64,000 nucleotides of DNA. It comes from Anthoceros angustus (Eukaryota > Plantae > Anthocerotophyta). The notes under the pieces are model-generated. The model was not told the DNA's origin. It ran no database searches and saw nothing but the letters and a program-made list of their open reading frames with translations. The position numbers and the translations under genes are program-made. Shown in pieces: positions 1-64,000 of the stretch (position 1 is the first letter of the stretch; every line of letters starts with the position of its first letter). The stretch lies in NCBI GenBank assembly GCA_010909165.1, contig VJWM01000025.1, positions 2,790,001 through 2,854,000 on the forward strand, in the 5' to 3' direction.

Positions 1-49
1 CTTTGGCTCTCTCATGTTGATCCTGCCATAGCTATTCTCTTAGCTTTTA

Positions 50-60
50 TGGTATCGAGC
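50..60 (+). other. Primer-binding site, tRNA-iMet type
   Basis: TGGTATC-GAGC immediately after the 5' LTR end; canonical TGGTATCAGAGC lacking one A. Confidence 0.85.
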
Positions 61-719
61 CTATTTAGATTTGGGCGACTAGCATGGGTGCCAACGCATC
101 CGACACCACAATCTTGCCATCTTTAGATCAAGATGCCAAGGCCTTGATTTCTGCGGCCACGAGACCTTGCAGGCCGTCCATGCATAGCTTATTTGGAGCA
201 AATCCCTTGTTACATTTGCGGATGCATGGACAAGCGGGTGACTTCGTCAGCTGCCGGAGTTGCCGTAAAACTCGCCACCAACCCATGACGCCTTCATCAC
301 AGTACCCGTGCGACAAGGAGCTTTTCTCATGAAGCCCCAACTCGAGCGTGCTGCGAGGACCTCGGCATCTCTCCACAAAGAGCTTTCGGCATTGCGGTCG
401 TCGTGTGTCTGGGAAGCATTTATCGAAGTTGTTGGACGGCATCAAGGCCCTCCACTTGTTTTGTGAAGAGCGATGCATGAAGGACCTCATGCCCGTAATC
501 CTTCGTACTTGTCATCAAGCGTCTTGCACCATGTTGTAGCTCTCTCTCTTCTGTTTATGACAGATAATTCAGATTCTGATGATGAATTGGTCGTGGACAT
601 TTCATCCCTCTTTCTTGAACCTACCTCTCATACTGCGTGGGACTTCTCCCCACGCAACCTTTTAGAATTAGAGAGCAACTACTTCAAAGCTGTCACGATA
701 GAGTTCTAAATCACGAAAT

Positions 720-1700
720 CATGTGGAGTTTTCACCAAGTGTTCTGTAGTCCCTCTTTGAAAATTGAGTTCGGGACAAGGATAGGTTTAATGGTACAGTT
801 ACAACATCCGGGCCATGAGGTGACAAATCTTTGAGGAGAATGAGCTGTTGACCATTGTAGATGGCAGAACCCAGGTGACAACACCTGTTAGAACCCGAAG
901 AAATCCTAGCACAGGAGGCGTAAGGATAGGCGTGCTCGTTCTATACTCATTCTTTAGATAGAAATGTGATGCCACACACCATAGATGCCAAAACCTCGGC
1001 GGATGTGTGGAAAGTTTTCGATCTATATATCGGACAGAGTTGGCGTCCACGGTGCATGCGCAGAGACTTCTTCAATTTGAGGATGCGGGACAATGAGCAC
1101 GTTGAGGCTTATATCAACAAGTTTAGGACTCTTAGTGCTAATCTTGCCTATTGTGGCAGATCTTGTGAAGTTCAAGCGACTATAAGTATCTTGGCTTCAC
1201 TTCGGAAAGTTATCAGCACTTTGTTGGCGATTAGAATGCCACAATACATCTTTCTTGTTCAGCGGCTACTAAACGAGGCAACTCGAGGTAATTGGCCCTT
1301 ATATCCGAGGAGCGCACAAGGAGTTTTCACAAACCAAAGGGCTCTACTTCCAACAACACAAGAGTATTGTTTACATCAAGAGGCCGAGGCGGCTTAGGTC
1401 GAGGTAGAGGACGTGGTTCCTACTCGAACCCACAACGAGATGTAATCAACAAGAAGACTTTTGTGTGCTGGCGGTGTAAGATTCCAGCCATTATGAGCAG
1501 GATCGTAAGAAGAAAGGAGGAGAGCCAGTAGCGATCATCCTCCGAGCAACGTCACCATCGGCAAGGCTAAGCAGCCCACTATCACGGCGGTTTGTTTATC
1601 GTCCACACAAGTACAATCGACACATGGTTTCTCGATTCGAGCCACAAGTCATATTTGCTTTCAGGCGTGCTTTTTCTTCTTTCACTCCTTCTGCGATGCC
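720..1700 (+). pseudogene. Copia gag (UBN2-like region, zinc knuckle) and aspartic protease, frameshifted
   Basis: ENELLTIVDG; RRDFFNLRMRDNEHVEAYINKFRTL; RGRGGLGRGRGRG followed by VCWRC (knuckle); TWFLDS (protease). Confidence 0.85.
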
Positions 1701-2189
1701 AAGCAGTTTGTCTTATTAGGGGCGATAGTGGACTTTCTATCAAAGGTTGGGTTACATTATCATTTCCTTGCACGACTCTTCAAGCCTTACACTCACAAAG
1801 GTTCTCTATGTCCCTTCCATGACTAAGAACACGATGTCATCTGAAGTTGTCACGGGAACATTCTGCCAGTGTGTTTTGATCGGCAAGGGTGCTACGTTAC
1901 AAACTCAAGTTAGGGCATCATCTTTCTCGGGCTCACCTTCTCACGATCTGTACCTCTGAGCGTCAAGGCGTGTTAGGTTCTACTCAATCAGTTCATTCAC
2001 AGGTACCTTCCACACAATTGTGACACTGTCGTCTTGGACATGTCAATTTCCAACGCCTCAGTTCCTTGTCAAAGGTGAGAGTTATCGTGAGCCTTGAATT
2101 CCCTTTTGATAAGAACGCCTGTGAGTCCTGTCAATTGAGTAAGGCACATTCAACCTTTTGGGATATGGCCCTTAGCCGTCTTGATGGCT

Positions 2190-2830
2190 TGCTTCATCAT
2201 GCATAGCGACATATGTGGCCCCATGTCCACTAGCTCCTTTGGGGGACTATTTCTTGACCTTCATCGACGAGTGGGCGAGATATTGTGTAGTTTTCTTTCT
2301 ACGACACAAGAGTGAAGCTTTTGGTACCTTAAGTCTTATGTTGCTATGCTCAACGCCGAGACTTCCTGTAAGGTGCGAATCTTGCGAACAGACAATGGCG
2401 GTGAGTACACCAATCACGCATTCGCATCCTTACATGCCAAGAAGGAATCCTTCATGGGTTGCTTCCTTACACTCCAGGCGAATGCTTCGGAGCATAAAAG
2501 CAGAACTCTGAGGAAGCCACTTTGGCTTCTCTCTTTGGACTCACCGTGGGTATTGGGCGAAGCTTTGATGGCCGTCAACTATGTACAGAATCGGCTGCCG
2601 ACAAAGGAGCTTGGCACCATGACCCCTTTTGAAAGATGGACGGGCAAGAAGCCCCGAGTTCGACACCTACGAATTTTCGGTGCTCCTGCTTATGCTCTCG
2701 TCCCTCCAGCATTGCGTTCCAAGCTTGATCCCAAGGCATCTCGGCATGTTTTTGTCGGGTACTCAGAGGAGGTGAAGGGCTACAAGTTGTTTAACCCGTC
2801 ACCCGTCAGCTCACTTTATCAAGGAGCGTG
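2190..2830 (+). pseudogene. Copia integrase core plus SH3-like region, frameshifted
   Basis: HSDICGP; YFLTFIDEWARY; LRTDNGGEY; WxEALMAVNYVQNRLPT; LRIFGAPAY; KLDPKASRHVFVGYSEEVKGYKLFNP. Confidence 0.93.
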
Positions 2831-5800
2831 GTTTTCCACGAGGCTGCTCTTCTTCGCCGTCATACTGCTGCTTTGCTTCCGGATGCGACTCCTGTTTCTT
2901 CTTCCATCCATGGCATAGAAGATCTGTTCTTGTTAATCTTGATGAGGTCGTTCTTTGAACGAGGATGCTTCTCCTTCTCGAAATAAGGAACCAATTTCAC
3001 TTCGATTATAATGATGGTGAAGATGAAAAGGCTTGAGACATGATGGACATTTCAACATCTCCACCACCACCGGAGGCCCTTGTGATGATAGTGAACTCTC
3101 GGTATTCCCATGCGGACTCTTAAATCGATTGAGCTGTTGTCACCTCCATCGTAGAGCCCGAATCTGACTCGGTCCCTCCTCCTCGTCGTTCCACTCGCAT
3201 CCGTGACCTATGCAGTGGAAAGAGCCCCTTATTCGCACATATAGTCATGTGGGTGATTTTCTAAACCAAGTGGTCACAAAGAGGCCACATTTACCCTCTT
3301 TATCGTTGTAGACTTGAGATTCGTACCCAAGGGGTGATTTCGTGTCAAGACAACCAAAACATAGCCAATCCAACCAAACACGGACACACCAAAACATCTA
3401 GCGATTCTGAGACCGGCTCTACCTAACAACACGCACTGTGGCTATCTTAGCCACGCGACCTGATGTCACCCCGACACGGCCGGTTGCTAACTTAGCAACA
3501 CCCTCTATTCTAGCGGAGGGTCCACCTTGGGATCAGTCGGCTATTAATAGTGGGTCCGGTCGGGATCCAAGTGGATAAAGCTGATCTCTCCCCCCCCCTC
3601 TCTCTCTCTCTCTTATTCATCCACAAAGTTAGATCCACCAATCAGGATTACTGCTCCCATAACCCTTTTCCCCTCTCCCTTCCCCTCACTCTTGCAGCAT
3701 TTCTTCAGACTTCCTTGCCCCTCGTCCAGCCTTTCAGCTCACCTTCCAGCTCCAGACAGACCCTTCCAGGCTCTCACAGTCCCTTGAGGTGCCTCTCAGC
3801 CCTCCCCACACTCTCAAGTTTCCCCAGCTCTCTTCAACTCCCTTGTTCTCACACCTCCATTCAATCCACTTCCAGCTCTCGGCTCCTCCGTCCTTACAAG
3901 GTTCTCATCCAGACCTTACAGCCCTTCACCAACTCTCAAAATACTTGTTCATCTCTCCCAATCATTCCATCTCATCCACTCACGGATCTTCAACCTCCAC
4001 TCACTCTCTTCTTGACAACACAAACATCACTTACAGACTTCTCCAGTCCTTCTTACTCCTCTCAAACAGCCAATCAGCAACTCTCCATGTCCGGCATTCT
4101 CCACTTCTCACAGTTCACTTTTCCCTCATTTTCCAAACACCAAACCTCCAACACACGAAAACTCAAACACAAGGTGAGTACTAGACAAGCTGAGGGAATG
4201 AGTAAAGGAGGGACAGCCTCCCGGCTTCCACCCCTTCCTCTTGACCTTGAGGACTCCTCCAAGGAGACCTCAAGGCTCCCTTCCTTGCTTTCCACCACTC
4301 TTGCGGATCGGCCACCGCAGGATCCCAACAGTAGTCTTCTCCTGTGCGGAGGCGTGAGCTTCTGACCTTTGGATCTGGAACCCTCCCAAACCCCGTGCTC
4401 ACCCCAAACACCAAGACCTTAAACCAACATTGCTTACATTTCATCAAGAGGGCGCCTCTTATACCCAAGATCGCCCAGCGGCGCTTGCCAAAAATACCAA
4501 TCGGTCTTAGCCTACCAATCCTAGAGGCCTATCTATCAATTACATCCACTATGAGAGAGGATAAGATTTATCTATAACACATGGGCCTTTAGCTATTTGA
4601 GCCACTTACCCTATTACCTCTGGGCCTCCTAGGCCGCCTAGCCCCATGTTCTCCTCTTGCTCTCCTCCCTCTTGGCTGGTTGGGCAATCTCTCCCATAAA
4701 ATCTCTACCTCCTCATGGACTCTCTCTCTCTCTTGTGCTCGCCGCATAGTCAGTACTCCTCCTCGGTGAGCTCTTGAATCTGGATGGGTCGGTGAGAGTT
4801 TCCTCCTTAAGAATCCAACCCATAGGTAGGATCCGGTGCCGTCAAGGCATGGATCAAGTACCTCCATGTCCCCCTGTGCCCACAACAACATAAACTTTCG
4901 GAGACAATCTTCTCTCCGGCCAAGGAGAATCCGGGCACATGGTTATCTTGATAAGCATCCCTCAATCTAATGCACCATTGGGAAGTTAGACTTAGGCGGC
5001 TTACCCGCCTCCGGCCTGCTTGTCCTCCTCCAGTGTCTTGCCCCTTCTTCCTTGTTGTAGCTCTGGTCTTGGAGCTGTTGCTCCCTTAGCAGTGCAGGTG
5101 TTTCCTTAGCGGTGCGGCTTAGCAACCTCCTCTACCTCGGCCGATTCTTCCATGGAGGCTCCGCATCTTCCACGGTGGCTCTCCTTGCAATCCAGCCCTC
5201 TTGGCCTCTTTCCAACCTTTCCTTGCCTCGTCCCTCCGGCATTGCGTTCAAGCTTGATCCCAAGGCATCTCGGCATGTTTTTGTCGGGTACTCGAGGAGG
5301 AGGTGAAGGGCTACAAGTTGTTTAACCCGTCACCGTCGACTCACTTTATCAAGGGCGTGGTTTTCCACGAGGTGCTCTTCTTCGCCGTCATCTGCTGCTT
5401 TGCTTCGGATCGACTCCTGTTCTTCCATCCATGGCATAGAAGATCTGTTCTTGTTAATCTTGATGAGGTCGTTCTTTGAACGAGGATGCTTCTCCTTCTC
5501 GAAATAAGGGAACCAATTTCACTTCGATTATAATGATGGTGAAGATGAAAAGGCTTGAGACATGATGGACATTTCAACATCTCCACCACCACCCTTGTGA
5601 TGATAGTGAACTCTCGGTATTCCCATGCGGACTCTTCGGGTTGAGCTTTGTCACCTCCATCGTAGAGCCCGAATCTGACTCGGTCCCTCCTCCTCGTCGT
5701 TCCACTCGCATCCGTGACCTATGCAGTGGAAAGAGCCCCTTATTCGCACATATAGTCATGTGGGTGATTTTCTAAACCAAGTGGTCACAAAGAGGCCACA

Positions 5801-6230
5801 TTTACCCTCTTTATCGTTGTAGACTTGAGATTCGTACCCAAGGGGTGATTTCGTGTCAAGACAACCAAAACATAGCCAATCCAACCAACACGGACACACC
5901 AAAACATCTAGCGATTCTGAGACCCGGCTACTACCTAACAACACTCGGACACATGGCTATCTTAGCCACGCGACCTGATGTCACCGACAGCGGGCCGGTT
6001 GCTAACTTAGCAACCGCCCTCTATTCTAGCGGAGGGTCCACCTTGGGATCAGTCGGCTATTAATAGGGGTGGGTCCCAGTCGGGATCCAAGTGGATAAAG
6101 GCGATCTCTCTCTCTCTCTCTTACTCATCCACAAAGTTAGATCCACCAATCGGGATTCTGCTCCCATAACCCTTTTCCCTCTCCTCTCACTCTTGCAGCA
6201 TTTCTTGAGACTTCCTTGCCTCGTCCCTCC
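2697..6230 (+). repeat. ~1 kb direct duplication: 2697-3725 is repeated at 5227-6230
   Basis: Near-identical text from ctcgtccctcc(a/g)gcattgcgtt onward; copies differ mostly by small indels. Confidence 0.92.
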
Positions 6231-6242
6231 AAGGAGACCTCA

Positions 6243-9200
6243 AGGCTCCCCTATGGTGCTTTGTGCGTCAGAGGCTGAACCATGAGGGTTTCACGATCCT
6301 TGGTCTTCGCACAACTCTTCTCGGACCTTCCTTAATTCCGCTTCCATGCTACCTAGGCGTCCCTCCAAGACCTCCTTCTCCTGCTTCATTCCGGAGCTCC
6401 TTGGCTCTCCTGTTGTTCCCCTGCTGCGCTGTAAACCTAACAAAGAGGACCGAGCTATGGTCCTCCTCACCTAGTCGTGCCATGCTGAGACCGGCTCTTG
6501 TAGGGTGATGTTAGGCCCCAAACCTTCAGGATGGGTTCCCTCCTTCCTATCTGGCCGCTCTCCCACTCCGGTATATACTTGAGGTCACCCCTTGAGCAGT
6601 AGTGACTTTCTCGGTCATCGGCCGTGCCCAAGGTTGGGCGATTCCTGCTGACTGTTGCTTCCCGGCCACGGGCTCTGAGGCCAGTGCTTTGCTCGGCCTT
6701 TCCTTTATCCTTACATCCGGGTGAGTTCCCAGTCGTGCTCTTGTGGCTCTAGGAGTGGTTGGAGTCCCCTGTTGCTCGGACCTCTCTTGGTGCTGTTGGG
6801 GTCTTAGCAACTCCAGTTGCTTTGTTAGCCGGTGATACCTTAGCGCCACATTCCTCTTCATGGACACTTGGACTTCTCATCTTCACTCCCGGTGCCACGG
6901 AGATGGCCTCTTCCTCGACTCCTCTTTGGGCTTCCTTCTTTCAAACACCGGCCTCCGGGCATGGAAGGTGAGACCATCTCTATCCCCTCCTTGGCATGGT
7001 CAAAATGTGGATTAAGAAGGAGATAGGGCTGAGGTGATGGTAGGGTCAAGTGGTCCCTCTCACATCTTGTGTCATAGAACATCCTAGCCCAATCTATCTT
7101 GGACCCTCTCACCACCTCATAGAAAGACAAGAAATGGTCGACAATGTGCTCTAGCTTCTTAGTGATGAGAGCACAGGATCCACTGGCTAATCCGCCAGCT
7201 CGTGGTCTAACTTGTTGGTGACCCAGCCATTCTCCACCCTAGACAATGTGGGAGCAATGGCGCTTGTGCCTCCTGACTTTTGGGAGATGGCTTCTGAAAG
7301 GATCAATGATTATTCCACCACTTTCCTCTTGCCTCTCATAGACAGCTGGAACAACTGAATATTCCAGTGCGGGGTTGGTTCTCGTGTTGCCTTCCTGGCC
7401 TTCTCCTCATGTGTCTGCACATTCCAGACCAATTAGGCTCTTGTAGCACCACTTTTTGTCCATGAAGGACAAGTGATGCTTAGCCACCAAGGAACCCGCT
7501 TTCACTCTCCAGGCCCCATGTTGGGCCATTGAGCGATGGTAATGGCCTCAATGGATAGGAGTGGTCTTCTTAGTATGGTGTCAGTCTCCTCGGGGCGACT
7601 TCAGAAATTTCCGCTTAGCTCGGCTTTATGCGGAGAATTCCCCACTGGGCTGCTTCCTCGGCCAACTCCACGATGGCAGGGTGTCTGCAGATTCACTCCG
7701 GCACTTTGGGAAGCCTGCGGACCTGAATTTATTGATTCATAGCCACCTTGCCCGTTTTACGTATACGGCCCGGCACCCTAAATTGAACCCATCACGATCA
7801 CATCGATATCACTTTGCCCGCTCAAGCCGATTGCTGCCTTTCCTCCTCAATTGCTCGAGGTCGGGGAAAAGTGTATCCACCAAGTGGTTGAGCGGTGACC
7901 CCTCACAGTGCGCTTCGCCTCCGCCTTAATCCGCGCTCCCCTTGAGGGTGCGTGCCAGTCGCACCCTACCTCGTGCACGCTTCCCCTTCCTTCTGCAACT
8001 CTTCTCGGACCTTCCTTAATTCCGCTTCCATGCTACCTAGGCGTCCCTCAAGACCTCCTTCTCCCTCATGTGTCCTGCACATTCCTCTTGCTCTCCTCCC
8101 TCTTGGCTGGTTGGGCCGATTCCTCCTGTTGGGATTTCTGATCGCGTCCCGGCTGTTGCTCCCCTGCTTCCGCCACCCCTGAGCTCCTCCACAGTCTTCT
8201 TGCCCCTTCTTCCTTGTTGTAGCTCTGGTCTTGGAGCTGTTGCTCCCTTAGCAGTGCGAGTTATTGCTTCCTTAGCGGCTTGCTTGCTTGTAACCTCCTC
8301 GGTGCCAACTCGGCCAGATTCTTCCATGGGAGGCTCGCATCTTCCACGGTGGCTCTCCTTGCAATCCGGCCCTCTTGGCCTCTTTCCAACCTTTCCTTGC
8401 CTCGTCCCTCTCCTTCTTGTAGCGCCCGTATCCAGCAGTTTCGGCTGCGCATCGAGATGACATTGCGGCTCCCCTATGGTGCTTTGTGCGTCAGGAGTGA
8501 ACCATGAGGGTTTCACGATCCTTGGTCTTCCGCAACTCTTCTCGGACCTTCCTTAATTCCGCTTCCATGCTACCTAGGCGTCCCTCAAGACCTCCTTCTC
8601 CTGCTTCATTCCCGGAGCTCCTTGCTCCCTGTTGTTCCCCTATGCGCTGTAAACCTAACAAAGAGGACGAGCTATCGGTCCTCCATCTCACCTAGTCGTG
8701 CCATGCGAGACCAGCTCTTGTAGGGTGATGTTAGGCCCCAAACCTTGGGGATGGGTTCCCTCCTTCCTATCTGGCGCGACTCTCCCTGCGACCACTTGGG
8801 GTATACTTGAGGGTCACCTTTGAGCAGTAGTGACTTTCTCGGGGTCGGCTCGGTGCCCAAGGTTGGGCGATTCCTCCTGTTGACTGTGGCTTCCCGGCCC
8901 ACGGGCTCCTGAGGCTGGTCTTTGCTCCTTTGTCTGTACATCCGGGTGAGTTCCCAGTCGTGCTCTTGTGGCTCTAGGAGTGGTTGGAGTCCCCATTGCT
9001 CGGACCTCTCTTGGTGCTGTTGGGGTCTTAGCAACTCCGGTTGCTTTGTTGTTGTGGTGATGCCTTAGCGCCACATTCCTCTTCATGGACACTTGGACTT
9101 CTCATCTTCACTCCCGGTGCCACGGAGATGGCCTCTTCCTCGACTCCTCTTTGGGCTTCCTTCTTTCAAACACCGGCCTCCGGGCATGGAAGGTCGAGAC

Positions 9201-9504
9201 CATCTCTATCCCCTCCGAACTTGGCATGGTCAAAATGTGGATTAAGAAGGAGATAGGGCTGAGGGCTGGGTGATGGTAGGGTCAAGTGGTCCCTCTCCAC
9301 TGCATCTTGTGTCATAGAACATCCTAGCCCAATCTATCTTGGACCCTCTCACCACCTCATAGAAAGACAAGAAATGGTCGACAATGTGCTCTAGCTTCTT
9401 AGTGAGCTGAGAGCAGGATCCACTGGCTAATCCGGCCCATTTCGAGGTCTAACTTGTTGGTGACCCAGCCATTCTCCACCCTAGACAATGTGGGAGCAAT
9501 GGCG
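6243..9504 (+). repeat. ~1 kb direct duplication: 6243-7262 is repeated at 8466-9504
   Basis: Both copies run from ggctcccctatggtgc to gggagcaatggcg. Confidence 0.92.
6250..7520 (-). pseudogene. Frameshifted accessory ORF of the insert (globular segment plus charged coiled-coil tail); second copy at ~8470-9500
   Basis: KLEHIVDHFLSFYEVVRGSKIDWARMFYD followed by E/K/R-rich helical sequence (LRKVREELRKTK). No gag/pol motifs. Confidence 0.45.
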
Positions 9505-10916
9505 ACAGCCTCCTGCTCGGTTTCGATCCGCGCATCCGCCGGACTTGCCATTCCACCCGATTCGGCCCCTCTTGATCGCAGCTCGCCAGCCCTTGCCGCC
9601 GTGACTCCGCTGCCCGGCGCGCCGCTTGTGGCCCCTCAGGCCTTTCGGGCTGCTCGCTCGCGGCGTCCAATGGGCTCAATGTAGATTTTTCTTGTTTATA
9701 AGCCTTCATTCCTCCCTTGGATTCTACTTGGCAAACACAAAACAAAAAAACACTTACTCTCCTCCTTTAGGTTTACCCTTGGTCTTCCAACTCCACGATG
9801 GCAAGGGTGTCCTGCCTAGATTCACTCCAGCACTTTGGGAAGCCGTCACGGACCACAATTTATTGATTCAGCCCTATCTTCCCAACGTTTTACGTGTCGG
9901 CTTGACACCCGGCACCCTAAATTGAAACCCTGTCACGATCCTTTGTACAGTAGCACTTTGCCCGCTCAAGCGATCACGCCTTTCCTCCTCAATTATGCGA
10001 GGTCCGGAAAAGTGTATCACCTGCAGTGGTTGAGCGGTGACCCCTCACAGTGCGCCTCCGCCTTAATCCGCGGCTCCCTTAGGTGCGTGCCCAAGTCGCA
10101 CCCTACCTCGTGCACGCTTCCCCTTCCTTGCGGCAATTCTCGGCCCCTCACTTACGCTGCCTACTCTTCTCGATCCCTTTACAGTACGGCCAGCGCGCGC
10201 CTTGACCTTCTCCAGCTACGGCCCGATTATTCCACTCCGCCAGGCGATGATTTCTGATCGCGTCCCGGCTGTTGCTCCCCGATTGCTTCCGCCACGCCGC
10301 CCTGAGCTCCTCCACGATCTTCGTTCGCCGCCTCGGCCCCTCCTCACGCCGTAGCCTTGGATCTGCTCGCCATCTCGGCTGGCCTCCCTCGGTTTCGATC
10401 CGCCGCGCAGCCGGACTTGCCATTCCACCCGATTCGGCCCCTCCAGTCGCTCGTCGCTGACCGTTGCTCTGACGCGCCATTTCCTCCGTCCGGTCACGCT
10501 CAGGAGCTTGAGGTGTGGCGCCGCCTTGATCCTTTGCAAGTATTCCTTGTCCTTCACGCGTGGAAATCGTTAATAGGACCCCGTTACTTCCCGTTGGGTA
10601 TTTCCAATGATTTATCAATTAGGTTTTCAGTTATCGGAAAATAATTCCAACAGTTGCTACCATAGCAGCGGGCTCGTCGGTTCATCATAGCAGTCCACAC
10701 TAGCGGTCCCATCCGCGTTAACAACCGGCCGAGCACCAACCCTCAAGAGATTACATCCGGGGTCGACTTAGACTCTCCTCCTCCTACTAGGCTCTAGTAG
10801 ACTTTTCTTATTTCCTAACCTACTTCACATTCCAACTCCACACGATTCTCACAACTTAAACACAAAACAAAAAAACACTCCTTTTTGAAATTGCAGTACC
10901 CATGTGGTCACCACAA

Positions 10917-12606
10917 GTCACTTCCGAATTCTCTTACGCAGCGATTCGATGTTTGACTTCCTTGGTGAGCCTTTAACTTATCTGAAGCCTTAGCAGGCCC
11001 TGAGGCCTCTTTTTGGCAAGCTGCCATAGATTCAGAGTATAAGTCCCTCATCCAAAATAAGACATGGAAGCTTGTCGATCTCCTCACAGTGAAAACCGGT
11101 TCAATGTAAGTGGGTTTTCAAGAAAAGTTGAACAACATGGAGTGCATTGGAAGATACAAGGCCCGTCTAGTGGCCAAGGGCTATAGCCAAATCCGAGCTT
11201 GACTACAATGAAACATTTGCTCACATTGTCAAGTCCACCTCTGTTATCCTTGTGGCGATTCATCACAATCTCCTCGTGCATCAATGGATGTCAAAAGCGG
11301 CTACAGATAGCTTCTTGGAGGAAGACATCTATATGGTTCAGCCTGAAGGTTTTATCATTGACACCGACAAGGTTTGCAAGCTCCTCAAAACTCTTTATGG
11401 ACTCAAGCAGGCTTCACGAGCCTGGTATGAAGTGTTTCACAAACTTTTGATGGAGCTCGGCTTCACTTGCCTCAATGCAGACACCAGTGTATATATTTTA
11501 CGGGATGGAGCCGACTTTCTGATCCTTACAGTTTATGTCGATGACAATTTCCTTTTTAGCAATTCTGCTACTCTTATGGCTCATCAAACTGATCCTGCTT
11601 TCTAAGTTTGACATGACTGACCTTGGGGAACTTACCTTCTCCCTTGGTGTCCAGTTTCATCTCAATCCTACTGCTGGAACTATTGACATACATCAGGATC
11701 ACTTTGTTCATCAACTCCTCCAGCGTTTTAATATGCTTGATGCAAAACCAGTGTCCACTCCCATGGCACTTGGTGAGAAGCTTTCTGTTGAGCAATGTCC
11801 CACTACCGATGAGGAGAAGAAGCTCATGGCCAACATTCCTTATCGACAAGCTGTTGGCTCCTTAATTTACCTTTCTGGATGGACACGGTTGGACATTACT
11901 CGTGCGATGGGGCGTGGAGTCGATTTTAGAGAACCTGGTCCCCTCATCGATCGCGATTAACGTATCTTCGATACTTGAAAGGCACTCCCGACTTGGCTTG
12001 CGTTTTGAAGTCCACAACCGGTTTAGCTCTTTCAGCTTATTGCGATGCGGATTGGGCGGGGATCCGACACTCGGCAGTTGTTGCCTATTGCACTTTCATG
12101 GCACTTGATTGTTTCACAGTCGCAAAGTTATCCACCATATGTCTTTCCTCGTGGCGGTATGCGACCATGACTCAAGCTTCCAAGGAAATAATATGGATAC
12201 GCTGATTTCTCAAAGGACTTCAACAACTTCATCGATCCCACTCCATTATTATGTGACAACCAATCACCATCGCACTCTCAAGAAATCACATGTTCCATGC
12301 AAGGTCCAAGCATATCGAAATTAGCCATCACTTTATTCGTCAAGCAGAATCGGGAGAGGTAGGTCGTATGTTCCTCTGCGGACAATGTTTCGACCTTCTC
12401 ACTAAGGCCTTGTCAAAACCATTACATGAAAAACATACGCCGCATTTGCGAGATCCTCATTGCTACTAAGGGCACCGCCATTAGCCTGGTTTGCTTTTCT
12501 AATCCCCGATTGGGAGTTTCTTTGTGTTTTTGAGTGTCTTCACAGTCTTCTCGCCTTATCGGCCTTGGCAAACTCCTCCGTCAAGCTACAAACCCACGGA
12601 TGATCG
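10917..12606 (+). pseudogene. Copia RT-RNase H, copy 1 (frameshifted)
   Basis: EYKSLIQNKTWKLVDL; YKARLVAKGYSQ; FLEEDIYMVQPEGF; KLLKTLYGLKQASRAWY; VYVDD; YRQAVGSLIYL; AYCDADWAG. Confidence 0.95.
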
Positions 12607-14237
12607 GTCACTTCCGAATCTTGCATTCTCGTTTGACTTCCTTGGTGAGCCTTTAACCTCTGAAGCCTTAGCAGGCCACGAGGCCTCTTTGGCAAGTCGC
12701 CATAGATTCGAGTATAAGTCCCTCATCCAAAATAAGACATGGAAGCTTGTCGATCTCCCGGTCGAAAACCGGTTCAATGTAAGTGGGTTTTCAAGAAAAG
12801 TTGAACGATGGGTCTTTGGAAGATACAAGGCCCGTCTAGTGGCCAAGGGCTATAGCCAAATCCTGTGGCTTGACTACAATGAAACATTTGCTCACATTGT
12901 CAAGTCCACCTCTCGTATCCTTACGGCAGTTCATCACAATCTCCTCGTGCATCAATCGGATGTCAAAATTTTCTCGAATGGCTTCTTGGAGGAAGACATC
13001 TATATGGTTGACTGAAGGTTTTATCATTGACACCACAAGGTTTGCAAGCTCCTCAAAACTCTTTATGGACTCAAGCGAGCTTCACGAGCACGGTATGAAG
13101 TGTTTCACAACTTTTGATGGAGCTCGGCTTCACTGCCTCAATGCGAGACACGGTGTATATATTTTATGGGATGGAGCCGACTTTCGATCTCGGTTTATGT
13201 CGATGACAATTTCCTTTTTAGCAATTACTCTTATGGCTCGCATCAAGCGATCCCGCTTTCTAAGTTTGACATGACCTTGGGGAACTTACCTTCTCCTTGG
13301 TGTCGGTTTCATCTCAATCCTACTGGAACTATTGACATACATCGGGATCACTTTGTTCATCAACTCCTCCAGTTTTAATATGCTTGATGCAAAACCGATG
13401 TCCACTCCCATGGCACTTGGTGAGAAGCTTCTGCTGAGCAATGTCCCACTACCGATGAGGAGAAGAAGCTCATGGCCAACATTCCTTATCGACAAGTTGG
13501 CTCCTTAATTTACCTTCTCGGATGGACACGGTTGGACATTACTCGCGATGGAGCCGTGGAGTCGCTTTTAGAGAACCTGGTCCCCTCATCGATCGCGTAA
13601 ACGTATCTTCGATACTTGAAAGGCACTCCCGACTTGGCTTGCGTCAAGTCCACAACCGGTTTAGCTCTTTGACTTATTGCGATTGGGCGGGGATCGACAC
13701 TGACGCAGTTGTTGTTGCCTATTGCACTTTCATGGCACTTGTTTGGTGCGGCGAAGAAGTTATCCACCATATGTCTTTCCTCGACAGAAGCCGAGTATGC
13801 AGCCATGACTCAAGCTTCCAAGGAAATAATATGGATACGCAGTTTTCTCAAAGGACTTCAACAACTTCAGTCCGATCCCACTCCATTATTATGTGACAAC
13901 CAATCAGCCATCGCACTCTCTGTGTTCCATGCAAGGTCCAAGCATATCGAAATTAGCCATCACTTTATTCGTCAAGCAGAATCGGGAGAGGTAGGTCGTA
14001 TGTTCCTCTGCGGACAATGTTTCGACCTTCTCACTAAGGCCTTGTCAAAACCATTACATGAAAAACATACGCCGCATTTGCGAGATCCTCATTGCTACTA
14101 AGGGCACCGCCATTAGCCTGGTTTGCCTTTCTAATCCCCGATTGGGAGTTTCTTTGTGTTTTTGAGTGTCTTCACAGTCTTCTCGCCTTATCGGCCTTGG
14201 CAAACTCCTCCGTCAAGCTACAAACCCAGGATGATCG
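12607..14237 (+). pseudogene. Copia RT-RNase H, copy 2 (tandem duplicate)
   Basis: Same motifs as copy 1, plus LSSTEAEYAAM, CDNQSAIAL and HARSKHIEISHHFIR. Confidence 0.95.
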
Positions 14238-14238
14238 G

Positions 14239-14922
14239 TCACTTCCTTGTAAACAACAGACTCTCAACATAACTTACAAGTCGGTTTACTTCAGTATATG
14301 ACCCACACAGTTCTGTCATATGTGGCTCAGGTTTCTTCACTTCCTCTTTTCCTGTTTTCTTCACGCCCTTAGCAGACTTAGCAGGCTTGTGCCCCCACTC
14401 TTTCTCCATGTAGACCTCGTCATCAGAATCCACTGGAAGAGGGATTTCCATGTAAGCCTGCATCTCTTCGGGAGTAGGCCTCAGGGCCACCCCTACTATG
14501 CCTCCTTTTTCCTTGTGTTCAGTCTCTTTGCAGGCCATCTTGTGAAATTCAGTTGAAGGCGCAGCGTACACTCTTCGAGGGACGCCCTTGTCGTCGAAGT
14601 TTTGGAGTCTTCTTGCCGTTTTCGCCTTCGAAGTATCAGCTGGAACAGGACCGCAACTTGGAGACTCGAAGGAGACTATGTTAGAGTCAGGACAATGCAT
14701 TGCATGAAGACAAGACTGCCTTTCAGAGAATTTCCTGACTGGAATCCAGACTCTCTCACAGCCCAGGCACTTCAGGCCTTGTGTTACGTCGTCCATTGTC
14801 GACCACACAAGACGCTGATGGGCACACCTGCTTGGAGATGAAGATATCCAGGCGCAAAGGATTGCGAGGGAGAAGACTGTGATCACAAGAGACATGAGCT
14901 CAATGGCACTCAAGGATGCCAT
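14239..14922 (-). CDS. Antisense 227-aa ORF inside the Copia 3' region (hydrophobic N-terminus, CxxC)
   Basis: Uninterrupted ATG-started ORF lying between RNase H and the PPT/3' LTR. Confidence 0.5.
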   Translation of the reverse strand: MASLSAIELMSLVITVFSLAILCAWISSSPSRCAHQRLVWSTMDDVTQGLKCLGCERVWIPVRKFSERQSCLHAMHCPDSNIVSFESPSCGPVPADTSKAKTARRLQNFDDKGVPRRVYAAPSTEFHKMACKETEHKEKGGIVGVALRPTPEEMQAYMEIPLPVDSDDEVYMEKEWGHKPAKSAKGVKKTGKEEVKKPEPHMTELCGSYTEVNRLVSYVESLLFTRK

Positions 14923-14959
14923 AGCTCTAGTTATAGCGGGCGTTGGGGAGTAATTGGCA

Positions 14960-14984
14960 AGGTGAAGTGAAGCGGGAGTGAGAG
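14960..14984 (+). other. Polypurine tract of the Copia element
   Basis: Purine-rich aggtgaagtgaagcgggagtgagag immediately before TG. Confidence 0.6.
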
Positions 14985-15346
14985 TGTCACGTTTGGCATG
15001 TTACTGTGCACCCATCATTTGTACTTTGTCACAGCTAGCACCACAGGACGAATTTAACAGGCTTTAATTTCCCTTTTCAGACTGAAACATGCTTCAACTA
15101 AGTGGGAGTATTAGAAATAGCCTAAAAGCGTTATGTTACAACTATGAACCGCTAAAGTAGTTTTGCATTTTCAGTTCCGACGGTTAAATAACCGTTCGCC
15201 TTTTTTGTATAAGATAGTTTCTTTCCATTAATCAATCAACCTTTTTTCCTCACATACGCTTTGCTTCTCGTGTTCTCCGCTTGTGCTCTTGGTCACTTTG
15301 GCTCTCTCATGTTGATCCTGCCATAGCTATTCTCTTAGCTTTTACA
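14985..15346 (+). repeat. Copia 3' LTR (TG...CA)
   Basis: Ends tagcttttaCA and matches nt 1-49. The start is inferred from the PPT and could be 14979. Confidence 0.8.
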
Positions 15347-15559
15347 GACTGCTGATGGAGACGATGGCGCAAAAGCTTCTGGAGATGCCATGTTTCAGCC
15401 TACAAAACATGGGGCTAAGCGCGAAGGAAGTCAGGGGTTTGACTCGGCGGATATTAACAACCTTTGAAGACTAAGCAAGTGTCCAAGATGTACCACAACA
15501 GGTAGCAATGATGTCATTGCTGACCTCGGAGCCAAGCATCTCTCCGGAGAAGCGGAATG

Positions 15560-15891
15560 CTGCACGAGTCAAACCCGGAGCATAGCCAGTGATAGTTGGA
15601 AGAAGAGTGAAGGAAGCGTTGCGTCTCCACAAAGAAAGGTTGAAAGAAACCAAGTGGAAGATTCAGACCGCAGCCGTGACCATAGAACATGTATTATGGG
15701 TGACGAGGTACAAGTTGAAGGTTTCATTCAAACCAAGAACATCTAACTTCACCTTTGTTGAGGTACACTACTTGGTCACTAATGCAGACACATTCGATGT
15801 CTTGCTGGGAGCGGACACTTTGTATAAACCTGGATTGATGGTGGATTTGTGGATAGAGACAATCTTCGATCGACCAGGCTGGAGAAGCTAG
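15560..15891 (+). pseudogene. Gypsy aspartic protease (degenerate active site)
   Basis: KPGA*PVIVGRR (decayed D-T-G-A-Q-P), FDVLLGAD and RPGW. Confidence 0.7.
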
Positions 15892-16289
15892 AGCAAAACC
15901 GATGAACTAATTGCTCGCATCCCTCTGCAGCCGCATGGCGAAGATCATGAGAACCTCATTGCCAGTAGCATCTACCCAGTGTTTGGGGCTGTGGTGACGG
16001 ACATGCCTTACCTGCTTGAACCTCTTGGCATATGTCTAACAACCGCAACTGACCTAAGGGAGGATTTCGACGAGGAGGAGAAAGACAAGCTACTAGGGTC
16101 ACAACCACCCTCAGAGGAGGTTCTTCAAGTCAGCCGGACAGAGCTGGTGACTACAACAATGAGTCGTGCAAAAGCGGTAGAAGATGGTTGAAGAGGATTA
16201 GTGTCCTATGAGCCGGAGAACTGCTGTAAGTTCTTACCTACGGTTGAGCTTGTTTGTGACCTAAACACCCAGGTGATCACATGGCGACC

Positions 16290-17360
16290 TCGCGAAGACG
16301 GCATAGTGCTGGTGGAAGTCTCTGGAGGCATCAGTAAAGGCTTGGAAGCAGTGCTAAAATGTGGCATCAAAGTACGAAGATACGTGCAGTGTGACCGAGA
16401 TCCAAAAGCAAGGATTGTGTTACAGAAGTGCGTTAGAGACTTTATGGGGGAGTACCCTAACCTCCTAATGTGGGAGTTAGTGAAGGATTACAAGAAGGCG
16501 CTCCCAAAGGATGTTCGCATGATAGGGTTGTTCCATGTGAGCTGTCTTGGGCAACCAATGGACCAAGGCTTGTAATTGTTGGTTGAGAATGTCAAGGACT
16601 ATCCTCTGCAGGTAAGGGTCAAGGTCTGAAGAATCCACGAACAACATTGTACTATGACCTGATGAGGATCTTGCGCTTTATCCAGAAAGGGCAAGAAAGG
16701 CCTTGTGGATACATGTTAGAGAATGTGCCAGCATGCATGAGCGCAGGAGCGCATGAATGTGCCAGCATGCATGAGCGCATGAATGTGCCAGCATGCATGA
16801 GCGCATGAATGTGCCAGCATGCATGAGCGCATGAATGTGCCGGCATGCATGAGCGCAGCATGCATGGATGCATGCAGTAGCAAGTCCAGGAGGATTTTGC
16901 CACGATCCAAGGAGTGTTGGGTCAGGAGCTACTGTTGGATGTAGCTCAATTTGGTTCGAGGGCACATAGGTTGAGGTCCATGTGGACTAACCTTGTTGCC
17001 TTGGAACATTTGAAGTGTGCGAGGTCGTTCACCAAGTGACCTGCTCATGTCGTCAAAGATGTGCTAGCATCAGGAAGGCATGCTCAACAAGTCATCAAGA
17101 CTGACAAGCTGCTGCACTTCCCTGTGAATACGCCTGGACACCCCACGGCGGTTTGACCAACCTTTGTGTCCAAGTTCTACGTCTTCAGGAACCATGGCCC
17201 TGGCGTTGTGGTGGACAGACATGGCGAGGCCTAACAGCCACACAGAGGGAGTTGGCTATGGGATTTGCTGACGAAGACACCGGAAGTGATCGAGAAGGAA
17301 CGGTGTTGATTGCTTGGGCAAACATTTGACATGAACATGATGACCTGGTTGTTCAGCGCT
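16290..17360 (+). pseudogene. Retrotransposon-encoded DNMT3-like C5 cytosine methyltransferase (inactivated copy)
   Basis: Motif I LVEVSGGISKG (16309-16341); IV LVIVG*ECQGLSSAG (Cys at 16590-92); VI ENVP (16719); VII/VIII LDVAQFGSRAHRLRSMWTNL (16935-16994); IX RELAMGF (17246); X LLGQTFDMN (17310). Confidence 0.9.
16719..16878 (+). repeat. 26-bp minisatellite (~5 copies, gaatgtgccagcatgcatgagcgcat) inside the DNMT
   Basis: Directly visible tandem units with no unique spacers. Confidence 0.95.
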
Positions 17361-17559
17361 AGAATCACTTACCAACTTCGAAATTAGAAGAAGGCGGGGT
17401 TGAAGCAGTTGGTTCGGTGAGCAAAAGACATTCTAGCACTTGCATCTCAACAAGAGCAGGCGAGTTTGGAGGGCAAGGAGAGTGAGCGAATCAAGAAAGC
17501 GTGCAAGCCATTCGAGCCACAACCACATGAGTGGTTGACAGCCGTCGAGTTGAAGAGCA

Positions 17560-17715
17560 ATCAACGACGTCAACAAAAGGAGTTGTTGGAGGCATCGCTA
17601 CATGTGTTTGCTTTCATACTTGCGGAGATGGGGAAGTACACCAAGGGGAAGCTCCACATAGAACTTACCACGGATGAACCGGTGTTCCGCAGGAGGCACA
17701 AGCTTGACAAGACAA
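17560..17715 (+). pseudogene. N-terminal fragment of Gypsy reverse transcriptase
   Basis: LLEASLHVFAFILAEMGKYTKGKLHIELTTDEPVFRRRHKL is typical of the Gypsy RT-preceding segment; it ends abruptly. Confidence 0.7.
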
Positions 17716-17729
17716 GAAGAAAACGGCAA

Positions 17730-17872
17730 GCAACCGGTGGGGAGTAGTCCAGATGACATGTTGGCCATGCGCAGGAGGATGTTGAAGACAACCCTCGACT
17801 TATGGACAAGGTTTATAACTTTTGGACGACATTCCCGAAGAAGATTGGTTTTGTGCACAATGCACTACATAA
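17730..17872 (+). pseudogene. Degenerate PHD finger at the polyprotein C-terminus
   Basis: PDDML, then CAGGC*R...LDDIPEEDWFCAQCTT* (17822-17872). Confidence 0.75.
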
Positions 17873-17931
17873 GGTGCGTACGTGTGTAGTACTACTAATG
17901 ATAATGTTTTGACTTAGAATCTCACATTATT

Positions 17932-17940
17932 GGGGGGAGA
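17932..17940 (+). other. Polypurine tract of the Gypsy element, with putative LTR starting at 17943
   Basis: GGGGGGAGA followed by tt-TGTTTG, 60 nt after the PHD stop. Confidence 0.6.
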
Positions 17941-18611
17941 TTTGTTTGCACCTATATTTGCATATTTGATTTGTTTTCTTGGTTGTTTGTTGAGGAAGTG
18001 CTCATATGAATGCAAGTACTTACCTTGTGCGACAACTGTCATGCCGTGTGACACTAATCTCTACACTTGGGTTTAGTGTTTGATTGGTATTAATTAATCT
18101 AATTACTTATCTTTAAGTAAATAATTAGTATTAACTAATCTAACATGCTTTATGTTAATTAATCATTGATTAGTGTTAATTAAGCATGGGTAGCGATAGC
18201 TAAGTGGATAAGCACAAGTAATATGCTTTAGCATATTCCTTGCATATTATAGTGTATTCTTAAGATATTTCCGGCATACGCTGATGTCAATAGGATATCT
18301 TAGGAATATGCCGATGCCAAGGGCTAGTATATATAGACCCTTTCACAGATGACAAGCTCAGATCATAGCTTGTTCTCTAGATACGCAGTGCAATAGTGTT
18401 GTGAGGAGGCCAAAGCTATGACTCTGAGAGCGATGTGAGAGGAATTTTCATGTTGTTCTCGTGGCGAAAGTGTGTTTGTGCCATGACTTGCAAGCTCTCT
18501 CCTATTCTTATTGGTTTGCACCTATATTTGCATATTTGATTTGTTTGCTTGGTTATCTGTTGAGGAAGTGCGACAAATGCTATAATAGCACTGTACTCAA
18601 TAATTGAGTGC

Positions 18612-18828
18612 AGTCCTCCAAGAGCTATAGCCAAGTTCAAGTCACTACAAAAAAAACTCCAGAGCTTAAACTCCAACAACACAAAACTAGTCATGTCTTG
18701 CTTGACTACGAGTTGGATATAGACAAATGCTCTTCTTGTAGGGATTTTACAATAACCTTATACAAATTGCTAGCATGAGAGCCGCAAGTAGAACATGCAA
18801 TTCCAAGCTAGTAGCTCCACTAGGGGGG
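18612..18828 (-). pseudogene. Diverged copy of the GDPDL 3' end (last codons plus 3' UTR)
   Basis: Aligns by eye to 26952-27169 (gagctatagccaag...ttccaagctagtagctccact). Confidence 0.85.
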
Positions 18829-19228
18829 ATTTTATTTTGTCGTTTGAGGCAGGTTGAATTGCTATAAGCAGCGTAGTGGAAGAAAGGAGGAACACATTTA
18901 ACTATCCCTAATGATGCGAATGCGCGGAAATGTTAATCGTAGAACGACTGGGTAGATGCTTGATGAATTGTTTTTTTGATAAATCTTGAAACTGGGTTAT
19001 GCACTTGGTAAGAGAGAATTCATAGGCAATCGGCTACGAGCTAACCAACTTCAAAACATGCGCTGTCTACCATGATCTGCAACGCAAATGCACCACTACC
19101 CCACACATTGTACTCTTTTGCCTATGCAGCGCTTTTTTCATTGGCTACAAAGAAAAGGGTGCAAACTAAGTACTTGAAATAAAAAAAACGATAAGAAAAA
19201 TAATATACCTAGTCTTATTTGGTCTATC

Positions 19229-19314
19229 CAAGTTATATATACCACATACACAACAGGAAGACTATCTCACACAAGTTATATATACCACATACACAACAGG
19301 AAGACTATCTCACA
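19229..19314 (+). repeat. 43-bp tandem duplication (2 copies)
   Basis: caagttatatataccacatacacaacaggaagactatctcaca x2. Confidence 0.95.
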
Positions 19315-19619
19315 AATATATTTGATTGAGGGAAAGAACGATGGAAGACCTATCTCTATATCTCATCTCTTTCCTTAAAAATCCCACTGCAATTGTCTGT
19401 CGTGTGTGGGCTTAAATAAATTCCTCTCCTTGTTCACTGAAAGACAAAAGGTAGTAGGTACCCAAACAAAGGCCCAAGACGGAAAACTTCCAATGAAGAT
19501 GAGACCTTGGAAGGTCAGAGACACGAAGGTTTGGTTGTGAGTCCGAGTCGGAGCTGCACAATTTTTGGTCGGCTCGCTGGATCCCAGCTCGCTGCCGGTC
19601 CTGCAGCTCCGCATGGTTG

Positions 19620-21892
19620 ATGGAAGGGGTGTGGGCTAAGGTGCTGATGCCGGTGCAACTCACGGGAAGTGGCAGAGCAGTGTTGGGCCCGTCGGAGGTA
19701 GAGTGCCAGCTGCTGCCGGGTGTGGATTTGCAAGTGGAAGGGCTCGCAGACACTCGGGCGCTCAAATCAGGTACTTTGTCCTTTCTCCCCATGCTGTTGT
19801 GGGCACTGTGACGAGCTTGGTTCTTGAAGCAGATCCTTCATCTGCTGCAACTGGTGGCCTCCGGGTGCAGGAGTGGCCACGCTCACTACGCATCGCATTC
19901 TGTGGGTGGATGAGCAGTGCAAGCATGCAGGCGCAGTGCCTCTCGCTTCCATCTCCCGCGTCTTCCCGCCGAAGAAGACCATCAAAAACATGTTTGCCAC
20001 GCCGCGGCTGCGGCTGCAATTGTGGACCACGGCTGATGGCCGGGTCGCGCAGCCTGGGAAGAATCAGGGTGCGTTGGGATCCGTCGTTCTTGTCGTGATT
20101 TTCCGCGGATCGGCTTCCTTCGAGTCGTTCGTCCAGCTTGTGCAAGACAATATTCAGGTTTGTCGCCCGCTGTGGATGAGCGGTGCTGGAAGCTTCTGGG
20201 AATTCGGCTCTGTTTGTTGCTCCTGCTTCCTGCTCCTGAAGGCTTGTTCTCGCTCGGGTAGAAGGCTCAGATGATTGTGGCCCCGCCCATTCAACAGGCT
20301 CATGTGCACATGTTGACAGGCAAAGGCCTGGGAGGCAGACGTTCCCCCTGCGGTGAGAAAGTCCCCGTTAGTGCCAGCATCAGTTGACTGTAGGTTTTCT
20401 CAACCCGGGTTTCTGCCTTTCTGCAGCTGTTTTGAACTGTCATGCCGTGGTTGTCACATGGTTTGCTGATTACTTGTCATTGGTTGCAGCTAGAATGGAT
20501 GGCTCTCCATCTACTTCCTACAACCTCAGGCCTAGGGTAAATCCTCTGATGGCCGGTGTCTCAGGACTTTACCGAAAGGAGGAGCAGCAACGGGAGGAAA
20601 CGGATAAAAATTTGCAGGAGGCGTTTCAGGATTTGAACGCCCTAATGGTTAGGCAATGTTGATGCTTCCATATGCCACTGATAGGTTTTCAGCATTGCAG
20701 TGTCTAAAGTCGTTTGGAATGGAGCAGGGCAAAGCCAAGGAAATGGTGCAGCTGGCTGAGAGGATGCGGGCAAGGCTGGCTGGGAGCACAGCCCGGCAAC
20801 CTGGTCAGGACGATGAGGATGTGGGTTCCAGGCAGGACATGCAGGATTTGTTACTTAGTGTTGGTATTGCTTCACCTGTGACCAAGGAGTCCGCGGGTGC
20901 TCTCTACCATCAGCAGCTGTCACGTCAGGTGCTTCTCTTGAGCTGTGCTAGCCGGCCCCAACTGCTCATCTGCTGAAGGTGTGGCCACACATCTGATGGT
21001 CACGCACGCCAGAGCCCTCCTCTGTGCTTCCTGTGCTGTACCTGAGTATCCTGATGAGTCTTGTTAGGGTCTCTGCAGCTGGCAGATTTTATCAAGGAGC
21101 CTTTGCAAAGAGCAGGAGGAATGATGGCCATGGTAGATGCGTACTGCATCTTCAACCGCGCTCGCGGGACAGGTACAGCTTTCTAGTGGGATGCTGGACC
21201 TCTTGTCATGCTGTTCTCTTGCTTTCTGAGTTCCTCAAACCTGTTTGTGATGCTAACAGAATTGATATCACCAGAAGACATGGTGCAGGCCTGTACGATT
21301 TGGGAAAAGTTTGATGTGTAAGACCTTCCTCTTGATGTCCGAGCTGCAAATCTTGTGTGCGTGTTGTAATGGCCATCGAATGTTGCTGTGGTGCCCTCAT
21401 ATGCACTGCCTCCACATACTGTCATCTTTTTCCTCTTGTTGAAACAGGCCTGTTATGCTACGACGATTTGACAGCGGAGTTATGGTTATTCAGTCGAAAA
21501 ACCAAAGTGATGACGAGGTGAGCAAAACTCCACTGCTTGCTGCTTACTTCATTTGTCGCATCGCACCTACTAAAGTTCAACGATTGTGCAGTTTGTTGCA
21601 AAGTTGAGCATCCTTGCCAAGAAACCAGAAGCAATGAGGATAGGAATTGGACAGAGCGACGCAGCCCGTGCACTGGGTGTCGCCCCGGCTCTCGTTAAAG
21701 AGCATCTCCTTGTAGCTGAGAGCAGAGGTTAGTGGCAGCCGACTTTCGGTGGCTTCATCGTATTCCGTCTGTAGGTGTGCTGACTATGCTTGCCGTGGCT
21801 TGGCAGGAATTTTGTGTCGAGATGATGGGCCAGAAGGTCTCAGGTTTTTCTGGAACCTATTTGCAGAAATCGACGTGAGCATCATTGTTTGA
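19620..21892 (+). CDS. VPS36: ESCRT-II subunit VPS36 (multi-exon)
   Basis: [13 protein letters not shown]; TLTTHRILW; [12 protein letters not shown]; [10 protein letters not shown]; FQDLNALM; [22 protein letters not shown]; [14 protein letters not shown]; [13 protein letters not shown]. Confidence 0.95.
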
Positions 21893-22085
21893 TTGGAGTA
21901 TGCATTGTGATTAAATGACTACTGCGCAACATTTTTGTGTCGTTCATTAATTATACTATGGTAACTTAAACAGGGCTACTGGTCGCATTCTTTGGCTCCG
22001 TGTCTGCACTTTTCGAACAGTCAGCTGCATCACACTTTCTCTGAAACATTCGGTCCAACGATTCCTGTTCTCCTAATAGAATTTC

Positions 22086-23621
22086 CTAGTAGTACTCAGC
22101 CCCGTTCCACGACTTCCTGATGAATGGAACACCATCTTCTCGCCAGAATATGCGGTCTTCGCAAAGGGCCGCCACAGCTTCAACATACAGTTTGTGTTCC
22201 TGCAGGACACATCCAACACTGAGGTCAGTCCTGATAAATACGTATGCATGCCGAAAAGCTGAAGAGGAACATGGTACCTCTTTCAGCACTCTTGCAGCCA
22301 AGTCATGGGGTGTATCATCCGGTAACACTCGCACAGTTCTTTGTGCCAGTATTGGCCCGGTGTCGTACTCCTCGTCGATGAAGTGAATAGTTGCACCTGA
22401 AAACCTGCAAATGCAGAACAAAGAGAACTACTGAAAGACGTGCAGTTTGTGTGTAAGCCACAACAACTCGAGAATCCCAACCAAGAGTACACGGCTTGGA
22501 AACAGAGGATTGGCTCAGGCACTTTTTTTCATCCACAAGATGTCAGGCAAACTGTGAAATAGAAACAAGTCATCACAGCCAATCCCTTTCCTGCTGCACT
22601 GACTGCAATATCATAGCAAGCTCAAAGAAACAGGATGCAGTGGAGAACATACCGGGCACCAGACTTGATAACCGCCTCATGTACTTTCATTCCGTAAAAG
22701 CCCTTCCCACCAAAAGCAGGTAGGAGAGCAGGATGTATGTTGAGTATAGACCGTGGATACGCTTGCACAAGCTCAGGAGGTAACATCCTGAGGTACCCGG
22801 CAAGTAATACATAATCCACACCATACTCCCTGCAGAACGAACTCTAGGGTTACTGTTTGGGCCCTGATAGAGGATCAAAGCTGCAGGCCCCATACGTGCT
22901 CATTCGGTTCCTGCTCAAGGAACATGACTGAGTTTAGCGGCCGAGCATGTAGAAAAGGAGCAGCACGATACACTTCGAAGTAACCACAACCAACCACGAT
23001 GTGGAGCAAATTCTCTTTCTCACGATTCTGCTAAAGCAAGGCAGAATCACCTCAATCTGTCAACCAGCTCACTCGACGAAATGCCATCCAAAGCGTTCTT
23101 TCCTTTAGGGTACGCCAACACAGGAATGTCGTGCTCTCTTGCATACTCACACCCTTTGCACCCTGCACGACTCAAACAAATCAACGACCTGCACACTCCG
23201 ACGACACGGCCCCACCGTCGAAGAAGCGTCGCAACGGATACGTAGACTCACCTGGTTTGTCAGACACCACAACATCCACCTGCCCGTATATTTCGTTCCT
23301 CGAAGTAGCTTCGTGCAAAGCCCGAAAATTGGAGCCACCTCCGGACACGAACACTGCCAGCTTGGATCTGAAGAAGCCGCTAACACCCACCTCTTCCTTC
23401 TCTCCCACCCTCTGCGCACCAGTCTCCACCTTCTCACACAAAACCGGCCAAGAGGCCGCTTTCCTCCTCTCCAGCTCCACTGCTCGCAACGCACAACCCG
23501 AAAATACCCTCCCCCCAGCTGAACACAAGGAAATGCGCTGCCCAGTACCAAAGAGTCTCTCCTCGTTCCACACCCCAGCCCCGAGCCGCAGACTGCCGGC
23601 CCCGACCCTGACAGTCTCCAT
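22086..23621 (-). CDS. PUR3: Phosphoribosylglycinamide formyltransferase, plastid-targeted (multi-exon)
   Basis: LAVFVSGGGSNF; LAGYLRM; NIHPALLPAFGGKGFYG; SGATIHFIDEEYDTGPILAQ. Confidence 0.96.
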
Positions 23622-23979
23622 GGCTGCTCGGCTCTACTCTGCTGAGCCTCGATGAGTATTTCTTTTATAGTGAATTTCGAAGACTCTTAACAGGCTCCGA
23701 TGAGTCCTTGCCCTCTTAGGAAGCTGTTTCATCTGCTTTTATCAGCTGTCCTTCGGGACATCTGAGAATTGGAAGAATCTTGTTAGCCCTAGCCACCACA
23801 GAGACTAGGTTTACATGCACGCAGGACCTAAGTCGTATATCCATGTACTTCTTCGTCTTCCACAGCAATGCCATGCGAATGAGCACGTTGTGCGGCGATG
23901 GTGGAGAAAGGCGAGCATTTCGTTTGTGGAAGTTTCAAACATGAAGAAGAAGCAGTAGCAAAATTCTGCAAGCTGAGAC

Positions 23980-24663
23980 TCAAGGCACGTAATCCTCATC
24001 TTCCTCATCGAACTCACTAAAATCGATGTCATCCAGTCGGCCAGATCCCTGCCGGTTGTTCACTTTGCCGAGGTATCCTGTGCCCTTGAAGTTCCTGAGC
24101 TCCAGCGGCCCCAGCTGCGCCTGAGACTCGCTGACGGTGATCTGGAACGAAATCTTGCTCTTCCCCGGCGGGATCTCGGAGATGGTGTCGATGCGCAGAC
24201 TCTCTGCAGCGTCCAGAGCGGGCTCGCCTTGCGCGTCGTACACTCGGCCGAAGATGTCCACATTGTACACAGGCTGCTTCACGGGGTTGAGAGCGTCCCC
24301 TGTGATCCGGAAACACGTAGCTCCGAACGAGGTGCCTCCTGTCACAGTGGTCTGGCCTTCGGGGCACGGCACCGGAGTTGCCTTGATGCCGGACAGAACA
24401 ATTTTGACATCCGCCAGCGCTGAGCCGCAGCCGCTCAGACCCGCGGCTGCTGCTGCCAGCAGAAGCAGTGTCCGCCTCTGGACATGAGCCGACGAGCGGG
24501 CCACCGACGAGGATGATGATGCGGCTTCCGCCTCGGAGATGGCTCGGATGGGTAACAGCGAAGGGGCTCTCCGTTGCAGCACGCACCCTGAGGTGAAAGA
24601 TGATGAAGGCATACGCATTCCCGCTCGGGCTGAGCAGCAGGCCGTGGCTGGGAAGGAAGCCAT
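23980..24663 (-). CDS. Putative thylakoid lumen protein (Tat signal) resembling a conserved cyanobacterial hypothetical protein
   Basis: Transit peptide, RR motif, hydrophobic stretch and ALA cleavage site; mature part CFRITGDALN...VDIFGRVYDA...IDTISEIPPG...LRNFKGTG. Confidence 0.75.
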   Translation of the reverse strand: MASFPATACCSARAGMRMPSSSFTSGCVLQRRAPSLLPIRAISEAEAASSSSSVARSSAHVQRRTLLLLAAAAAGLSGCGSALADVKIVLSGIKATPVPCPEGQTTVTGGTSFGATCFRITGDALNPVKQPVYNVDIFGRVYDAQGEPALDAAESLRIDTISEIPPGKSKISFQITVSESQAQLGPLELRNFKGTGYLGKVNNRQGSGRLDDIDFSEFDEEDEDYVP

Positions 24664-24831
24664 CGCTTTGGTCTGAGGCGCTCGATAAGACGGTAGAGAG
24701 CTGGTTGGCAGAAGGAGGAGTGTTCAGAGGTTTGCTTATTTGACATGAGAGCGATAAATGGCTTCATTTACCCTGCGGAATAGACTGCACTGCTCTCAGG
24801 CTCCACAACACATCTGGAAACTTGACCAGAT

Positions 24832-25560
24832 CTAGGGTACCTTCCGCAAGATTGCAGCAAGGATATAGCTGAAAGCTGAATCAACTGTGGCCAAGAATAT
24901 GATGAGAAGAATAACTACTCCCAAAGTCAGAAACGCCATCTTCACCTGCAACACGATGAAGGGTGCCCAAAATCAAAACTAGGAAAGCATCCATGGGGTT
25001 GCAAAGGGGACATTACGAACTAGCCGAGCTGCGTAAGAACGGACGAACCATGCTGTCAAAGGGAGTGAATTCGATGTACTTGAGCTGTCCAGGTTGCTCC
25101 CAGAGGAACTGTATAAGCTCTTTACAGGATCTGGAGAACAACAAAACACAACACACTTTTCAGATGTGACCCAGGTCTGAAGATACAGAGGATAGCAACA
25201 ACCAGCAAAGGTGAGGATGCTGTACCTGTACAAGAACTTCAGAGCCCAAATGCACACAGGTTGTGCCTCTGGCTCTTGTTCGCCACCATACTGGTAGGGA
25301 ACATGCTCTGGCCGCAGTCTTGTGTCATCGAATGCCCTGCACCCTAGCCGAGACCAACCGCCTTGCATCCTCCTCCATCCCAGAGCTCCGAGTCTGCGTC
25401 CTGGCTTGAGGCCCCATGATGCTCTTGCTGTTGGACGAACTGTTCTAAGGTGGCCATTTCCTGCTGAGCGAAAGCTTGGGCTGAGGGAAACAGGCTGTAC
25501 TGCAGGAACAGCGAGGGTAAATCCCGCGTGCCGACCATAAGAGCTTCTCAAACCGTCCAT
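24832..25560 (-). CDS. SECE2: Plastid SecE-family translocase subunit, SECE2 type (3 exons)
   Basis: Spliced read gives FLWEQPGQLKYIEFTPFDSM|VKMAFLTLGVVILLIIFLATVDSAFSYILAAILRKVP*. Confidence 0.85.
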
Positions 25561-25584
25561 CAGGCCGGTGTGGGGCTAATGCGG

Positions 25585-25593
25585 AAACCCTAA
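25585..25593. promoter_or_regulatory. Telo-box (AAACCCTAA) in a 91-nt head-to-head intergenic gap
   Basis: Exact motif between the ATGs at 25560 (-) and 25652 (+). Confidence 0.55.
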
Positions 25594-25651
25594 ACCTCTA
25601 CGCTCGCAAATCGGCTGAAGCGGGTTGGGGTTCTCTACGCCTGCCGGCACC

Positions 25652-26874
25652 ATGTCACAGGAGCTGAAGGTGGTGATAATCTTGGACCGGGCTGGAATTG
25701 AATGGGCTGAGGATGGAACACCACGTCCAGAAATTCGTGCTCACGAGTAAGTACGTGAAACCAGAATTCCTTGACCTTGACGCTCTTTCTTTCTTTGCTG
25801 TCCTGATGTGCTTAGCTGGTGCTTTGCAGACTGAGGTTGCCGTATGAGAAACATGGATTGTCTGCTGCCGATGACCCATTTCGGGCTGTCGTCGTGACCA
25901 GGCAAGACGGGTCTCAGAAGGTAATCCTCTTTCGTTCCAAGTCTTTAAAATCATTTCTCCCTCATCTGCATCTCTGAAAGCAAGTTTTTCGTGTGGAGCT
26001 GTGGAGAGAAATTCTCCCTCATCTCCATCTCTGAAAGCAAGTTTTTTGTGTGGAGCTGTGGAGAGAAGATTCTCCCTCATCTGCATCTCTGAGAGCAAGT
26101 TTTTTTGTGTGGAGCTGTGGAGAGAAGATTCTCCCTCATCTGCATCTCTCAAAGCCAGTTTTTGTTGGAGCTGTGGAGAGAAGATTCTCCCTCATATCCA
26201 TCTCTGAAAGCAAGTTTTTGGGTGGAGAGAAGATGACACTTCTTGCTGTTGGACTTGCAGGCACTTGTGATATACGCTGTGCACGAAATTCCCGGGTCTG
26301 CCTGCATCAACTGGCTTGACATACTCTTTGACTATCTCTTGAAGACTCTCATTTGCGTGCAGTCCCGAGAGTTTGCTGTCATAGTTGTCGGTTATGTTCC
26401 CATACCTGTCTACCACCGCCGTGGAGCTGTGAGCATCGTTCAAGAGGGAGTCAGTCTGGATGGTGTTCAGATCCTTTTGGCAGAATTGAATAGCTCAGCT
26501 GAGAAGTCAAAAGGGCTTTTCGGGGAACTACCACGGGCGCCACTGGACTTGCAACTGGATGACGAATTTTTGGCATCCCTTGTGCACGTGGCTAGAGTCG
26601 TGAAGGTGCCTACGGTTCTGCTGCTTGCCCCTGAAAGCGAGGCGCACTCGTGGGATAAGGTAATTCCCAAATGTGGTGCATGTGCGTTACGAACTTTTCT
26701 GTTTCTTGTTCCAGGTCCCCGTTGTCTGATGCACATGGTACCTCTCAGGATGCTGGAGACACATCTGGTCTGGCCATCATCCTCCGAAAGCAACTTGGAA
26801 TTCCTGCACGACGAGTTCCCCTGAAGTTTCGGCGTGAAAGTTCAGTCCGGGAGTGGAAGGCTCTGTACATCTGA
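25652..26874 (+). CDS. Unknown spliced gene (~200-250 aa; 3' end uncertain, stop at ~26728 or 26874)
   Basis: In-frame GT-AG joins give MSQELKVVIILDRAG...|LRLPYEKHG...DGSQK|ALVIYAVHEIPG...HSWDK. No recognised family. Confidence 0.55.
25955..26235 (+). repeat. ~58-bp intronic minisatellite (~5 copies)
   Basis: ttctccctcatctgcatctctgaaagcaagttttt..gtggagctgtggagagaaga units. Confidence 0.93.
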
Positions 26875-27087
26875 TATCATGAACGATTTGGGGGACGATG
26901 AACGATTTTGGGGATAAAGTTACTCGATGGGCTGTAGAGTGCCACTAGTAAAGTCCAGCACGAGCTATAGCCAAGCTCAAGTCACAGCAGAAAAAACTCT
27001 AGAGCTGAGACCTCAAACAACGCAAAAACAGGCCTGTGCTGCTTGGGTACCAGCTGGGTCTAGACATCAACGGCTCTTGCAGGGCTT

Positions 27088-30000
27088 TTACAACAAACTT
27101 GCACAAACTGCTAGCATGAGAGCCGCAAGCAGAACCGGCAGTTCCAAGCTAGTAGCTCCACTGGGGGGAGCTGCCGGAGGATGAAGCACAGGGGCTGCAG
27201 GAGATGGTGGTGGTGGTAGCAGGGTGGCATTAGAAGGCAAGGGGGCTAATGGGATAGGAGGTTCAGACACATCTAAGAGAGGCAAGGGTGGGGAGGCAGG
27301 TACTGGTGCGTTCGTGAAACTTAGCAAGAAGCGGAAGAGCTGTCCAGGAATGACAGGCTGGATTGTGTAGTTTTGTACAGATGATTGCAAGCTTCCCTGC
27401 ACAGGGGCATAGCAACTTTGACCTGCAAGTCCGAGTGTTGGTGCGAGTGAGTTTGCTGTGAGTGCCATACTGAAAAATCGTTTAGAAGAACTGAAATAAG
27501 CCAAGGTTAGTGGTGACTTACGCAAGAAGGCAGCCACTGTTGCTGGATAATCCGAGATGAAGCCGCTCACATTGTAGTTCTGTGTCAAGGTGTTGAGCTC
27601 TCGTGCGGGATCTGACTCATAGTCGAAAGCGAACACAACAGGTTCATTCCTCTGAACGGCCAAGTAAACTGTGAGATTTTGTTGCAGAGCATCATGGACA
27701 ATACTAGTCTGATCTACCAGAAAGTTCTGGTAAAGTGGGTCCAAAGGCTCCACCAACTGGCTCTTGGGCACAGTTACTGCACTTGCAAAGCTCTTGATCT
27801 GCTGCAAAGCTGACACTGTTACAGTCTCCGCAAGCACTGGGTCGGTTGAGGCCACTTCGATCCTGTAAACTCGATCGTAGGAGGGAAGAACCTGCTGTAG
27901 CCTCTTCAGGGCAGAGCTGTCCTCAGACTGCAAAAGAACTGGCTGGCTGGAGTTGCTACCATCAAACCCTGCCTGCTTCAGGGCAGCCACAACTGTGTCG
28001 ACGGCATTCAGACCAGCCTCAGTTGCAAGGAAGTAGGCATTCTGGAGGAAAACAGAACCCCTGCGGTTAGCTCCTGGTTATGGAATAAGCCAATAGTCTT
28101 TGCAGAATTTACATGAAGTGCTACCTGGATATCAATAAAGATTCCTGTGCTTGAGTGATTCTTAGCGAGCTCCAGGAACGTCGATAGCTGTAGGACCCCT
28201 TCAAGTCCATCATAAGCCGGATTCCTCAACAGAAAATGCACCGGGTTACTTTGTTTCACTGCAGAATTTGTAAAGTCCATGATCAGGGTGGATGAATCAC
28301 GAGAGCACGAGACCATCACAATGACACGCACCGAGCTGAGAAAAGCTGTAACAGAAGCCCATCACCAACATCAATGCAAGATCAGCATCGGATCTCACCC
28401 TTCAGCTGACTGATTTCGCTCCATGTGAGATTGAACGTGAACACACATTGGTCACAGTGCAAGGCATCTATACTACTGGACCTGGAAAACAGGTCAATGT
28501 ACTTGCTCACATCGGTGTTGGCAACAAGGTCGGGTGATTCGTGACATATAGCCACACCATCCTTAGTAAGCTGCACTGGACAGTCGATGTAATCCGCTCC
28601 ATCTCTTACAGCAGCCTCATAAGACAACACAGTGCATCCAGGATAATCCCCACTGGCTCCGTTATGAGATATAATGGTTCGCTTAACAGCCGAGGGGCTC
28701 AGTGGAGTTTGCCCTGCAGCATCCATGGTAACTCAGAGTGAGAAGGAAGCCTAGACCCACCGACCACAAGAAGGTGAGAAACACGAACTCTCTGCTTACC
28801 TATTTGCAAAGCGCCGGATGAACCACTGGATGCATAGCAAGCTGCCATTACGGACAAGCAGCGAGGCTCACTGTCAGGAGGGGGTCTGTAAGAAGCCGCA
28901 GTCCAATACAGGAAGACAGAATCTTGAGAAGGGTACTTAACAGCAAAGAAGAGATGAATTTCTCACATATTGCCTCAGACGCAGTCGTAGGAAAATCTGT
29001 AAGGAGACCGTCGGGAGCAAAGTCGCCATTGGCTACAAAGTTCACGTACTCCCTGAGAGGGTCGTAACTGTAGTTGTAGCTGGAGCGGGGCTCATCATTT
29101 GCAAAGACACCGGCGTAAACGGTCAGATTCGCCTTGTGGAAGTCCGCTACAATGGTAGTGGGTGCCTTCAAGTACAGAGTCTGGTCATCCACCGGCCATA
29201 TTGCATCCTTGGGGACAAGCACTCCTGAAGAGAAGCTGGCAATCTCTTCTACAGTGAAGCTGGAATACTTCCTGTTGGTTGATGGCTCCACTGCATCCAG
29301 GGACGGGATCTTGAAAACAAGCTTCGTTCCACCTCGACGGGCAATGCTCCCCAGGCTCTTGAGCAACGCCACCTCCGTTGCTGAAAAGTAGGCTGGCAGG
29401 AGAGTATTGAGTGCGGTTTCCGCGTACGTGGTCATATTATACCCGTTCTGCTCGTAGAACAAAGCATACTGTGGCAAGCACAGAGGTCAGTTCCCAGGCA
29501 GTGTGGAGAGAAACCCACAACCCGAATCCCAGCTCACTGCTGATCCTTACCTCCACGTTGAGCCATAAGTATGCTGGATTCTGAGTTGTTGCTGAGTAGC
29601 CAGACAGTATCTGGAAGACATCTGACGGAGTCAGGATGGAAAAGAGACTATCGAACGCATAGGGTCGCGCCTGGTTGCCCTGTCTAGCTGCGTCCCAGGG
29701 ACATCCAGACACACGACATCAGGAAACCACTGCAGTGGGAGGAAGAAGGGGACTATGTGGCGAGATGTGATGGGCACTCACCGCCAGCTGTGGCATTGAG
29801 GTCCGCGTAGGTGAGATCGATGGAGAAGGTTCCAGTCACATTTACCCCGTTCACCTCCCGCGTTGTGGTGTTGAAGGGAGGCAAGGTGGTGCTATTCCGG
29901 AGATCAAGGCCAGTCCGGCAGATTCCCAACGAGTCTTTGGTGAGCTGCACATCGCAGAACAGAGCGATGCCCGGCACGGAATCCGAAAGCGCGAAAGAGT

Positions 30001-30266
30001 AGGCCCACAGCGTCTGATCAGGCAGCAGGCCGGACGACCCACCATGGGCGATGATGAGGGGAGCAGCACCTGCGAAACCCACAAAGACCCACAATCAAGG
30101 ATTGCAGGACCAAGAGCCTGCCGGGCTCTACCCTACCGCCCACCAGCAGCAGCGTACCTGACAGCGTCCGCCAATGCGAATCAGACGAGTTCTGCGCCAG
30201 ACCCAACACCGGCAGGAGCAGGAGCAGCAGGCACAGGGGGAGCAAGAAGCGTTGGTCCCGATCCAT
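27088..30266 (-). CDS. GDPDL: GPI-anchored glycerophosphodiester phosphodiesterase-like protein (GDPDL/SHV3 family, two GDPD domains)
   Basis: Signal peptide; IIAHGGSSGLLPD; FCDVQLTKD; second domain IISHNGASGDYPGCT and DCPVQLTKDG; GFISDYPAT; Pro-rich stretch and hydrophobic C-terminus. Confidence 0.95.
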
Positions 30267-31389
30267 GGCTGCTGCCCTCCGCATTGCGGCTCCAGCCGTA
30301 GCTCCAGCAGCTGTGTAACGATGCTGCGGAGGCGTGGTCAAGCGGAGGTGTTGATCTGGACGTGGGTCCGACTCCGACTCCGACTCCGACTCCGAGCTCC
30401 AGCTATCTGCTGGTGCAGCGCGGACTGGGACATCTGCTGCCGGCACCGTCTTCGATGCCGCGAGCAGTGCGAGTGGAGGCCAGCTGGGAGCGCGGGCGGA
30501 GGCGGCCGTGATGACGGCTCTCTCAGGTGCCGGGGGCAGCCGGGGGATACGGACAAGGAGCGGGCGATGGATGTCGTGAAGGTAAAGCGCGCAAAGGGCA
30601 ACGCCCTTCTTGATTTGCGGAGCAACTGACAGGGTGCCTACGAGATCGGTCCCCGGGAATGTAGACGTGGCCAACCGCGTTGAATCCTGGAGCCTGCTGC
30701 TGCAGGCCAAACAAGGACTGCTGCACCAAGTGCCGCCTGGCCTGCCACGGCCCACACTCTCTACGTATGTACATACTACGACAAATACTCTACTCCTCTT
30801 CACCGTCTGCAGTACTGCGCATGTGGAGCCCGGGAATCCGAGCCCCGTGCTTTTGTGCGGGAGGGAAAACAAAATCATTCAAATCTCCTGTCGCCCGGCT
30901 TCCTTTCCGCAGCTGCCGGCTGGCGCCACCCACAAGTGAGCATCAACAATGCACGCCTCTGGAACCTGGAACAGGGTGCCATTTTGGCCCCGTCCCGCCT
31001 CCCAGCCTCCCAGCCTCCCAGCCTCCCAGCCTCCCGGCCTCGCTCCCGGTTCCTGGAGACCGGTGGTTCACAGGATTGCCGGCCCGATTCCGGTCCTCCC
31101 GTTTTCACGTTTTCGCAGGGGCCGCCAGTCCCATACACGTTCGCTCCCAAATATGAATCCCAGCCGGGAACAGGGAATAGATAATTATATCTATATAATT
31201 ATCTACAAAAGTCCTATTTCTTACACAAAAGATCTATAAATAATTCTTGTAAAGTTGAAGTGGGATCTGACTATGGGTTCAAATCCCACTTTTGACATCT
31301 ATAGTAGAGAAGGAAGAGTGCTGGACGTCCATGTTCTATATTATATTCATTTACAATGGAATATTTTATGTTATATTCATTTACAATGA

Positions 31390-32130
31390 ACTATTTTATG
31401 TTATATTCATTTTATAATGTACCATTATAAAACCCCATCGTATTATACTAATTTTAGAATGACCCGTTGTAAAACCCCATCGTATTATACTAATTATTAT
31501 ACTAATTTTAGAATGAGCCGTTGTAAAACCCCATCGTAGATTTCAAATGAGCTATTGTAAAACCCCGTGTAGATGTACAATATGCCGTTGTAAAACCCCG
31601 TCGTACATTTCGAATGAGCCGTTGGAAAACGCTGGGTAGATGTACAATGAGCCGTTGTAAAACCCAATCGTTTTATACCCGTCATAGATTTACAACGAGC
31701 CGTTATGAAACCCCTTCGTAGATCTAGAATTAGCCGTTGTGATTTACAATGAGCCGTTATAAGACTCCTTCGTAGATTTGGAATGAGCCGTTGTAAAATC
31801 CGTCATTTTACTCTTATATTAGATTTAGCCGTTTTGTTCAAAACCCCGTCGTTTTATACTAATTTTAGAATGAGTCGTTGTAGAATCCCGTTATAGATTT
31901 ACAATGAGCCGTTGTAAAATAGTGTCATAGATTTACAAAGAACCATTGTAAAACCCTATCGTAGACTTGTAACTTGACTCTAAGTGTTAGGGCAAGAGGG
32001 TTTATTTGAATTTATGTTGATTTTATAACCATTGTAAAACCTCGACGTTTTATATTAATTTTAGAATGAGCCAACGTAAAACCCATCATAGATTTACAAT
32101 GAGTCGATATAAAACCTTGTCATAGACGGG
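31390..32130 (+). repeat. Degenerate ~33-34 bp tandem array
   Basis: Consensus tagatttacaatgagccgttgtaaaaccccgtcg recurs many times. Confidence 0.85.
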
Positions 32131-34636
32131 TAAGTTCACAATGTGATAAGGTAAGGAGGTTTATTTGAATTGATGCCGATTTCATAAAAACTATTGTAAA
32201 ACCCTATGGTATGATGATTTGACGTCGTGTTAATAAAGAGGGATTTTTACGGAGGTGAAAACCCGATGGGAAAAGCCCATCCAAGAGGGGACAACCAAAG
32301 GGGACAATGTCGGTCGAGGTGGAGAGGAGCAACTAAGCTCCCTACCTAAAGTCACCTACTGCACCCACAATGTCATATGCAGGAAGAATAAAAGGCCTGC
32401 AAACCACGGAGGTAGAGGAAGATGCGTGACCTACTGTCGCCGTCTTGTGGAGGATCACCGTTGAGAGCGCCCGTTGAAGGGCAATTGGAACCTGTTGTGG
32501 TATCAGTCGAGAGGGGAGCCCACTCAGGTCTGTACAAGATGGTAAGCTTTGGCACAGGACTTGACAAATTTGTCAAAGTCCTCAGCCATTGCCCCATACG
32601 TTTCTAGTGCAAGCGGAATAAAGAGGTGGCCCGCTTGCATGGTCGTGTTAGGGATGAGGGTTTATTTGAACTTTCACAAAAATAACAAGTAGATACTTTA
32701 TTGAAAAAAATAAAAAGAATATCATCGTAGGCTGATAACTTCACAATTTGTTAAGGCAAGGGGTTTATTTAAACGTTACAGCAGCCATAGAGTAGTGGGT
32801 TATGGTTTTGATCGTCGAAGTGTATAACTTTCAGTGAAGGATTTTACAGCATGTTGTCCATGCTTGGTGGAGGGAATCTTTTTAATAGCTTATGGGAGAG
32901 CGGCCGGAATACCTACATAGTTTTCAAAGACTCCCGAAACGTGAGGGATGTTTTTTGCCAGTCAAGACACCGGTTTCGCAGCGGCCATTGGTAGCAGGAT
33001 GGATACTCTCTGGCACCAGCTTTGGAAATTTGCAGCGGATTTGCCGTCAGGACGCGCTCCCCTTCAAAACTTTGAATACCTACCTAACTTCCCTTCTTGT
33101 TTGATAGAAGCGTCCACCAGAGTACAGTCTCATCTCGCGGAACCTTCCAACAGTCCCAACGGCGCCTGTGCCTTTGCTTCCAAGGTCTTCACAAGGTTGA
33201 ACTTCCATGTCCGGCAATACCGTGACAGGGACGGGAGGGTCTGGGTAGGCTGTCGGCTGCTTGCAGGCAACAAGCGGCAAGGCAAGGCGAAATCACCAAA
33301 TCTGCTGGAGCTGGTCGGGGAGCCTGGGAGCTGGCTAACAGCCACCTCCGGGCGGGGACGATAGGGATCGAAGGATCCAAGCACAGCACAGCTGGGAGGC
33401 AGAGGACGCGGCCTGAGCAAGCCTCCGCACAGCGGCGGCTGATCAGCAGAGAACGGACCGCGGGAGTGGCTCGAAGGCAGGGCACCAGGTTGAGACGGAA
33501 GGCATGACACGCAGATCAGACGAGCAAAAACGCAAACACAAGTTACAAACGGAACGGGAGACGCAAACGAGAACACACCCGCTCCTTCCTTCCTTCCTTC
33601 TCCATGTTCTCAAATAATCCCTTTTTGGAAGGAAAAGATTCCATCAGTACACCTGGAGGCGTGGTTTTCTTCAACAGATAATGTGTGTGCGTGAACTTCC
33701 TTTTCACCGTTCCTTTCTCTCTCTTCAGTTCACGTATTTGGTCGTATGTGTGTATCTTTTTTTCACTATTCTATAATAATTTTTTCATCCTTAGTGGATA
33801 TAAATATTATTATATATGAATAAAAAAGAGAATATCTTTTACATAATTAATTTCTATAAAACCAGAAGTGGTAAAGATATGAAGACTATTTTATTAATTA
33901 TTATGATGAATGTGGTTTGGTTTCGGTTGGATATATCCCCAACTTTGTTTATACTTAGTGCATTGATGTTTTAAGTTTTTTTTCATATAGACTGAAGAAA
34001 ACAAAAAATAATAAATACCTGTTATATTTTCACGAATAACTATTAAATCCAAACTCTTAAAATGAAAGGTAGATAAAAAAAGATCCTTCATACGGTTTAA
34101 AGAACTTCAAGGTAGGAAGCATTAGTCAACAGCTGTGAAAAAAATCTTGTTGGCAACTTTTCACTATTGCAATTATGTAATCTATTTTTCGTTTGTCAAT
34201 CCACATGTATATTGTACTATCCTAAGTCACAACAAACATACATGGATGTTAACTCATGCACTAAATACTTTCTAGATTTTCAAAAGCCATACATGCATTA
34301 ATGTGTTTGTTTTCTAGCTTGCTGAATCCACACTTGTACTACTTTCTGTGTTGTAGATAACATCTGTTCCTACTGATACCCGTTGATAAAAGTAAAGTGA
34401 AACCCACTAACATGTGCATTTAACTGAGTCTAACTTTCTCATGTGCAACTTCCGCTTATTCCCAAACTCTCACGTGCAACCGAGTGTATTTAATTTAAAA
34501 AAACCCACATTTGTATGTATATCTTCACTGCAAATAATATTAGGACGTCGTCAATAGTATGTATATTCAACTGTTATCTTCAATTATAAGGTGTTAGGGA
34601 CTTTAAGGTAAGATAAACTTTGTGATAGATTTCTCA

Positions 34637-35623
34637 TTTCTGACTTTTTTTTATTTACTTATACATGTTGCCTAACACAATCTTTGACATGCAATTATAA
34701 CCTATATATGTGGTCAATAATTCTTGCATTGAAGTATTTCTACTTTGCAAATCCGACACGTGCAACTTTCACAGTGCAATTATGTAACTTATTTCCAGTT
34801 TATGAAACCACATTTCTATGGACTATCTTTAATCTAAATAACATAAAGATGGCCACTACCCCATGCACTTTGCTATTTCCAAATTGTATTTCTCATTGAA
34901 CAAATTCTCTTTTAGCTTTCTATGAATTTTCTTTAGTTTAAATGGTATTGTAAGTGGCTATTAACTATTGCATTCAGCTATTTCCATATTCTTAAGAGCT
35001 AGACCTCCTCACATCCATTAATATAGTTGTTTCTTAGGGTTTAGGGTTTAGGGGGTTCAAGAGTTTATGAGATGTATTTACCAACAAATCTCATAACCTA
35101 CTTATAATTGAGATTAGTATGTTATAATATTTTCTGACTTTTTTTTTTTACTTATACATGTTGCCTAACACAATCTTTGACATGCAATTATAACCTATAT
35201 ATGTGGTCAATAATTCTTGCATTGAAGTATTTCTACTTTGCAAATCCGACACGTGCAACTTTCACAGTGCAATTATGTAACTTATTTCCAGTTTATGAAA
35301 CCACATTTCTATGGACTATCTTTAATCTAAATAACATAAAGATGGCCACTACCCCATGCACTTTATATTTCCAAATTGTATTTCATTGAACAAATTCTCT
35401 TTTAGCTTTCTATGAATTTTCTTTAGTTTAAATGGTATTGTAAGTGGCTATTAACTATTGCATTCAGCTATTTCCATATTCTTAAGAGCTAGACCTCCTC
35501 ACATCCATTAATATAGTTGTTTCTTAGGGTTTAGGGTTTAGGGGGTTCAAGAGTTTATGAGATGTATTTACCAACAAATCTCATAACCTACTTATAATTG
35601 AGATTAGTATGTTATAATATTTT
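34637..35623 (+). repeat. 493-bp tandem duplication (2 near-identical copies) containing TTTAGGG motifs
   Basis: Matching spurious ORFs at 34684 and 35177 are 493 nt apart; cttagggtttagggtttaggggg occurs in both copies. Confidence 0.95.
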
Positions 35624-35679
35624 ACTGACTAAAGAATGTTGAAAAGTACACTTCAATCCAAGCGAAATGGGCGGCTTGT

Positions 35680-35930
35680 TGGCAGTGGCTACAACATCTA
35701 TAGGAAAAAGCCATGTACGTTATTTATAGATAAGATTATGCTGTAAACAATTAAGGGCTTTGTCTCCAGTGTTGTGCTAGTGGCTACAACACATGAAGGA
35801 AAAACACATACATGTTACTTATAGACAAGATAATGTTGTAAATAATTAATGGGCGTTGTCTCTGGTGTTTTTGGCGGTGGCTACACCACGAGTAGGAAAA
35901 ACACATGCATGTTACTTATAGATAAAAAAA
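35680..35930 (+). repeat. Degenerate ~95-bp repeats (related copies at ~36920-37060)
   Basis: gtggctaca..aggaaaaacacatgcatgttacttataga units. Confidence 0.7.
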
Positions 35931-38900
35931 ATATAAACAATTAATGGGCTTAATATTCTATGTGTTAGGACTAGTAGGTTATGAAATCTTTTTCTCCTTT
36001 GTTAAATTAGCGAAAAAATTGAATAAATTATGCGCAAACCTAAGAGTATTTTGACATAGAACTCAACAAAAGAGATAATTGCATTCTCATCAATAATCTA
36101 TTCCGACGTTTTGATCATAGAATTCTAGAAAGAGAAGAACCTCTTATGGAAACATAGTAAATTTGAAGGAAGACATTGCAAAACATGATCAAATTGAAGT
36201 AAGCTGGAAGAGCAAAATGAGGCAAAAAGATATGAGTTTTGATATGTAGTAGTAGTGGTAAACTAGAGTTCTTAGTGAATAGTTTTTGATGATTTCGTAA
36301 AATTGATTTACATGAGTGCCTGATAGATAGATTGATTTGTCACGTTTTTTTGGTCCGTATCAAAAAAACCATCATAATAAAGATTGTAGGTGTTTTTATG
36401 ATAAAAAAATATGTTAAGCACATAAAAGAAGGTCATGATATCTTTTTCATTTCTTTGATCCTTTTGACACTTGTATGCATTGTCTACACTGTAGATAACA
36501 TTGCTGCCTATCAACATGTAGGCAGTCAATGTCTGACACACTATTTTCAAATAAGATAATAAACATAGACTTGATTCATAGTAAAGATAAAACTTTAAAT
36601 CACATCTATAAAATATCATAACTTGTTTGTTGGCCAACTCTTTCCTACACATGTAGTTTTTCCAAGGACAAACATGTGTGAGAAAAACATGTGCAAATTA
36701 CTTATTAATAAGATGATAGAAACCTACAGTGAAAACAATGCTACAATTAATTTATGTAGCATGGTAGTCTATATTTGTCAGTCATCTATCACACAAGTTA
36801 CACAAGTTTTGAAGAACAACACCTACTAATCTCAATAGATATTAGATGAGTAGGGTATAATATTTTGTCTTTGTTGCTGAATGAAGAGTGTGGAAGAAGC
36901 ATAGTCAAGCAAAATGGATTGGCTGTTAGCAATGGTTACAACATGTATGGGAAAACACGTGCATGTTACTTCTATGTAGATAAGATCATGCTGTAGATAA
37001 TCAAGGGGTTATCAATTTTTGTCTCTGTCGTTGTGGTGGTGGTGGCTACAATATGTGCAAGATTCTATCCAAGGGGATTCTTTGTTTTGATCCATGAGTG
37101 GGATTGGGTTGTTTCTTAATGTGATTTCCAGTTGTGGGATTTCGGAGGGTTGCTTGGTGTTTTTTTTCGTGCCCTTGAGATGAAAGTGGTGGACTTTTCT
37201 CCTAGAGACAACGGTCTTCTTCTGTCTCATCTGGCTCAAATGAGTCTTTGGTTGTAGGTTATCCTTGGTGGTGCTTCTTAGAGTCTGATTTCTACTTTCA
37301 ATCTCCTGTTGGCAGCTTATAAGGCTTCTTGGGCTTGTGTTTTTGAGTATCGCAGCTGGCTTGAGCTAGCTTGAGCTAGCGCTATCCCTCCGCCTCCGCC
37401 CCAGGCTTCTGTCTCGTATGTTTTTGTCTTTATTATAATATAAGCTGCTTCGCAACTAAAAAGCAACACGTGCAGTTGGAAAAACTCCTTACGTGCATGT
37501 TACTCACAGATGAAGATGAAGATGAAGATAACGTTATAGTTATAATACGTACATATTACTTACAGATGAAGATAGAACAATGAACCGGCAATCAGTTTTT
37601 GTTTCTCCTGTTGTGGTGGTGGTTAACGCACGTGCTGAATGAGTTGGTCAGTCCATATTCATAGCCAGTACGTACTGTTAAATTAATTTAAACTATACAT
37701 GTAGGTTGAAAGATTGACTGATGGACCCATAGTATAACCTACTAAGCTCTAGATATTTTGTTGTGTTAGGATTAGTAGGTTAGGAGATCCTTTTGTGTCC
37801 CTTCATAAAGCAAAGCAATTGGGTTGGCCATGCGTTTTGTTCGGCGTTGTGAGTTCGGTTAGCGTTGCCAGCGGGTAAGGTATGTGCAGAGAGGCCGAGA
37901 AGGGTAAATGCCAGGCAAGGCAAGGGAAGGGAAGGGAAGGCAAGGGGAGGGAAGGGAAGGGCGGGGATCAGTCCAAAACTGGATGTGGAGTCTATGTGCA
38001 TACATATATATGTGATGTATGTGAAGTGTGCAGTGTGGTCTGGTTTGCGTCTCGTGCCGTCTGGAGTGGACTGGTGTGGCGTCTGGCCTCGCCTCTCGGC
38101 CCTGCCCTGCCCAGCCCTGGCCCTCCCTCTGCCTTTGCTGCCTGCCTGCTCTCTCTGCCGCTCCCCGCGCGTCGTGAGACCATCCGGCTCTCGCACTCGC
38201 ACTCGCTCGCCCCTCGCGCTCGCTCGCCGCCGTGCTGCGTGCGCCGTGCCGACTCCAGCTCGCCCTGCCCTGCCCCCTGCTCTCCTCTGCTCTGCTCTGT
38301 TCTCCTCTGCTCTGCCCTGCCGCCATCTCGGCTGCCTGCGCCTGCGCCTGCGCCTGCGCCGGCGCCATCGCCAGCTCCCGCCGGAGCTCGGCCGCGCTGC
38401 ACGCCTGCGCAGATTTGTGCACCCGAGATCGGCGAGCCGCGCGAGCGAGTTCCCGCTGCCCCTGTGCGAGAGCGGCGTCATCTCCCCGTCCCTGTGCTTG
38501 CCTGTCTCGGGATTTCTTGCTTGCCTGCAGGAGAGCGGTCGGGTCGTCTCCTTCCTCCGGCTCCGGCTGGGGTTTGTTTGCGACCTCCCGCTCCGCACCT
38601 CCCCGGCGCGCGAGCCTGGAATTCCGCACCCGCGCTGTGAGCTCCCCGCTAGGGTAATGCCGTCCTGCTTCTTGCGTGCTTGATTTGGCGTCGTCCGGTG
38701 CTTCCCCGGCTCCCCTGCCGTCGCCGCCGCTGTCGCCGCCGCTGCCGGCCTCGCCTTCAATTCTCGCCTCTTCTTGCACCTCCCAGCCACCACCCGAGCT
38801 TGCCGCCGGGTCGGGTTGGGCCGCCCCGGGCCTTCTTGCTCCACGGCATTCCCTCACCGAGCTCCCGGCCCCCGGGCGGGACGGCACGGGACGGGACGGG

Positions 38901-39514
38901 GCTATTTATGTTCATCCCGGTGTGCGCCTTCATGTCCTGAATTTGTGTGCCTGCGTCGGGTCCCGATCTTTGCGATTTGATTTGAGTGCGTGCTTGGCGA
39001 GCCGGCGCACACAGGGCGCATGCTTGTCACCCGCTCTCGAGCTGACGCGGTTTTTTGCTTCCCTGCTCCGGGAAGGGAAGTTTCTTCTCTTATATGTATA
39101 CGCGTCGTGGCTCCGGCGTTTTGAGCTTCCAATTCGGAGGAGTAGGTGGAGGAGGGAAGAAGAGGAAGGATTTATACTTGGAGACGAGGCTGGAGTGCAA
39201 AGCCGGGGAGCGGAGGTTGCGCTTAGGGTACAAGTCGGACGGGACACGGGAGTGTTTGTTGTGTTGTCGGTCGGGCAGGCTCAGGGGAAGTGAGTGAGTG
39301 TTGCAGCAGTGTGCGCCGGTGCCGGTTATGTTTGCGGCGGGGAATTGCAGCCGGCGGCGTGACGAGGGGATGGCGGGGAGCGTGTTCAATCCCGACGCAC
39401 CATGTATGTTGTGTTGCTGTGACTTCGATCTCCTCTTATTACTTCCCTTGGTCGACAGCTTCCGCCTGGGAGGCTGACCCGGATCGTTTGTGGCGTCTTT
39501 GTCTCTGCTATATC

Positions 39515-42500
39515 ATGGCGACAGGGCTGGCCAACTTCAACCGGGTGTTTTCTGCAATCCAAGACCATTTGCAACAGCTGCGGGATATCTATGAGGAGCA
39601 GCAGAAGCAGCTGGTGCTGGTTGCTCCCGATGCCGCGCGCTTGCAGGGAGCGGGAGATGCCCGGGCCGAGTTGGTCGCCGGGGGAGAGGAGGAGGAGCAG
39701 GTAGCGGCGATCGAGGCCGGGGACCTCAAGGAGACGGAGGAGGTTAAGGAGGTTAAGGAGGCGGAGTCGGTGGCGCCGCCCCAGGTGCCGGCGCAGGTGG
39801 CGGTGGTTGCTGTCAGGACCGGGCTCCCGCAATTGGGGCGGCAGGCGGAGGCGGAGGGTGCGACGGACGTGGAGCTGCCGGAGGAGGTGGTGGTAGGCAA
39901 CAAGGAGGAGGAGTTGGCGGCGGCGGCGGCGGAGGGCAGCGGAAGAGGGAGGGGGACTTGGAGCTGGAGCTGGATGAGAGTGAGGATGGCGGGAAGGGGT
40001 ACTCGCCGTGGCCAAGTCTGGGAAGAGGAAGGCGGTGTCGTTCCGGAAGGAGGGCGAGGGCCTGGATTCCGGCTCTGACCCCGAGGTGGATGTGAATGGC
40101 AGGAGCAAGGGCTCCGATCTCGGGGAGGGTCGTACAGCCGGCTGCAGCGGCGCGTGAAGAAGACGAGGAGCGTCGGGGGATGGGGATGGTGTGTTGGTTG
40201 TTGTTGCGGGCGCTGGAGCTGGCGCGGGCGTGGAGCGGAGCAGGGAAGGACTCGGACACGGACACGGATCGTGGTGTTGGGGGCCGCGGAGTGTTGGGGA
40301 AGGATGAGGCAGGTGCTGCGGCTTCCGCGGCTGCAGGTCCGGGGAATGTGGGAGAGACAGCGCCAGCGCCAGCGAGAGTGACAGCTTCACCTCGACGAGG
40401 AGAGGCAGAATTTTGACGGCCGATTTGGGAGTGCCGCTGACAAGGGTGTTCTCGGCAAGCACCAACCCGATCTGGATGTGCTCACCAGCGTGGCGGCGGC
40501 TATTGAGGCGGACGACAATGTTGCGGCTGGCGCGGCGGAGGATCCCATGCGCGTTGAGGCAGGGGAGGAGCGGGTGTTGAGCATCCTGGCCCAGGATGAT
40601 GGCGATCTGGCGGAGCAAGCGTTGCTCATCAAGAGCCTGTCCGCGCGCAAGGAGGGCAGGGTGGAAGCGATCCCGTCGGCGGAAGTGGTGGCTCGAGTGT
40701 GTGCCGACTTCCTCAAGGCCTTGGCTCCTGCTCTGCCCGAAGGTTTCGTGGGAGGGGAGGAGATCAGTAGGTATTGTGAGTCTGATGGCGGCCCCGCTGC
40801 CTTGGCCCTTCGTGTGGCAAACTTCATTAAGATGCAGCAGGATGTCATCGATAAGGAGCGGAAGGCGAATCGGGTGCTGGAAGCCAGTTTGGAGAAGGTC
40901 CAGGATGATAAGGAGAGGTGGCGGCAGGACAAGGAGCGGCTGTCCGCCCATCTTGGCTCCATCGCAACCACCGTCGAGGAGGGCAGCGCGTAAGTCTCTA
41001 TAGTTTTAGTTTGTTTCTTTGTTTTTTTAATTTACGTGATTCAAGTTCCATCTTCTCGATTCAAGTGCTGAGCCCGTTATGAATGTCATTCCTGAACTTC
41101 TGGTGTACGGTCAATGGGTGTTGGGTTGTTGTGGTTAGTACCGGAGCTGTTTTCTCTCATATCTGAAGCTTCTTTTGCTGCAGGACTTGTTCATACTGCC
41201 AATCTATTCTGAGCAAGCTTTCGGAGGAAAGTTTTCAGGATGCCTTCAAGCCGGAGGAGGGGCAAGTGGTTCCTTACAATCATCTCCAGGCTGAGGAGGA
41301 GGTTGCCCGCGCTGCCTCCAGCAGTTCTTCTGACGTACCTGTGTCTGCAAGCAGGAAGGTGGTGACGCTCAGTGATGATGACAAGGAAGAGGGGTCGGAG
41401 CCTCAGCTCAGCAACGGGAAAGATGGGTCTGCCTCCAGCTCCGGCGATGTTTTGCCCGTCAAGAGGAAGAGGAGAGTGGAGGAGGTCATGGATGATAAGC
41501 CTAAGGGCTATAAACGGAGGATGGTGAAGGAGAAGGACAGCTCTGAGGTGAAGCAGCCTTCGGCAACCAGAGAGAGCAGCAGGCAGAGCAGCGACAAGGG
41601 CGGGGAGGTGGTGAGAAGGTCTCGCAGACTGTCCGCAGCTGCCAAGGACTACGACAACGATCTGGTAGAGGTTGATATCAAGCAGGTGGAAGATGTTGCT
41701 TCGGATGAGGACGTGGATGACGAGCTGCCTGAAGCTAAATCGGAGGAGGTGGAAGTTGCTGAACGTGAGCGAGAACGGGTGCGGGAAAGGGCACGGGAAC
41801 GGGAAAAGGAACGGGAAAGAGAGCAGGAACGGGAAAGAGAGCAGGAACGGGATCGGGAAAGGGAACGTGAACGTGAACGGGAGCGAGAGCGGGAGCGGGC
41901 CGAGGATATCAAGGAGAGGAAGAAAGCTTTGGCTGTCAAGGAGGTGGCAAAACGAATGCTCAAGGCTCCCGCCAAGGGGCGTTCCGATGAAGTCCTGAAG
42001 AAGAGTGCTGGCAAGTCTCGCAGACAGGAAGAGAGCACGGAGGACGAAAAGGGGGAGGAGAAAGAACTGATCCGGCGTTTGATGGCCCGTAACTCTAAAA
42101 AGGATGCATCCTTCTCCGCAGATAAGGGTAAAGAGAAAGAGAAGGACAAGGTTCTGCCCCTTGTTAGGCCTTCAAGCGGGATGACGGCCCCGGCATCAGA
42201 CTCGGAGGATCAAGGACCCAAGGAGGAACCCGAACTGGAGTTGAAGTGTGGTTGCACGAGCAGCAAATTTGGTGACACCGTCGGTCTCGTTAAGGTTTAC
42301 AAGTCCGGGGATTTTGTTCTCTTCTGTGAGTGCAAACCCGGTTGCGCAGAAGGTAAAAACGAAAGGCATCTCGTTGGGTGGTTTGCACTTGCAACGGCTT
42401 TAGGACTTGGCTTCCCGTGCTGATTTTGTCTGTGTCTCGCTGTTTTGGTTTCAGCTGGTATTGCATTAACTCCCGCAGCCTTTGAGAGGCATGCGGGGCG

Positions 42501-43076
42501 TGGATCCTCCAAGAAGTGGAAGAACACTATCTGGGTGATGATGGGGGACGACAAAGTCCCGATTGCCAAGGTGAAAGCTCTCGAGCCTTACTATAAGAAG
42601 TATAAGGTGCGGAAGAACCAGAAGGTCGTTCCTACTCCAGGGGCAGTGGTACCAACGGTAAGTCATCGGGACGAATTTGTGAGATGTTGTAAGTGCCAAA
42701 AGGAGAGGAGGTTCAAGCGGAGGAACAAGGAGGAATGCAAGCTGTATCACGACGCAAGCTTGAACCGGAAGTGGGAGTGCGCCAACTTGCCGGACGAGAG
42801 GTAATCAGCTAGGATTCAATCAGTGGCTGGTGAAAGGCTGCTCGGAGATTCGGACACTGATCTCCCTGGTGCAGGTATGCCCGGTGTGGGGAGGATGAGG
42901 AGCGAGAAGTCCGGCGGGCTCTCAAGGGATGCACCCGTGTCCGGAACTGCCCCGGCTGTGCTGAATGCGTATGCATCGGCTGCCTGACTTGTAGATTCAG
43001 CAGCTGCAGCTGCCGCACTTGCACAGAGTTCATGGCTAATGCCCCGAGCTCTGGCAATGCGCAGGGCTCTGCGTGA
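39515..43076 (+). CDS. ULT: ULTRAPETALA-domain (SAND plus Cys-rich) protein with a long acidic/coiled-coil/RE-repeat N-terminal extension
   Basis: LKCGCTSSKFGDTVG; CECKPGC; LTPAAFERHAGRGSSKKWKNTIWV; HRDEFVRCCKCQKERRF; KGCTRVRNCPGCAECVCIGCLTCRFSSCSCRTC. In-frame introns at ~40990-41181, 42352-42454 and 42801-42874. The 5' part has frame disruptions at 39930-40384. Confidence 0.88.
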
Positions 43077-43244
43077 CGTGAGCGACTTGGTCTTGTAAAT
43101 CCCTTCTCTTTGGGCTCCGGCCGTGTGTGGGTTAGGGCCCCCCCCTCCGTCTTCAGTAGTGTAGGTAGAGAGACTGGTGCTCCTTGCACTATCCAGAAAG
43201 CGAGACACTCTGAGAGCTCAATGACTCTTTAATCTATTATTTAG

Positions 43245-44144
43245 TGCCACCAGTTGCACACTTCCTTGATACTGGTAACATGCGGGAGTGTGCCTGTTTC
43301 TGGGTGATGAACAGGAGGGATCTTGGCGTCTTGAGCCATGATAATGCGAGGCTCAGTCGCCCGGCTCTCACAAATATTCTCTTCGAGGATGCCGGTCGTG
43401 CAGCTCCAGTGCACTACTATCTTCCTCCTTAACTAGATCGACTGTCCCAAAGCCCCCTGCACTTCTGCTCGTGCACAAGGCTGCCTTTAGAACGGCCTCG
43501 ATCGTGCATCCCAATCCCTTGTCGTTGGATTACATGTTGGGGGAGTTGAGACAACTCATCACACATGAACCAACACCTACAAACAAATCCGGGAACCAGA
43601 TCCGGCAGAAGCACAGCGTCTGTCGTGCTTAACTTGGTGCTATGCACCGTTGCGTTGGTGCTCCCGACGTTGCATTCCCGGCGACATCATTATATGCACA
43701 TCAATTGTCAAGAGCGGGTGCAGAGGATGTTGGATGGTTCTTTATCATCGGTGAGAAGACTTAAGAAGAGAACGTACTTGCCTCCACGTAACAACGTCAA
43801 AGGGACTACCAAGCCAAATCTCAGCGCAACAAGTTAGCACTGAAGACTTGAAATCCACAGTGATTTCACCTCCGGGCTCACGGCCGTGACTACAATTGTA
43901 GTACAGGACAGAGCAGTAGGCCTAGGCCTCCAAGCAGGTAAGCCTCCACCTGCCGCCCTCTGTTTCTTCGCAGACCAGTTCCACCCTCGTTATTTGTTAC
44001 AATCTCTGAAACTTCTGGTGTCGACGCCTCTAGGCTACTGCACTGTGCACACGACCGGACTGTATCACAAGCAAAAGCCTCTCGGCTATTGGAGTAATCT
44101 TTCACGGCCAATGCGATTCTGTTATAAGGTTCCTTACTGGCGAC
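43245..44144. mobile_element. Putative solo LTR (~900 bp)
   Basis: Ends TGCCACCAGT / ACTGGCGAC are imperfect inverted repeats; flanks tttag / tgtag form a 4/5 TSD match. Confidence 0.45.
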
Positions 44145-46337
44145 TGTAGTTGGTCGAAATTTTCAAATTGCCCTAATCCTCTTCGATTAATTTAAACCAG
44201 GTTCTGTTAAAGTTGCTCAGACTTAGCGGGGCCCACACTTACCTACGCGCACGCAGATGGGCAAGGTAAGGGCATGGTTATTGTTTCATACATACACCAT
44301 TGAGGACTCTACCTCATTCTCGCATAAATGCTACGGCAGGTACATGGGTATGGGTACATACACATGGAGATTCTGCGTGGGCCTACATATCCACATCAAT
44401 TGGTGAGACATAAGGGCATATGAACATTTGCTTCTGGGGACATATCGATGTCAGTACAGCAAGGACTGAATACTACACTTCATAGCAATTGAGGTTGCTT
44501 CGACAACCCTCACAAGAACTATCGGCAATGGCGTTCCGACCTTCACTCCAGACAATCACTCCTGCACAGAAGACCAAGCTTGGTACGGACACACAAGGGG
44601 GTTGTTGGCTCTAGCGCCAGGGAGGGGTTGATGGCCTGAACAGTGGGCGTAAGGATATAAGCACTTGGCTTGTTCCCGATGAGATTGCCATGTACATCTG
44701 ATTACAATATCAATATATAGGATGATCAGGGCATCCACACACACGCTTAAGTTATGGCAACAGCCTCGCAAACTGTGGGCAAACACATCTCCCAATATCT
44801 AGCCTCTAAAAATCTTGGATACCCGCTCACACATGCTTGGCATTCATGGCCATTCTAGACACTAAAGAAATGTTGAAGAAACTCCTGCCTTAACAGTTCC
44901 AATCCTTTTAACATTAAAAAGCCATTACCCAAGATATGGTTCAAGGAAGTCTTTGTCATGGCATGGACTAGTCTATAAGCGGGATCAAAAGACACATAGA
45001 ATAACTTGACACATGAGTAAAACTGGTAGAGTATGTGCGAATGCATGCAAGAATGGCATGGATGTGGAATGTCATGTGATGGATGTGCATATGATATGGT
45101 GATACATACATACATGATATGTGTGAGGATGATAGCATGTGGCCTATGACATGTGTATAGAAACTCAAGTTAGGGCATGGACTTTCATAAGCCAAGAAGA
45201 AAAGAAACGTGGGATAAAGAAACTCCTAAAATCAGCATGTCTCGCATTCCCATGTGCCGTTTTCACCCTTACTTCACACATACACAATTAATAGTTGAGC
45301 ATTACCGGTAAAATTTTCAAATAATATCTTATTATTTATATAATTATTTATCTTATTATATTCTATTTAATCAAAATTACTTCCCATCTATAATAAGATG
45401 GGTTCACATAGCTCTTCACTCATATAGCCCTTTCAAGCTCACACAACTCTTTACCCATAGAGCCCTACACTCATACCCAGAAGTATATTCTAGTGATGCT
45501 AGAATGCAAACTAGTGTGTACAAGATTTACAACTAACCTCAATATGCCCAATGCACTCAAATCGAGTCTTTTCACCCATTTTTTTTTTCACATTGTACAC
45601 TATTTTTGTATAACACTATTTCACGTCAAGGTATCCTTGTGTAGCGAATTTTGTCATCTACCTTATAGAAAATGTATCGGGTCGAAACGCCAAAGGATCT
45701 TTAAAAACTCACAGACCCCTCAAGAAATGGAAAGCCATTAATATATGGATACCCCTCAAGAAACGGAAGCCATTACTATGTGGGTATTGATCCCTACAGA
45801 TTTTTAGTACATTAGAAAAGCCTATTCTTAGATTATGTTTCTTATTTTTCAGTTGGCCTCATTAGGGCTGAAAATATTAAATAAGTAATGTAGCGGTCTG
45901 TGAGACTTGCTTGGAAACTTAGAAAACTAATTCCTTGAGGCTTAAGAAAGAATATTTTTTGGAGAAGAAGAAATCCTTTGTTTGTAAGGGGTTAGGGAAG
46001 ACCTAAAGGATACTTTGTAATACATTGTCAGTTATCTATGAGACAACAGAGTGTTGAGATTGATTGTAGCTCTGAGAGCTTGAGACAAGAGAGTTGTGTG
46101 CCGAAAACTCAGGTGAGTAGATGACTAGTGCTCTCAAATCTACTTTCGTTATCCATTGTTCAGAGTGTGTTTGTTGTGTTATGGTTTCACAACTTGTCTA
46201 CTTGCTACAATTGGTCTACACAAAGGGGTCTCTACTTGTGGTCTCCAAGTAGAGGTCTGATTTCTATTCTAAACATTATCTAATTAGGACAAAGTAGAAA
46301 CGAGAGAAGGCTACCATCTTAAAGGTAACTGTTATTG

Positions 46338-46496
46338 GAAAGCCTGTCATGGAAGCACTACTACTTGTGAGATCAAAAGGTTAAGTCATTTCACCTCGAC
46401 TGAAGATGAGTAGGGTCTCCGGCAACATCCTACGTCATTCCTTGTAGGCTTAACTTTCATGTTGACTAGTGGTAGTGCTTCCGCTATAGGCTTTTC
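46338..46496 (+). other. Long four-stem hairpin; possible LTR-retrotransposon leader structure
   Basis: Nested pairings 46338-46/46487-95, 46351-65/46468-82, 46376-87/46447-57 and ~46405-13/46429-39. Confidence 0.65.
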
Positions 46497-49250
46497 TATT
46501 CTGCTTTTTGGTCACTTGGATCGTCCATCTCTGGCTGAATAATAACTAAGGCATATCAAACGTTTACTCTAATACCATAATTATAATTGACCCCCATTGT
46601 GAAGACAAATTATGGCAAGCAATAGTTCTATTAGAACTCCACATAGCCCAATGTCTCACAAAGACTGACTAGCCCCCTATTGCTATATTTTATCATAGGT
46701 AATAAAAAGTAAATTGGAGAGCACTAGCCATCTAATCAGGTGAACTTTTGGCACACAACCCTCTTCGAGCTCTCAACACTAGGGTCCCTTTAATCTCAAC
46801 ACTCTAAGTTCTGATAACCAATTCACATGACGTATGAGAAAGTATCCCTTTCGCCTGCCCCAACCCCTTATACAAAAAGGTGTCATGTTGTTCAACAACA
46901 TAGCTATCCATAGTCCTAAGCACAACTCCTAGGCTAGGCAAAATTGGGAAGTGGATAGTTGCCTACTAAGATGGATGCATAGACTAATCTAGAAGCTAAA
47001 GTCTATGAACCGGAATAACAAAAATGCACCCTCCTCCATAGCAAAAGCCCTATTAGAACATCGAACTTGTAAAAGATAAAGGTGTAGATTGAGTATGAAA
47101 GACAAATATTAGGAATCCTCCTGACTTGGGTTTTATATATGTATATATATATGTATAGCTGTTCCCATTTTTCGGTATTAGCTAACAAACTCTTGAGGAC
47201 ATATATTCCAATTGTTTGCTGTGAGCCGCAAAGATAGGAAGCGATAGAGGTCAAATGCGATTTGTGTGGAGTGCATGCCCTCATCCTAGCTGTGAGGATG
47301 GCTCTTGGTGGCATGGTGGTTGTATAAATGAGTAGGGTTGTCAAGCCCTAACTAAGCAAAAGGCCAACACCCAAGCCCAGTTTTGAACATATGGACAGTC
47401 TTTGCGTGATAGTATTGTCTCACCCAGGCCTTTCCCTTGCCTTTCAATCCAGTATTTTGTATCTGATCGCTATTTCGCATGTGCATATTGACCGTGAAGT
47501 CTTGATTTTAAGTGTGTGTGCATAGCCATTTATGCACACTAGGTTGTTTTGGACGTACATGCCTCTTTGCTAGAGGACAAGCAGCCAGGCATCAGCCTAT
47601 CTTTCCTTGTCACACATAGCTTCGTCGTAGCTTGTATCAATGATATTTACGGTGTTTGCATACCTTCATGAGTGCAGGTATGAGACGTTTAGTGGCATAT
47701 CAACAATCTTATGAGAAGAAGAAAGGTCTAACCCATGTTTAGTTTTGTAGGTCTAGCCTGAACCACTTGGTCTTGAGAGACAGCCCTAAAGCAGGCTAGA
47801 GCCAAGATCCATACCCACATCCCACAACTGGCACCCCCGGTGAGACCTGCTGCAGAGTAGCAAGCATGACTGAGTTTATCGATCCTATGTGGCATGTGTA
47901 GATTGCTTGGCTGACCTCCTTGTTTATCGGGTGGGTCGAACTTCCAATTTCTTGATAAGGTGTGGTGATACGATTTTGGTGGCGTGACTTTAGGTGCTGT
48001 TGTTCAGGGTTGAAACAAAGGCTTGAAGCCTGCTGCCATGCTGAATAACGCGCTCACCAACTTCAAGTTGCTACGTCTATGTCGGGATTTCTTGCATGGA
48101 TTTAAGTTTCGAAGGAGAACTTGTCTGCATGAGAAGTTTTCCCTATAAGAAGATATATTGTGTTGAGGTTTAAGAAGTACCACAATGTCTCCAACTTTTG
48201 AGGAAGCTTGTTTGAAAGGGGATGAAGAAGGGATTCATCAACTATTGACGTGGGCTCCCATGCCTAATGGGTGAGCTCCTTGTCTTGATCAGGGGAGCTA
48301 CGTGCCCAAGGGGCATGGCCTAGGGTGTGCTAGTTGTGAGGCGAGGGCGCCTCACAAACGTAGGAGGAGGTGGCCAGCCATCTTTAGCGCACTCCTCTCG
48401 AAACAGCAAGTGCCCCTCAACAAACGGGATAATTTCGGAAGGTTGGATTTTTGTGGAGGGATGAGCCCAATGATCCAAGCAAGCGGTGATCCCTCCTGCC
48501 CAAGCTGTGACTTAAAACCAGGAGCTGCATATATTTGCTCAAGCGGAGGGTATCAACCAGCTTCTCTTCCTCACGTTGCTGTGAGTGGAAGCTGTGCTAC
48601 CATCTGATTGTGGACGCTCCTCGTCATGTCCTAGTAGCGTGTGTAGTTGTCTCACCCCCATTGCCTCCTATCTGCCTGCCCATGAGCTCGTTGGAAGGAG
48701 TACTTAGTTGATAAGTGGTTTTGTCAGATAGGTACATGTGTGGGCTTTAGTTGCAAGTTGGGTAGTTGCATTTTCATGCATCGCTTCCTCCTTGTATTCC
48801 ATGTAGCTGGAGAACTAGAGTGAGGAGCTCTTGCCAACAGCCCATCTGTATCATTACTAGGGATTACAAGCTTATGTATTACAAATGTGTTTTGTAAAGT
48901 AATGCCAATATTGTCCGGCCGTGTTGAATTCCAGTGACGTATAAGTGAAGGGCTGTCTACGTTTTGCCCTTAAGTGTAAGTGAAGGGCTGTCTACGTTTT
49001 GCCCTTAAGTGAGAACGACATCTCACATGTACAAAAAGCTTGTTTTCATAAACCATTGCTTGTGTAAAAACTGGCAATACCCCTTCATTGGTAAGGAGTA
49101 ACATATGTATACTGGGGTTAGCTATTTAGGTGGAAGGTTCACAATACGCAAACCCGGTACAAACTGCAATATGCAGTACATATGCGCCTTTAGGCAGGCC
49201 GGATAGCGGGAGCTGTATATTGCTACTATACAATTGTCTATGCAAATGCG

Positions 49251-52200
49251 CTACGGAAGGATAGATCTGTAAGCAGAAAGATGGCCTTCGACTGCGGTCG
49301 AGTCCCATGACACGTCAGCGGTCATGCCATTCCTTTGCAGAGTAGTCCAGGCTTCTGGATTCTGACTCTGCAAATGGAGAGGCTGGTCATGAGAACACCA
49401 TAGCAAAAGCAGATGAGCCCCGCACTACAGGCGCTGACAAGGAATACTGACCTGAAGATCCAAGGCGCGACGTAAAGCAGAGGAAACGTCTGGTCCTGTG
49501 TTGGAGTAGAATGTGAATCCTGTCCTCTTGGACATGTCTTGGCTGGTGTCATTCACATCAACGACGCTGCCATGATACCCACAGTTAGAATACAGACAGT
49601 GCTAGAAGCATCACCAACGAATCCACAGGTAGCCACGTGATGCATGTCTGTCGATGATCTCAAAAAGTTGCAGACCTGCCCTGCTGACCGGCAATTTTCC
49701 TCGTCACTGGAAGGGCTCCATACTTCATGGCAATCAGCTGCAAATACGGGTGATGAGAGGATGAGGCCATCCGTCACCAGCTCTCGAGTATTTTTCTAAC
49801 AGATAGATACTGAAGGAAGAATATACTAACAGGTGACTGATCCGTTGGTTCCAGGACAGAAGCACAAACGAAAATATCACTTGCAGCCATAACCAAGTGC
49901 ACAAGTGCATCATTGTACTTCAGCGCAAACCCAGCGTTTAGAGTCTGAAATGCAGAAACCGGAAGCAGTTAGCATTCTAGTAACTACCCAAGGGGTAAGA
50001 TCTACAACCCAGAAACATCACCATGGAGCCCATTCTGCATATTTACCTTGCAATCTCTCTGAAGATCCTCGAGAACCAGCTGTATTCGTGGACTCTTACT
50101 TGCACCGACGAATACAAACTGCAAGCACAGAGTTTCATCTGAGAAATCAGTGGCTACAATGACTAACATATTACCTCCATAAGTCAAAAAGAGACCGACC
50201 TGAATACGTCTTTCTAACGCGCAGTCCAATGCTGCCTTAACCAATGCCAGCTCCAATTCCGACACCTGAGGCACTATGCAGCCCACCTGCATTTGCAAAT
50301 GTCCAGCTTCACTCCGTCCAGAGCCTCACCATAGGGATGTGATAACACAGACACCTTGTACTAAAGTCCTCACCAGTGGTTCATCCAATTCTGATGCTGG
50401 AAGCGACAAGAACTGTCTCAAGTCCACCTTGCAACGAGCCTTCCCAGAAAGATCGTCAATTGAAAAAGTCCAAGGGAGCAGGCTATCTTTGGCCGGGTTC
50501 CAGACAGACTCATCCAAACCGTTGAATATTCCAACAACTTTGTTTCTGCCATCAGCCAGAGCTTCAGAATGAAAGTTACAACTGAAACATCCCCAACGTA
50601 TTGTTCAGGGGAAACAATCAAAGTATCAACACTCACTTATTTGAAATGAGTGTCGCATCAAGGCCATGACCAAACTCGCGAGTCATAGAGTCCCTCAAAT
50701 AAATCGGAGAGACTGTGGTGACTTTGTTAGAGTACACAATACCTCCCTGAATCCACGTGAATACTCAAGTTGATGAAATTGAAGATGCAACACCTCCACA
50801 AATGTTGATTTATAGACAGTAGCAGTTCACCGCAAGGACTCACTTTCAAAATGTTCACATATCTGGGCTCCAGGTTGTCTTGCAATCGATCAGCTCGGTG
50901 CAATTGCAGTGGATCAAGACCACATAGAGCAAGTTTTTGAGGTTCTTGGAGGCACTGCAGACCAAAGTCTTCAAGATTTTGCAACATCTCATTCGTACAA
51001 GCCAAAGGTGTACCTCCAGCTCCTTATACATCTACCCTGCACGGACGAGCTTAACAGGAATTACCTGATACTTGAAATTGTGGCAGGTGAACACGACACG
51101 GGTACTTCCAAGACCCTGAAACAGACATCGTGCAACTCAGATACGCATACAATACATCATTCTCATTCAATGACAATACATCACTCAACCAAAGTCTGAA
51201 TCAACAAAAGTATGAGGACCTGATTAGCATAGATGTCCCAAAACAGAGGGGCAACGGCGGCAGTCTGCCAATTGTGTAGATGTAGTACGTTAGGCTGTTT
51301 TCCAGACTTCAGGAGGTATTCTAGTGATGCTCTTGAGAAATAAGCAAACCTGCGAACCCATACGTGTTATAACGGAAAGCAGAACGTGTAGCTGCTAGTT
51401 AGCCTGCAAGCATCTCTGGGAAGGTGTCGTAACTTCAGGACCAAACTGGGAGCTCAGTCTAGGGTCCATTTGCTTACCTCTCAAAGTCATCTTCATAGTC
51501 ATAAAGCTTAGAACGAGAGAACCACCCACTTGGATGCAAAGGCTCGAAGAAAGTGACAGGAATGCCATACACAGTTCTGCAAAAAGAACAAGACGATGAA
51601 AGGGACTTACGAACAAGAGGGACCAGAAAACAGAGCGTGGAAGATCAAGACCGGGGGCCTCCATCACATCATTAAGTGAACCCAGACACAAAGGACCGGT
51701 CCGAGGTGTGTGAAGCAAGCTTTTCCCACAAACATCATACCCTGTCCACAGCTTGTTCTTATGCCACCCTCCAGCAAAAAATGAGTACAGATCCGCTTTG
51801 ATCTCCGTCAGATTGTTGACCTGGCTCAAATCCAGTGACTCGTACCTGCAACACATGACGTTCCAGATTACGCTTCCCATCTGTGCATAGCATTCCAACT
51901 CAGCATCAAGAAACAGGAACATTTTGAAACCACTAGTACATCAAGACCGTAGAAATCTAGATAGATTATGAAATCCGTACCACAAGGTACACTTACTTTG
52001 GCAGAAAGACCTCCACTAGATGACCTTTGCGTTGCAGAGCACGACACAAGGAAGTTATGTAAGTTGCAAGGTTCCCAGACACCGCAACTGGATGCATCTC
52101 TGTACAAATGTGTACAATATGTAATTTCTGCCTGCACCAAAGCCAAATCATGAAAATACCAAAACAACCCACCAACGTTGAAAGACACTGACAAGTCGCT

Positions 52201-54848
52201 ACGTTTCTCCTGCACTATCCAGTCCCAAATCCAGTCTGCTTTCACTTTCACCACACTCATGGGCAATACCTTCGGCCTTGGTCCAATAGCATTAGGATTT
52301 GACTGGCTAGATCCCTTTCATCCGCTATATCTTGTGCTGATAGCTTGGCAAAGTGTTCAGCAGCTTCCACATCCCTAGTACAGACAAGCCTTCGCAGAGC
52401 TTTTCCCTGATCGATCTTGATGGCGCCTGTCATTATCAGGGCATCTATCTGCTGGAGGAGTTCACTCCACACAGCTGCTGGGAATGACGACTCACTGAAT
52501 TCTCTCCGACCTGCAGTTCGAAGTTTAGATGGATACATTTCCACATTTCTCCTGCATAAAAAGGGTATCTCAAAAAAGTCCTTGACAAGGACCATACCTT
52601 GGGTAGCGGAAGCAAGTTCTGTAGCCCGTATTTTGCCCTGCAGAACATCACATTCAGCAACAGCGGCCTGATTCTCTGCCTCCAATTGCGCTACTCTGGC
52701 AAGCAGCAACTCTTTGTCCCTCTCACTCCGCTGCAACTCTTCCACTGCCATCAACCGCTGCTTGTTGAGCTGCAGTATGTCTGCGAGGAACGCGACAAGG
52801 TCAAGCTAGGGACGACGTCATACGGAGAGCGTGCAAACAGCGCAAAGTGCGAATTAAAGCTCACTTTGTTGGGCATCATTGAACAACTTCACCAGGTCCC
52901 CGTTGGTGGGTACTTTCATCTTCTCCTGAGCGGAATCAGGTAACTGCACACGACGTTTGGGAACTACGCTTAACGTCCACAGTTCCAGCGCTTGACAATT
53001 AGAATAGCGAAACAACAACCCACACGTACCTTCAAAGCTTGAATACCATTTCCTACACCCCTCCTGCCAAATCAACAATGCAACACTTCAAAACACTGTG
53101 TGTGCCTATTTGCCACGGAGTGCGTCTGTCTCATCCCTTCCAGCTGCGGCGTTCACATTCAGAAATTCATCGGCTAATGCTCGTCGAGCTCATACGATGC
53201 GTACCATGAAACAGATGACGATGAGAGGCTCAGAAGCATTCTGTCCGACCCTGGCAAAACACGTCTCTGAGCTGCAGGGTGGAACCTTCAGGTGCAGGAG
53301 CTCAAGACCAGATGCAGGAGCTCGAAACCAGTTCCAGCACCTCACACAAATCAATTCCTTCTCCCTCTGCAGATGCTGGTCTGTTATTGGACAAATTTTG
53401 CCCAAAAATGGCGCCTACTTCAGACGACTCCTCCTGTCAGAAAACCAACGGTATCAGAGCTCCCGCGGCCCTCCACTGTGTCATATGTAGATGGAATTTC
53501 CAGGCCCCAGGGAGAGCGAACAACCTCATCCACCCCTATTATCTAAGCCTCCGTGTGGAAACCGCATTATTCACTAACGGGAATCGCAGAGGTCCCACAT
53601 GAAGCACGGTTGGTCTCTCTGTACATATGTATAAGCCTACACGTGCAAATATCTCATTGTCTAATTGCTGAAAATGACGACTGCAACTTTGTCTGGCACA
53701 CGACTGTTGTACATATGTACACACATACATACATAAGCAGCAAAATGCATGCATCCTGGCTGGATCGGAAAGGTATGGATGGGGCGAGACTGAAATTTTC
53801 ACCCTCCAGAATTGCATCTTCCATCCAGGTTTGCTCTCCTCGTGACACAGGAAGTACAGTAGTAACAATGAGCCTCCCAGGGAAACCTCTCTGCCGTTTT
53901 GACGATTACCGATTGTTCCGCTTATCAAAGGTGATGCGCATTCTGGGCCGGTCGTACAGGAGATTATCGGTAAAAGCATACATAACACAGGAGGGATATG
54001 GTAGATACAACACACTGGCTTTCAGACTGCAACCAGAAGAGTGTTTCAGCTCCTTGCCACTCTAGACCTTGAAGCTGGTTTATCAAAATGGTTGGATGGT
54101 GTTGCTCACCTCCAAGGAGTACTAGAGATTGCTCGAGATGCTTACTGAGCTGCTTGATATATTGTAGACGCAAGCAGCCTAGAAGCGCCGTTGCCCAAGT
54201 GTGCGACCTTGAGGAGCGAGGCCTTCTTTCAGTGTCCATGAGTGTTCATTTGGCAAGCTCGAACCTAACATTGGCCACGGAAGAAGCAGAGGGAATGACC
54301 ACAGCGAAGTCCGTAGACAAGGCCTACCTGTTCAGACCCCTGGCCAACTTAGTGCAGGTCTTACTCGGTACTTCAGCAAGGTAGATGTGGACGCACTATG
54401 ACGGTGGTTCGATGTTTTTAGGTCTCAAACCGAATGCAGAGCGATGTTAGACGGTAGACAACGAAGCAAATCGCACGAAACGCAAACCTTGGCGGCGAGA
54501 CGCAGTACGTTGGACGAGGGTTACGAACGGACACTTAGAGCAAGGCAAGTGGGAGAGACTCATGACGTGACAAAAATAGAGACTCATTCCATGCCAGGAA
54601 TTGGAAACATGTGAAGGCAGGAATCGGAAACCACCAGCACAGAGGAAAGAAGTCCAAACTGATCACGCAAAACTCCACCAAATTCTCACCAAAAACACTT
54701 TCAGTAGAAGATGAACGGAAGCCGTCCACGAGCCAATCGAGCCGTGCCCGGAACACAGTTTGTGCAACACACCACTGGCCCGGGTCGAAACGGCCTGGAC
54801 GCAGATGAGCCCTAGCAAACACGCGTTCCATGTCGGCTCAGGCTCCAT
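49251..54848 (-). CDS. SS5: Starch synthase 5 (non-canonical), with N-terminal coiled coil, GT5 and GT1 parts; 5' end uncertain
   Basis: LHIVHICTEMHPVAVSGNLATYI; EVFLPKYESLDL; LCGLDPLQLHRADRLQDN; GMDESVWNP; final exon MTADVSWDSTAVEGHLSAYRSILP*. Confidence 0.88.
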
Positions 54849-55968
54849 GGTGAACCTATCTCAAGGAGCATGTGACCGTAGCACCCCGCAGGAGTCTCGA
54901 AACCGCAACCCTCACCCCAACCGGCATCAAATATCCCTTGAACGCGACGGGGACATGCGTCGCATGCTGAGGAAGGTGGGCAGGCTGCGGACAAGAGGAG
55001 CTTCAGAATGCGAGAATCCACTTCAGGCCGATGGAGCTGGAAAGACACTCTTCCTTTCCGCACCTGCACAGCTACAAGTTGGGGACGTTCTGGAAGTAAG
55101 ATAGTGGGGCCTGTGCCCTCCAGCGATTCCGGGACGAACTCGTCCGATCCTCAACAGCCATTTGCCGGAGTAGTTTTCAGCTCTTCGCTTCCATTCGGTT
55201 TAGGGTTTGGACCCTAGTGCTTGGTTGGTATGCTCGAGGGGGTGTCGTGGACCATATTCGCTTCTCTCTGTTTCCATCCATGTCGTACATCTGTGATCGA
55301 GGTTAATTCAATGGGTCCTTTGTGATCAAGAAACTACCTTGATAGGGTATTTCCATAGGCCCCTCTTTTGATGGGGTTTTATCATAGCAAGATCTTGGTA
55401 ACCAAAATCATCCTTCTCTTTGATATTATTGACCAAGAGTTCTTATTACCACTATACTCATACAAGGGAGGTTCAGTTGGTTTTCTCTCTCATTTTTATT
55501 TCGTTTGTGTTCTTTTGGTGATCTTTACATATCCATTATTTTGGAGTTATCCACATTATTGGATATTCATGTGATTTCACGTAAATTTTGGTTATCTCGA
55601 CTCTAACAGCCATATTTGGTACTATACATCTCTACTCACTCCTTGCTCTTAATTATGCTACCAATCGAGGATCCCGCAAAAACTCTTAATGTTCCTACCA
55701 ATTATGGATCCGCTAGGAGAAATTCATAATAGACCTCCATATTGCCAGTGAGGGTCCTCACTCCTTGTTCTTAATTCTTCTTCCAATTGTGGGTCCGTTG
55801 GAAGAAATCGACCTTCATGTTGTTAGTGTGGGTCCTTGTTCTCGATTCTCCTACTATTTGTGATGGATCTCCATATTGTCAGTGCTAGGTCCTCATTCCT
55901 TGCTCGTAATTCTCCTACCAATTGTGATAGACCTCCATATTGTCATTGTTGCCACTGCTTGAAGAGTA

Positions 55969-56237
55969 TACATCTTCAATGTGTGCATCACCTATATCTT
56001 GATCCCCATGCAAACATAATTGAGATCTTCAATTTGTGCACCACTTATATCTTGATCCCCACGATGGTGGATTGCTTGACGATGATGATATGGTCAATAG
56101 GGCTACATCTTCAATGTGTGCATCACCTATATCTCGATCCCCATGCAAACATTATTGAGATCTTCAATTTGTGCACCACCTATATCTTGATCCCCACGAT
56201 GGTGGATTGCATGACGATGATGATATGGTCAATAGGG
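55969..56237 (+). repeat. 135-bp tandem duplication (2 copies); degenerate shorter repeats at 55650-55950
   Basis: tacatcttcaatgtgtgcatcacc... starts at 55969 and at 56104. Confidence 0.92.
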
Positions 56238-56449
56238 CCTCATTGCAGCAAATAACCAACTGAACTAGCTGATAAGGCTTGGTTGCCCAAGTGTTGCCTT
56301 TCTTGAACCCAAGGTAGAACATTGGGTTGAACTCATTTCTCTATAATAGTGAATCTATGGACACGGACACACGCTGCCCTTTACGGACACAATGTTAGAT
56401 AACAGCTTCTACCTTTCTCTATTTTTATTGAATCTAATTTTCTAGTTAA

Positions 56450-57808
56450 TCACCAATGAATATCTCGATCCTCATGATCATCGTATGCATTCAAAATGTT
56501 GTTACTCACACCATCAGTAGTACTATGGCTATCATCATCATCAGCATTATCCTCATCATCATCATTCAAATCATTATTTACTTTATCAAAATATATCTTA
56601 TCATGGAGCCACCACATACTTATAGCACTTATTTCCATCTTGTGATAGTCATCGATAGGACCTATTAAAGTCTCACAAAGTGAGTATGAAGGCTCTTCAC
56701 CCTCTATAAAAAAATTTACTCCACATACAGCACATAACATGTTAGAATCTTCAATTTTAAACTGATTTGCCAAACATTTCAAATGAAAAGGGTGATTACA
56801 TGAAGTTGAGGAGACCCAATAATTAATTGCCAAGGGACACCTACATATGAAACAAATCCTTTGTAGCTCTAAATGGGCCAATGCTTCATCCTTGAACATT
56901 TCAAGATGTCTTATAATAAAGTCATAAGAGTAATCTGGATGTTTCTTGAAGTTATACCATTCGTCACCACGTGCTACATCCCCATGACTTAAAACCCTTT
57001 CTATCTCATCATCTCTTGATTCTATGCATTTTTGATAAGCTAAGTACCATGTGACCTCATGTTTTACTTCGCAACTATCCATATCCTCATTAAGATATAC
57101 AAAATCTAAGGGGTCACCCAATAGATCAGGTCTGATTTTATATTCATTCAAGGCACCATAACAATTCTGGAACAATGTTTGAGGATCACCACATGCTATG
57201 CGTTGGCTGCATTGTGGACATGTGACAAGTGGGAGCTGCACCAAACCTGGGGGGTCTGGCACTGCATATTCAACCATACACTGTACATGAAAAAAATGCC
57301 TACAAGGATCATATCTTGCCCACTCATCCATGTCCAAAGTTTCGTAGCAAATGATGCATTTGTCTTCGTTTTCATTAACTTGCCTTTCCGAATTTTCATT
57401 TTGTATTAACTCATTATTAATTTGCTCTTTTTTCTTACGTTCTTTATCCTTCTTTTTTATGTTTAATATTCGAAGTTTTATCTTTACCGCACGGTTACCA
57501 CGTTCCCTTGGTAGTCTGTTCATTGGGGTGGGATAGGAAAGATCACATTCAGCTTTACACGTGGTACATGTTGGGACTCCCTTGGTAAAAAACCATCTCG
57601 CTATGCAATCCACATGCGAACAATGTCCACATGGTTGTAACTTTACCCATCTCTTTCTCTTGTGATTTCTCACGGACTCACAGCACATATTACATTTGTC
57701 ATCCATGGGATCCATGTTGTCATCATCTTCGTCATCATTATTACCTTTACTCTCCATGCTTATGTTGCTAACGTCAGAGTCCTTGTCCTCCTCCATATAG
57801 TCCGTCAT
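56450..57808 (-). CDS. Intronless 452-aa protein with three RING-H2 domains and acidic termini
   Basis: CNMC..PCGHCSHVDC..CTTC; CIIC..PCRHFFHVQC..CPQC; CFIC..SCNHPFHLKC..CAVC. Confidence 0.88.
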   Translation of the reverse strand: MTDYMEEDKDSDVSNISMESKGNNDDEDDDNMDPMDDKCNMCCESVRNHKRKRWVKLQPCGHCSHVDCIARWFFTKGVPTCTTCKAECDLSYPTPMNRLPRERGNRAVKIKLRILNIKKKDKERKKKEQINNELIQNENSERQVNENEDKCIICYETLDMDEWARYDPCRHFFHVQCMVEYAVPDPPGLVQLPLVTCPQCSQRIACGDPQTLFQNCYGALNEYKIRPDLLGDPLDFVYLNEDMDSCEVKHEVTWYLAYQKCIESRDDEIERVLSHGDVARGDEWYNFKKHPDYSYDFIIRHLEMFKDEALAHLELQRICFICRCPLAINYWVSSTSCNHPFHLKCLANQFKIEDSNMLCAVCGVNFFIEGEEPSYSLCETLIGPIDDYHKMEISAISMWWLHDKIYFDKVNNDLNDDDEDNADDDDSHSTTDGVSNNILNAYDDHEDRDIHW

Positions 57809-58892
57809 TTCTCACGATTTAGATTTGTTGTTATACTATGAACCTAGTTTTTCAAAGATAAGCTCAAGAATATATATAGGTATTTAGTCTTAGATGTTAT
57901 GGACTTTCTTCATTTTTTGAAAGATATTTTCAAGAAGACATATATTTACTCTTAGATGTTATGCACTTTCCAATTTTTCAAAGATAAGTTCAAGAATACA
58001 TATATTCACACTTGGATGTTATAGACTTGTTTCATTAAAAAAATTGATGTCCTTCCCTATCAATGATGTATTTGTTCATATACTTCTTTACTTGTTATAA
58101 TTAAGGTCATTCCAATGACTATCTCATCAACTTCCACCCCGTATGTTTGTCTTTATTATTATATGTTGGAAATCTTTTGAAGGTCCCTTAAAACTTCCTT
58201 ATACTATGTACGATTGTAATGAAGCGAGGAGATTGCTTGGTTGAGAAACCATGAAGTCAACAAATATTGGTTATATTCATTGACTACCATATGAATATAT
58301 ATGATTTTACAATATAATATAACACAGACAAAGGTTTATAAAACACCTTCCTCTTTCTTCCGTTTTGCTAGTGAAATTTTTTAATTTATGGAGCCTCAAT
58401 TATATAGAAACCCTGGAATATGTTTTTTGGTAGAGTGCAACCCCTAGAATATAACTTTGAGCATATTTCAATTTGCATGAATGTATTTTATTTCTAAAAA
58501 TAAAATATCAAAAATCATTCATATCCTATATAATTCATGTATTTTATCTATTCTCAAGAAAAATAGAGTTCATAGATATAGTATAAATAATTTTAACTAA
58601 AAATATTTAAATAATAATACATATTTATAATATCTAAGGATTAGTAATACTTTTAGATTACCTATAATACTAATTTTATGTTATAGTTTTATAAAAATAA
58701 ATTTTATAAAATATATATTAATACGGGTAGATACAATATCCCCAGTCCATTTTATCTTATTACTAATATCCCATTTTTCTTGATCCAAAGTGGTAATGAA
58801 GTCATTCTTAACTAGTAATTATATATTGTATTTTAGAATATAAATTATACTATTTAAACATACTGACCATTAATTAGAGGTTAAAGAGAATA

Positions 58893-59237
58893 CCGTACCT
58901 CGAAGGGTGGTTCAACAGGATAATGCCGAAATAATTATTTTTTGAAAAAAACAAGGTTCAACATAAATATTTATATTTTCAAATTTCAACATTTACAAAA
59001 ATAATTTTATCAAATTTCAACATTTATTAAAATATATAGGTATATATAAAACTAATGGATATGTATAGATCTCCCCTAAATAGGCCCTAATTTTCCACAC
59101 AAACCCTAGTTTCCTTATTTTCGGCATCATAAACTCATAAATTTTTACCTATTCAACATTTTAAGTATAATAATTTCTGGATTTTCAACTTTTACTAATT
59201 TTAATTAATTAATGCCGAATCACCCCTTGGGGTACGG
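58893..59237. mobile_element. Tc1/mariner-type MITE (345 bp) with TA TSD
   Basis: TA|CCGTACCTCGAAGGGTGGTTC ... GAATCACCCCTTGGGGTACGG|TA: 21-nt TIRs with 4 mismatches and an AT-rich interior. Confidence 0.8.
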
Positions 59238-59363
59238 TAGTTTAATTATCTCAGATATTACGACGGCCAGAACGAAATTCCTTATGGAAACCTGCATTGC
59301 TTCAGATTTACTTTGTACAAAAATTATGAAAATATATAACGTCTCAGGAGATGGGCGAAATTG

Positions 59364-61142
59364 TCAGAGCGACATTCTCCTTCGAACTCTTCGGGTTTCC
59401 GGTCGGACCATGAGACCATAGTCGAGCTCCTGGGGAGCAGCTTCAGAAACATGAGGCTCCGGCTGAGGGGAGGTTGGAGGAAGTTGGTCTTGCTGCGGAG
59501 CTTCCGGTCGGATGTCTTCCACTGGCCTGTTGCGCTGGTGCATTCGGTTTCTCACAGCCTGGATGGAGCCTCGCCAGTGGGGCAAGTATTCTCGCACCCT
59601 TGAGCACAGGCTCGACCAGGTACCGGTCCACATGTTCCCAGCGTTGGTTCCAGAGTAGTAGAACCCGAAAGCGTGGCCTCTGGAAGCTGTGCGGCTTGTC
59701 GTCTCCGCGGAGGACCAGGTGGTGTCCGCTCTTGCTGACTCATGTTCTTCACCATCCTCGTCTTGCTCATCCGCATTCCGCAAGTAGTCGTGACTGGTGT
59801 CGCTCGCATCTGAAGCGGTGGCCTCGTCGTAGTCGCTGCCTTCCATGTCCACACTCCGCCGGTTGATTGTGGAGTGCGCTATGCTCTGCTCGTCGTCCAC
59901 GATGGCGCCGCCGTCGAAACCCTCGGGCTCCGGGTAGTCGGGATCGCTGTCCGTAGCCTCGTCGATCTCCTGGTACACCTCCTCGCGATCGGCGCCGTTG
60001 TCTGGGGTCGGGGCCGGGGCCGGGGCCGGGACCTGATCCGGCACCTGATGAGCCTCTTCTTGGACAGCGCCGATCTCCTCCACACGGCCGGGTGCATGCG
60101 CAGGCGCAGCGTCTCCCCCGATCTCATCGCCCGTGCCGCGAGCTTCATCTGCCTCCTGTTGCCGCTCGGGGACGTCCTGCAATAGGGTGAGTGCCGCGTG
60201 CGAGCTCCCGCCTGCTGCTTCCTCATGCGACTCCGCGGTCGGCTCGTGGCCGGATCTCCTGCTCTCCTCGGCCTCTTCTCCGACACGGGATCCCTGGGAC
60301 GCGCTTCTTGCTTCCCTGCTCCTCCTGCTCGCGATTGCTTCCTGAGCTCGTTGCCTTGCCCTAGATCTGGCTCGCCTCTGCACTCGCCTTCGGACGGCTC
60401 CCCTCCGCGACGGTGCCACCTCGATGCCTTCCGCCTGGCTCTTCAAGAACCGCCGCTCAATGGACCAGCACAGGCTGATGTCTTGCGGCTGATTCACAAT
60501 GCTGGACTCCACCTTGTCTCGCAGCCTGTCCTTCCAAGGAGGGACTTGGAACCAAGAGCTGCATGCAGCGATCGGATCAGGCTTTACCACGGCAGAACAG
60601 CCAAGACCCGCACGCGCCGCATGCGCACTCTCCAATCTCCCGCCCGGCTCCGGGCCTTGGCAGAAACGCCGAAACTGCTCCCACGCCTGCCTCACACGGT
60701 GCAACTGGAGCAAGAAGCACCAAACCGGCTGCGATCCAGGACGCCACACCGGATCTCCCTCCTCCTCCAACGGCACCAGTTCCGACACCAGCCGATCGAA
60801 CAGAGCGGCTTTGCAGAGCAGGCAGAGCTCGCACCGGTACCGTCCTCGCGCTGTGTCCGAAGCTCCACCATCGCACCGCTGGTGCGGATTAGGTTTTCCT
60901 CGAATGCCACAACACGGACACATGTCTTCCGCACGCCGCTGCCTCCAGGCGCAGCTGCGATGCACCGCGTCTCCGCACGGCTGCCATCTCTCCCAGCGCT
61001 GCCCCGCCACCGGCTGCTGACAGATCTGGCACAGGCATTCCTCATCCATGACCATGACACAATCCCCGCGACCGAGTCCGATCCAGCTCCCGGCAGTCCC
61101 CGGCGGTGCGCGCCAATGCGCCTCGTCTCCCAGGCGCCGCAA
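59364..61142 (-). CDS. Intronless 592-aa protein with an N-terminal RING-like domain and a long acidic disordered tail
   Basis: CQIC..WERWQPCGDAVHRSC..CPCC; second Cys cluster CELCLLC; GC-rich open frame. Confidence 0.72.
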   Translation of the reverse strand: MRRLGDEAHWRAPPGTAGSWIGLGRGDCVMVMDEECLCQICQQPVAGQRWERWQPCGDAVHRSCAWRQRRAEDMCPCCGIRGKPNPHQRCDGGASDTARGRYRCELCLLCKAALFDRLVSELVPLEEEGDPVWRPGSQPVWCFLLQLHRVRQAWEQFRRFCQGPEPGGRLESAHAARAGLGCSAVVKPDPIAACSSWFQVPPWKDRLRDKVESSIVNQPQDISLCWSIERRFLKSQAEGIEVAPSRRGAVRRRVQRRARSRARQRAQEAIASRRSREARSASQGSRVGEEAEESRRSGHEPTAESHEEAAGGSSHAALTLLQDVPERQQEADEARGTGDEIGGDAAPAHAPGRVEEIGAVQEEAHQVPDQVPAPAPAPTPDNGADREEVYQEIDEATDSDPDYPEPEGFDGGAIVDDEQSIAHSTINRRSVDMEGSDYDEATASDASDTSHDYLRNADEQDEDGEEHESARADTTWSSAETTSRTASRGHAFGFYYSGTNAGNMWTGTWSSLCSRVREYLPHWRGSIQAVRNRMHQRNRPVEDIRPEAPQQDQLPPTSPQPEPHVSEAAPQELDYGLMVRPETRRVRRRMSL

Positions 61143-61434
61143 GCCAAGCCTTCAAGAGGCAGCCGCTTCGGTTGCGCCCGCTCCCTGTCGTCGTCCTCAT
61201 GACGGTCCTCTGCCTGAGGCCTGGCCTCTCTGCGGCCATGGCAGCGTCGGTTCGCGGTTCACTTGAAGCATGACAGCAACCGCCAAAACCAGTTTCCGTT
61301 GTCTCGGTCAGTTGGCTAGACATTAGCGGCCACCTAAACCGTAACCGGGACGCGCAATAGGTAGTGAAATAATTAACTTTATTCCAGAGAGTATACAAGA
61401 CGCCTTGCCTTGTAGGAAGACGACGAGATGGAGG

Positions 61435-63930
61435 TCAGGCCTTAAATCTCCCGCTGTATCCATACGATTCCAGCAATTTCTCATCCTCTCTCCAGTCTTT
61501 CCGGACAAGAACCCGGATCTGCACAGGGACGACATGAAGGGGTAACATGGCATCAGGTACGAGCACCTGATTGCAGACCTACTGAAATCAGTGTTTATTA
61601 AGGAACAGCGCAGGATGAGTCACCTCGACGAAAACATTCCTGCCTAGGAACTCTTCGATGTCCAACCTTGCTGCTGTGGCTAGAACCTTCATTGCAATCC
61701 CATCCTGCACAGAGTGATTCAAGTTAGCATTTGAAGGCACAAGTTGCGAATGTGGTGGGTACTGTTGGCCTCTGGAGAGAGTAATGAGGCTAGACCTTGC
61801 CCAGCAGGATGGCTCTCTGGGATTCCCTTTCGACGAGAACTTCAATCTCAATGAAGTCCTTGCCTGCTTGTCTGGTTGCATACTTGACCACGTTCACCTG
61901 TGAGAACCCACAGGGCAGTTAATGTCTGCAGCAGGAGGCATGGGCTCCTTGCAGGTGATAGAATCATGGTTACCTGACACACGTACGGGATTTCCTGCTG
62001 GTACTGCATCAAAATCTTCTCCCGGACAATCTCTCCCACAAAGAACTTCTCTGGATGCTCGCTTACAATGTCCTGACGGCATCTGTAAAGGTCATGTTCT
62101 GCTATACACAGAGGGGGACTGGTTTGTACCCAGAAAGTGGACTCACTTTAGGATAATATGATGGCCCGTAAGGTAACTTGTTCACCAGCCACTCCCTCAC
62201 TTCGTTGACTCCATGACCGTGCTTGGCACTGACAGCCAATACATGATCTGCTTTGCCAAAGTTTTCATACCACTGCCAACAGCAGGCACATAGCTCATTG
62301 TCCTCCACATCTTTGGACTGCATTCTAGGATTGCATCTGACTTGTTTGCACGGTGGAAGTGTGACAAGCCAAAGAGTTGTGTCAAGCACATCAATACCTC
62401 TACTCGTTTGGCCAGCTCCCCCGGCTTCACTAGATCCTTCTTATTTACTACAAGCAGTGTCGGCCTTCTCTCCAGAACCGATGCGGCACCTTCCTCGAAC
62501 ATGCTGGCTACCTGTTTCCGGAGCACCAAGCCTTTACACTCACAGATTCGCCATATTTTTGCGCGGAATTCAGAACAGGAAAGGAAGCATTGCTGCTCTG
62601 GGAGGCATTGGGCCACTTCATACCTCCTCCGGTAGTTTGCAAGCGTCAACGATGATCAAGACACAATCAGCGTTGAGAGTAGCAGTCCGCACATTTTGCA
62701 TCATTAGCTCATCCAGTTTCTTCACCTTCTTGGAGATAACACCTGGCGTATCATACAATATCATCTGCACACGAATGCAGAAGGCCGTCCAGCAAAATTG
62801 GGCATCACAAGCTCTCACCACAATAATCCACACCATTACCCAGGTGTGCAACATAACCCACCTGATACTGGGGACCGGAAGCAATACCAAGTATTCTGTG
62901 CCGAGTCGTCTGTGGCTTACTTGTAACGATTGAAAGTTTCTGCCCAATCAGCTGATTCAAGAGCGTGCTCTTCCCAACGTTTGGCTTCCCGATCAGTGCA
63001 ACATATCCTGCACAAAGCAGAAACGGGAGTAGCAATGTGAGATGGCCATCTCTGTGTCAGCAAATTTCCAAATCCTCCGAGAACGGGATGCCAAGCAAGG
63101 CATTGCATTGCATTCGGAGCAACTCGCTTTTCCCACGAGAGTTTCCCAGAGTCCGAAATTTGGAAGCATACCACTCTTGTGATCAGGCTCCACTTTCAAA
63201 TCCCTGTAATCCGATTGCCCGAAGCTGGTACCAACATCCTCGTCCAGATAATCAGCTGACACATGCTTCCTCGACGGGCCTGCATCTTGCAAGTCCTCAA
63301 GCTTCCTGGCAGGCTTGTTGTTGAGGAGGAAGACGGGAGGAGGCTGCTTGGAAGATGCAGAGCTGGCTGTCACACACAGCCCCCTGCACTCCCTCGCTCT
63401 GTCTGCAGCATCAGCAACCTGATCCAGGAGGCTCCTTCCCGAAAAAGACACCATCCTCCCGCATTTGACAAAACCAGAGTAGCATGGCAAGCTGTCTACG
63501 GCGCCCACATGAGCACGCCTCCTAACCAGGCTAGTGTCCATCACTTCCATCCCTGCCCAGGCTCTGCATGCAGTGCCCATGTACGGCACTCCAACCTGGT
63601 GTTTCCGGGTGCCGTCCTCGCATATCGGTTAGTGAGCCATCCGGTCAAGACGAGGGCAGATTCTAAGAAACTGTCAGGCTTTTGCAACTAGGGTTCCCGG
63701 CCTTCGTTGTTCAAGATCATCTATGCCGCTGCTGCATCATAGGCTCACGTAGGCGCAGCCCTGTAGGATGCGCAACGAGCTTCAGCAGTGTGGGGTAATT
63801 CGCGAGCACAGAAGTGGGTGGGAGAAGCTAGCTTCCGGATCTGGAGCAGGGAGCGGATTCGTCCTTGCAAGATCTGCCAGGGCAGGAAGCCCGGTGGGTG
63901 TGCCTGGACGAAAGTGGCGAGCTGTGCCAT
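61435..63930 (-). CDS. ERA: Era-family GTPase with KH domain, probably plastid-targeted (multi-exon; first exon tentative)
   Basis: GKPNVGKS; KPQTTRH; DTPG; NKKD; VSAKHGHG; EIVREKI; EIPY; KDFIEIEV; [10 protein letters not shown]. Confidence 0.95.
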
Positions 63931-64000
63931 GAAGAGAAGCGATTGGTGAAGGGCATGTCAGACCGGGGGTACAGCTGGACTTCTGCGCAGTGGGTTGGTT

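Follow-up and report, generated by a model that had tools for sequence, protein, structure and literature searches.

The window analysed here, a stretch of 64,000 nt from contig VJWM01000025.1 of Anthoceros angustus, contains compact genes at about 48% GC; the published Anthoceros angustus genome is given as 49.6% GC. Positions 1-15344 are occupied by a Ty1/Copia retrotransposon whose LTR ends agree at all 49 visible bases, followed at the left by a primer site that we take to be of the tRNA-Met type; gag, SH3 and RVT_2 domains lie between position 49 and the 3' LTR. The RT region of this element is duplicated internally (~11200-12600 and 12870-14220), and a nested GC-rich repeat block (~3500-10600) and an antisense ORF of 253 amino acids (14239-15000) were also observed. 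Directly behind the Copia 3' LTR the remains of a second element become visible (Table 1). We consider it very probable that the sequence from 15345 to 18575 represents a dead Ty3/Gypsy retrotransposon that has suffered an internal deletion, carrying a DNMT3-type cytosine methyltransferase in pol, between protease and reverse transcriptase (RT); this degree of confidence applies to the identity of the element alone and does not extend to the mechanistic steps proposed below.

Next to the right end of the element lies a decayed piece (18612-18827) matching at 80% the 3' part of a host GDPD-like gene 8 kb further on (26952-27168); VPS36 and then a formyltransferase gene follow. A single-exon gene on the minus strand (23983-24663) encodes a likely plastid-targeted polypeptide of 227 amino acids that belongs to no Pfam family. 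It is conserved at 62-82% in mosses, lycophytes, ferns and an alga. Of its 15 matches, those with names are from Ceratodon, from Selaginella moellendorffii (64%) and from two ferns, besides two algal-type gene models, presumably Spirogloea from the format of their names, which rank 12th and 13th; the best 11 include moss, lycophyte and fern proteins. Trees of this gene placed it best beside Ceratodon, with the position unstarred, and an AU test rejected a grouping with ferns (p 0.005) but not with Spirogloea (p 0.156) or Selaginella (p 0.09). An ULTRAPETALA1-type gene with SAND domain, zinc finger and a long charged N-terminus is located at 41167-42804; in the sources available to us this family is reported from land plants only, with its range given as either euphyllophytes or angiosperms. 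Judged from these neighbouring genes, the host is probably a seed-free land plant, hornwort- or lycophyte-like, and a streptophyte alga such as a zygnematophyte is improbable: the Spirogloea result and the algal names among relatives of the element would fit an alga, and compact DNA of this GC content is not diagnostic, but the ULTRAPETALA1-type gene, the low rank of the algal-type matches and the place beside Ceratodon speak for a land plant. The assignment of 39500-41000 as FRIGIDA-like had been a guess and was dropped, as no Pfam match was found there. Two long intronless ORFs on the minus strand (56450-57811 and 59364-61151) encode RING-like fingers, one being AT-rich with three fingers and the other GC-rich, and are unlike their intron-rich neighbours. 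AT-rich tandem arrays with units of 33-34 nt, 490 nt (two copies) and 95 nt (31340-32120 and 34637-37010) separate blocks of genes.

Table 1. Features of the element and of the Copia LTR preceding it, in window positions.
Feature	Position	Strand	Remarks
3' LTR of an unrelated Ty1/Copia element (context)	15109..15344	+	Severs the 5' part of the methyltransferase element; 15296-15344 100% identical to window 1-49
Decayed stretch before the protease; visible element start	15345..15573	+	tblastn of P0209 (protease and DNMT) aligns from 15397
Ty3/Gypsy aspartic protease, dead	15574..15894	+	Catalytic D-S/T-G lost, stops; profile of 10 relatives, E 1.1e-24
Methyltransferase motifs I-III	16303..16560	+	Family profile 1-85, E 7e-20; frameshift at end, near 16560
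Motif I	16309-16341	+	Phe replaced
Motifs IV to VI	16563..16751	+	PF00145, E 1.1e-7; family profile 85-147, E 2.6e-20
Motif IV	16581-16604	+	Codon of the catalytic Cys (16590-16592) intact; Trp position taken by a stop
Motif VI (ENV)	16719-16727	+
Tandem repeat inside the domain, 26 nt x 4.4	16743..16857	+	TRF; ~43 codons missing from relatives (gap in 5 other alignment rows)
Motifs VII-X and target-recognition region	16845..17360	+	Family profile 135-316, E 2.3e-40; four further in-frame stops
Motif VIII	16938-16994	+
Motif IX	17237-17266	+	Other frame
Motif X	17301-17336	+
Linker and N-terminal RT stub	17454..17714	+	Profile E 1.2e-15
PHD finger, C-terminal half, remnant	17822..17875	+	Weak alone; local E 1.6e-4, no Pfam match
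Polypurine tract (G-run)	17932..17939	+	Directly 5' of repeat B
Repeat B, copy 1	17940..18034	+	17940-18001 vs 18510-18571, 93.5%; terminal 7-mer shared by both copies
Inner B/A junction; likely integrase site	18028..18043	+	Palindromic CA-nn-TG; 7-mer of the right end, then, 2 nt on, that of the left end
Repeat A, inner copy	18037..18509	+	TATA box 18328; between two B copies as in relatives
Repeat B, copy 2; right end of element	18510..18575	+	Host DNA after

The methyltransferase domain and its type

The C5-methyltransferase domain at 16303-17360 is whole and colinear, with motifs I-X in order. The preliminary description had placed motifs I, IV, VI, VIII, IX and X in this order between a Gypsy protease and the start of RT, with the catalytic Cys retained; all of them were located (16309-17336), including the Cys codon. 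It had also proposed a search with PF00145 after frame repair, and a match was obtained even without repair: ORF 16587-16805, alone among the 12 ORFs scanned, scored above the cut-off (32 bits vs 22). A family profile of 320 positions, built from 59 relatives with the window left out, aligned to the domain in three colinear parts (Table 1), and its sole other match in the six frames of the window had an E-value of 0.84. The motifs had been thought mostly split across frames. There is a frameshift near 16560, and motif IX lies in another frame (17210-17287; family profile 264-289, E 0.06), but motifs IV-X are mostly in one frame.

The domain has lost the Phe of motif I and contains five in-frame stops, one of them replacing the Trp that precedes the catalytic Cys, three frame changes and a tandem insert. 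No open frame with an intact SAM motif and the Cys-Glu-Arg set was found in it; the Cys, the ENV and the RxR are kept. Taking the element as a whole, decay comprises the five stops, frameshifts, the tandem insert, a deletion of about 2.6 kb and the Copia insertion that severed the 5' part. The stops, tandem insert and deletion appear unlike the error pattern of long-read indels. The view that this is a Gypsy element encoding a DNMT3-like enzyme is supported for domain, domain order and family type, the window copy itself being dead and only a fossil.

Searched against PDB, the family profile matched DNMT3A best (E 4e-24), then DNMT3B (8e-22), DRM-type enzymes (2e-13) and M.HhaI (2e-9), and DNMT1 was absent from its 54 matches. 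A structure model of the relative P0026 (pLDDT 95.5) matched DNMT3A/B/C in all 35 matches listed (best E 3e-20). When the window piece was used alone, bacterial enzymes ranked first, weakly (E 0.004 vs 0.11). By profile and predicted fold, the comparisons support a DNMT3-type family, to which DRM, DNMT1, DNMT2 and bacterial enzymes are less similar than DNMT3A/B; this agrees with the Dnmt3-type assignment made from the motifs before.

A DNMT3-type catalytic domain is also found in plant host DNMT3 and DRM, and the domain could be a pseudogene of one of these, or a one-off capture, among retrotransposon debris. The copy is indeed fragmented and sits in a nest of elements, and the trees of relatives comprise element copies, without host DNMT3 or DRM sequences. 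Plant host DNMT3 proteins such as PpDNMT3a/b, however, carry a C-terminal DUF3444 (Yaari et al. 2019, PMC6453930), whereas the window domain has no such tail. It is also intronless, while several exons are described for the host gene of Klebsormidium; DRM has a rearranged motif order, unlike the colinear, unrearranged domain in the window. A protease before the domain and an RT stub after it, at the spacing of the family, and hundreds of relatives inside pol also argue against a host origin of this kind. We therefore regard a host pseudogene or isolated capture as extremely improbable, and as largely refuted already.

Remains of the Gypsy element around the domain

Integrase, RT core, Gag and the 5' repeat cannot be seen within the window, so that the class of the element and its end structure rest in part on relatives. 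The Ty3/Gypsy order protease-RT-RNase H-integrase, with RVT_1-type RT and DDE integrase, is present in relatives (for example, P0188), and the window keeps the protease and the RT stub. Recognition of both depended on profiles of relatives, as the protease gave only E 0.18 with Pfam gag-asp_proteas and Pfam found no RT match in the stub. The element can be seen only from 15345, directly behind the Copia LTR, so Gag and the 5' end are assigned to DNA beyond the window. After the RT stub about 2.6 kb comprising RT core, RNase H and integrase are gone, leaving ~170 nt from RT to PHD finger vs a median of 2772 nt in 32 loci. An extent of 16290-17360 before RT had been given initially; RT does start after the domain, but only its start is present, and the element runs on to 18575.

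The 3' part resembles that of relatives in layout. Over the whole window the PHD remnant was the best match with one profile (E 0.002) and the third with another (E 0.15). From the PHD Trp codon to the end of the G-run there are 92 nt in the window vs 85-99 nt in 19 loci, and among the seven direct-repeat pairs spaced 350-700 nt in the window only this one is preceded by a G-run. The inner junction scored 19.1 bits with a weight matrix (shuffles: mean 13.0, maximum 20.0; an unrelated site at 49311: 20.7). No second copy of repeat A was found in the window, its 5' partner being expected upstream. Repeats 17940-18575 might alternatively stem from a different element whose LTR took the place of the original 3' part, with the PHD likeness arising by chance. 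The weak PHD score would fit such a replacement, as would the lack of a long DNA match between the window repeats and those of relatives, and TG behind a G-rich tract is a common sight ahead of Copia LTRs. Since the PHD-to-G-run distance, the B-A-B layout and the junction and right-end 7-mers nevertheless all match relatives, we think a foreign LTR improbable and assign the repeats to the methyltransferase element.

Relatives, split repeats and a candidate replication cycle

A full HMMER scan returned 462 relatives at E <=0.001. RT, RNase H or integrase domains were present in 27 of 28 long relatives scanned. Among 164 domain-bearing proteins, 78 had the order RT-RNase H-DNMT-integrase(-PHD), 18 had protease-DNMT-RT like the window, and 68 were too short. 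The first order, with the named example Scenedesmus, characterizes a larger Gypsy group (P0023-P0168; for example, P0033, Scenedesmus KAF8056149.1) with a DNMT3-type domain between RNase H and integrase and a C-terminal PHD finger; the available text of de Mendoza et al. 2018 (PMC5890265) does not list chlorophytes among the hosts. Named relatives sharing the order of the window are all algal: Closterium GJP34393, CAI5973665, CAI7886383 and Mesostigma. The two orders separated in an RT tree (33 vs 10 rows, support 99), and a FastTree analysis of DNMT placed the window on the side of the protease-DNMT-RT elements (support 97). In a second tree the window sat on a long branch, its placement unstarred, and its identity to the other rows did not exceed 38%.

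In metagenomes, scanning by motif found 116 loci, several being sightings of an insertion already present in another record: 63 had DNMT followed by RT/RNase H, five the other order, six protease only and 42 were too short. The viral-contig locus L001, a single weak case, was dropped, as it had no match to DNMT probes. Most loci were decayed copies in AT-rich DNA (35-44% GC), and comparison of the window element with 117 loci gave no DNA-level match at E 1e-4. Word-index protein searches yielded 2 and 16 matches, none named as a land plant, and 30 cluster look-ups of relatives returned names limited to Scenedesmus, Closterium and Mesostigma. Among 43 scanned flanking ORFs beside relatives (68 found), four were of host type, encoding PPR-DYW, FAE1, MYB-CC and reticulon proteins, which fit a land-plant host for these relatives and support the suggested occurrence of the family in land plants. 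Taken together, the Gypsy-DNMT3 type, in two domain orders, spans chlorophytes (Scenedesmus), Mesostigma, Closterium and land-plant DNA. The findings that would have counted against the preliminary description, no PF00145 match, or a domain that groups with a host DRM/DNMT3 gene and is never found with protease and RT in other copies, were not obtained, as far as they could be tested, since PF00145 did match and co-occurrence with protease, RT, RNase H and integrase was seen in relatives.

The expectation that intact copies would have paired LTRs was not borne out. Full-length relatives instead read A-pol-PHD-polypurine tract-B-A-B; nine of 32 loci were full length, seven of them distinct, and 23 were not. 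A G-run follows the PHD finger in 26 of 29 related loci, and a second B was found in 13 of 29 with none seen in 16. Where the matches to inner A and last B were adjacent, the two repeats abut (5/5 loci: L017, L025, L038, L040, L063). In all seven distinct full-length relatives the first seven bases form a TG 7-mer and the last seven a CA 7-mer; at the inner B/A junction these two 7-mers recur, separated by 2 nt. A 4-nt target duplication was exact in four of the seven, had one mismatch in two and was absent in one. Behind the 5' A, 12 nt are antisense to a site in A, with at most one mismatch in five of seven relatives, and this site lies 32 nt after the TATA box in the six relatives where a box was found. 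Such A-pol-B-A-B ends are why finders of paired LTRs would overlook these elements.

The target duplications, the palindromic CA-nn-TG inner junction and the self-priming signature of relatives suggest that the family probably integrates from a two-LTR circle, an unusual route proposed from sequence; the junction is present in the window as well. Transcription would probably start in the 5' A about 32 nt past the TATA box, and the 5' end of the RNA would pair just behind A and prime its own reverse transcription. Plus-strand synthesis from the polypurine tract would then yield cDNA in linear form, [B A]-pol-[B A], with ends lacking TG...CA. Somewhat less securely, though still with fair likelihood, these ends would be joined and the DDE integrase would cut the CA-nn-TG palindrome at B/A, producing A-pol-B-A-B and a 4-bp duplication. 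The methyltransferase, freed by the protease and packaged with RT, might methylate CG/CH sites of the cDNA so that the new copy is premarked, a step for which we see the case as evenly balanced. Lastly, the PHD finger may read histone tails and direct insertion, which is the most tentative of these steps. Parallels exist for parts of this cycle: Tf1/sushi Ty3 elements self-prime from the RNA 5' end, as proposed here, foamy-virus integrase cleaves a two-LTR circle at the palindrome of the joined ends, and Chlamydomonas REM1 is an algal Gypsy element with a PHD finger. Termini of this kind may already be on record for REM1 or in curated libraries of Chlamydomonas. The end structure offers a testable route by which a DDE integrase would insert from a circle.

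Role of the methyltransferase and comparison with known systems

Whether the family methyltransferase marks its own cDNA is, judged from sequence, a balanced question. Of 105 full domains of relatives, 92 retain motif IV with the catalytic Cys and 93 retain motif VIII. Ka/Ks, a rough measure here with copies decayed and deaminated, was 0.34 for DNMT (21 copies) vs 0.36 for RT (9 copies), and 0.10 for the pair L058/L043; values <0.2 are published for KnitGypsy-Dnmt3 (PMC5890265). CpG depletion was considered as a sign of self-methylation and not seen: observed/expected CpG in the element was 0.61 vs 0.62-0.84 in neighbouring gene regions, indicating no extra CpG loss.

The domain may instead be kept for binding nucleic acid or for damping the element's own activity, or the host methylome may be its main target. 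The CpG values are in line with this, and the Klebsormidium KnitGypsy-Dnmt3 enzyme gave no methylation signal in yeast, a result that its authors call inconclusive; models of host benefit are among those listed in the accessible text (de Mendoza et al. 2018, PMC5890265). Against it, the catalytic and motif VIII residues have been widely conserved, related DIRS-borne Dnmt3 domains are reported to methylate CG in yeast (PMC5890265), and a place in Pol would put the domain in the particle together with the cDNA. On balance we lean away from these other roles, though they retain appreciable plausibility, and cDNA marking is kept as the working proposal.

Published DNMT retrotransposons come from dinoflagellates, a single charophyte and a small number of further algae. 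The openly accessible articles searched did not report the elements from land plants or describe these termini, and 'KnitGypsy' occurred in one paper only. The available text of hornwort, Sphagnum and liverwort genome papers makes no mention of such elements; later papers cite the class for 'streptophytes', with land plants not named in the parts accessible, though their trees and supplements may include land-plant members. The set of de Mendoza et al. 2018 is given as including 10 DNMT genes of Selaginella and nine of Physcomitrella (PMC5890265). Should the elements have a long history in land plants, early members of that group had de novo methyltransferases borne by TEs alongside host DNMT3 and DRM, and such TE-borne DNMTs can inflate DNMT counts in gene models. 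A broader scenario, which we offer with reserve and regard as rather unlikely in full, is a self-priming Ty3 clade spread across the green lineage that integrates from a two-LTR circle, opened by the DDE integrase at the inner CA-nn-TG palindrome, and brings its own DNMT3 to methylate this circle. Land plants would have inherited the clade and would still harbour it in two or more distantly related lineages, one moss-like and one represented by the compact, GC-rich, hornwort- or lycophyte-like DNA of the window; it would amount to a mobile de novo methyltransferase.

That retrotransposons carry DNMTs had been described before, as the preliminary description stated for charophytes and dinoflagellates; the published elements include KnitGypsy-Dnmt3 and, from Symbiodinium, SymbioDIRS-Dnmt3 and SymbioLINE-Dnmt (PMC5890265). 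SymbioDIRS-Dnmt3 resembles the window family in its split repeats and a Dnmt3 domain in Pol, and the DIRS type is reported to methylate CG in yeast. DIRS elements, however, use a tyrosine recombinase and make no target duplication, whereas the window family has an rve/H2C2 DDE integrase and 4-bp duplications; a DIRS identity was rejected, as no recombinase was found in 28 and five long relatives scanned and a 4-bp duplication was present in six of seven. EpiLTRs of Cymbomonas and Euglena (Fernandez-Moreno et al., bioRxiv 10.64898/2026.05.21.726589) likewise combine a DNMT and a chromatin-reader domain in an LTR element, but their DNMT is described as sister to DNMT4 and accompanied by DAM and a chromodomain.

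The closest likeness is to KnitGypsy-Dnmt3 of Klebsormidium nitens, described as having an unrearranged, intronless Dnmt3-type domain in a Gypsy Pol (de Mendoza et al. 2018, PMC5890265) and, according to the figure legends, DIRS-like repeats (A-coding-B-A-B) with Gypsy domains. A Dnmt3 domain inside a Gypsy Pol, which defines KnitGypsy-Dnmt3-like elements, was found in the window and in relatives, and the split repeats are shared by the window as the 3' B-A-B half and by the seven distinct relatives as the full A-pol-B-A-B. The accessible KnitGypsy-Dnmt3 text is silent on the order of the domains, on a PHD finger or 4-bp duplications, and on an inner junction or self-priming, and no named Klebsormidium sequence appeared among the matches. 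The comparison is one of a dead copy with a published description, and the host differs, Klebsormidium being a charophyte. We conclude that the window element is a real, dead member of the class published in 2018 as KnitGypsy-Dnmt3, probably in a new host lineage.
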